Assembly (NCBI GenBank): GCA_963698035.1
Contig: OY969114.1
Location: forward strand, 390,001 to 422,000
Direction of reading: 5' to 3'
From: Candidatus Saccharimonadota bacterium
GTDB taxonomy: Archaea > Micrarchaeota > Micrarchaeia > Micrarchaeales > Micrarchaeaceae
Length of the DNA: 32,000 nt
Both the position numbers and the translations under genes were made by a program. The notes beneath the pieces are model-generated. The model ran no database searches and was not told the origin of the DNA. It saw nothing but the letters and a program-made list of their open reading frames with translations. Within the stretch, counting starts at the first letter, position 1. Each line of letters opens with the position of its first letter. Positions 1 through 32,000 of the stretch are shown here, in pieces.

Positions 1-392
1 GCAACGAGCAGCGCGGTTACGTCGACGACGCCCTCTTCGACCTTGAGGGAGTCTAGGTTCGGCTCGGAGGCTACCTTCTTTACTCCTGCCCTCTGCGCAG
101 CCGCCTTGTCGTATACCTCCCTTGATGCCTTCTTGTAGCCTGTGCCTCTCTCTTTAGAGTACGCCCTGACGCCGTACATTTCGGTAGTAGGTACCTCTAT
201 TATCGTGCATGACCTGCTCGTTTCTGACGCTCTCGCACCTTCCTCCATTATCGCGACATGCGACATCCCTACTTTGTAGCCGACGATATTCGAGAACGTG
301 GGCTCCTTTCCTGATTTTTGGTGAGAGCGCAGCCTAGGGAGACGCCTGTAAGCTCTGCGCTTTTGCCAATACTGAAGTGATCCTCTTCTCAT
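1..392 (-). CDS. rpl3: ribosomal protein uL3, N-terminal ~130 codons (3' part runs off the window)
   Basis: Absent from the ORF track because it is open at the window edge. My minus-strand translation from ATG 392..390 reads MRRGSLQYWQKRRAYRRLPRLRSHQKSGKEPTFSNIVGYKVGMSHVAIMEE... RRGSLxxxxxKR and GYKxGMxHV are the conserved uL3 N-terminal motifs. In-frame GTG at 398..396 is an alternative start. Confidence 0.85.
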   Translation of the reverse strand, partial: MRRGSLQYWQKRRAYRRLPRLRSHQKSGKEPTFSNIVGYKVGMSHVAIMEEGARASETSRSCTIIEVPTTEMYGVRAYSKERGTGYKKASREVYDKAAAQRAGVKKVASEPNLDSLKVEEGVVDVTALLV

Positions 393-481
393 GCTCACAC
401 TTTAAGGATTTAGAACAGTCTTGACCGATAATCAGACCTGCTTCTTACCTTGGAACTACTGAATATATCCTCTCTTCATAT

Positions 482-757
482 TTATATATTTTTAGTTCTA
501 TCCCTGCCTGCAGATTTGCGGAAGTCCTTGCCGATTACGCTCTCTATGATCTGTATCTGGCGCATCATCGCGTTCATTGATGCCCTCAAGGCGGACGCAT
601 CTCCTGCCTTAATCGATATTGCAAAAGAGCTTGGTCCCTCCTTAATTGATATACTGCTTCTCTTGTAGGAACGGGGTTTTCCTATTATTTTCGTGTAGCT
701 GGCGGGCACTACCTTTGTTATCGTTATATTCGATTCGAACCTGCACTTTTGTGCCAT
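482..757 (-). CDS. KEOPS subunit Pcc1-like small protein
   Basis: 91-aa ORF starting 4 nt after the eL15 stop. The segment SIKAGDASALRASMNAMMRQIQIIESVI resembles the Pcc1 core (IKAxDxxALRxxxNsxLRxI) as I recall it from Pyrococcus Pcc1. Size fits. Confidence 0.55.
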   Translation of the reverse strand: MAQKCRFESNITITKVVPASYTKIIGKPRSYKRSSISIKEGPSSFAISIKAGDASALRASMNAMMRQIQIIESVIGKDFRKSAGRDRTKNI

Positions 758-761
758 AAAA

Positions 762-1328
762 TCAGCTTATTTCGTTGGCTCTCTTGCTTGGCCTTCTCTT
801 TATTGTGCCGTATCCCTTTCTCGATATGCCGCGGTGCTTCCTTCCCTGGAAGGTAATCCCCCTGTAGGATCTTCCCTTCTGGGCTATTATTACCGAATAG
901 TGCGGATCTGCCTGCAGCACTGACGATGCCCTATCGAGCAGGATTACCTCGAAAAACCTGTCAGACCCTGACGCCCCTACAAAGTACGAATTAAGCACCT
1001 CGCAATTGGAGAACTTCCTCGCCGCACGATCTTCGGCGATTGCCTGGAGCGACTTTGCCCTGGAGAAAAATCTTCCGCTTTTGGATGGCTTCCTCCCGCC
1101 GTCAGGGGCCTCTCTTTTGCTCATCCCCCCTCTCATCCTTACCCTTACGATTATTATCCCTTCCTTGGCCCTGTACCCCAGCTCCCTTGCCCTAGCTATG
1201 TTTGTTGGCCCGTCGGTCCTTGTTATCGGGGACTCCGTCCTCCACTTAATCATGCGCTCCTTGTAGATTTCGTTCCTCTGCTTGTATTCGTTAACGAAGG
1301 ATTTCTTCATCTGACCATACATGTTCAT
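762..1328 (-). CDS. rpl15e: ribosomal protein eL15
   Basis: 188 aa. Shows eL15 signatures WRxxxxxxRxxxPTRxxRARxLGYKAKxGxxxxRVRVRRGG (here IKWRTESPITRTDGPTNIARARELGYRAKEGIIIVRVRMRGG) and a basic C-terminus. Confidence 0.9.
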   Translation of the reverse strand: MNMYGQMKKSFVNEYKQRNEIYKERMIKWRTESPITRTDGPTNIARARELGYRAKEGIIIVRVRMRGGMSKREAPDGGRKPSKSGRFFSRAKSLQAIAEDRAARKFSNCEVLNSYFVGASGSDRFFEVILLDRASSVLQADPHYSVIIAQKGRSYRGITFQGRKHRGISRKGYGTIKRRPSKRANEIS

Positions 1329-1428
1329 TCAATCGCTTCTGACTTTACAAAAAGGTCAACAGATATTGATTCATTAACTATAAAAGTCTTCGTTTGGTGG
1401 CAGGTTTTGCGGTCTTCCGGCAGAATAG

Positions 1429-1443
1429 CTATATTTAAATATT
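1429..1443 (+). promoter_or_regulatory. TATA-box-like element upstream of tfe
   Basis: ctatatttaaatatt is centred about 26 nt upstream of ATG 1462. This would give a leaderless or near-leaderless transcript. Confidence 0.3.
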
Positions 1444-1461
1444 TGAGGTGCGTTATATTAT

Positions 1462-2220
1462 ATGACGGTGCTGCATCCAGTCCATCGAGTGTTTACAATG
1501 GCAAAGAAGTCAAAGGGGAGGCATAATGCCTCTAAAGCTAAAATTTCTAAAAGGTTGAACGCCTCAAGGAGGCCTCTCTCAAAGAGAATAAAGGTGAGGG
1601 TAGCTGCAAGGAACAGGCCCTCCGCCGCAACGAAGGTCACGGTAGAGGCACCGAAACGTTCAAAAAAGGATACCGCCCCTTCCGTATCGACGCCTGAAGA
1701 GATAAAGGAGGCGCTCGCTGGCTTGCTGAACAATGAGGGCACGCTTATGTTCCTCAAGAAGAACGTGAGCAAGTGGGCCCCAGATGTCCTCAACATGCTT
1801 ACTTCGCCGAAGACCGACGAGTACCTTGCCGAGCAGCTCGGCATGAAAATAAACGCGATTAGAAGGATACTCAATCTGATGCAGGGCTACGGAATAACGA
1901 ATTATTATGTTTCAAAGAACACAAACGGGTGGCTCTCGTTCGCTTGGTACATAAACGCGGGCAAGATACAGCCGTTCTTCGAGTACATAAACAGCGTATC
2001 GAACAGAAAGACCGTGATAACAGATGAATGCAACGATTACTTTATATGCAATGCGTGCTATCCGAAGGATAGGCTGATATTCACGTTTGATGCGGCGTTC
2101 GAGGCGCAATTCAAGTGCAGCGGCTGTGGGCAAAAGTTTGCCATGCTGAACCGTGACGGTGCGGCTGACCTGATGCGTGAAGTGCGTGCTCCAGAGAGCA
2201 CTGACGATGCCGAGATCTAG
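1462..2220 (+). CDS. tfe: transcription factor E alpha (TFE) with a long basic N-terminal extension
   Basis: Winged-helix region TDEYLAEQLGMKINAIRRILNLMQGYGITNY is followed by a zinc ribbon CNAC...CSGCG, the TFE/TFIIE-alpha layout. The start could instead be ATG 1498 (MAKKSKGRH...). Confidence 0.8.
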   Translation: MTVLHPVHRVFTMAKKSKGRHNASKAKISKRLNASRRPLSKRIKVRVAARNRPSAATKVTVEAPKRSKKDTAPSVSTPEEIKEALAGLLNNEGTLMFLKKNVSKWAPDVLNMLTSPKTDEYLAEQLGMKINAIRRILNLMQGYGITNYYVSKNTNGWLSFAWYINAGKIQPFFEYINSVSNRKTVITDECNDYFICNACYPKDRLIFTFDAAFEAQFKCSGCGQKFAMLNRDGAADLMREVRAPESTDDAEI

Positions 2221-2295
2221 CTTTCGATTCTAAAAATGTAGCTCGGTCTGCTTGTTTATATATTTTGCCGTCTAAAACATATTTGTATTTTATAA

Positions 2296-2370
2296 AGCGA
2301 GGTAGGGTAGTCTGGAGTGCCCGCTGGGCTCATAACCCAGAGATCAATGGTTCAAATCCATTCCTCGCTA
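2296..2370 (+). tRNA. initiator tRNA-Met (anticodon CAT)
   Basis: Hand-folded cloverleaf: acceptor AGCGAGG/CCTCGCT, D stem GGGT/GCCC, anticodon arm CTGGG-CTCATAA-CCCAG, T arm AATGG-TTCAAAT-CCATT, discriminator A. A1:U72 plus three G:C pairs closing the anticodon stem are initiator hallmarks. CCA is not encoded. Confidence 0.85.
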
Positions 2371-2391
2371 TAAAAATAAAAAAGGACAGTT

Positions 2392-2411
2392 GACCCTTTA
2401 CTTCCGCTAAT
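2392..2411. repeat. left arm of imperfect inverted repeat (ORB-like, reverse orientation)
   Basis: gaccctttacttccgctaat matches the reverse complement of 2501..2520 at 16 of 20 positions by my base-by-base comparison. Confidence 0.6.
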
Positions 2412-2500
2412 AAAGATTTTTTGAAACCTTATATATTGAAATCTTGTATAATAACCTTTATGTTTTATTTTTCATTATCATATATTATATAAAGCGCACG

Positions 2501-2520
2501 ATTAGTGGAAGTGTGGGGTC
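2501..2520. repeat. right arm of imperfect inverted repeat (ORB-like: AGTGGAA + spacer + GGGG)
   Basis: attagtggaagtgtggggtc. An AGTGGAA core followed 4 nt later by a G-run resembles archaeal origin recognition boxes as I remember them. Confidence 0.6.
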
Positions 2521-2526
2521 TAAGAG

Positions 2527-3018
2527 ATGACTACTGGAGATATGTCATACGATGTCCTTTGGCAGACGTATCAGAAGGAAAGGCAGTCCAACGAGCTGCA
2601 GCTCATGCCCAAAAACTTCTATGATAGCTTCAAGGAATTTATAAACTCGCACGCTACAGGCGCGGAGGACGAAAAGAGCCAGAAGGAGAACGCCGCAAAG
2701 CTACTCACCGGAATATTCGAAAAAAGGAGGCAGAAGATGCTGATATATGCAGCATACGGCAGGCAGTTGCCTTCACCCGCACCCCAGCAGGATGTTGAAT
2801 TCTACGAGCAGGCAATTAAGCTTTTAAAGTCGAATGCACTAGATTATAGCAAGGAAAAGCCTAAAGCTCAGACGCTGCGCTCCATGCAATCAATACCACA
2901 GATAATACTTCCGTCAGGGAGGAAGATAGGCCCGCTCGACAAGGAGCAGCTCATAGAAATAGAGGACAAGGAAGACACCACCTTCTTAATCAACAACGGA
3001 ATTTGCAGGCAGGCATAG
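2527..3018 (+). CDS. GINS subunit (Gins51/Gins15-like)
   Basis: 163 aa. N-terminal pattern YDVLWQTYQKERQSNELQLMPKNFYDSFKEFI and ENAAKLLTGIFEKRRQKMLIYA fit the helical A-domain of archaeal Gins51. A small C-terminal beta-type domain follows. Its position directly upstream of eL42 and aIF2alpha matches a known conserved archaeal neighbourhood. Confidence 0.55.
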   Translation: MTTGDMSYDVLWQTYQKERQSNELQLMPKNFYDSFKEFINSHATGAEDEKSQKENAAKLLTGIFEKRRQKMLIYAAYGRQLPSPAPQQDVEFYEQAIKLLKSNALDYSKEKPKAQTLRSMQSIPQIILPSGRKIGPLDKEQLIEIEDKEDTTFLINNGICRQA

Positions 3019-3025
3019 TGATTCA

Positions 3026-3310
3026 ATGAAGATGATCAAAGAGACTAGGACATACTGCCCAAAGTGCAACAAGCATACCCTGCATACGGTAAAGCTCTAC
3101 TCCAGCAAGCCGGCAAGCGGCCTCGGCGTCGGCGCAAGAAGGAGGAAAAGAAAGTTGAAGGGCTACCATGGCAAGGTGAAGGGCAAGGCAACGCAGACAA
3201 AGGCATCGAAGAGGCAGAAGATCCTCCTGGAGTGCAAGGAGTGCAAGTACGTAGTCGAAAGGGTTCTTGGCACAAGGACCAAGAAGAAGCTCGAGATAAA
3301 AGTACAGTGA
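3026..3310 (+). CDS. rpl44e: ribosomal protein eL42 (L44e)
   Basis: 94 aa with zinc-ribbon pairs CPKC...CKEC. RTYCPKCNKHTLHTV and the Lys/Arg-rich middle are typical of L44e. GTGAT (part of GGAGGTGATC) lies 3 nt upstream of the ATG. Confidence 0.9.
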   Translation: MKMIKETRTYCPKCNKHTLHTVKLYSSKPASGLGVGARRRKRKLKGYHGKVKGKATQTKASKRQKILLECKECKYVVERVLGTRTKKKLEIKVQ

Positions 3311-3316
3311 TTTAAA

Positions 3317-4108
3317 ATGCCATATGGAAATACACCAAGGATAGGGGAACTAGTCATAGCCCAGGTCTCCAAAATCTCGCAATTCGGCGCATACTGCAGG
3401 CTCCTCGAATACAACAACCTGGAGGTCTTCATGCCGATAAGGGAGGTCTCCTCCGGATGGATAAAGAACATCAGGGAGTTCATACACGAGGGGCAGAACC
3501 TCGTATGCAAGGTCACGCTTTACGACAAGGAGAGGAACACGATTGACGTCTCCCTGAAGAGGGTCACGCCAAAAGATGCCAAGGACAAGATAGGAATATA
3601 CAACCTTGAGAGGAGGCTCGCAGGCCTTCTGCAGCAGGCGGCCAAGCAGGCAGGATTGCAACCGAAGGACGAGATGCTCGGCAAGCTCCACTCCGAGTTC
3701 GGCAGCTATGCAAACCTCTTCCAGCAGGCGACCGCAAACTCCGAACAGTTCGAGAGGCTAAAGGTGCCAAAGAAGCTCAAGGAGGAGATACAGAAGGCGA
3801 TAGAGGCGAACAGGAAGGAAAAGCGGCACGACGTCTCTTACATAGCGACATTGGAAACTTACAACACCGAATCCGGTGCTACAGAACTGAGAGGCATGTT
3901 GACGGATGCGCAGAATGATGGGGTCGAGGTATCGTACATCAGCGCACCAAAGTACCGCTTCAGCTCGGAAGGCAAGGATTATGCAGAGGCGGAAGCAAAG
4001 ATAAAGAGGGTGGAGGTATCCATAACCTCTAAATTGAAGAAAGGCGTATTCAAGCTGGAGAAGGAGAAGCTAAGGAAGGAGAAGGAGGACATACTGGCGC
4101 AGATATGA
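3317..4108 (+). CDS. eif2a: translation initiation factor aIF2 alpha subunit
   Basis: 263 aa. N-terminal S1 domain PRIGELVIAQVSKISQFGAYCRLLEYNNLEVFMPIREVSSGWIKNIREFI is followed by helical and alpha-beta domains. GTGAT lies 5 nt upstream of the ATG. Confidence 0.9.
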   Translation: MPYGNTPRIGELVIAQVSKISQFGAYCRLLEYNNLEVFMPIREVSSGWIKNIREFIHEGQNLVCKVTLYDKERNTIDVSLKRVTPKDAKDKIGIYNLERRLAGLLQQAAKQAGLQPKDEMLGKLHSEFGSYANLFQQATANSEQFERLKVPKKLKEEIQKAIEANRKEKRHDVSYIATLETYNTESGATELRGMLTDAQNDGVEVSYISAPKYRFSSEGKDYAEAEAKIKRVEVSITSKLKKGVFKLEKEKLRKEKEDILAQI

Positions 4109-4112
4109 TTGC

Positions 4113-4907
4113 ATGGCAAAAGACGAGACATGGATAGTAGTAAAGAAAAAGGTGAAGCCGAACAAGCCGGTGCTTGTTGTAGGGCTGCCTGGAATCGGCA
4201 GCGTGGGCAGTCTGGTCGTCCACCACCTCAAGAACGAGTTCAATGCAACGAGGTTCGCCACATTGTATTCCGACCACTTTCCGCCTAGAGTGACAATGCT
4301 GAAAAATGGCACCATAAGGATGCCGTCAAACCGCTTCTACCTGCTGAAGAACAAAAAGAGCGGCCATGACATAGTGCTACTTCTCGGCGACGACCAGGCG
4401 GCAAGCGTAGAGGGGATGTACGCGGTCAACCAGAAGATAGTTGAGTTCTTCAAAAACACGCTCAAAGGCGAATTCATATACACGATTGGGGGTTATGGCG
4501 CCAGCGAGCCAATAACCGGCGCTCCAAAGGTCTTCGGCAACGCCTCCAGCAAAAAGGTAATCGAGCGGTTCGGCAAGACGGACATACTTTTCGGCAAATC
4601 AAGAGGGATGATACTCGGCGCGGCAGGCATGATAATCGGATTTGCAAAGATGAACGGCGTGCCAGCTGTCTGCCTCATGGGGGAGACCGCATTCGTAGGT
4701 CTTGATGCCGCAGCGGCAAAGGCGGTCCTGACGATACTCGGTACGCAGCTCAACCTCCCAATAGATACCAAAAATCTCGACAAGATAATAAATAAGACCG
4801 CCAATGCTCTGAAGGAGTTTGAGCAACAGATGATGCAGCAGCTGCAGATGCCGCAGCTGGGCCAGCAACCCGTCGCGCCAGACCAGAATCCAAGTTACAT
4901 AAGATAA
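4113..4907 (+). CDS. PAC2-family proteasome assembly chaperone-like protein (COG1938)
   Basis: 264 aa. PVLVVGLPGIGSVGSLVVHHL and VLLLGDDQA match the PAC2/PbaA-type motifs. It sits in the usual position downstream of aIF2alpha. Confidence 0.7.
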   Translation: MAKDETWIVVKKKVKPNKPVLVVGLPGIGSVGSLVVHHLKNEFNATRFATLYSDHFPPRVTMLKNGTIRMPSNRFYLLKNKKSGHDIVLLLGDDQAASVEGMYAVNQKIVEFFKNTLKGEFIYTIGGYGASEPITGAPKVFGNASSKKVIERFGKTDILFGKSRGMILGAAGMIIGFAKMNGVPAVCLMGETAFVGLDAAAAKAVLTILGTQLNLPIDTKNLDKIINKTANALKEFEQQMMQQLQMPQLGQQPVAPDQNPSYIR

Positions 4908-4993
4908 GCGCCAGTAGTCTAGCCTGGTAGGACACCAGCTTCCCAACTAAAAGGAAATAGCTGGATGCCCGGGTTCAAATCCCGGCTGGCGCA
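4908..4993 (+). tRNA. tRNA-Gly (anticodon CCC) with a 13-nt intron
   Basis: Acceptor GCGCCAG/CTGGCGC, D arm GTCT-AGCCTGGTA-GGAC, anticodon stem CCAGC/GCTGG enclosing 20 nt (a 7-nt loop TTCCCAA plus 13 extra nt), T arm CCGGG-TTCAAAT-CCCGG, discriminator A. It starts on the base after the PAC2 stop codon and ends 1 nt before the next gene's stop. Confidence 0.75.
4946..4958 (+). other. tRNA intron at the canonical 37/38 position
   Basis: ACTAAAAGGAAAT. Intron GGAA pairs with anticodon-loop TTCC to give a 4-bp helix. The 3' splice site lies in a 3-nt bulge and the 5' site in a 9-nt loop. The boundary can slide by 1 nt because of flanking A residues. Confidence 0.6.
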
Positions 4994-4994
4994 T

Positions 4995-5693
4995 CTAGAT
5001 CAATATAAGCGCCAGCACCAGAATTCCAACCATGCCGCCGCAGATGCTGCAGAAGAAGTTCGAGGTGAACTTGTTTCCGATCCCTTTCTCCTCAAAGTGG
5101 CCCAGCATTGAATCTACAAGTGTGCCCGCGAATCCACCAATTGTCGCTGCAAGGAGGACATAGAATGTCAATCCCGCAAGATTCACTGGGAATATTAGTG
5201 AAGCGATAGCGCCAAACGGTGCGGCTATCAGCACTGCAGCAAACAATCCTGCCGAGAGGCCGAGTGCGGTTATCCCTCCTGATACACCCCTCCTTACCTT
5301 GCGCATGTTCAGTATGTCACGCGGGATGCCATCAAGCAAGCCTATCTCGCTGCTGAACTTGTCAGCTGTTATTGAGGCTACGCTGCTCCCGAATCCCACC
5401 AGTGCCATGCAGGTCCAGAACGGGTGGCCCAGTGCCATTGAAAAGAAGACAACAACAGCGAATATCAGGGGGCCGCATCCGTTCGAAAGGACGTTGGCTA
5501 TGCTCCTGCTGGCCTCATAGACCCCCAGCTGCTTTTTGCGCTTCATCCCGCTCACAGTGACTATGGCAGACAGAATCAGGAAGTAGAGCATGAAGATTAC
5601 AAAAAAGAAGCGGAACCCATTTAGGACAAAGAGCACGAGCCCAAGCAGGACGGCTGCGGCAACCCCTTTTGCGTCGAGAGTAAGGAAGGTCAT
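4995..5693 (-). CDS. DUF92/TMEM19-family integral membrane protein (COG1836)
   Basis: 232 aa and polytopic. Motifs RSIANVLSNG, TADKFSSEIG, GGITALGLSAG and GTLVDSMLG match the DUF92 family pattern. Confidence 0.7.
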   Translation of the reverse strand: MTFLTLDAKGVAAAVLLGLVLFVLNGFRFFFVIFMLYFLILSAIVTVSGMKRKKQLGVYEASRSIANVLSNGCGPLIFAVVVFFSMALGHPFWTCMALVGFGSSVASITADKFSSEIGLLDGIPRDILNMRKVRRGVSGGITALGLSAGLFAAVLIAAPFGAIASLIFPVNLAGLTFYVLLAATIGGFAGTLVDSMLGHFEEKGIGNKFTSNFFCSICGGMVGILVLALILI

Positions 5694-5817
5694 TTATTTC
5701 ATTTTTATGAAAGTATATTCCACTATTTGTGACTCTAAGAAAGCTTTTTAAATCTATATTTTTATAGCTTACTACGGGTTCTCTACAGTAGGAAGGTCGT
5801 GAAGAACTGGTCGCCTT

Positions 5818-5854
5818 GCCAGCGTGTAACCCACGCTGGCACTAATTCTTTTTT
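5818..5854 (+). terminator. perfect 9-bp hairpin followed by a T6 run (possible end of a small RNA)
   Basis: gccagcgtg-taacc-cacgctggc (5818..5840), then actaattc and tttttt (5849..5854). It lies in a divergent intergenic region where no CDS needs a terminator. Confidence 0.35.
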
Positions 5855-5929
5855 ATCCAAATCCGAGCTCCAGCACTTGGTATCGCCATTTTAAATATCT
5901 ATTTGTCCATAAAATAATATCGTGTTCTT

Positions 5930-6877
5930 ATGCCAAAGGAAAAGGCCATACATGAGCTTGAGGACCTGCCCGGTATAGGCCCAACCACGGCCACAAAGCT
6001 GAAGGCAGCAGGAATCGACACTCTTGACAAGGTAGCCACGGCGTCGCCGCACGATATTGCAGAGATATCGGGCATCAGCGTCGAGGCGGCGAAGAAGGCC
6101 GTCCAGACGGCGCAGGAGTCCACGACCCTTGCATATGAGACTGGCGAGCAGGTCTACGAGAAGAGGATGCAGATAGGCAAGATATCGACAGGATCGAAGG
6201 ATCTGAACGAGCTCATAGGTGGGGGAGTAGAAACGAACGCGATAACCGAGACATACGGAAGGTTTGCAAGCGGAAAGACGCAGCTCGGCTTCCAGCTCGC
6301 TGTTGAGGTGCAGCAGCCAAAAAGCAAGGGAGGCCTCGAGGGCACCGCGCTCTTTGTTGACACAGAAGGCACATTTAGGCCAGAAAGAGTACAATCAATA
6401 GCCAAGGCAATGGGAATTGATTCGGAAAAGGCGCTAAGCAACATCCTCCTTGTCAGAGTGATAACAACAGAGCAGCAGATACTTACTCTTGACAGGGCCG
6501 ACAAGTTGATACAGGAGAAGAACATAAAACTGATAATAATAGACTCGTTGACATCCCTCTTCAGGGCGGAGTTCATAGGAAGAGGGGCATTGGGCGAGCG
6601 CCAGCAGAAGCTGAACCAGCACATACACAGGCTGCAGATGCTCGCAGACAAGTACAGCCTGGCAGCATACATAACCAACCAGGTCATGGACAATCCAGGC
6701 ATAATGTTCGGGGATCCGACTACGCCGATAGGCGGCAATGTCCTAGCCCATGCAGCGACAACAAGACTCTACATGAGGAAGAGCAAGGAGGAGAAGAGGA
6801 TAGTGAGGCTTGTCGACTCGCCCAACATGCCTGAGGGCGAATGTGTCATAAAGATTACTCCGGACGGGATATTGTAG
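5930..6877 (+). CDS. radA: DNA repair and recombination protein RadA
   Basis: 315 aa. N-terminal HhH LEDLPGIGPTTATKLKAAGI, Walker A GRFASGKTQ, Walker B KLIIIDSLTS, and the RadA/Rad51 C-terminal core. Confidence 0.95.
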   Translation: MPKEKAIHELEDLPGIGPTTATKLKAAGIDTLDKVATASPHDIAEISGISVEAAKKAVQTAQESTTLAYETGEQVYEKRMQIGKISTGSKDLNELIGGGVETNAITETYGRFASGKTQLGFQLAVEVQQPKSKGGLEGTALFVDTEGTFRPERVQSIAKAMGIDSEKALSNILLVRVITTEQQILTLDRADKLIQEKNIKLIIIDSLTSLFRAEFIGRGALGERQQKLNQHIHRLQMLADKYSLAAYITNQVMDNPGIMFGDPTTPIGGNVLAHAATTRLYMRKSKEEKRIVRLVDSPNMPEGECVIKITPDGIL

Positions 6878-6886
6878 CGTGATCGG

Positions 6887-7642
6887 ATGCTTCTTTTGGT
6901 AGGGACTGGCATATCCTACGACGATATGTCTGTAAGAGCCGTAGAGGCCTGCAGGGGATGCAAGCTCTACGTAGAGAGATACACAAGCATTATGGATAAT
7001 GAGAAGATAAGGAGAATCTCGGAGATGCTGGGGAGCACGCCAAAATTGCTGCAAAGAAGCGACCTGGAGGAGAATGCAAGGCGCATCGTCTCGGAAGCAA
7101 AAAGTGAGAAAGTGGCAATCCTAGTTGGTGGCGACCCCCTCACCGCAACAACCCACAAAATACTCTTGATAGAAGCGGCCAAGCAGGGCGTAGAAACAAG
7201 GATCTTCCATGCAAGCTCCATATTCACGGCAGCGATCGGAGAGAGCGGACTCGACTTTTACAGGTTTGGGCAGGCAAGCACAATACCCAAGTGGAGCAAA
7301 AGCTACAAGCCGGTATCCTTTTACGAGACAATAGAGAGGAACATGGCAAGCAACCTGCACTCTTTGGTGCTGCTCGACTATGATCCTGAAAGAATGGAAA
7401 CGCTATCGCCAACTGACGTGGCAGACGAGCTGGAAGCTGCAGAGGCCCACTACAAGAAAGGGATAATAAATGAGAAAACAAAGATATTTGTTATGCAGAA
7501 TATATCCCTCAAAGACCAGAAGGTGCTTGTAACCGACATTAAGGGGATAAAAAAAATCCCAGAAGGAGGGATGGCCCTCTTGATATTGCCAGCAAGACTC
7601 TCGAAGGTTGAAGATGAGACAGTAAAGAGCATAGTGAAGTAA
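6887..7642 (+). CDS. dphB: diphthine synthase
   Basis: 251 aa. MLLLVGTGISYDDMSVRAVE...VAILVGGDPLTATTH is the tetrapyrrole-methylase fold typical of Dph5/DphB. GTGATC lies upstream of the ATG. The stop is immediately followed by the endA ATG. Confidence 0.9.
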   Translation: MLLLVGTGISYDDMSVRAVEACRGCKLYVERYTSIMDNEKIRRISEMLGSTPKLLQRSDLEENARRIVSEAKSEKVAILVGGDPLTATTHKILLIEAAKQGVETRIFHASSIFTAAIGESGLDFYRFGQASTIPKWSKSYKPVSFYETIERNMASNLHSLVLLDYDPERMETLSPTDVADELEAAEAHYKKGIINEKTKIFVMQNISLKDQKVLVTDIKGIKKIPEGGMALLILPARLSKVEDETVKSIVK

Positions 7643-8803
7643 ATGTTGTCGATAATCTACGATAATAAAGAGGAAAGGACATACGCGCAGGACCAATCTA
7701 CGGTAGACATACTGAAGGACGGGTACTTCGGCAGCTACGGGTCCGGCAGGCTATACCTCAGGCCTGAGGAGGTGCTCTACCTGATGGACGTCAGGAAGAC
7801 CGAATGCAAGGACCTTTCGGGGAATGTGCTCACATTCAACGAGATGGCAATGAAGTTGATGCGGAGCAAAAAGCTAATGGCAAGGTACTTCACCTACAAG
7901 GATTGGAGGGATAGAGGGCTTATTATAAAGGAAGGGGAATTCGCTGCAAAGCAGAACACCAAGACTCCAATAAAGAGGTATCCCGCAACGCAGATAAAGC
8001 TTGATGGATACCACCTTTCAGGGCTATTCTTTCCCGAGGATCTGACTACAATAGCTGATGACTCAGAGGACAGCAAGACGATATACAACGAATTGTGGTT
8101 CGGCCAGTACGGCACCTACAAGCTTGGTGATCACGGAATACTGAACAAGCTGGATGTCTATGAGACCATATTCCTAATGGAGTATGGAAGGCTAAAGGTG
8201 AGCAACTACAGCAAGCCAGAGATATTCGGCATCGCGTACAAAAGAAGGTCGGACTTCCCAAAGCTCTACCAGGTATACGAAGATTGGAGGAGCAAGGGGT
8301 ATGTCGTAAAGACTGGATTCAAGTTCGGCACGCACTTCAGGATATACTTCCCCGGAGCGAAGCCAGGCAGGGATGACCCGGCATGGGTGCATTCCAAGCA
8401 TGTCATCCAGGTCTTCCCGAGGGATGTAAAGATGCTAATATCAGAATGGGCGAGAGCCATAAGGGTCGCGCACTCTGTAAGGAAGACTTTCATACTTGCG
8501 ATTCCGGGAAAGAGCAGGAAGAAGAGAATGGAGATAGACTTCCTGCTCTATCACAGAAAGGGAAAGGACACAGAGAACCCGGCAGAGGATGCGCCAAGGT
8601 TTGCGATGCTCTCAATAAGTGAGGATGAATACATAGGAGGCAGCGAGCTATCGGCAATAATAGGGGAGGCGAAGGAGAGGAAGCTGGAGCTCATAATCGC
8701 GATTGCTGATAGAGAGACTGCAGTTACCTACTACAAGGTAAGGAGGATAGACCTGCCAAGGAGCGAATACGAATACTATGAAATAGACTGGATGACTCCC
8801 TAA
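7643..8803 (+). CDS. endA: tRNA-splicing endonuclease, long multi-unit form
   Basis: 386 aa. The central unit has the catalytic signature GFKFGTHFRIY...HSKHVIQV...AHSVRKTFILAI (Tyr/His/Lys). An N-terminal partial unit reads LYLRPEEVLYLMDV...YKDWRDRGLIIKEG. An extra C-terminal unit ends ...LELIIAIADRETAVTYYKV. Confidence 0.85.
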   Translation: MLSIIYDNKEERTYAQDQSTVDILKDGYFGSYGSGRLYLRPEEVLYLMDVRKTECKDLSGNVLTFNEMAMKLMRSKKLMARYFTYKDWRDRGLIIKEGEFAAKQNTKTPIKRYPATQIKLDGYHLSGLFFPEDLTTIADDSEDSKTIYNELWFGQYGTYKLGDHGILNKLDVYETIFLMEYGRLKVSNYSKPEIFGIAYKRRSDFPKLYQVYEDWRSKGYVVKTGFKFGTHFRIYFPGAKPGRDDPAWVHSKHVIQVFPRDVKMLISEWARAIRVAHSVRKTFILAIPGKSRKKRMEIDFLLYHRKGKDTENPAEDAPRFAMLSISEDEYIGGSELSAIIGEAKERKLELIIAIADRETAVTYYKVRRIDLPRSEYEYYEIDWMTP

Positions 8804-8833
8804 CGCTTTTGTCTAGGTCACTTTCTCTTTCTT

Positions 8834-9469
8834 CTAGCGGTTCTCATGCTCTTTATGCTTAGACGGTGGCGCCCTTTTCCTGAGAAGCAGCAGTGCCGTC
8901 GCTATCACTATTATAATTACCATCACTACCGCTATGATAATCAGCGTGGAGGCAGGCACGCTTACCTTGGCAGCAACCTGAGCTATTGTGGTTGTTGTCG
9001 TGCTTGTTGTTGTGGTAGAAGATATCGCCTGTATAGTTGCTATCTTTAACACCCCGGCTTGGATAACCGCTCCTCCGGGGTTGGATGCATTGCTTGCTTC
9101 AACCGCAGATATCTGAATATTCCATGTTGCAGCTCCAGGAGTATTATTAATCGACATAAATACAGTAACATTCACCGGGAAGGTCGAATATGGCGCTATA
9201 GTACCGTAGAGCGGGCTGATTGTGATGTTTGGAGTTATCTGATTATTCTCCTGCGAAACCTTTGGGGTCTGCACCCTGAAGCCTATTGGTGTACTCCCAC
9301 CATTAGCAAGAGTAAGTTGCAAGGTTTGGGTGTGCCCTATCTGCACTTGGAAGTTAAGTGCCCCGGCCTCCTCTCCGAGCTGCGCGAAGGATAGCGCAGG
9401 CAGGACTGCAAGGAGCACTAGAACAAGTGCTATCCCGCCAATGCGGTAAGGATGTGCAGACGTTTGCAT
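8834..9469 (-). CDS. membrane-anchored secreted protein: single beta-sandwich domain, Thr/Ser stalk, C-terminal TM
   Basis: The track ORF begins at GTG 9484. I prefer ATG 9469 (MQTSAHPYRIGGIALVLVLLAVLPALSFAQ, a Sec-type signal). The mature part is about 130 aa, followed by SSTTTTSTTTTT, a TM helix and the basic tail RKRAPPSKHKEHENR. No family recognised. Confidence 0.6.
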   Translation of the reverse strand: MQTSAHPYRIGGIALVLVLLAVLPALSFAQLGEEAGALNFQVQIGHTQTLQLTLANGGSTPIGFRVQTPKVSQENNQITPNITISPLYGTIAPYSTFPVNVTVFMSINNTPGAATWNIQISAVEASNASNPGGAVIQAGVLKIATIQAISSTTTTSTTTTTIAQVAAKVSVPASTLIIIAVVMVIIIVIATALLLLRKRAPPSKHKEHENR

Positions 9470-9477
9470 CAAATCAA

Positions 9478-10440
9478 TCAGCACGAGTTCTGAATTAGTA
9501 TGTTTTGTGTGTATGTGGAAGCCGGTGTGCCCAGCGGTATGCCAAGCCCAAAGAAGATACTAGCACCTTGAGTGGATGTCCCAACTGTAGGGGCCACTAT
9601 AACTATCCCTGTATTCACCGCATTGCTTATTCCCGTGTTGGGCACAGAGCTGCCTATATAAGTTGATTGGGTTGTTGCAGCCCACGTAGTGTTCTGGGCT
9701 CCGAAGTTGTTGGCCCCCGCAATCCAGTTTCCAGCACCAATATATATCGTTGCCCCGGCGTTGCCACCAACATCGTTATCTGTTATTTGCTTGTTGGTTG
9801 GAACATTCGCTCCAGGGGAAATAGTTCCAAAGATTATTGTATTTGTGCTTAGGGTTATATAGCAGGTACCTATAATGTTTACCGTTGTTGAAACAACATC
9901 GTTAGCCGAGCTCGAATAGCCAGGGCATGAATTCTGGAAAATTACATTGCCTAGGTAGTTTCCTGCCGGCTGCGCAGCAGGTACTGTTACTCCAAAGTAA
10001 ACAATATTATTTGTGGTAGGTGTGGCTATGCTTGGCGCCGGAATTATAATCAGCGTATTAACTAGTAAGAGTGTTAAGGGAGTGGGCGTGCCTCCCGAGG
10101 TTGTTGCCCAAACAACATTACTCATGCTCAACGTGTTGGTGGGTGCTATGGTATTGAATGTTGCCGGCCCGCTTGCCACTAGTATATTGGCGGGTACATT
10201 GCCGCCAGGGTCGTTAACTGTAAATGCAACTGTTGCCCCAGGCGAGGTATAAGGTAGTAGCCCATTGATGCTTAGTGTACTGGCGCTGCTAATAAAGCAG
10301 TTGCCAGGTACTACCGCATTCGCAGTGACGGTGTTGCTTGACAGCGCAAAAGAAAGCTGTGCAAAACTGGAAATAGCATAAAAGATCGAACCAGCAGCTA
10401 TAAGGATTACTGTAGCCCAAATGATAAAGTCCTTCACCAT
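9478..10440 (-). CDS. secreted protein with two copies of a Cys-bounded ~125-aa domain
   Basis: 320 aa with an N-terminal hydrophobic signal. Domain 1 runs C48-C172 and domain 2 C193-C320, each starting C[FY][IV][ST] and ending QNSC. Domain 2 is roughly half identical to the C-terminus of the 858-aa neighbour. Confidence 0.65.
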   Translation of the reverse strand: MVKDFIIWATVILIAAGSIFYAISSFAQLSFALSSNTVTANAVVPGNCFISSASTLSINGLLPYTSPGATVAFTVNDPGGNVPANILVASGPATFNTIAPTNTLSMSNVVWATTSGGTPTPLTLLLVNTLIIIPAPSIATPTTNNIVYFGVTVPAAQPAGNYLGNVIFQNSCPGYSSSANDVVSTTVNIIGTCYITLSTNTIIFGTISPGANVPTNKQITDNDVGGNAGATIYIGAGNWIAGANNFGAQNTTWAATTQSTYIGSSVPNTGISNAVNTGIVIVAPTVGTSTQGASIFFGLGIPLGTPASTYTQNILIQNSC

Positions 10441-10465
10441 ATCGCCGCTTATTCTTTTTTAAGCA

Positions 10466-10479
10466 GATATATAAACTTT
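10466..10479 (-). promoter_or_regulatory. BRE/TATA-like element for the 320-aa gene
   Basis: The minus strand reads aaagtttatatatc and ends 25 nt upstream of ATG 10440. Confidence 0.3.
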
Positions 10480-10497
10480 TCCCAATAGCGGAATATA

Positions 10498-13074
10498 TCA
10501 ACATGAGTTTTCAATCAATATATTCTGGGTATATGTGTCTTTTGGTGTTCCTTTTGGAATGCCAAGGCCGAAGTAAATTGTGTTTGATCCAGAGGGAGCA
10601 ATGACGATGCCCATACTATTATAGCTTGAGGAAAGCGCATTACCCGCATATGTGCCAAGCGATGTTGGACTCCACAAGGTATTACCAATGCCAAAAGTAT
10701 CACTTACAATCAGACCGTTCCAAGCACTTCCAGATAGATATATGCTCGCCCCCACAGTACCAAGGTCATTATCTGTTACCGAATAACTGGTTGGAGTATT
10801 TGCGTTAGGGGCAATACCCCCAAAATTTATCACGTTTGTACTCAATGATACGAAACAGTTTGCGAGATTGAATGTTATTGGTACTGTACTTCCTGCGACA
10901 GCGTTGCCGCTGAGCGGCGAAGGTATATAGTTGCCGCTGATTATAACATTGGCAACCGTATACGGATAGTTGCCTGGCGTAAAAGAGAATACAATACTGT
11001 TTGGTACGATCACATTCAGGGTTTGACTATTATATACTACGTTCCACCCCTCGCCACTATTCGGCAGCCCTGTCTCCGAGAAGGTTGTCAGACCATTCCA
11101 AGTGGCTGTTAGAATTCCATTACCCTCTACAGTAAAATACGTGTTCTGCGTAAGGGGACTGGCAACAATAAGGTTTGCGCTGCTCACGAGCCACGAATTA
11201 AAGGTATATGTGCTTCCTGGAGAGATTGCATTCAGCGTGAAAGTGCCCAACATGCTACTGTTAAACGCATTATTTGCATATTGAACTCCTGGAGATACTA
11301 CAGAAGCCACTATATTTCCAGTTGTCGGTCCATCCGTGAAAATTACATTGTATGGGGGGAAAATAGCCGCAGCTATAGATATTGCTCCAATGCCAGTGGT
11401 AACTATATTAGCAATATACCCATTTCCAACAGCTACCGAATTACAAGTAATAATTGATGAAGATGATTCTCCTTTACTAGTAGTCACAGACACATATTGG
11501 TCTGTAGTGCATCCAGTAGATATACCACTTGTAACTGAAGTAGTCGCATTGCTTGATGCAAACATGACTATCACAAAACTGTTGGCTGTAAGAACATTAT
11601 AGCTAAGCGTTAGTGTTTTCACCCTTGTTGTTGTGGTGCTTATTCCTACAACCTTGCCGTTTGCAAATATTACGTTTGCCCCTATGCCGGTAAGGGTAGT
11701 ATTCTCTCTACTGACCGTACCTGCCAAGGTCCAAGTGCCCGTACTACTGCTGGTTTGCCAGCCTATGCTTGTATGGTTCTCACGGTCGGCGCCTATACTA
11801 TCATTTGTGATTATAGTCCATGTCACGGTCGGTGCGGTTGTTGAGTGTTCTCGTCCGCCACCGCTGAAGAAGTATGTGGTATAGATGCTAGGTGTGATCG
11901 TTAGGGAGACGGGCGTCGTAGTCGAAATAACATTGCCTGTTGCAAATCCAACGGCATAATTAGAAAAAGAATTCGACAATGCGCTATAGAAATAATAAGT
12001 CGCATTGGACCCCGTAAATGTCGTGCTAAGGGAGCTCCACACACCCGAATCGTATTTAAATAGCCTTATATTACCGCTGCTAATTCCTTGCGACACCACC
12101 CACGATTGCGGCACCGAGAAGTTGTATGTTACGTTGTTGACCAATGAGTCTATATTTGCGCTTGAACCAACAATCGTGCCATTTATCTGTATATATTGAT
12201 ATACCGGAGACAACGAGAATTTGATCTGTTGTGGAGCCTGGGTTTGATTTGCAACCGTTATATTGAGCTCTATGTTATTTTTCAATAGGTTGGTATGTAC
12301 GCCTTCTAGCGGGGATCCTTTTAGGGAGAACGCCGCTGTATTATTCGGCGCATACACAATTCCATTGTACTTGCCGTTTCCCGTATGGTTCAAGTACTGA
12401 TTTTGTACTGCGGGTACCGCCTGTATTGTGGTTGTGGAGGATAGCGTTGTTGTAGACGAGCTTGTCATTGACGAGGTGATTGAAGTTGTTGTAATAGGGA
12501 TGCCAGTGAATGTTATCGTGATAACGCTGCCAGCAGCAAGCAAACCACCCAAGGGCGAAGGAGTGTAATTTAATCCATTTGCCGTAATGCTCGAAACAAG
12601 ATACATGTAGTTGCCGGGCGATGTCGAAAATATCGTGCTATTCGGCGTCACAGCGACCTGCACAATCCCATTGTAGGAGACATTCCAGGCGATTCCGCTC
12701 GGCAGACCGGTTTCCACGAAAAGCGTATTGTATAGCGCAAAAGCTAAAGATGTGGTCGATGCCGAAGAGCTTGTACTGGATGATGTGCTAGTCACGCTAG
12801 AGGTCGTGGAAGAGATGGAAGTTGAGGAAAAGAGGATGGTGGAAGAGGAAACGGAGGTGGAGGAGATTGAAGTGGAAGAGACGGAGGTGGAAGAAATGGA
12901 AGTTGAAGAGACGAGAGTGGTGGAGACGGAGGTGCTGCTCAGAGTTAACGTATTGTTATCGAACAAAACCAAGGTCCTATGTGCCATTGAGGCAGGCGCA
13001 ATCAGGACTCCTGCGAGGAGCAGCCCCAAGCACAACGTAACCATAACCTTACTTACTCCTCTCACAGATGGCAC
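10498..13074 (-). CDS. large secreted surface protein (Ser/Thr repeats, two FxETGLPxGxxWxV beta-sandwich domains, C-terminal Cys-bounded domain)
   Basis: 858 aa. Signal MPSVRGVSKVMVTLCLGLLLAGVLIAPASMA (GTG start; ATG 13044 is the alternative). FVETGLPSGIAWNVSYNG and FSETGLPNSGEGWNVVYNS are domains known from Thermoplasmatales/Sulfolobales surface and thermopsin-like proteins. It has many N-x-S/T sequons and ends ...YFGLGIPKGTPKDTYTQNILIENSC. Confidence 0.7.
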   Translation of the reverse strand: MPSVRGVSKVMVTLCLGLLLAGVLIAPASMAHRTLVLFDNNTLTLSSTSVSTTLVSSTSISSTSVSSTSISSTSVSSSTILFSSTSISSTTSSVTSTSSSTSSSASTTSLAFALYNTLFVETGLPSGIAWNVSYNGIVQVAVTPNSTIFSTSPGNYMYLVSSITANGLNYTPSPLGGLLAAGSVITITFTGIPITTTSITSSMTSSSTTTLSSTTTIQAVPAVQNQYLNHTGNGKYNGIVYAPNNTAAFSLKGSPLEGVHTNLLKNNIELNITVANQTQAPQQIKFSLSPVYQYIQINGTIVGSSANIDSLVNNVTYNFSVPQSWVVSQGISSGNIRLFKYDSGVWSSLSTTFTGSNATYYFYSALSNSFSNYAVGFATGNVISTTTPVSLTITPSIYTTYFFSGGGREHSTTAPTVTWTIITNDSIGADRENHTSIGWQTSSSTGTWTLAGTVSRENTTLTGIGANVIFANGKVVGISTTTTRVKTLTLSYNVLTANSFVIVMFASSNATTSVTSGISTGCTTDQYVSVTTSKGESSSSIITCNSVAVGNGYIANIVTTGIGAISIAAAIFPPYNVIFTDGPTTGNIVASVVSPGVQYANNAFNSSMLGTFTLNAISPGSTYTFNSWLVSSANLIVASPLTQNTYFTVEGNGILTATWNGLTTFSETGLPNSGEGWNVVYNSQTLNVIVPNSIVFSFTPGNYPYTVANVIISGNYIPSPLSGNAVAGSTVPITFNLANCFVSLSTNVINFGGIAPNANTPTSYSVTDNDLGTVGASIYLSGSAWNGLIVSDTFGIGNTLWSPTSLGTYAGNALSSSYNSMGIVIAPSGSNTIYFGLGIPKGTPKDTYTQNILIENSC
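12751..12942 (-). repeat. Ser/Thr-coding low-complexity tandem repeat (about 30-nt unit STSISSTSVS) inside the 858-aa gene
   Basis: Protein residues 45-108 read SSTSVSTTLVSSTSISSTSVSSTSISSTSVSSSTILFSSTSISSTTSSVTSTSSSTSSSASTTS. The plus strand shows the mirrored gaagaNatggaagttgaNga periodicity. Confidence 0.7.
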
Positions 13075-13093
13075 CTCTCACATCATCTGCAGT

Positions 13094-13106
13094 AATATAT
13101 AACTTT
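13094..13106 (-). promoter_or_regulatory. BRE/TATA-like element for the 858-aa gene
   Basis: The minus strand reads aaagttatatatt and ends 19 nt upstream of GTG 13074. Confidence 0.3.
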
Positions 13107-13114
13107 ATTACGTT

Positions 13115-13900
13115 TTATCTCCTGCCAAAGAAAGCGAGCAGCCATCCTATGAAACCCTCCCTTTTTACCTCTCCTCCTCCTCCTTCCATCCCCGAACGAT
13201 CTATATACCCATCCGCTACCCCCCTGAACGCTGTAGAGAATTTTGACCGCGGCTTCAGCATGTAGGCAGGTACATGCGCGGCTATGCTGGCCGGGACGGC
13301 ATCATCTTCAGGTAGCGATCCGTTTATCTCATTTCCGTACATGTCCGCGACCTCTCTGTAGCACAGCTCGAACCTCGTGTTCCTTACCTTGTTCAGCACG
13401 AGCGAATGCTTCAGGTGCGCCCCGTCGTACTTCTTCGAAAGCCTTACTGCGCTGGCGCAGGCGGCAATGTCAGGCGTGGCGATTATTATGTCCTCGTTGA
13501 AGTGGCTGAGCGCTACATCGAGATAGTATCCTGGCGATGTATCCATTACTATGAAGTTGTATGAGGTCTTCTTAAGTTGGTTCAGGAATTCCGTCATCAG
13601 CTTCGCGCTGGGAAGCCCGGGTGACTCTCTTATCTCTCCGGGCAATACATGCAGCCCCGTAGGCTCGTGTATCGCCACGACGTTCTGAAGCTTCGCCTTT
13701 TTTGCAATCACTGCACGTACTCCCGAATTGACATCCTGGAGGCCCAGGTGGAAGCCTACGCTTGGGTTGGTGAAATCAAAGTCTACAAGAAGGACCTTGT
13801 AGCCGGCACTCCTCATTGCGGTAGAGAGATTTGTAGCTATCGTGGTCTTGCCTACTCCTCCCTTCTGTGACGAAACTCTTACCAAATAAGGCTTACTCAT
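13115..13900 (-). CDS. MinD/ParA-family (SIMIBI) ATPase with a C-terminal amphipathic tail
   Basis: 261 aa. Deviant Walker A SSQKGGVGKTT, VLLVDFDFTNPS, Walker B FIVMDTSPG and IIIATPDIAACASA. The C-terminus GGGGEVKREGFIGWLLAFFGRR is present. The start overlaps the upstream stop by 8 nt (ATGAGTAA). Confidence 0.85.
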   Translation of the reverse strand: MSKPYLVRVSSQKGGVGKTTIATNLSTAMRSAGYKVLLVDFDFTNPSVGFHLGLQDVNSGVRAVIAKKAKLQNVVAIHEPTGLHVLPGEIRESPGLPSAKLMTEFLNQLKKTSYNFIVMDTSPGYYLDVALSHFNEDIIIATPDIAACASAVRLSKKYDGAHLKHSLVLNKVRNTRFELCYREVADMYGNEINGSLPEDDAVPASIAAHVPAYMLKPRSKFSTAFRGVADGYIDRSGMEGGGGEVKREGFIGWLLAFFGRR

Positions 13901-15920
13901 AGCTTTCTCCCTTCAATCTTTTACTGAGCTTTACCAGCTCCTTTGTCCTCTCTGGGTCGTACCTTGGCCTTCTACGCCATTTCCTTGTTGCAGAGTAAGC
14001 TATTAATATGACTGCTATCGTGACCACGGCTCCTGCCATGGCCTCCACGTAGTGCAGATTTATGCTTACTTTGGTAACCGTGATGGGTATGGTGGTTACC
14101 GAGTTCTTCGTTGAGCTAGGCACCACTAATACAGGTATAGATTCGGTGATGTTCGCACTACCTGCCCTTGCATAGAGGTAGAAGAGCAGCGTTCCGGTGT
14201 AGTTACCCACGTTGACCATAAAGGTCTGGTTGAGGAGCTGGTTGGGCGCCGAGTACATGGTGTATATTGGGTTGATTATGCGCACTGATAGAGGCCCAGT
14301 AAGATAGAGGCTCACATTCTGCGGAGTGGTTCCGGTGTAGTAGAGAGAGGCGGATATGTGGCTGGTCGAACTCGTGTAGAAGGTTGGCGCGGTGATGCTA
14401 ACTATCTTCAAGATGCTCTGCGGCCCTACAGACGATGGCACAGAGAATATGTTTTGCGCATAGGTAAACAGGCTTGGCCTCAGCGGGTTGTTGACACTGT
14501 AGTAGGCATATGTCGCCTGGCCGGACGGCAGATAGGAGATAAACCAAGTTATCGTGTAGCCCGAAGAGCTCGAGGATATGTTGTATGGAAGGCCGGTCGC
14601 AGATATCTGTGAGAGATTTGAGGCCACAGCAGCCGGTATAAAGGTCATAAGCGTTGCGTTCCTTATCGTAGAATTGCCGTTATTTGATGTCTGAATTATG
14701 CTGCTTGACGTCCTGAGCGAATTCGTCATGTAGGTCTGGCCCAGTACCTGCACGCCATTCTGCAGCCTTCCATACACAATGAACGTCATATACTCTGTGT
14801 ATCTGCTGGCAGCCGCATTTTGCGCAGCAACGTCTATCATCAGCGGTATCACATAGGTGCCAGGCAGGGTCTGATTGGCCGTCCTGAACAGCACCTGCAC
14901 AATCGCGGTATGCCCAGGCAGGAGGTAGACGCTATTATCTGAGAGCGTTACCAGATAGGTAAAGTTTTTGCTTATGCTGAAGTTAACATATTCCGGCACC
15001 GTTGCATTAGATGTAACTTCTATCTGCGTAGTAAGTCCCTGTCCCTTAACAGCAGAAGTCACCATCGGAATGGTCTGTATGGCGACTCCGCTTATTGGAG
15101 TAGGCGCTGGCGCCGCCCCGGCCGCTCCGCCACCGCCTCCCCCCGGAGACGGAGGACTCGGCTGGGTCACAGTAAATGTTGCATTTCTGACATTTGACAT
15201 CCTTAAAGGTACATTTCCAGGGTAGTAGCTCGCCACCACATTTGCGGTGTAGCTGCCGACTGCAGAGGTAGCGCCGGTGATTTGGGCACTATAAATGGAT
15301 GTTTGCCCCGGATCGAGCGAAGTTAGCGAGAAATTCTCACTAAACGGGGCAGGCCCTGCTGTCGACAAGGTCAGTATTATGTTGGTAGCTGAAAGTTGCC
15401 CATTGTTCCTTAATCCTACACTGATGCTGAGTGGCGCCCCCAAGTTCACGCTAGACGCCGTCGAAAAATTGGTTATGCTCAAATTAGCTTCATTCAAGAG
15501 GAGAAAATACTCCGAGATCACGTTGCTGTATCCTAACGACGCGAAGCTAAGGGTGGCACTGTACGTTCCGTTCACAAAACCAACAGCATTGAACGAGAAT
15601 GGAACCGTTTCCACAATTTGGCTGACCGGGCCAGAGTACAATAACGCATTGTACACAATTGCGCCGGTAGTCTGGTTCCTTATTATAAAATTGCCGGTGG
15701 CGTTGGATAAGCTGCACGAGCTAAGGGTATAAATTGTATAATTGGTGTTTATGATCCAAGTATTCACATACGCCGACTTTATCCCAAGATTAAGGGCAAA
15801 GGGACACGGCACATTCACGTTGGCATAAAGGGAACCCGATGTAGAGCCATAAGAGATTGCGGCGCCTATTATTGTTGCCAGCATCAGCATTGGCAGTACG
15901 TAGGCTTCACGTCGCATCAT
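13893..15920 (-). CDS. large type-I membrane surface protein with CARDB-like beta-sandwich repeats
   Basis: 675 aa. Signal MMRREAYVLPMLMLATIIGAAISYG. Segments such as VNLGAPLSISVGLRNNGQLSATNIILTL...LDPGQTSIYSAQI...GSYTANV fit the CARDB/COG1361 pattern. A linker PSPPSPGGGGGGAAGAAPAPTP, a C-terminal TM helix and a 31-aa basic tail TRKWRRRPRYDPERTKELVKLSKRLKGESYE follow. Confidence 0.65.
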   Translation of the reverse strand: MMRREAYVLPMLMLATIIGAAISYGSTSGSLYANVNVPCPFALNLGIKSAYVNTWIINTNYTIYTLSSCSLSNATGNFIIRNQTTGAIVYNALLYSGPVSQIVETVPFSFNAVGFVNGTYSATLSFASLGYSNVISEYFLLLNEANLSITNFSTASSVNLGAPLSISVGLRNNGQLSATNIILTLSTAGPAPFSENFSLTSLDPGQTSIYSAQITGATSAVGSYTANVVASYYPGNVPLRMSNVRNATFTVTQPSPPSPGGGGGGAAGAAPAPTPISGVAIQTIPMVTSAVKGQGLTTQIEVTSNATVPEYVNFSISKNFTYLVTLSDNSVYLLPGHTAIVQVLFRTANQTLPGTYVIPLMIDVAAQNAAASRYTEYMTFIVYGRLQNGVQVLGQTYMTNSLRTSSSIIQTSNNGNSTIRNATLMTFIPAAVASNLSQISATGLPYNISSSSSGYTITWFISYLPSGQATYAYYSVNNPLRPSLFTYAQNIFSVPSSVGPQSILKIVSITAPTFYTSSTSHISASLYYTGTTPQNVSLYLTGPLSVRIINPIYTMYSAPNQLLNQTFMVNVGNYTGTLLFYLYARAGSANITESIPVLVVPSSTKNSVTTIPITVTKVSINLHYVEAMAGAVVTIAVILIAYSATRKWRRRPRYDPERTKELVKLSKRLKGESYE

Positions 15921-15950
15921 TAAGCACTCAAACGAATTAGCAGTATCTGC

Positions 15951-15960
15951 CTATATAAAC
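15951..15960 (-). promoter_or_regulatory. TATA-like element for the 675-aa gene
   Basis: The minus strand reads gtttatatag about 31 nt upstream of ATG 15920. Confidence 0.3.
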
Positions 15961-16007
15961 TCAAATAACTTTCCTTTTTCCGGCAAAAACAGATCGCCCT
16001 AAAAGAG

Positions 16008-16082
16008 CGGGTCCAGGGGGATTCGGACCCCCGGCCTGCTGGTTAAGAGCCAGCCGCTCTAGCCAGGCTGAGCTATGGACCC
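16008..16082 (-). tRNA. tRNA-Lys (anticodon CTT)
   Basis: The reverse complement folds as GGGTCCA-TA-GCTC-AGCCTGGCTA-GAGC-G-GCTGG-CTCTTAA-CCAGC-AGGCC-GGGGG-TCCGAAT-CCCCC-TGGACCC-G. All stems are perfect. The T-loop reads TCC instead of the usual TTC. Confidence 0.85.
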
Positions 16083-16109
16083 ACGAATCAAATTTAGGCG
16101 CATTTCATA

Positions 16110-16496
16110 TTAATACTTTCGTCTGAAGAGCAAGAATATGCAGATCGCTATTATTGCATCTAGCGTAAGGCAGTACACGCATATCTTACTCAGCATGTAC
16201 ATTGAGAAGAAGGAGTATATTATGCCACCTATGCCTATCAGGAACCACATCTCTGTAAGCGCCCTAAGTTTTCCAGACCGAACAAGGAAGAACCCGACCG
16301 CGAACCATATGATGGAGTAAACTGCCAGCGGAATCCCGAAGGCCACCGAATAGCTACTCGTTATCACCGCCGAGCAGTTTACTATCGACGATTTGAAGCA
16401 CGCGAGGTATCCAGGATAGTAATGAACGTAGGTCAGGTACGCAGATATCACTATGCCTGCAAACAGCAATGCCTCAAGAAGCGTTATCTTTCTCAA
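16110..16496 (-). CDS. vitamin K epoxide reductase (VKOR) family protein
   Basis: 128 aa with four predicted TM helices. Loop Cys pair C33/C41, SSYSVAFGIPLA, and a CVYC redox motif (C106/C109). The only possible start before TM1 is TTG 16496, 7 nt after the radical-SAM stop. Confidence 0.75.
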   Translation of the reverse strand: MRKITLLEALLFAGIVISAYLTYVHYYPGYLACFKSSIVNCSAVITSSYSVAFGIPLAVYSIIWFAVGFFLVRSGKLRALTEMWFLIGIGGIIYSFFSMYMLSKICVYCLTLDAIIAICIFLLFRRKY

Positions 16497-16503
16497 GCGA
16501 CCA

Positions 16504-17559
16504 TCAGTAGAGTACCTTTATCTCCTCATATCTAAATTTCTTTGGAGGCTTACCCGCTATAGGTATGCTATTCCCGCACTTGAGGCAGCGCATCTGTGCG
16601 TCAAGGTGCCAGCCAATAACGTAGTGCCCGGCTCTCTCAACTGCAACCGCATTGCACTTAGGGCAGTACGTGTTTTCGTATGGGTTGCCGGGAACATTGC
16701 CGATGTAGACATATTCAAGCCCGTTCTTCTTTGCTATTTCATAGTGCTTTTTCAGTGTAGCGAAGCTGGTTTCTTCATAGTCAAGCATCTTGTAATCCGG
16801 ATGGAACCGGATGAATTGCATTGGAATGTCTGTGCCTGCCTCATCTGCAATCCACTTTGTAAGCTTGTCGCACGCCCCGAGCGAGTCTCCAACTCTTGGA
16901 ATTATCAGGTCGGTCAGCTCTACGTGTATGCCTGCCTTGCGCAATTCAATTATCGACTCCTTGACTGGCTCATTGGACACCACGGCCTCAAACCTGTTTG
17001 CGAACTTCTGCTCACAATTTCCCTTCAAGTCAACAACAGCCGCATCTATCAGCCCCCTCATTTCAGATATGGTCTCCTTTGTCATGTATCCGTTCGTTAC
17101 AAAAAGGTTGTAGAGCCCCCTCTTGTGCGCCGCCTTTGCTACGTCAAGCGCGTATTCAATAAATATCGTCGGTTCATTGTAGGTGTAGGCTATGCATTCG
17201 GTCCCATTCTCTATGGCAAGCTCTACCACCCCCTCGGGGCTCATCTCAACTCCTTGGATCTCCTTATCTTTGGAGATGTTGTGGTTCTGGCAAAAGAGGC
17301 AACCCCAATTGCACGAAGATGTTCCAATCCCAAGGACGTAGCTACCAGGCATAAAGTGACTGAACGGCTTTTTCTCTATCGGATCCACCTGCATCGCAGA
17401 TATTATCCCATAATTTATCAGATTGAGCTTGCCATCCATGTTTTTCCTAACAAAACAGAACCCATTAGACCCGTTCGGTATCCTGCAACGTCTTGCGCAG
17501 GCTACGCATTCAACCTTTTTATCCGGCAAAGGGTTCCAGAGGACTGCTTTCTTTATCAT
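16504..17559 (-). CDS. AmmeMemoRadiSam-system radical SAM enzyme (PflA-like, COG1180)
   Basis: 351 aa. N-terminal CVACARRC, radical SAM cluster CNWGCLFC, YTYNEPTIFIEY, and a C-terminal zinc ribbon CPKC...CLKC. Confidence 0.85.
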   Translation of the reverse strand: MIKKAVLWNPLPDKKVECVACARRCRIPNGSNGFCFVRKNMDGKLNLINYGIISAMQVDPIEKKPFSHFMPGSYVLGIGTSSCNWGCLFCQNHNISKDKEIQGVEMSPEGVVELAIENGTECIAYTYNEPTIFIEYALDVAKAAHKRGLYNLFVTNGYMTKETISEMRGLIDAAVVDLKGNCEQKFANRFEAVVSNEPVKESIIELRKAGIHVELTDLIIPRVGDSLGACDKLTKWIADEAGTDIPMQFIRFHPDYKMLDYEETSFATLKKHYEIAKKNGLEYVYIGNVPGNPYENTYCPKCNAVAVERAGHYVIGWHLDAQMRCLKCGNSIPIAGKPPKKFRYEEIKVLY

Positions 17560-17594
17560 CAGTATTACTTATCTTGAATAATATTTAACGCTTA

Positions 17595-17605
17595 CTGAAA
17601 ATGAG
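17595..17605. repeat. 11-bp direct repeat, left copy (putative target-site duplication)
   Basis: ctgaaaatgag is identical to 21373..21383 and directly abuts the left terminal inverted repeat. Confidence 0.75.
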
Positions 17606-17624
17606 GCTTTGTCCGAGAAGTATC
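17606..17624. repeat. left terminal inverted repeat
   Basis: gctttgtccgagaagtatc. The reverse complement of 21354..21372 is gctttgtccgtaaagtatc, so the first 10 nt are identical and there are 2 mismatches overall. Confidence 0.75.
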
Positions 17625-17678
17625 CACAAAGTGCTACTTATTGGACAGAAAAGCGACTTTCTGGACAGAGGTGTGTAA

Positions 17679-18245
17679 ATGAATAGGTTTTACACACTTA
17701 AAGGCTCTTTTACAGCAGATAAGATTACCTATTCCCTTAGGGCAAATGTATTTAAGGGTTGTATCAAAAGTAAATATGTGTCTGATAGCAAATTCTATTA
17801 TTATAGAATGTGGTGTAGAGACCGTGGATATAATAAAAGTCTCCCCGCTTTAATTGAAAGAGAAGACTGGGAGGACAACACCAAAAAGTATAAAGTAGAC
17901 CACAGTGATGGGACTTTAGACGAAATTGTAATAGAAAAAACAAGTAGTGGGTATTTTGGCAAGATAATAAGAACTAAACCAAAACAACAATACTTCGGTA
18001 AAAACGAAGGAGAAAAGAAAGTCGAAGTGCTAAAAACCGATTCAGAATTAATTGGGGAAAGAGCAAGAGAAATTACATACCTCGCATTTTTGCCTTATAA
18101 TTTAAACGATTTGCTCTTTTTGATAGAGCTTCATTTCGGAAGTCGAGGAATGAGAACAGTAAGGAAGTTTTTTGAACAATGTATATCACAACCATATGAT
18201 ATCAAAGCAGAACCTCTCAAAGTTCGTTCAAAAGAAGTTAGATGA
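17679..18245 (+). CDS. hypothetical protein (188 aa), no recognisable domain
   Basis: AT-rich codon usage like the neighbouring R-M gene. AGAGGTG lies 6 nt upstream of the ATG. The gene ends 35 nt upstream of the R-M gene on the same strand. I recognise no motif. Confidence 0.5.
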   Translation: MNRFYTLKGSFTADKITYSLRANVFKGCIKSKYVSDSKFYYYRMWCRDRGYNKSLPALIEREDWEDNTKKYKVDHSDGTLDEIVIEKTSSGYFGKIIRTKPKQQYFGKNEGEKKVEVLKTDSELIGERAREITYLAFLPYNLNDLLFLIELHFGSRGMRTVRKFFEQCISQPYDIKAEPLKVRSKEVR

Positions 18246-18280
18246 AGAAATAGACGTTCAGGGTTGGAAAGAGGATTAAT

Positions 18281-21200
18281 ATGACATTTACGCCTCTCTC
18301 AAAAGATGAAGCGAGGATAAAACTCAAAGAACTCGTAGAGCAGTTTGAAAATAATCTAACGGCTTATGAGAGTTCTGTGTATAAAGAAAGTCGTGTAGAA
18401 AGCGATTATATTGAAAAATTCTTTACCATTCTTGGATGGGATGTAAATAATGATAACGGCTATTCGGAATTATACAGAGATGTTATAAAAAGAGAAAATG
18501 TTGAGATAAAAGGACACCATAAAGAAGCCGATTATGCCTTTACGATAGGAGGAAGTAATATCGCATTTTTTGTAGAAGCAAAAAAGCCATCGGTTGATGT
18601 AAATCATTCAAAAGAACCTGCGTATCAAATTAGGAATTATGCTTGGAATAGTAAAAATCCTGTTTCTATCCTTACAAACTTCAAGGAGTTCTCTATTTAC
18701 GATTGCAGAATAAAACCTAATGAAAAGGATGACTCAAGAGTAGCGAGAATATCCTATATAACCTTTAAAGAGTATTTAGATAAGTTTGATTTTCTCTATG
18801 ATACTTTTTCGCAATCTGCTGTTAAAAAAGGTAGCCTTGAAAGATACATAGACAAATCAAACAAATCTGTTTCTGAAGTAGATGATGAGTTCTTAAAAGA
18901 GTTAGAACTATGGAGAAAAGACCTTGCTAAAGATATCGCAATAAACAATTCAAAATTAACAATTGCTGAATTGAATTATGCGGTTCAAATGATATTAAAC
19001 AGAATCCTTTTTCTTAGAATAGCAGAAGACAAGAGCATAGAGAAGGAAGATACACTAAAGACTATTTCAGATAGCAAAAATATCTATAGGAAACTTTTGG
19101 ATTATTTTGAGGAAGCTGATACAAAATATAATAGTGGTATATTTGATTTTGAATTGGATAAAATAACACCAGATTTGAAAATTGATGATAATACTCTAAA
19201 GAAGATAGTAGAGAATCTTTATTATCCTAAATCACCATACAATTTTAAAGTAATCAGTATCGAAATATTAGGAAGTGCCTATGAAAGATTCTTAGGAAAT
19301 ACATTAAGACTTACTGCATCTCATCAAGTAAAAGTAGAGCAAAAACCACTTGTTAAGAAATCTGGTGGGATTTATTACACACCTGAATTTGTTGTTGATT
19401 ACATAATCAAAAATACACTTGGTAAAAGAATAGAGGGTAAAACGCCAGAGCAAATAAAAGATATACGAATTTTGGATATGGCTTGCGGTTCTGGAACATT
19501 TTTGGTTAGAGCATACAAATATCTTTTAGATTATATCCTCGATTATTACCTCAAGGATAAAGCTAAATACAAAAATAAGATATATCAATTACCAAATAAC
19601 CAATATTCTTTGACTACTGACTTAAAGAAAAAGATATTGCTGAATAGCGTTTTTGGTATAGATATCGACTCTCAAGCTGTCGAGATAACAAAACTGAGTC
19701 TTCTATTGAAGGTTTTGGAAAACGAAACAAAAGATAGTGTTAATAGACAACTAAAACTTTTCAAAGAGCGAGCCTTGCCTAATCTTGATAAGAACATAAG
19801 ATGTGGAAACTCAATAGTAGATTCATCATACTTTAATCAGAGTAATTTTAATGATGATGCTGAAAAGAAGCAAAGGCTTAATCCTTTTGATTGGGATAGT
19901 GTAGAAAATGGTTTTGGCTATCTTGGTAATATCAAATTTGATATTATAATAGGAAACCCGCCTTATGTCAAAGAATATACATATAGAGAGCCATTCGAAG
20001 ATGTAAAGCAAACAGACCTAAAGAAATATTATCAAGGGAAAATGGATTTATGGTATATATTTACTTGTGAATCAATAGACCTACTGAAAGAACACGGCTT
20101 CCATAGTTATATCGCACTTAATAATTGGATAACTAATTCTGGAGCTTCAAAACTAAGGGATAAGATACTGACTGATACAAAAATGCTATCATTCTTCGAC
20201 TTTAATGAATATCAGGTTTTCAAAAAGAAAGCAAGCAATCAAACAATGGTCTTTGTATTGGAAAAGGATTCAAGGATAAAGCCATACTATACTGAATATT
20301 TCAGAGTCTTAGATAAGAAGATTACGAAGGGAGAGTTAATCAGTTATTTTAATTCAAAAGAAGGTAATAAAATTGAACGTTATAAAGTTCTGATAAATCC
20401 GAAAGAGTTGAAAGACAAGAAAATAAACTTCATAAATTCGGGGATTGGGGAAGTCATAGGCAAAATAGCTGGTAAAGCTAATTATTTCCTTACAGAAAAG
20501 AATGTCGCACAAGGCATAGTAAGTCCTCAAGAATATGTGTTAGAGTCTCATCTTAAGTATCTTAGTTCTGGTGTTAAAAAGGATGAGGGCATATTTGTTT
20601 TGAAGCAGTCAGAGGTTAAGGCTCTTGGATTGAATCATAGTGAAAATGAAATTATCAAACCATTTTATACAACAAACCAACTACATAGATATTACGCCGA
20701 CCAAAAGAATGATTTATGGATAATATACGCAGATATGAATGTCCGCAAGAGCATAAGAGATTATCCGCATATAAAGGAACATCTTGACAGATTTAGAAAG
20801 GTTATGACATCAGATTTCAAACCTTATGGATTGCACAGAGCAAGAGAGCCTAAGTTCTTCGAAGGTAGCAAAATTCTATCACTAAGGAAAACAGATAGAC
20901 CATTCTTTACCTATGCAGATTTCCCCTGTTATGTATCTCAAACGTATTTCATAATCAAACCAGACGATATTGACTTGAAATACCTTACAGGTCTTCTTAA
21001 TTCTAACTTGATATTCTTTTGGCTAAAGCATAAGGGTAAGAAACAAGGAAATCAATTACAAGTAGATAAAGAACCTCTACTTGAAATTCCCATATATAAA
21101 CCCGACAAGAACGAAAATGGCATAAAAGATGATATAGCACAACTTGTTGATAAGATAATCAATCTTGAAAAACAGAAGCATAATGTAAGGTTGGATTCTG

Positions 21201-21319
21201 ATAAAAGGGTTATAGAGCAAGAAATATCCTCTTACGAAAAACAGATAAACAAGTTAGTATATAAACTCTATAAAATAGAAAATTACTCTGAGACTATAGA
21301 AAGCGATGTGAAATTATGA
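18281..21319 (+). CDS. type IIG restriction-modification enzyme (fused PD-ExK nuclease, gamma-class N6-adenine methyltransferase and target-recognition domain; Eco57I/BpuSI/MmeI-like)
   Basis: 1012 aa. N-terminal nuclease motif EADYAF...FFVEAKKPS (D...ExK). Methyltransferase motifs GIYYTPEFVVDYII, ILDMACGSGTFLV (motif I), FGIDIDSQAVEITKLSL and IIGNPPYVKE (motif IV). A roughly 400-aa C-terminal region is a plausible TRD. GGAAAGAGGA lies upstream of the ATG. Confidence 0.85.
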   Translation: MTFTPLSKDEARIKLKELVEQFENNLTAYESSVYKESRVESDYIEKFFTILGWDVNNDNGYSELYRDVIKRENVEIKGHHKEADYAFTIGGSNIAFFVEAKKPSVDVNHSKEPAYQIRNYAWNSKNPVSILTNFKEFSIYDCRIKPNEKDDSRVARISYITFKEYLDKFDFLYDTFSQSAVKKGSLERYIDKSNKSVSEVDDEFLKELELWRKDLAKDIAINNSKLTIAELNYAVQMILNRILFLRIAEDKSIEKEDTLKTISDSKNIYRKLLDYFEEADTKYNSGIFDFELDKITPDLKIDDNTLKKIVENLYYPKSPYNFKVISIEILGSAYERFLGNTLRLTASHQVKVEQKPLVKKSGGIYYTPEFVVDYIIKNTLGKRIEGKTPEQIKDIRILDMACGSGTFLVRAYKYLLDYILDYYLKDKAKYKNKIYQLPNNQYSLTTDLKKKILLNSVFGIDIDSQAVEITKLSLLLKVLENETKDSVNRQLKLFKERALPNLDKNIRCGNSIVDSSYFNQSNFNDDAEKKQRLNPFDWDSVENGFGYLGNIKFDIIIGNPPYVKEYTYREPFEDVKQTDLKKYYQGKMDLWYIFTCESIDLLKEHGFHSYIALNNWITNSGASKLRDKILTDTKMLSFFDFNEYQVFKKKASNQTMVFVLEKDSRIKPYYTEYFRVLDKKITKGELISYFNSKEGNKIERYKVLINPKELKDKKINFINSGIGEVIGKIAGKANYFLTEKNVAQGIVSPQEYVLESHLKYLSSGVKKDEGIFVLKQSEVKALGLNHSENEIIKPFYTTNQLHRYYADQKNDLWIIYADMNVRKSIRDYPHIKEHLDRFRKVMTSDFKPYGLHRAREPKFFEGSKILSLRKTDRPFFTYADFPCYVSQTYFIIKPDDIDLKYLTGLLNSNLIFFWLKHKGKKQGNQLQVDKEPLLEIPIYKPDKNENGIKDDIAQLVDKIINLEKQKHNVRLDSDKRVIEQEISSYEKQINKLVYKLYKIENYSETIESDVKL

Positions 21320-21353
21320 CTTTATGGACAAGATTGACACTTTACGGACAAAC

Positions 21354-21372
21354 GATACTTTACGGACAAAGC
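21354..21372. repeat. right terminal inverted repeat
   Basis: gatactttacggacaaagc. See the left TIR. Confidence 0.75.
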
Positions 21373-21383
21373 CTGAAAATGAG
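21373..21383. repeat. 11-bp direct repeat, right copy
   Basis: ctgaaaatgag is identical to 17595..17605. Confidence 0.75.
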
Positions 21384-21519
21384 AAGTCGCAGGCATCCAG
21401 CGGCCTAAAAGTTGCCCCAACCATCAAATCACCGAAAGGGTTTTAAAGCTCAAAACTCAATAATATAACGGGCAAGGAAAAGGGCGATCTGTCGTCGTAT
21501 AAACCTCTCGGTATTTAGC

Positions 21520-23430
21520 ATGGCTGATAGCGATTATAGTGCAAAGGACATAATGGTGCTTTCTGGGCCCCAGGGCATCAGGAAAAGACCCGCGATGTAC
21601 ATAGGTTCGACCGCCAGCGGCGGCTTTATCCACCTGCTCTACGAGGTCCTAGACAACGCCATCGACGAGGCCATGGCAGGCTATGCAAAGACCGTAACAG
21701 TAAGGCTGAGCAAAGATGAGGATACAGACGTTGCTGAAGTGAGCGACGATGGCAGGGGCATACCTATAGACATAATACCAAAGGTGGGCAAGCCCGCTCT
21801 TGAGGTTATAATGACCTCCCTTCATGCAGGCGCTAAGTTTGAAAACAAAGTCTACAAAGTATCCGGAGGCCTTCACGGCGTCGGTCTTACAGTTGTGAAT
21901 TCACTATCAGAATACACAGAGGTTACGGTAAAGAAAGAAGGCAAGATATACAGGCAAAGATTCAGCAGAGGCGCAGTCATAACCCCGCTTGAGGTGGTAG
22001 GAACCGTTGAAGAGGGGCGCAGCGGCACAGCAATAAAGTTCAAGCCTGACAAGGAAATCTTCTCCGCCAAGAGCTTTGATACTATAGAACTCATAGAGAG
22101 GGTGAGGGACCTCGCATATCTCAATCCAGGCCTGCGCATAATCTTCATAGACGAGCGTGAACAGCCCCCAAAACAAATCGAATACTTCTCGAAGAACGGA
22201 CTGGAAGACTTCCTTGCCCACATAAGGGGAGATAGACAGGAGATAAGCAAACCCATATCTATAAAGAAGCACGCCGATTCGCTCAAGCTCGACATCATAA
22301 TGCAGTATGTTAATTCATATTCAGAAGATGTGCTCTCTTTTGTCAACAAAATAAAGACCGCTCAGGGCGGAACCCACGTAACAGGATTCAGGGGCGCTCT
22401 GACCAGGGCGATAACGAACTACAACCAGAAGAACGGTAAAAAGAAGAACAACATAGCTCTTGAAGGCGATGACACACGCGAGGGCCTGATAGTGATAATA
22501 TCCCTACTCATGCAGAATCCGGAATTTGAGGGGCAGACAAAGGAGAAGCTGGGCAACAACAGCATAAAGGCCTTCATAGAAAATGCCTTCTATTCAGAAT
22601 TCTCAAGATATTTGGAAGAGAATCCGGCAGAAGCAGCAAAGATAATGGACAAGGTATACACCGCCGCAGAAGCAAGAGAATCAGCAAGGCGTGCGCGCGA
22701 CCTTGCAAGGAAGAAGGGCCTATTCGAAGGCGCCATACTCCCCGGAAAGCTCTCCGACTGCACAGAAACAGACCCAGAAAAGTGCGAGATATTCATTGTG
22801 GAGGGAGAAAGCGCGGCAGGTTCCAGCAAGGAAGCCAGGGATAGGTTCTATCAGGCTATACTACCTCTGCGAGGCAAGGTACTGAATGTTGAAAAGGCAA
22901 CAGAGGAGAAAATATTCGCGAATGCCGAGCTGCACGCCATGGTGACAGCGCTAGGCACAGGAATAAAGGAGTCATTTAATCCAGACGGCGCAAGGTACAA
23001 CAAAATAATACTATTGACAGATGCAGACGTTGACGGCAGCCACATAAGGACGCTGCTGCTTACCTTCCTTTACAGGTACATGAAGCCACTAATAGAAAGG
23101 GGGTACGTGTACATCGGGCAGCCCCCGCTCTATAAAGTCGTAAAGGGCAGGGATGTCAAATATGCTTACTCCGACCAGCAACTAAATGAAATTATGAAAG
23201 GATTTGACGGAAAGGGCACGCTCCAGAGGTACAAGGGTCTTGGTGAAATGAATCCCGAACAGCTCTGGGAGACCACAATGGACCCCAAGAATAGGGTGCT
23301 AAAGAGGATTACAATAGGGGACGCGGAGCTTGCCAATACGATGTTCATCATACTTATGGGCCTTGATGTTGAGAAGAGAAGGCACTTCCTGGAGGATCAT
23401 GCAAGCGAGGTAAAGTTCCTTGATATATAG
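21520..23430 (+). CDS. gyrB: DNA gyrase subunit B
   Basis: 636 aa. GHKL N-box LLYEVLDNAIDEAMAG, GLHGVG, Toprim IVEGESAAGS, PLRGKVLNVEKA, LTDADVDGSHIRTLLLTF, and QRYKGLGEMNPEQLWETTMDP. Confidence 0.95.
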   Translation: MADSDYSAKDIMVLSGPQGIRKRPAMYIGSTASGGFIHLLYEVLDNAIDEAMAGYAKTVTVRLSKDEDTDVAEVSDDGRGIPIDIIPKVGKPALEVIMTSLHAGAKFENKVYKVSGGLHGVGLTVVNSLSEYTEVTVKKEGKIYRQRFSRGAVITPLEVVGTVEEGRSGTAIKFKPDKEIFSAKSFDTIELIERVRDLAYLNPGLRIIFIDEREQPPKQIEYFSKNGLEDFLAHIRGDRQEISKPISIKKHADSLKLDIIMQYVNSYSEDVLSFVNKIKTAQGGTHVTGFRGALTRAITNYNQKNGKKKNNIALEGDDTREGLIVIISLLMQNPEFEGQTKEKLGNNSIKAFIENAFYSEFSRYLEENPAEAAKIMDKVYTAAEARESARRARDLARKKGLFEGAILPGKLSDCTETDPEKCEIFIVEGESAAGSSKEARDRFYQAILPLRGKVLNVEKATEEKIFANAELHAMVTALGTGIKESFNPDGARYNKIILLTDADVDGSHIRTLLLTFLYRYMKPLIERGYVYIGQPPLYKVVKGRDVKYAYSDQQLNEIMKGFDGKGTLQRYKGLGEMNPEQLWETTMDPKNRVLKRITIGDAELANTMFIILMGLDVEKRRHFLEDHASEVKFLDI

Positions 23431-23438
23431 TGTTTTGA

Positions 23439-25847
23439 ATGGCTGAAAATAGTTACCTGGAAACTCAAATAGAGAAGGAGATGCAGTCAAGCTATCTCGA
23501 TTATGCTATGAGCGTAATCATAGGCAGGGCTCTCCCCGACGTAAGGGACGGCCTGAAGCCAGCCCAGAGAAGGATACTTTGGGCTATGTACGGGCTGGGC
23601 AATTTCCACGATCAACCAACAAAAAAGAGCGCGAGAATAGTGGGGGAAACTATCGGAAAGTACCATCCGCACGGCGACATAGCTGCCTACGGCACACTGA
23701 TAAGGATGGCGCAGTCCTTCTCTATGAACCACACGCTTGTAGAAGGTCAAGGAAATATGGGCTCGATTGACGGAGATCCTCCAGCCGCGCAAAGATACAC
23801 AGAGGTAAGGCTGAACAGGTTCGCCGAAGAGATGCTCACAGACATTGAGAAGAAAGCTGTGCCGTTCGTCCCGAACTTCGACAATACAGAAGAGGAGCCA
23901 CTGATACTTCCTGCAAAAGTGCCGCACCTATTGATTAACGGCGCATCCGGCATCGCAGTAGGGGTCGCCACAAACATAATGCAGCATAACCTAAGGGAGG
24001 TCTGCGACGCTGTGGTCGCGTATGTTGATAAACCGGAAATAACTCCACAGGAACTGCTCCAATACATAAAAGGACCAGACTTCCCTACTGGCGGAACAGT
24101 ATTCTACAGCAACATGCTCGTCTCGTCATATCTGAACGGAAGGGGGTCGTGCACGATAAGGGGCAAGACCGTAATCGAGGAGCAGAAGAACAGAAACACC
24201 ATAATAATAAAAGAGATCCCGTACAATGTGAACAAGGCGACTCTCGTTCAGAAAATAGCCGAGCTTGTGAAAGACAAGAAGATACAGGGCATAAGCGACC
24301 TTCGGGACGAGAGCGGAAAGGAGGGCATACGGATCGTGATAGAGCTAAGGAAGGACTCCAACCCGGAGGCCGTCCTGAACACACTCTATAAACATACCCA
24401 ACTACAGGTCACCATACCGGTCATGAACATCGCCGTGATAAAGAACAGCCTTGTAACGCTCAACCTTAAGCAGTTTATAAAGGTCTTCATCGACCACCGA
24501 GTCGAGGTAATAAAGGCCCGCACAAAGTACGATCTTGACGTTGCGTCGGACCGGCTCCACATAGTAGAGGGCCTTCTTATAGCGATTGCAAACATCAACG
24601 AGGTCATCGGAACAATAAAGAAGAGTTCTGATACAAAGGAGGCAAGGTCCAACCTCATCAAGGCTTACAGCATAACCGAGAAGCAGGCGAATGCCATACT
24701 CGACATGAAGCTGAGCAAGCTCACAAGCCTTGAGAGCACCTCCCTGGAGGGCGAGAAGGCCGACCTGGCAGGCAGCATAAAGAACCTAAAGGAGATACTC
24801 GAGAACGAGGGCAGGGTCTTCCAGATTATAAAAGAAGAGACCAAAGAGATAAAGGAGAAGTACGGCAGGGAGAGGCGCACCGTCATAGAGAGCAACACCG
24901 GCATAGAAGAGATAGAGAACGAGGACCTCATCGTGGACGCCGAGACCACCGTCATACTCACAAAGAACAGTTACATGAAGAGGATGCCCACAAGCGTATA
25001 CAAGACGCAGGGGAGGGGCGGCAGGGGAGTCATAGCAATAGGACTGCGGGAGGGCGACTTCGTGAAGCAAATCACCTCGTGCAAGGCGAAGGACTACCTC
25101 CTTGTCCTAACCAACAAGGGCCGTGCATACTGGCTCAAAGCGTACCAGGTACCCGAGACGAACAGGTATAGTGTGGGAAAACCCGCGGTCAACCTTGTCA
25201 AGCTAACGGACAACGAGACAGTGGAGAAGATAGTCAACACAAGGGCATTCGCCGAAAACTTCCTGACGTTCATAACCAAGAAGGGCACAATAAAGCGGGT
25301 CAAAGCAGAGAGCTTCTCTAAGCCGAGGGCTTCAGGCATAATCGCCGTGCCCATCAACCAGGGAGACTCCCTTGCGGATGTCTGCATATCTGACGGAAGC
25401 TCGAACATCTTCATAGCCACCAGGAAGGGCAAGGCATTGCGTTTCAACGAGAAGGACATAAGGTCGATGGGCAGAAACGCGCATGGGGTGCGGGGAATAA
25501 GGCTGTCACTTGGGGACGAGGTGGTCAACCTCCTCCAAGCCAAGGAATCCAACCTCATAGCAACCATAACAGAGAACGGATTTGGAAAGGCAACGAAGTT
25601 GGATGAGTACAGACTGCAGAGGAGGGGCGGCAAGGGCGTGATAAACCTGAAGGTAAAGGATAAGACGGGTCCGGTAGTGAAATCCCTAAAATCGTCCGAA
25701 TCGTCAGAAATTCTTCTAATAAACTCGAAGGGGCTTTCTATACAGTTCCCAGTTTCCGCGATAAGGGTGACCGGCAGGAGCGCCTCAGGTGTCAGGCTGA
25801 TGCGCGTAGATCGCGGAGTGACTGTGGTAGACGCCCAGATACTCTAA
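23439..25847 (+). CDS. gyrA: DNA gyrase subunit A
   Basis: 802 aa. YLDYAMSVIIGRALPDVRDGLKPAQRRILW, KSARIVGETIGKYHPHGD, active-site region AAQRYTEVRL, and C-terminal beta-pinwheel repeats (GRGGRGV, RRGGKGV, GRSASGV). Confidence 0.95.
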   Translation: MAENSYLETQIEKEMQSSYLDYAMSVIIGRALPDVRDGLKPAQRRILWAMYGLGNFHDQPTKKSARIVGETIGKYHPHGDIAAYGTLIRMAQSFSMNHTLVEGQGNMGSIDGDPPAAQRYTEVRLNRFAEEMLTDIEKKAVPFVPNFDNTEEEPLILPAKVPHLLINGASGIAVGVATNIMQHNLREVCDAVVAYVDKPEITPQELLQYIKGPDFPTGGTVFYSNMLVSSYLNGRGSCTIRGKTVIEEQKNRNTIIIKEIPYNVNKATLVQKIAELVKDKKIQGISDLRDESGKEGIRIVIELRKDSNPEAVLNTLYKHTQLQVTIPVMNIAVIKNSLVTLNLKQFIKVFIDHRVEVIKARTKYDLDVASDRLHIVEGLLIAIANINEVIGTIKKSSDTKEARSNLIKAYSITEKQANAILDMKLSKLTSLESTSLEGEKADLAGSIKNLKEILENEGRVFQIIKEETKEIKEKYGRERRTVIESNTGIEEIENEDLIVDAETTVILTKNSYMKRMPTSVYKTQGRGGRGVIAIGLREGDFVKQITSCKAKDYLLVLTNKGRAYWLKAYQVPETNRYSVGKPAVNLVKLTDNETVEKIVNTRAFAENFLTFITKKGTIKRVKAESFSKPRASGIIAVPINQGDSLADVCISDGSSNIFIATRKGKALRFNEKDIRSMGRNAHGVRGIRLSLGDEVVNLLQAKESNLIATITENGFGKATKLDEYRLQRRGGKGVINLKVKDKTGPVVKSLKSSESSEILLINSKGLSIQFPVSAIRVTGRSASGVRLMRVDRGVTVVDAQIL

Positions 25848-25907
25848 CGGCAAGTGACTACCCATATTGAGAGGCAACTTTATTAAAATGCATAATGCGC
25901 ATTACTT

Positions 25908-26441
25908 GTGGGTGTGCGGGTGATACTGGTACTCGTAATAGGCAAGGGCAGCCATGAGTCTTACTTAGACCTAGCCCTCGTTTCGCGCGCGTTTGGGGCA
26001 TCAGCAATAACCTTCTGCGCAAAGGATGCAGGAGACATCAGGTCGATAGAAAGGGCAATCAAAGGCACAAACAGCAAATGGGGAGGCAAATTTTCCGTTT
26101 TCCACACAAAAAACTGGAAGGAATTCATAAATGAGAAAAAAAACTACCTGAAGATATACCTGACAATGTACGGGCTTCCAATGAAGAAGCTGGAATACCA
26201 GATAAGGACCTACAAGAACATACTGCTGATTGTGAGCTTCACCGAGGCGATAAAGCCCCTCTACAGGGCTGCGGATTTCAACATAAGCATAACTGCGCAG
26301 CCGCACACCTGCGCCTCCGCAATATCCGTCTTCCTGCATAATTTCTACAATGGAAGGGAACTCGCCCTCCATTTCGAGAATGCGGGATACAAAGTAGTGC
26401 CAGAGGAGCACAGCATACACATACAGAAATCGAAAGGCTAA
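25908..26441 (+). CDS. trm56: tRNA (cytidine56-2'-O)-methyltransferase Trm56 (SPOUT)
   Basis: 177 aa. SKWGGKFSV...NWKEF, YLTMYG, and ADFNISITAQPHTCASAISVFL align with aTrm56 (WGGxF, HLTMYG, ADxNxxxxxQPHSxxAA). The track start is GTG 25908. GTG 25920 (VILVLVIGKG) fits family N-termini better. Confidence 0.7.
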   Translation: MGVRVILVLVIGKGSHESYLDLALVSRAFGASAITFCAKDAGDIRSIERAIKGTNSKWGGKFSVFHTKNWKEFINEKKNYLKIYLTMYGLPMKKLEYQIRTYKNILLIVSFTEAIKPLYRAADFNISITAQPHTCASAISVFLHNFYNGRELALHFENAGYKVVPEEHSIHIQKSKG

Positions 26442-29190
26442 GCGGACCAGTACTTCCTTGTGCGTATGAACTGCCTTTGGCTCTCTATGAGGTCCTTGTA
26501 GAAGAGCGTCTCGTCTTTCCTTTGCATGAGCAGAGCCCTGGCTGCACTCGATGGTCCTATGCCGTAAGTCGCTAATGCCATCGCCGCCCGGCCGCCGTAA
26601 GAGCTGAATAAACCTGCCTCTTTCATTGCCTCGGCAAAGGCCCTCCTCCCGTCTCTGGTTAGCTGTTTGCCAGATATCCTTCTCCTAACCGCATCGAAGT
26701 GGCTGTCAGAATATCTGGATATCATGACGCTGCCACAAGACGGGCACTCTATCTTCGCAGAGTCGCGGAGATCACTTATCTTGCGCAAGAACGTAAATCC
26801 GCAGTAGGTGCAGAGCAGCTTCATCTCCTTCTTCATCAGGAACTCAGAGAAGGACTCCAGTATCGCCTTGCTGGGCAGAACCGGCATTATCAGCTCTCTG
26901 GTATAGTATGCAGAATTCAGTATCTCATCTGCGAGCGGTGAGATCTCGCCCGAATCCGAATACGTTATCTTTATCCTGCCCGACCTTATGCCGGAAAGGA
27001 ACTCCTTCAGGTTCACAAGATCGAACCCCTCGATTATCTCACGCAGCGTTTCCCTGTATGGAGGGCTGTCCTGCAGCACCTTTATTATCCTCTTTGCTAT
27101 GGATTTAGATACCGTGGCGCCCTTGTCTATCACTCCGAAGAGCTTTGCCACGTTCACAAACCTGTATCTGAACAGGTCAGTCTCCTTTACTGCATTCTCA
27201 ATATCAATTTCAATACCCGCCTCCTTCATCCTACCCAGGAATTGCTCTATGTCAATGCCCTTTGCACCATCCAGCATAATGAAATAGGGCGAAGACCTCA
27301 CATTTATGCTCCTTCCAAGAAAGACAACAATCAGGTGCGCAAGCAGTCTCGAAAGCGCCTGGTTCGCCAGCGTGCCAAGCCCTGTATGGAATATCAGGTA
27401 GTCCTCAACCCTCTCTATCAGGGCCTCGTTCTCCGCATGATACAGTTTTGCCTGCCTGCCGGCAAAGTCCAACACTCTATCGAATGTCTCGCCGCTCATG
27501 CAACCGCTCCTCTCAGCAATCTTTGCATCCAATATTATTCTCTTCGCTTGCATTGCGACCGCGCAGGAGACTGGTATGTCTTCCCCTGTCCAGTCAGGAA
27601 TCGCTGCATCGAGGTGCTCGCTCGGCTCCACGCTTATCGATTGCTCGTCTATGCTTATAACTTTCCATGGCAATCCCTTGACTATGAAGACCGAGCCCTC
27701 CTCTATGTTGGCCGAGACGAATTTCTCATCCAGCGACGATATTATACGATTGTCTACCGAGTTCTTCACTATGAATCTCTTTGTGTCGGGTATGACGCTA
27801 AGGTGCTCGTAGTAGTACATCCTGGTCCTTTGCGACGCCATTACCTTCTTTCCATCAAAACCTATTAGCCTCTGCCTGTCCATAAACTTCAAGAGGCCTG
27901 CGAGCTCGTCATTGCCGATTCCAGAGTAGGGATGAGCCCTCCTGATGATTTTTGCAAGCGAATCCACCTCTATCCCGCTTCTCTCCAGCGCGATTCCGCA
28001 AATCTGGTTGCATAGGACATCCAACGCGTTCCTGCAGGCTGGAGGGTTCTCTATTATTCCTTCCTTCATATTCTTGTATATTGCCGCAGCCTCTACTGCA
28101 TCTATCTCACTTGTCGCTATCACCACGCCTTTCGATATGCCGGCTTCGGTATGGCCACTCCTCCCAATCCTCTGCGCCATCCTCAGCGCCTGCCTGGGCG
28201 AGCCGTACTGTATGACAAGGTCGATATTGCCTATGTCTATTCCGAGCTCAAGCGAGCTTGTAGCTATTATGCACTTGAGCTGCCCTGCCTTGAATTGGTC
28301 CTCCATCTCTATCCTCTCGCTCCTGTCCAGCGAGCCGTGGTGGACCCCCACGCCCCCGAAATCGTGCATCCTGTTCAGCTGGACTAGCCTGCTACCCAAC
28401 GCCTCAACAACCTGTCGGGTGTTCGCAAACAGAAGAGTAGACCGCGATCTCTTTATCGACTCTGCAATCTCGCTCAGGCGGGCGAGCGATTTGTCGTCAA
28501 GGTCGAATTTAGAGGTTAGCTCCTTCACAGTGCTCGTATATCTGGCCGGTATCTCTATGCGCAGCTCTGTCCTCTTCTCGGGCTTCGCAAGTGCGATCCT
28601 GAAGCCTCTACTCCCGCAAAGGAACATCCCAGTCGCATTTGGGTCAGCTACAGTCGCGCTTATGCCTATCCTCTGGAATCCCGGTGAGAGCTCATCAAGC
28701 CTCTCCAGCCCCAGCGAGAGCTGGGCTCCCCTCTTGTTGGAGTATAACTCGTGTACCTCGTCCACTATCACAAAGCCTACGTTACGAAGATGGGGCGCGA
28801 AAGACTTCGTCGGCAGTATGCTCTGCAACGTCTCTGGAGTGGTTATCAGCACCGTAGGTGCGTTCTTTACCTGTTTTCTCCTCTCGCTCTGCGTTGTGTC
28901 CCCATGCCTGACAGATATGCTTATGCCAGCCTCCTTGCAGAGCCAATCGAGCCTCTTTATCATGTCCCTGTTCAGCGCGCGGAGCGGAGTTATGTAGACA
29001 AGTCTTATCCCAGATGCCTGCACTCCCGCAAGTATTCTCCTGATGATAGGCAGCACCGCCGCCTCGGTCTTGCCAGAGCCGGTCGGCGCGATGACTATGC
29101 AGTTCTCCCCTTTCTCTATGATAGGTATAGCTGCGCGCTGTATCTCGGTGAACTTCCCGTACTTCGATAGGAATGCCTTGTATATGTCAT
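26438..29190 (-). CDS. lhr: Lhr-type superfamily-2 DEAD/DEAH helicase (COG1201), start region frame-disrupted
   Basis: The track ORF (26438..29056, GTG start) contains DEVH (VIVDEVHEL), SAT, motif VI QRIGRSGH, a DEAD-associated C-terminal region and a zinc ribbon CTYCG...CPSCG. My translation of the same frame upstream (29057..29194) gives INDIYKAFLSKYGKFTEIQRAAIPIIEKGENCIVIAPTGSGKTEAAV, which includes the Q-motif and Walker A. The only ATG (29190..29188) is one base out of this frame. Confidence 0.8.
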
Positions 29191-31215
29191 TTATTTAATC
29201 GCCCCAGCAATTCGCCTCCTGGTAAGGCTCCTATGCAGCAAGAGCACGAGGGCGAACGCCGCAACCACTGCGATAACTGGAGCAAGTATTATCGGAGTTA
29301 TGAATATCGCATCTATGCTGCTGCCCGCATTCGCTCCAACGCGCTCGCTGATGAAACCATAACTGGCTGATCCCGTTGCATTGCCGAATGGAACGTCGTA
29401 AAGGGTCGCACTACCAACCCTTCCAAGATAGAAGCTTGTGCCGGTCCCATTCCTGAATGTCAGATAAACGCTTGCGTTGAGCGGGTTGTTGAGCAGGCTC
29501 TTCGCGCTTATCACTAAGTCGTAAACCGGGAGCTTGACCGGTATTTTTGACACGCCCGATATGTTGATGATTAGATTGACAGGCAGCCCCATGCCCTTGT
29601 AGTAAGCGTATGTCAGGTTGTATGGGACGCCCGCAAACAGCAGGGTGCTTCCGTTTAGCCTCTTCCCATCAAGGTAGAAATACTGCACGCTTATGTTGTT
29701 GTGGTAGTAATCCTGCCCGAACAGGGTTGTGAGGTACTGCGGCTTGAATACGGCATTCAACCGCATAGGCGAATTGACGGTAAAGATCACGCTGCTAGTG
29801 TTGTAGAGTCCGCTCCAGGAGTAGAATGCAATCCTGTTCTCATTTGTCGAATTGAAATACTGTTGCGAGAGCGATATGCTTGCACTGCTGCCGGCATCGT
29901 ACCAGCCCGATCCAATCGCATTTCCATATGGAGTCTGCAGCCCCACAAAATACTGCCCCTTCCACAGCGCATCAATCTGGGCGGGGGCACTCATCAGAAC
30001 GCTTATCGTGGAATTCATTTGCCCATTGCTCCAACCCTTAAACATCTCCCTTGCGCCTTCAGACACGTTTACAATAGCCGAATTCAGCGAAACCAAGGCG
30101 ACGCTGCCGGCGTCATACCATCCGCTGCCGGTTACATTGCCGTAATCAGATGACACGCCCAAATAATACTGGGAGACCCACAAGGCCGTCTCTGTGATAT
30201 TCCCGTATATGTTTACCTGCCCCTGCGCAGATGCCCCCGTATAAGAACCTGCGCCGCTCCCAATCCAGTCTTTGAACACCTCCCTCTGCGTTGTGCTTAT
30301 ATAGACGTATCTTGGTATGCTGAAGTTTACGGTCGAGAATGTCGAATAATAGCCCGTTCCTGTAGCGTTGCCGTATTGCGAATAAGCCTTAAGGCTGTAT
30401 ATGCTATTCCACAACCTTGTCCCGTTCTGCACCATGTGCACCGCAGACCCGATCTCGAAGAAGTCTGCGTATCCTGGCAATTCGGCTACCCCGTAGGGAT
30501 TTGATAGGGCGGTCTGGCTGCCCACCCCGTACCCCACATAGGCGTATGCATCATGCAGGAGGTTGAAGGAGTCATCGCTGTAATAGGAAAGGTTCTTGAA
30601 GAGCACTGTCTCCATAAAAGCGTCGTTGTTATTTGCGTCCGCAAGCTCTGCATATGCGACAGGAGCATGGTTGCCAGACTGCGATGTTCCTAACATCACG
30701 CTTCCTATCTGCTCATTGTTGAAGTAGATCTTCCATTCCGTCCCATTCGAATAGAACCAATACCTATTGAATATCCCATTCTGGCCCACAGAGTCATTTC
30801 CGCCCACCCCGCCGTAGAAAGTGCTGCTGTTTTTGGAGTTTGCCGGAAAGTACTCCCAGAACCACGTTGGGTATCCCGCCTCCAGAAGTACTGAGCCACT
30901 GCATCCTTGCGGGTTGCATGCCTGTGGGTAATACCCTGTTGTATTTGTCACCTCATAGCCTGCCTGTATGAATGCGCCGTCCTGCAGGGTCTCCCCCACC
31001 CAGAAGCCGAAAGAGCCAGCACTGAGGTTTTGTGGATATACGGTCTGTATGTAGACGCCGGCCCCGTTATTGTATGCCGAATCTGGTGCGCCGTTCGCCC
31101 CGGACTGAAACCAGAACTGGCCAAACGCGAGGTTCCCCAGCAGCACTAGCGAAAGCACAGCGAAAGAAACTAAGAAGAGAATATTACGTCCTCTCATGGT
31201 CCATACCCAACGCAT
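29191..31215 (-). CDS. membrane-anchored secreted protein: N-terminal concanavalin-like (peptidase G1/eqolisin-like) domain, three ~72-aa repeats, C-terminal TM anchor
   Basis: 674 aa (start ATG 31215 or ATG 31197, MRGRNILFLVSFAVLSLVLLGNLAFG). FWVGETLQDGAFIQAGYEV and PTWFWEYFP parallel the WVGIDG..LQTG and AWYEWYP motifs of scytalidoglutamic peptidase as I recall them. Three repeats carry Yx[VL]xxxxxYGNxxGSGWYDAGS. The tail is a TM helix plus HRSLTRRRIAGAIK. Confidence 0.65.
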   Translation of the reverse strand: MRWVWTMRGRNILFLVSFAVLSLVLLGNLAFGQFWFQSGANGAPDSAYNNGAGVYIQTVYPQNLSAGSFGFWVGETLQDGAFIQAGYEVTNTTGYYPQACNPQGCSGSVLLEAGYPTWFWEYFPANSKNSSTFYGGVGGNDSVGQNGIFNRYWFYSNGTEWKIYFNNEQIGSVMLGTSQSGNHAPVAYAELADANNNDAFMETVLFKNLSYYSDDSFNLLHDAYAYVGYGVGSQTALSNPYGVAELPGYADFFEIGSAVHMVQNGTRLWNSIYSLKAYSQYGNATGTGYYSTFSTVNFSIPRYVYISTTQREVFKDWIGSGAGSYTGASAQGQVNIYGNITETALWVSQYYLGVSSDYGNVTGSGWYDAGSVALVSLNSAIVNVSEGAREMFKGWSNGQMNSTISVLMSAPAQIDALWKGQYFVGLQTPYGNAIGSGWYDAGSSASISLSQQYFNSTNENRIAFYSWSGLYNTSSVIFTVNSPMRLNAVFKPQYLTTLFGQDYYHNNISVQYFYLDGKRLNGSTLLFAGVPYNLTYAYYKGMGLPVNLIINISGVSKIPVKLPVYDLVISAKSLLNNPLNASVYLTFRNGTGTSFYLGRVGSATLYDVPFGNATGSASYGFISERVGANAGSSIDAIFITPIILAPVIAVVAAFALVLLLHRSLTRRRIAGAIK

Positions 31216-31981
31216 CCAGCGCCGCTATTATCCTCTCTCTTTCAGCAGACTTAATACTTTTCCATTCTATGATGGCCTTATCCGGCCTTTTGGAGCTCCT
31301 CTCCACAGCTTGCTCCAGCATTCCTATTTCACTTACATGATGCTTCGACATCATGTGGCCGAACGCGTACCTTCTGTCAAATGCCAGACGCGTGAACTTC
31401 TCTGCGTAATGCAGTCCTCCGACACCAAGCACAGGTTCGGAAAAATTGGTAGGATCTCCATCCTCAAGCGCTGACAGCGTTACCCTGGCAAGCAGCATGC
31501 TGTGCTTTTTGCTCTCAAGGGCGGCTCTGTTTCCACCTACCTCCACGAAAAGGGATGGAGTCTTAAGAAGGGGTCCATGATGGGTCGCCTCGTATACTAC
31601 AGGGAAGCCAGTATCGTTCAATTCGTCCATCTTCCTGAGGAAGCAGAGCATCCATTCTGGAGATGCAAAGCTCAACTGCCTCGGCTTGCCCCCCAGGTCC
31701 GCAGCATCAGACCAATTTCCCTCAGGATGTACAGTAAGGGAGGCGATTTCTTTTGCGCTTTTATGGCTGCAGACAAATACGAACAGGTCAGTCTTTACAA
31801 GATCGTCAAGGTAGTCGGCCTCTAGCATACTCTCCTTTATCCCTATCATGTTGATGCCCTTGCGCTTGAAGTGCCTTGCATCTCCCACCGACTCCAATTC
31901 CTCGAATTCGCCAACCTCCAGAAGGCTCTCACCGATGTTCTTCGATGTAAGGTTGCTCTCCGAATAAACTACATACGGCAT
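31184..31981 (-). CDS. dtdA: archaeal D-aminoacyl-tRNA deacylase (DTD2 type)
   Basis: 265 aa. SHKSAKEIASLTVHPEGNW, YEATHHGP, and PSLFVEVGG match the DtdA family pattern. GAGGTGA lies 3 nt upstream of the ATG. Confidence 0.8.
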   Translation of the reverse strand: MPYVVYSESNLTSKNIGESLLEVGEFEELESVGDARHFKRKGINMIGIKESMLEADYLDDLVKTDLFVFVCSHKSAKEIASLTVHPEGNWSDAADLGGKPRQLSFASPEWMLCFLRKMDELNDTGFPVVYEATHHGPLLKTPSLFVEVGGNRAALESKKHSMLLARVTLSALEDGDPTNFSEPVLGVGGLHYAEKFTRLAFDRRYAFGHMMSKHHVSEIGMLEQAVERSSKRPDKAIIEWKSIKSAERERIIAALDALGMDHERT

Positions 31982-32000
31982 GCGTCACCTCGCCAAACAA

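Follow-up and report, generated by a model that had tools for sequence, protein, structure and literature searches.

A conserved, modular five-gene cluster of Micrarchaeota with a MinD-like ATPase and a possible role in surface display

The analysed window is a stretch of 32,000 nt from a Micrarchaeota (DPANN) archaeon. It contains five close-packed ORFs (A to E), all on the minus strand, which confirms the layout put forward in an earlier sequence-only reading of the same DNA. The genes are given below with their putative promoters and one domain of C (positions within the window).

13893-15920, minus strand: gene A, ORF of 675 aa
13115-13900, minus strand: gene B, ORF of 261 aa
10498-13074, minus strand: gene C, ORF of 858 aa, with GTG at 13074
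9478-10440, minus strand: gene D, ORF of 320 aa
8834-9484, minus strand: gene E, ORF of 216 aa from GTG, or 211 aa from the ATG at 9469
15952-15959, minus strand: TATA-like box TTTATATA, 32-39 nt upstream of the A ATG, putative A-B promoter
13095-13102, minus strand: TATA-like box TTATATAT, 21-28 nt before the C GTG, putative C promoter
10468-10475, minus strand: TATA-like box TTTATATA, 28-35 nt upstream of the D ATG, putative D-E promoter
10501-10911, minus strand: D-type (Cys-bounded, ...ENSC) domain of C, residues about 722-858

The reported overlap of the B ATG with the A stop codon is real (A/B overlap ATGAGTAA). The E ATG at 9469 is found 8 nt past the D stop; B and C are separated by 40 nt, within which the box TTATATAT lies. 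Since TATA-like boxes precede A, C and D, three transcription units (A-B, C and D-E) appear more likely than a single operon.

Protein A belongs to no described family. Its sequence suggests an Ig-repeat type I membrane glycoprotein with a conserved basic cytoplasmic helix. That is, a signal peptide is followed by a conserved N-terminal strand with Cys (..ANVNVPCPF..), Ig-like/CARDB-like repeats, a Gly/Ala/Pro linker (PSPPSPGGGGGGAAGAAPAPTP), a TM helix and a basic, cytoplasmic tail of 31 aa, such that the signal peptide, linker, helix and tail noted earlier are all present. The CARDB-like sandwiches ascribed to A stand less firmly: there is a match at residues 145-230, but it is weak (E 6e-4, below cut-off), and the CARDB/NEW3 matches are weak as well. 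C39 and C69 are almost invariant in an alignment of 28 orthologues, and 33/36 orthologues have the C-terminal TM helix. Orthologue tails have a median length of 27 aa and a net charge of +5; the conserved tail motif RPRY..ER..L..L is found in 22 of the 33 orthologues with a C-terminal TM helix.

B is a MinD/ParA ATPase, as had been read, with family profile and PDB matches in agreement. It aligns end to end with the PDB MinDs 1ion, 1g3q and 1hyq (E 5e-23 to 6e-18). The deviant Walker A motif (SQKGGVGKTT) is intact and present in 36/36 orthologues. The C-terminal segment GFIGWLLAFFGRR resembles a membrane-targeting helix, and a hydrophobic/basic C-terminus is observed in 27/36 orthologues. We thus regard B as an archaeal MinD-like ATPase. 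Its translation is coupled to that of A as far as the gene overlap indicates; a positioning role may be conjectured. Two observations argue for functional coupling of A and B: the A tail motif is conserved although overall identity among A orthologues is only 22-41%, and B combines the intact Walker A with a full-length MinD alignment and the hydrophobic/basic C-terminus. Both fit the earlier picture of a cytoplasmic ATPase coupled to a tailed surface protein.

Members of the FleN/FlhG/MinD family are found at envelope machines (arCOG00589, Haloferax MinD4, bacterial TadZ/CpaE, BcsQ and FlhG; also the split BY-kinase CapA/CapB). As in these systems, a surface-structure locus encodes a MinD-type ATPase with a deviant Walker A motif (here B), and the membrane partner A has a short basic cytoplasmic segment; PDB matches to B include CapA/CapB fusions. 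Parallels to the A tail are MinE-type helices or the CapA juxtamembrane peptide that activates CapB. In contrast to this family, B remains below the TIGR01969 cut-off (105 bits vs. 201.75) and its partner falls into no described family; B also has no C-terminal tyrosine cluster. Furthermore, the cluster is without the type IV pilus ATPase/platform, flagellar or polysaccharide genes of such loci.

FleN/MinD-family ATPases (arCOG00589) accompany archaeal type IV pilus loci (PMC4858521; bioRxiv 10.64898/2026.04.22.720090), such that pairing a MinD with a surface structure is not unprecedented. This qualifies the earlier reading. No published description of the cluster was found in the literature searched.

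C is secreted, with Ser/Thr runs and the two FxETGLPxGxxW motifs already described. It also has a PGF_pre_PGF domain (TIGR04213, residues 249-375, E 1.5e-13). The reported lack of PGF signals therefore holds for PGF-CTERM, which is absent from A-E, but not for this domain. Orthologues of C range from 500 to 2200 aa and include InlB B-repeats, DUF2341, beta-propellers and PKD domains; despite these variable N-terminal parts, all have a C-terminal domain in common. C is thus predicted to be a variable giant adhesin-like glycoprotein (B-repeats, propellers, lectin-like parts).

The claim that C and D share a Cys-bounded domain is well borne out, i.e., the last 140 aa of C align with domain 2 of D at 45% identity (BLASTP, E 9e-29) and both proteins terminate in NSC. 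C740 and C858 are invariant among 30 C proteins. In D, two D-type Ig-like domains follow one another (residues about 33-172 and 178-320). Both open with a conserved strand (..VTANVxV..) and both are bounded by Cys in this genome; the last residue of D is an invariant Cys. Further domain motifs are two Trp in GNW and NTLW contexts and the terminal ENSC. The domain family comprises 494 representatives, in which the domain is always C-terminal. Elsewhere, D is represented by 1-3 single-domain genes of about 175 aa each. The sequon richness attributed to all exported members applies to A (20 N-x-S/T sequons), C (17) and E (4), but not to D, which has only 1.

D starts with a hydrophobic helix followed by a beta-domain, and archaeal type IV pilus loci can hold both arCOG00589 FleN/MinD ATPases and Ig-rich adhesins. 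The cluster could hence be an accessory locus of a type IV pilus, with D and its paralogues as type IV pilins, B as FleN/MinD regulator, and the ATPase, platform and prepilin peptidase genes elsewhere. We consider this very improbable. The class III motif is found in only 2/66 D proteins, compared to an AxA-like signal peptidase I site just ahead of the conserved strand in 52/66, which agrees with the earlier failure to see a class III signal. The hydrophobic N-terminus is the most conserved part of type IV pilins, while it is the least conserved part of D. The D-type domain also terminates giant proteins and can be arranged in tandem, and neither PilB/FlaI nor TadC recurs near the cluster according to flanking-ORF clustering. 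Type IV pilus identity was rejected based on the Sec-type signals and the rarity of the class III motif in D. As noted earlier, no secretion ATPase or ABC transporter is among the five genes.

E starts with a signal peptide; its beta-sandwich ectodomain is followed by a Ser/Thr stalk, a TM helix and a tail that is basic. Sandwich, stalk and anchor are in accordance with the previous description (the ATG at 9469 yields the 211 aa). The ectodomain loop SNxSNPGGAV..GVAK is invariant. The AF2 model of E (pLDDT 61 overall, 70-80 in the sandwich) matches ASH/MSP domains and the chaperone-usher chaperones FaeE and Caf1M; Pfam matches within the PapD-like clan are weak. E is thus modelled, with moderate confidence, as a membrane-anchored PapD/MSP/ASH-like sandwich on a Ser/Thr stalk. 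For D (AF2 model, pLDDT 74.6), the best PDB fold matches are the chaperone-usher pilins and adhesins CsuE, CfaB/CfaE, LpfD and FimH, with low TM-scores of 0.2-0.45. Residues 24-43, i.e., the conserved N-terminal strand of domain 1, are below pLDDT 50. The model suggests a new Ig-like domain, present once or twice in D, with a fold that resembles chaperone-usher pilins.

These models relate the cluster to chaperone-usher pili (Fim, Pap, Csu, CFA/I, Caf1): D is nearest to their pilins and two-domain tip adhesins, E is placed in the PapD-like superfamily of their chaperones, and C shows the order adhesin then pilin domain. The cluster might accordingly encode a non-type IV polymeric fibre, i.e., an usher-less archaeal analogue in which D polymerises head-to-tail by donor-strand exchange. 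Here, C would be the adhesin at the tip, combining a receptor part with a pilin domain as FimH, PapG or CsuE do; E would be a membrane-tethered chaperone or base anchor, and A-B the assembly platform and positioning module. The 1-3 D paralogues of some genomes would resemble major/minor pilins, the low model confidence of the N-terminal strand is compatible with this scheme, and thin filaments of not known composition are present on Micrarchaeota ARM-1 cells (PMC11329633). Donor-strand fibres are known from archaea (Sulfolobus threads, Pyrobaculum/haloarchaeal bundling pili, Pyrodictium cannulae); like A-E, they are Sec-dependent, outside the type IV family, and built from beta-rich subunits with small accessory gene sets.

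We nevertheless regard such a fibre as unlikely. Only 2-4 residues link the N-terminal strand of D to the next one (..V-x-G-x-C-Y..), which looks like an in-cis hairpin and not like a free donor strand, and the strand also precedes the domain inside C. The cluster has neither usher nor outer membrane, shows no sequence similarity to chaperone-usher pili, and includes an ATPase, whereas chaperone-usher assembly needs no ATP. E is membrane-anchored and has a single domain, compared to two in PapD. True chaperone-usher identity was rejected given the missing usher and the single-domain E. With regard to the archaeal fibres, there is no sequence match, and thread, AbpA and CanA are not in the top 50 fold matches of D. 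Those systems are also without a PapD-like anchored partner, and the thread paper names no MinD or cluster-encoded ATPase (its sole ATPase mention concerns type IV pilus assembly).

The layout of C, D and E also mirrors the WxL/Csc surface complexes of Firmicutes, a likeness that is architectural only and without sequence homology. WxL/Csc clusters of Lactobacillales and Bacillales comprise small WxL, large WxL and WxLIP (DUF916-DUF3324-TM) proteins (PMC10599100), and according to AlphaFold predictions, the anchored partner would insert a strand into the WxL domain (PMC10599100; PMC9772566). In both cases, a small secreted protein consists of the shared domain alone (here D), a large one has a variable adhesin-type N-terminus and the shared domain always at its C-terminus (here C), and an Ig-like protein ends in a TM helix (here E). 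WxLIP_PGBD/DUF916 is touched weakly by 4/12 E homologues and WxLIP_HBD by one A homologue. However, no Pfam WxL domain was detected in D or C, which show their own GNW/NTLW Trp and terminal ENSC motifs, and E has one sandwich domain instead of two. The Micrarchaeota cluster, with its archaeal host, is without peptidoglycan and LPXTG partner, and the WxL literature examined mentions no ATPase or A-like protein.

The cluster is conserved and modular in Micrarchaeota. Gene-neighbourhood conservation, suggested as a test by the sequence-only reading, turned out positive: despite rearrangement, the A-B and D-E modules are still linked in dozens of Micrarchaeota genomes, and of the 24 related loci whose flanks are long enough, 19 have A+B near D/E. 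Gene order varies (at least five orders: ABCDE 12, ABDE 7, DEABC 3, DEAB 2, plus divergent forms), as do the genomic neighbours. In 55/57 cases, the gene immediately before E is of D or C type, and the A-to-B gap is mostly between -14 and +2 nt. Such conserved synteny excludes chance as the source of the cluster.

Still, two unrelated modules could be neighbours, i.e., a general MinD (B, positioning division or other cargo) with A as partner, and C-D-E as a separate surface set. This would fit the separate promoter-like boxes of A-B, C and D-E, ftsZ flanking the cluster in 10 loci, the listing of minD among cell-division genes in the ARM-1 genome paper (PMC8784108), and D-E pairs without nearby A-B (L006). 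We find it improbable, since inherited synteny alone does not explain a linkage kept across this many gene orders and contexts. A and D moreover have their signal peptide and first-strand motif in common (hhalign E 2.9e-4, probability 41%), and where genomes have at least two A-B copies, each is beside its own giant C-type protein (L057, L056, L068, L070).

We also have strong doubts about an S-layer anchoring or biogenesis module, in which A and/or E would be membrane stalks to which the anchorless Micrarchaeota S-layer protein is fastened, D/C would be S-layer-associated and B would pattern S-layer insertion. In A_DKE, the S-layer gene Micr_00292 adjoins AglB, a 669-aa hypothetical protein and a MinD-like ATPase (arCOG00589) and neighbours 5095-aa lectin-like, 709-aa and 175-aa proteins; the PGF_pre_PGF domain of C is typical of archaeal surface glycoproteins. 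However, the Micr_00292 region is separate from locus L057, and its neighbours are only candidate A/B/D homologues. Flanking-ORF clustering of about 65 loci revealed no recurrent large secreted family adjoining the cluster, and no PF05123-type gene is among the subset of window ORFs scanned. A-E match neither PF05123 nor TIGR01564, based on which the identity of any of them as the Micrarchaeota S-layer protein was rejected. More generally, A-E match no characterised S-layer, transporter or pilus family; matches to S-layer or transporter families had been named earlier as grounds for refutation.

Our tentative preference, which falls somewhat short of even odds, is a Micrarchaeota-specific surface-display (adhesion) system, i.e., an E-anchored adhesin assembly with sites organised by A-B. 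Beyond the observed gene content, domain folds, conserved motifs and linkage, we infer every physical contact and the biological role of the cluster as follows. A, C, D and E would be exported via Sec and cleaved by signal peptidase I. The D-type Ig-like domain, which makes up the whole mature D and the C-terminal module of C, may serve as common docking module that binds the PapD-like E ectodomain, probably via beta-strand augmentation. With the Ser/Thr stalk of E anchored in the cytoplasmic membrane, D, the C tail domain and E could together build a platform or a short stalk, on which the adhesin-like, variable part of C would be held out past the S-layer. A would be a second membrane-anchored Ig-repeat protein of the same assembly, its conserved basic cytoplasmic helix acting as handle for B. 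The ATP-bound B dimer may bind the membrane through its C-terminal amphipathic helix and cluster or position the assembly, e.g., at a host contact site, or license its assembly.

The display system is favoured because the A-B/D-E linkage survives rearrangement and new genomic neighbourhoods, because C varies in its N-terminal parts, which consist of adhesin-type modules, and because the models of E and D are PapD-like and pilin/adhesin-like, respectively. The Sec-type signals, the sequon-rich A, C and E, and the architectural precedent of the WxL clusters point in the same direction. On the other hand, Ig-like folds are promiscuous, the three promoter-like boxes imply that the modules may be expressed independently, B is missing in a few clusters (orders ACDE and ADE), and D-E pairs without A-B within 10 kb are found in L006, L019 and L053. 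For the one cultured relative that has data, transcription of a similar module is average, yet the module was not seen in the proteome.

The spatially organised assembly of an envelope or appendage structure, as proposed by the sequence-only reading, is thus partly supported. If the display system is right, the cluster is a concrete candidate for the host attachment of tiny symbiotic Micrarchaeota.

Five ORFs were called on the minus strand of the window at the positions where the sequence-only reading had placed a surface-structure cluster around a MinD/ParA ATPase. These are A (675 aa), a type I membrane Ig-repeat protein; B (261 aa), a MinD-like ATPase; C (858 aa), a secreted adhesin-like protein; D (320 aa), a secreted protein of Ig-like domains; and E (216/211 aa), a PapD/MSP-like sandwich that is carried by a Ser/Thr stalk and held in the membrane by a TM helix. 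Sequence inspection showed the described overlap of A's stop with B's ATG to be real (ATGAGTAA); the first ATG of E is found 8 nt after the stop of D. Protein A has the signal peptide, Gly/Ala/Pro linker, TM helix and 31-aa basic tail ascribed to it, and C the expected Ser/Thr runs and two ETGLP motifs. The Cys-bounded domain said to be common to C and D is likewise present, with 45% identity between the second domain of D and the C-terminal 140 residues of C, and NSC at the end of either protein. Two claims hold only in part. The exported members were called rich in N-x-S/T sequons, which applies to A (20), C (17) and E (4) but not to D with only 1. Furthermore, C indeed lacks the PGF-CTERM signal, but it does contain a PGF_pre_PGF domain (TIGR04213, E 1.5e-13). 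C was rejected as a PGF-CTERM/archaeosortase substrate because this domain comes without a C-terminal PGF motif and TM helix.

By sequence inspection, TATA-like boxes are located upstream of three of the five genes.

TATA-like boxes in the cluster (minus strand)
Box of A: TTTATATA, 32-39 nt before the ATG
Box of C: TTATATAT, 21-28 nt before the GTG at 13074
Box of D: TTTATATA, 28-35 nt before the ATG

Given these boxes, three adjacent transcription units (A-B, C and D-E) seem more likely than a single operon. The following further features of the window were recorded.

Other features of the window
16007-16496, minus strand: VKOR-family gene (128 aa) and tRNA-Lys(CTT), immediately upstream of A
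17679-21319: low-GC island (GC 0.30-0.33 vs. about 0.49 around it) with a 1012-aa MmeI-like type IIG restriction-modification enzyme (N6_Mtase, MmeI_Mtase, Eco57I, TaqI_C) and a 188-aa ORF without family
29191-31215, minus strand: second exported type I membrane glycoprotein (674 aa, 22 sequons), not MinD-linked, with repeated YGN..GSGWYDAGS motifs, a C-terminal TM helix and a basic tail; no Pfam match

The VKOR family comprises extracytoplasmic disulfide-forming enzymes and may be relevant to the Cys-bounded domains; the gene also adjoins the cluster in the closest relatives (loci L001 and L002), and not in more distant loci. The low-GC island was probably acquired horizontally.

Conservation of the gene neighbourhood, which had been suggested as a check of the original proposal, was assessed on homologous loci. 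A scan with a D profile (one genome per species) provided 69 loci, nearly all from Micrarchaeota and including the cultured Ca. Micrarchaeum sp. A_DKE; the homologues of D and E bear Micrarchaeota MAG names. Some loci are labelled 'Marsarchaeota' or 'Gammaproteobacteria'. Since identities between their proteins and those of Micrarchaeota-labelled MAGs reach 99.5%, we consider the labels inconsistent and treat these loci as mislabelled rather than as a wider range. The D-profile scan of viral contigs returned no relatives. Overall, the D-domain family is small, with only 494 members among 1.84 billion representative proteins searched exhaustively by profile. Its members fall into three size classes, namely proteins of about 175 aa with one domain, of about 320 aa with two domains, and giants of 500-1600 aa with the domain at the C-terminus. 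Among the best 150 of the 494 matches, the domain invariably runs to the last residue of the protein.

For the synteny counts, ORFs were called and classified in all loci. Both A and B are present in 19 of the 24 loci that extend at least 9 kb upstream and at least 6 kb downstream of D/E, and a D- or C-type gene immediately precedes 55/57 E genes. Gaps between A and B are mostly in the range of -14 to +2 nt. The observed gene orders are ABCDE (12), ABDE (7), DEABC (3), DEAB (2) and ACDE (2), besides several divergent layouts. The A-B module and the D-E module thus stay linked to each other in related loci even where the gene order has changed. Such linkage, kept through rearrangement and relocation, points to a functional connection of the modules, and two unrelated modules that are merely neighbours are a very unlikely explanation of the cluster; B is absent from a few clusters (L040, L054, L036) and lone D-E pairs occur (L006). 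The flanks vary by lineage, and clustering the flanking and neighbouring families across the loci revealed no sixth conserved gene inside the cluster. The commonest flanking family, FtsZ, is found in just 10 loci (L022 11531-12667 and nine others), where ftsZ adjoins the cluster and converges on E; the arrangement may hint at a connection with cell division or reflect lineage synteny. In one genome (L004 3380-4885, minus strand), a 501-aa polytopic membrane protein with a spermidine-synthase-like domain sits between B and C in opposite orientation.

The AF2 model of D (pLDDT 74.6) finds its best fold matches among two-domain chaperone-usher pilins and adhesins (CsuE with E 1.4e-7, then CfaE/CfaB, LpfD, FimH and PapG), all with low TM-scores. 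The model of E (pLDDT 61 overall, 70-80 in the sandwich) comprises a single sandwich of about 110 aa followed by a stalk and a TM helix. Its fold matches are ASH/MSP/PapD-like domains, including the chaperones FaeE and Caf1M, in agreement with weak Pfam matches in the same clan. Conservation in E is highest in the loop SNxSNPGGAV..GVAK; its low model confidence is what an interaction site would be expected to show. E homologues (L004, L015, L031 and others) have cytoplasmic tails of varying length with an extreme content of Lys and Arg (median 63 aa with 27 K/R), compared to a tail of only 15 aa in the E of the window. C ends in ...ENSC without a TM helix, and its N-terminal parts vary by genome (InlB B-repeats, DUF2341, beta-propellers, PKD domains), a variety typical of adhesins. 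PDB sequence searches with C, D and the profiles of D and E gave nothing meaningful.

The fold matches of D to chaperone-usher pilins favour the main rival explanation, i.e., a true polymeric fibre formed via donor-strand exchange. However, the conserved N-terminal strand of D is joined to the next strand by just 2-4 residues, and such a tight turn argues against a free donor strand. We regard the fibre as unlikely. A more specific and also quite unlikely variant is an usher-less single-membrane counterpart of the chaperone-usher pathway, in which E would hand D into a fibre tipped by C while B would set the assembly sites via the tail of A. The resulting host-attachment organelle, neither a type IV pilus nor a known archaeal donor-strand fibre, would be the thin filaments that were seen on ARM-1 cells (PMC11329633). 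A true chaperone-usher system was rejected: the five genes contain no usher-like match and, whereas the chaperone of such systems is soluble and of the two-domain PapD type, E is one-domain and membrane-anchored, matching in fold class alone.

A close parallel in layout is provided by the WxL/Csc clusters of Lactobacillales, which encode a small WxL-only protein, a large protein with variable host-binding domains and an always C-terminal WxL domain, and WxLIP (PMC10599100; PMC9772566). In WxLIP, a C-terminal TM helix carries the Ig-like domains, and a strand of the protein is predicted by AlphaFold to insert into the WxL domain (PMC10599100; PMC9772566). Following the definition in PMC10599100, the same layout is observed here, i.e., a small protein consisting only of the shared domain, a large protein with that domain at its C-terminus and a TM-anchored Ig-like partner, all clustered. 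Pfam WxL (dual Trp-x-Leu motif) has no match at E<=1 in D and 23 homologues, nor at E<=0.001 in 30 C proteins. We therefore take the likeness of C, D and E as one that may extend to the way of working, not as evidence of membership. Of the WxLIP domains (DUF916 plus DUF3324), WxLIP_PGBD (PF06030, formerly DUF916) is weakly touched by 4/12 E homologues (best E 0.0041) and WxLIP_HBD (PF11797) is matched by 1/28 A homologues (E 1.5e-4), neither by the window's own A or E. A likeness to the Sulfolobus thread cluster was dropped; neither MinD nor a cluster-encoded ATPase was found when the text of the thread paper was searched. The cluster belongs to neither the WxL nor the chaperone-usher family and is best classed as a surface-display system that combines a shared C-terminal docking domain with a MinD-family positioning ATPase. 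Our literature search found no paper describing it.

B matches the solved MinD structures 1ion (E 5e-23), 1g3q (E 5e-21) and 1hyq (E 6e-18), aligning end-to-end with Pyrococcus and Archaeoglobus MinD (residues 6-231 with residues 4-232 of 1ion). The deviant Walker A motif (KGGxGK[ST], with the signature lysine) reads SQKGGVGKTT in the window and is kept in 36/36 cluster-linked orthologues. On its best curated family, archaeal MinD (TIGR01969), B scores 105.3 bits (E 2.9e-30) but does not reach the cut-off of 201.75; judged by this score, B is a divergent relative rather than a curated member. The C-terminus of B in the window (GFIGWLLAFFGRR) resembles the MinD membrane-targeting helix. A hydrophobic/basic C-terminus is seen in 27/36 orthologues by a crude composition count, which was substituted for a hydrophobic-moment filter (5/36) that we judged too strict for this helix.

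Archaeal type IV pilus loci are known to be accompanied by FleN/MinD ATPases of arCOG00589, which are regarded as regulators or positioning factors (PMC4858521; bioRxiv 10.64898/2026.04.22.720090). The cluster itself is not a type IV pilus locus, and an accessory role for such a pilus is highly improbable. Using a regular expression rather than FlaFind or SignalP, a class III-like motif with hydrophobic stretch was detected in 2/66 D proteins, compared to an AxA-like site right before the conserved strand in 52/66, and no part of D is less conserved than its hydrophobic N-terminus. Moreover, the D-type domain also forms the C-terminus of giant proteins, and neither a PilB/FlaI ATPase nor a PilC/TadC platform occurs among the five genes or their recurrent neighbours.

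For A, a word-indexed search gave 6 proteins only, and the alignment was built from loci-derived orthologues instead, which are 22-41% identical to one another. They keep the signal peptide, an N-terminal ..L.A.V.V.CPF.. strand with two nearly invariant Cys, weak CARDB/NEW3-type Ig repeats and the C-terminal TM helix. The juxtamembrane tail follows a motif of about [RK]Y..(D/E)RA..L..L(R/K)E.IKR, with RKWRRRPRYDPERTKELVKLSKRLKGESYE as the tail peptide in the window. That the N-terminal domain of A is itself a D-type domain could not be established; the profile-profile alignment covered only the signal peptide and first strand (probability 41%). Within the Gly-rich linker (window 15100-15110, minus strand), a G6 run corresponds to G5 at about 8430 of L001, an otherwise identical Logan contig (ERR10755947), where it breaks A up into two ORFs (275 and 390 aa). 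The difference reflects either a mistake in the assembly or a tract prone to slippage, by which A could be switched off.

Starting from the observed gene content, folds, motifs and linkage, we tentatively favour an E-docked display of C that is positioned via A and B. Here, the D-type domain would serve as the common docking module and attach to the PapD-like ectodomain of E through strand augmentation, and both would build a membrane-anchored platform or short stalk displaying the variable giant C. A would be part of the same assembly and offer its conserved cytoplasmic helix to B which, as an ATP-bound membrane-associated dimer, would cluster or position the assembly. We infer all of these contacts, as well as the biological role in host attachment.

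In A_DKE, locus L057 contains two A-B pairs, each adjoining its own giant C-type protein. The annotation of this genome also lists, beside the S-layer gene, a 669-aa hypothetical protein, then an arCOG00589 MinD-like gene (transcript about average, no proteome signal) and then a 5095-aa lectin-like protein (PMC8975820). Micr_00288-00294 (PMC8975820, supplementary file 8) thus looks like another A-B-giant-protein module, beside S-layer and N-glycosylation genes. It is a different place from L057, since XPD, signal-peptide peptidase and MCM, not AglB, lie between the two L057 clusters. This S-layer neighbourhood touches on the reading that the cluster serves S-layer anchoring, which we consider very unlikely. 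Micr_00292, the S-layer protein of Micrarchaeota (SLP_Mh type), belongs to PF05123 (bioRxiv 10.1101/2021.04.28.441871), and was rejected as an identity for the cluster proteins, as A-E have no PF05123/TIGR01564 match. The MCM region of L057 (13886-15636, minus strand) contains a 314-aa ORF that covers the C-terminal MCM half (P-loop, lid and WH domains), next to a 269-aa ORF without Pfam match; the pair may represent an mcm gene that is split or carries a frameshift.

Like other DPANN archaea, Micrarchaeota live attached to archaeal hosts. Conserved among the Micrarchaeota-labelled genomes that we identified, the cluster codes for giant adhesin-like proteins that are hypervariable yet have one docking domain in common. 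It is thus a testable candidate for the apparatus with which a DPANN lineage contacts its hosts and for the function of an archaeal MinD paralogue, its functions being those that we infer, and its presence in the cultured A_DKE makes it a defined gene set open to testing. Compared with WxL, it suggests that a shared C-terminal docking domain with an anchored PapD-like partner arose in bacteria and archaea alike. Finally, it would be a compact case of a MinD-type ATPase coupled to an extracellular structure via a single-pass protein with a conserved cytoplasmic helix, and as such relevant to the role of archaeal MinD paralogues.

Follow-up and report, generated by a model that had tools for sequence, protein, structure and literature searches.

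The DNA analysed here (the window) is a stretch of 32,000 nt in which a discrete insertion of 3,769 bp, positions 17605-21373, lies between a radical-SAM gene and gyrB, both housekeeping genes, of a tiny DPANN archaeon. The nearest relatives of the host are Micrarchaeota, in line with the archaeal host recognised in an earlier examination of the same DNA (the sequence-only reading). The GC content of the insertion is ~0.32 compared to ~0.49 in the flanks, and the fall from 0.47-0.50 to 0.30-0.36 occurs exactly between two direct repeats, as expected from the AT-rich interior described earlier. Two open reading frames are found inside, 17679-18245 (188 aa) and 18281-21319 (1012 aa), both as previously described. 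The features of the locus are collected in Table 1.

Table 1. Features of the insertion and its flanks (window coordinates)
Feature	Position	Strand	Remarks
Radical-SAM gene (AmmeMemoRadiSam enzyme), flanking host gene	16504-17559	-	TIGR04337, E 8.5e-101
Promoter-like box ATATTTAAC of radical-SAM gene	17581-17589		Kept in relatives; just outside the insertion
Target-site duplication, left copy TGAAAATGA	17596-17604		9/9 match with 21374-21382
Left terminal inverted repeat GGCTTTGTCCGAGAAGTATC	17605-17624	+	18/20 match to right terminus; first 8 nt equal the IS903 terminus
Two subterminal units, opposite in orientation to the terminal unit	17636-17667	-	ACTTATTGGACA 17636-17647; ACTTTCTGGACA 17656-17667
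RexA-like gene remnant, ~149 N-terminal codons and short out-of-frame tail	17775-18245	+	Likely true start GTG at 17775
3' fragment of small 53-aa gene, at the deletion junction	18211-18288	+	82-83% nt identity to L088:4716-4787 and L003:2868-2945
Intact gene, predicted type IIG restriction-modification enzyme, 1012 aa	18281-21319	+	Pfam and PADLOC matches
Right end, three direct repeat units, ending ...ACAAAGCC	21319-21373	-	Units 21357-21371, 21339-21352 and 21319-21332
Right terminal inverted repeat proper	21354-21373	-	18/20 match to left
Target-site duplication, right copy TGAAAATGA	21374-21382		9/9 match with left copy
gyrB, flanking host gene	21520-23430	+	Followed by gyrA, 23439-25847

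The sequence-only reading had proposed a DDE-type transposon-like insertion, and the target duplication and terminal inverted repeats confirm this. Its exact 11-bp direct repeat, ctgaaaatgag, is indeed present at both junctions (17595-17605 and 21373-21383), and even with one mismatch allowed the window contains no further copy. The inverted arms that the repeat adjoins are also where they had been placed (17606-17624 and 21354-21372), and a repeat search of the window returned the pair as 21 nt with 90% complementarity. However, the register common to all copies consists of an 8-bp terminus (GGCTTTGT / ACAAAGCC) and a 9-bp duplication. By this register, which is common to six elements, the true duplication is TGAAAATGA and the 11-bp repeat is this duplication with one coincident base on each side, while the arms, earlier counted as 17/19 over 19 bp, match at 18/20 positions. 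The ends of the element are ~55 bp long and contain three repeat units each, arranged asymmetrically between the two ends. The left arrangement of a terminal unit and two inverted units, of which the subterminal ones have hairpin potential (z -2.7), is also found at the corresponding end of three related elements (L001, L182 and L189). These subterminal units may serve as transposase-binding sites.

In a scan covering ~2 Mb of fetched sequence, CTTTGT...ACAAAG pairs with 9-bp flanks that agree at up to one mismatch were limited to the window element, the same element in a second assembly and four further elements that share these termini, with 9/9 flanks in each; nothing else was returned. The pairing of termini and duplication is not due to chance. 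The sequence-only reading had named failure of the repeats to recur as the outcome that would count against it; this outcome was not realised, as the same ends occur in other copies at other sites, each with its own duplication. Exact 9-bp duplications are present in six independent elements: the window element; L001 (1,643 bp, GCATACCGG), which is transposase-less and carries a RexAB-like pair; L167 (2,041 bp, CGTAGTACC), with a transposase as its single 371-aa ORF; L182 (1,331 bp, TCCAAAACC), transposase-less; L189 (3,825 bp, TGGGGCGGG), transposase-less with IetA/IetS; and L161/L172 (GAATACGTA), of which L172 encodes a SWIM and DDE_Tnp_1 protein.

Furthermore, a pattern derived from two right ends matched 32 metagenome loci, most of which contain the third repeat unit, and GG or AG comes before the match in 27/32. 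The element ends form a real family, whose members measure 1.3-7.8 kb and end in three 13-15-nt units that are unlike at the two ends. L001 and the window element have in common a RexA-like gene and the region of the left end (72% nt identity), and L001 has homologous termini at an unrelated site. The defence genes of the sister elements comprise RexAB-like, IetAS, TIR, HEPN and NTPase genes; anti-virus genes are thus a recurrent cargo of this IS903-like family.

With the element and a single repeat taken out, the radical-SAM gene and gyrB are 183 bp apart, close to the empty site of ~180 bp predicted earlier. In five related Micrarchaeota species (loci L006, L007, L012, L016 and L019) the two genes are divergent neighbours spaced 147-199 bp apart without the element, and the promoter-like boxes conserved in these species are both kept in the reconstructed empty site. 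Comparison of these arrangements indicates that the insertion is the derived state at this locus. No empty-site allele from the same population was found; both of the two assemblies with identical flanking proteins have the insertion.

The larger of the two genes matches Eco57I, MmeI_Mtase, N6_Mtase, TaqI_C and, weakly, HSDR_N/HSDR_N_2 in Pfam, and the PADLOC profile REase_MTase_IIG (1011 long) over residues 10-1006 with E 3.4e-176. The translation contains the methyltransferase motifs NPPY and DMACGSG and a nuclease-like D...EAK at the N-terminus. As in type IIG enzymes of the Eco57I/MmeI type, a nuclease is followed by a gamma-class N6-adenine methyltransferase and a TaqI_C-like specificity domain, and the protein is accordingly a predicted single-chain type IIG restriction-modification (R-M) enzyme. 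The closest relatives (55-81% identity) belong to uncultured DPANN archaea. The nearest of these, with 81% protein and 77% DNA identity, is located in a different element that has a tyrosine integrase, and the DNA homology is confined to 18278-21325.

The 188-aa frame is a mechanical ORF that matches two relatives of 301 and 302 aa (P0002 and P0003) at 70% and 59% identity, in their N-terminal halves only. An AlphaFold2 model of the full-length P0002 (pLDDT 87.9) had lambda RexA (8twq) as its best PDB match in Foldseek (E 3.4e-7, probability 1.0, 277 aligned columns), at a TM-score of only 0.3 that probably reflects domain orientation. Matches were also obtained to five phage proteins, 277-322 aa long, with E 1e-10 to 6e-7, and no sequence-level similarity of the RexA-like relatives to lambda RexA or RexB was detected. 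The 188-aa protein is accordingly a truncated product, the N-terminal half of a ~300-aa protein whose fold is lambda-RexA-like. A four-helix membrane protein is always encoded directly downstream of the full-length relatives, as in the case of a 157-aa partner whose gene overlaps by 4 bp. This RexB-like partner is 157-158 aa long in L001, L003 and L087/88, and only its first 76 residues lie on the L086 contig. The L001 and L003 partners were each computed to have four hydrophobic segments.

In L088 and L003 a small 53-aa gene sits downstream of the RexAB-like pair, and its 3' fragment is found in the window element where DNA homology to L001 ends (~18221). The two sequences cross over at a AACCTCTCAAA-like microhomology that they share, and the GGAAAGAGG motif of the fragment now precedes the R-M start codon. 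It is probable that a microhomology deletion fused the RexA-like remnant to the tail of the 53-aa gene. The RexB-like partner is deleted from the window, which therefore encodes no Rex-like system.

Neither protein of the element matched a transposase or recombinase family in Pfam, NCBIfam, PHROGs or PADLOC, and tblastn of three transposases against the window gave no match. The earlier description of a type IIG R-M cargo without a recombinase, in an element that is non-autonomous for want of a transposase gene, was thereby upheld, and the element is therefore regarded as a cargo cassette that cannot move by itself and was presumably mobilised in trans. An autonomous partner with ends close to GGCTTTGTCCG... 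was not found, nor one in the host genome, of which 32 kb of a 777-kb contig was covered. The same terminal architecture does occur in autonomous elements of other organisms and metagenomes (L167 and L161/L172). The L167 ORF has the motif Y(2)R(3)E(6)K and belongs to a family of 191 clusters, mostly with precomputed PF01609 matches, whose members are named transposases by their sources in Methanoperedens, Methanobacterium and Methanolobus; against IS5 it gives only a weak match (E 4.6e-4), and the NCBI label is ISNCY. The L172 protein matches the IS5 model NF033579 with E 6e-38 at 131 bits, under the curated cut-off of 140 bits, and shares 26% identity with the transposase of IS903 (E 4e-11). 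The two types are very divergent (BLASTP E 0.098) and neither reaches the curated IS5 cut-off. With the related transposases under the IS5 cut-offs or labelled ISNCY, the lineage is therefore termed IS5-like and is a candidate for the IS903 group.

We consider it likely that the element is a transposase-less cargo transposon, a mobile insertion cassette (MIC) in ISfinder terms, from an archaeal IS lineage of IS903-like type within the DDE_Tnp_1 (IS4/IS5) superfamily. A DDE transposase supplied in trans would have recognised both ends, one with three direct 13-15-nt units and the other with the terminal unit and two inverted units. Staggered 9-bp cleavage in the 183 bp that separate the divergent promoters of the radical-SAM gene and gyrB would then have led to the duplication of TGAAAATGA. 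The ancestral cargo may have been a RexA/RexB-like abortive-infection pair, with additional small genes downstream. Microhomology-mediated deletion would have taken out the RexB-like gene in full, the part of the RexA-like gene that encodes the C-terminal half, and the bulk of the 53-aa gene, and the intact type IIG R-M gene, related to that of the integrase-bearing DPANN element, would now hold the downstream position. The rearrangements probably took place in this order, and the cargo can be read from its genes as anti-virus defence.

It is also conceivable, but unlikely, that the element inserted as another, possibly autonomous version, lost its transposase and had its cargo swapped in place, so that it would be a fossil that never moved in its present form. 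The rearranged interior with its microhomology junction, the restriction of R-M homology to the ORF and the lack of a partner transposase in the window would fit such a history, as would the larger relatives L172 and L174, which hold transposase and cargo together. However, the transposase-less L001, L182 and L189 each sit at an unrelated site with their ends intact and their 9-bp duplications perfect, and the ends of the window element are themselves intact (18/20, three units) with a duplication free of mismatches. Cassettes that move in trans are the simpler account because several transposase-less elements keep intact ends and perfect duplications.

The IS4-like affinity suggested by the sequence-only reading has given way to IS903/IS5, on the basis of the eight terminal bases, the 9-bp duplication and the model scores. 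An IS4-family element with an 11-bp duplication would account for the exact repeat; duplications of the IS4 family are 9-12 bp long, and the related transposases have the motif Y(2)R(3)E(6)K, reportedly an IS4 hallmark. Such an assignment is nevertheless very improbable, as the 9-bp register is common to 6/6 elements and 11 bp fits the window only. IS4 termini typically start with CA or CT (ISfinder tables) and those of the element with GGC, like IS903, and the L172 transposase scores 7.5e-11 with the IS4 model against 6e-38 with the IS5 model. IS4 membership was thus rejected on terminal bases and transposase, the 9-bp duplication being compatible with it. Still less probable is an island of a tyrosine or serine site-specific recombinase with the direct repeat as att core. 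The closest R-M homologue does reside on a tyrosine-integrase element, but the window element has no recombinase and no tRNA at its junction, and among the copies it is the inverted termini that are conserved, the flanking repeat differing in sequence at each copy with its length constant at 9 bp. That these ends would be moved by a new enzyme, namely the 188-aa protein or the full-length family of ~300 aa to which it belongs, has next to no probability. The gene adjoins the left end in the window element, L001 and L088, and the protein matched no Pfam family. Against this, the family has no conserved acidic triad, is missing from L167, L182, L189 and L172 with the same ends, and occurs without such ends in L086. 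The protein is the truncated half of one with a lambda-RexA-like fold, which in relatives is paired with a four-helix membrane protein, and so is no mobility factor.

Taking the trans-mobilised cassette as the preferred reading, several known systems are comparable. Similar to IS903, which starts GGCTTTGTTGAATAAATC and ends ...ACAAAGCC (read from a K. pneumoniae plasmid), the window element has the termini GGCTTTGTCCG... / ...ACAAAGCC, of which the first 8 nt, GGCTTTGT, are identical. The likeness extends to the 9-bp duplication, as 9-bp direct repeats flank IS903B copies (PMC10513040), and to the DDE_Tnp_1 core of an autonomous relative. On the other hand, IS903 is a bacterial element of 1,057 bp in which simple inverted repeats of 18 bp flank a single transposase gene, whereas the window element is archaeal, 3,769 bp long and bounded by multi-unit asymmetric ends; it encodes no IS5-family transposase, departs from the compact ~1-kb, simple-inverted-repeat form of the IS903 group, and one related transposase type differs from that of IS903 by an N-terminal SWIM finger.

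Tn7 has multiple subterminal transposase-binding repeats that are asymmetric at its two ends, comparable to the multi-unit ends of the present family. However, its 5-bp duplication, TGT termini and TnsABC(D/E) proteins have no counterpart in the window element, and the likeness is one of functional analogy and not of homology. Like the present family, Tn7-like transposons have variable cargo dominated by defence systems (PMC8649781). Lambda RexA is a 31-kDa protein and RexB a 16-kDa protein with four transmembrane helices (PMC11077077), which the RexA-like fold and the four-hydrophobic-segment partner of the full-length relatives resemble. Unlike the lambda genes, the pair lies outside a prophage immunity region and in an archaeal host, and in the window an N-terminal half of the RexA-like gene is all that is retained.

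A further parallel is the MIC concept, in which IS-type inverted repeats and a target duplication surround passenger genes without a transposase and mobilisation in trans is presumed (PMC3129680, PMC4337579). The window element has the inverted repeats, the duplication and passenger genes without a transposase, and mobility is indicated by the empty arrangement in related species and by L001 at an unrelated site with another duplication. The named examples, MIC231 of the Bacillus cereus group and the Tn3-like-derived MICs in Xanthomonas, have IS231/IS4 or Tn3 parent lineages, whereas the window element is IS903-like, resides in a DPANN host with defence cargo, and has a partner IS that is presumed.

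The insertion between the radical-SAM gene and gyrB is very probably a non-autonomous cargo transposon, or mobile insertion cassette, that comes from an IS903-like lineage with DDE_Tnp_1 transposases and that brought a type IIG restriction-modification (R-M) gene to a Micrarchaeon. This supports the core idea of the sequence-only reading, a transposon-like insertion delivering the R-M gene, and its description of repeats, inverted arms, an AT-rich interior and two ORFs has been confirmed. The exact string ctgaaaatgag is found in only two copies in the window (17595-17605 and 21373-21383), each adjoining one arm of an inverted repeat (in a repeat search the pair is 21 nt and 90% complementary), and GC content is 0.47-0.50 in both flanks versus 0.30-0.36 between the repeats. 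Elsewhere in the window, mild GC dips (0.41-0.45 versus ~0.50) were seen at 10500-12500, inside an 858-aa ORF (10498-13074), and at 2001-2500, around tRNA-Met. The call for a tRNA-Val (anticodon AAC; 4908-4993) spans 86 nt, more than a standard tRNA does, which may reflect an intron or an extended arm.

The target duplication, previously put at 11 bp, is 9 bp. About 2 Mb of fetched DNA was scanned for CTTTGT...ACAAAG pairs with 8-bp termini and comparison of the adjacent 9 bp, and all duplications recovered were exact (9/9). In the register common to elements with these termini, the window element has GGCTTTGT termini, with ends that begin GGCTTTGTCCG..., a terminal inverted repeat of 18/20 and a 9-bp duplication, and the 11-bp repeat is this duplication plus one coincident base per side. 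The search for other copies of the ends was thus successful, each of these loci having its own 9-bp duplication.

Coordinates of the principal features, in the window or in compared loci from other genomes and metagenomes (L numbers)
Feature	Position	Strand	Details
Window element	window 17605-21373		3,769 bp; 9-bp duplication TGAAAATGA
Ends of window element	window 17605-17672 and 21319-21373
Reverse-orientation units, left end	window 17636-17647 and 17656-17667
188-aa ORF	window 17679-18245	+	likely start GTG at 17775
Type IIG R-M gene	window 18281-21319	+	1012 aa
Radical-SAM gene (AmmeMemoRadiSam)	window 16504-17559	minus	left flank; TIGR04337, E 8.5e-101
gyrB-gyrA			right flank of window element
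L001 element	L001:186-1828		1,643 bp; 9-bp duplication GCATACCGG
L167 element	L167:1329-3369		2,041 bp; 9-bp duplication CGTAGTACC
L182 element	L182:4253-5583		1,331 bp; 9-bp duplication TCCAAAACC
L189 element	L189:416-4240		3,825 bp; 9-bp duplication TGGGGCGGG
L161/L172 element	both loci on one contig		duplication common to both: GAATACGTA
End with terminal plus two reverse units, relatives	L001:186-255; L182:5515-5583; L189:4170-4240
RexA-like gene and four-segment partner	L001:311-1689; L003:180-1554; L088:1942-3403; L086:2232-3405
SWIM + IS240/rve_3 DDE transposase	L088:3389-4540; L087:1834-2985; L003:1540-2697	opposite	383-385 aa; overlaps RexB-like stop

The radical-SAM protein has its nearest relatives in Micrarchaeota MAGs (61-74% identity), and for this reason the host is regarded as a DPANN archaeon. 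Five of these species (L006, L007, L012, L016, L019) have the two flanking genes, radical-SAM and gyrB, side by side in divergent orientation and 147-199 bp apart. Taking the element out of the window together with one copy of the repeat yields a 183-bp spacer, with the reconstructed empty site reading ...AACGCTTACTGAAAATGAGAAGTCGCAGG.... Two short boxes conserved in relatives are retained in this spacer, ATATTTAAC on the radical-SAM side and, upstream of gyrB, AAAGGGTTTTAAA, which argues that the element landed between two divergent promoters and destroyed neither. By these comparisons the insertion at this site is derived, and the empty-site evidence called for by the sequence-only reading is present, though from other species; exact-protein look-ups with radical-SAM and gyrB returned only a single Logan contig besides the source contig, both occupied, and no empty-site allele from the same population. 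The 1.47-kb gyrB/radical-SAM spacer of another compared locus, L008, was considered as a mobile element and rejected, as it contains a 406-aa ORF taken as ordinary.

The ends have a distinctive architecture. A right-end pattern, CTTTGTNNNNAAAGTN{4,6}TTGTNNNTAAAGT, was made from two known right ends and scanned across metagenome contigs, where it matched 32 loci, 27 of them with GG or AG preceding the match; most also have a third unit ~20 nt further in, a regularity that we take to exceed what chance would give. Across 23 distinct ends the consensus reads gGCTTTGT.tatAAAGTc..TtTTGT.TaTAAAGTc....tttTgt.taaAaagTc. One end of the transposon family consists of three direct units of 13-15 nt and the opposite end, in complete elements, of a terminal unit with two reversed units behind it, the latter end being hairpin-capable (DNA fold z: window -2.7, L189 -7.8). 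These units are putative transposase-binding sites. The third unit of the right end has the final base of the R-M stop codon as its first base. A scan of viral contigs with GGCTTTGTCCGNNAAGT gave 71 single matches and no contig with two; as ~100 were estimated by chance, these were discarded.

No transposase or recombinase was found in the window element with Pfam, NCBIfam, PHROGs and PADLOC or by a transposase search of the window, and the earlier observation that a recombinase is lacking held, family scans of both proteins being negative. Autonomous relatives do encode transposases. The compact IS at L167 has as its only long ORF a 371-aa protein with DST, DGGYD and Y(2)R(3)E(6)K motifs, belonging to a family of 191 clusters, most with precomputed PF01609 (DDE_Tnp_1) matches, whose members in Methanoperedens, Methanobacterium and Methanolobus are named "ISNCY family transposase" or "transposase" by their sources. 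The L161/L172 element, ~7.8 kb if the two loci abut, encodes a 395-aa SWIM + DDE_Tnp_1 protein that matches the NCBIfam IS5 model NF033579 (E 6e-38; 131 bits, just below the 140-bit cut-off) and the IS903 transposase (26% identity over the catalytic core, E 4e-11). Because no separate inverted repeats were found around this gene, it is probably the element's own transposase. When transposase copies were looked up in cultured or named archaea, the Methanosarcina sp. MTP4 protein (P0205) gave nothing, and for the Candidatus Methanoperedens sp. protein (P0170) the contigs are broken at the IS, one having the expected right end and no readable left end. On a Methanoperedens MAG contig (L199), two ...TACACAAAGCC ends were observed (1395-1442 and 3660-3706), one of them 227 bp beyond a transposase gene of the L167 type, the other ~2.3 kb further; assemblies tend to break at copies of this IS.

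The type IIG identity of the 1012-aa ORF is supported by Pfam matches (Eco57I, MmeI_Mtase, N6_Mtase, TaqI_C and, weakly, HSDR_N) and by a whole-length match to PADLOC REase_MTase_IIG (E 3.4e-176). Its nearest relative (81% identical in protein and 77% in DNA, with DNA homology confined to 18278-21325) is located in a different element with a tyrosine integrase, which suggests that integrative elements are another vehicle for the same gene; at this locus, represented in several assemblies, the R-M homologue and the integrase gene are 3.6 kb apart (L194:105-1388 and 5001-8042). DNA homology between the window and L001 extends from the left end to ~18221, and window 18211-18288 preserves a fragment of a 53-aa gene, matching its 3' end at 82-83% identity; in L088 and L003 this gene lies downstream of a Rex-like pair. 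Homology passes from one to the other at a shared AACCTCTCAAA-like microhomology, and the R-M ORF begins where the next gene would begin. The cassette is therefore a mosaic, one defence module having given way to another between conserved ends.

The main rival explanation, in which the cassette took its current form only once it was in place and has never moved in that form, is judged improbable. Casposon and integrase-island readings were rejected, as neither Cas1 nor an integrase is present and the duplications are variable 9-mers. Under the preferred reading of a cargo cassette, staggered 9-bp cleavage would have inserted the element, with the transposase presumably supplied in trans, and the inserted cassette would have delivered the type IIG R-M gene to the Micrarchaeon.

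The 188-aa protein, once proposed as a novel mobility factor, is better explained otherwise. It has no Pfam, NCBIfam, PHROGs or PADLOC match and, in a set of 5.8 billion proteins, just two close relatives, one of them in an AT-rich 1.64-kb island on an archaeal contig (L001) that also encodes CGI-121; the ends of this island align with those of the window element. The ORF aligns with only the N-terminal half of ~300-aa relatives, which form a RexA-like family of 32 clusters (profile search, 1.8 billion representatives). The AlphaFold2 model on the family alignment (pLDDT 87.9, pTM 0.87) has lambda RexA 8twq as its best PDB match, nearly full-length (E 3.4e-7, probability 1.0), with a low TM-score that we attribute to a hinged two-domain architecture. 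The family profile gave noise only against PDB sequences, fold comparison alone being informative, and five uncharacterised phage proteins of similar size match the family. Directly after the RexA-like gene, and overlapping it by a few bases, is a 157-158-aa partner (L001, L003, L087/88), which has four hydrophobic segments in L001 and L003; only its first 76 residues are on the L086 contig. Lambda RexA is a soluble protein of 31 kDa and RexB a 16-kDa protein with four transmembrane helices (PMC11077077). The archaeal pairs resemble this lambda arrangement in their ~300-aa RexA-like fold and small, overlapping four-segment partner, and no sequence-level match to Rex families was found for them. 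The RexA-like fold and membrane-like partner of the full-length relatives thus indicate that the 188-aa ORF is a remnant of a Rex-like abortive-infection module and not a mobility factor. The findings also point to Rex-like two-gene modules in archaeal genomes. In the literature found, Rex-like systems belong to phages and prophages of bacteria only.

A defence-cargo bias is suggested among the sister elements, in a small and unsystematic sample. The L189 element has a complete IetA/IetS pair (PADLOC E 4e-136 and 0) and no transposase, and other loci encode a TIR-domain protein matching PDC-S54 (L192), a KAP/NACHT-like NTPase matching PDC-S49 (L172) and a RiboL-PSP HEPN protein with DUF5677 (L174). 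The L088 and L087 loci contain a Rex-like pair, a nested IS, and the 53-aa gene followed by a GNAT gene. Cargo in the transposon family so far includes type IIG R-M, RexAB-like, IetAS, TIR, HEPN, STAND/KAP NTPase and toxin-antitoxin-like pairs.

The IS240/rve_3 + SWIM gene of L003 and L087/88 was considered as the element's own transposase, but more probably represents a separate, nested IS, since its DDE class is another one and a matching GGCTTTGT right end is missing beyond it. No ends of this IS were identified in L088, L087 or L003, and no right end of the L088-type element on the contigs examined. Downstream of the Rex-like module, the 53-aa ORF and GNAT acetyltransferase gene are toxin-antitoxin-like (L088:4623-5345; L087:3068-3790), and in L003 (2775-3441) the 53-aa ORF precedes a 167-aa ORF with no Pfam match. 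The L189 element is inserted in a RhuM-like gene.

Elements of this kind are already known; this one is of some interest for its archaeal host, its conserved asymmetric three-unit ends, its visible cargo swap and the associated Rex-like modules. Little has been documented of how DPANN archaea, whose genomes are tiny, gain and exchange immunity genes. This locus provides a base-resolved example, with insertion site, empty-site comparison, conserved ends and cargo-swap junction, of a defence gene brought in on a cassette that derives from an IS and lacks a transposase. A broader proposal can be made only tentatively, and it may well prove wrong: an undescribed IS903-like family with three-unit asymmetric ends, widespread in archaea and possibly beyond, could act as dedicated shuttles of anti-virus genes, with cargo exchanged by recombination between conserved ends. 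In that case, the RexA/RexB-like pairs among their cargo would be the earliest recognised examples of Rex-type abortive infection in archaea. With GGCTTTGT, three repeat units and a duplication of 9 bp as its signature, the wider family offers a simple means of marking out mobile defence cargo in metagenomes and of finding new defence genes by association, as done for Tn7-like elements.

Among known systems, the IS4 assignment of the sequence-only reading, together with its 11-bp duplication, is not supported, as the terminal 8 bases and the duplication length agree with IS903. The IS903 terminus, GGCTTTGTTGAATAAATC, was confirmed by a search with a 227-nt IS903 sequence: thousands of plasmids contain it with 95-100% identity, in a region that carries the annotation "IS5-like element IS903 family transposase", and as read from these matches IS903 is GGCTTTGTTGAATAAATC...GATTTATTCAACAAAGCC. 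Copies of IS903B are reported with 9-bp direct repeats (PMC10513040). The window element thus has its 8 outermost bases and the length of its duplication in common with the IS903 group (IS5 family), not with IS4. Its membership of that group is tentative: the transposases of its relatives are divergent, its ends multi-unit and asymmetric, and the elements larger than IS903.
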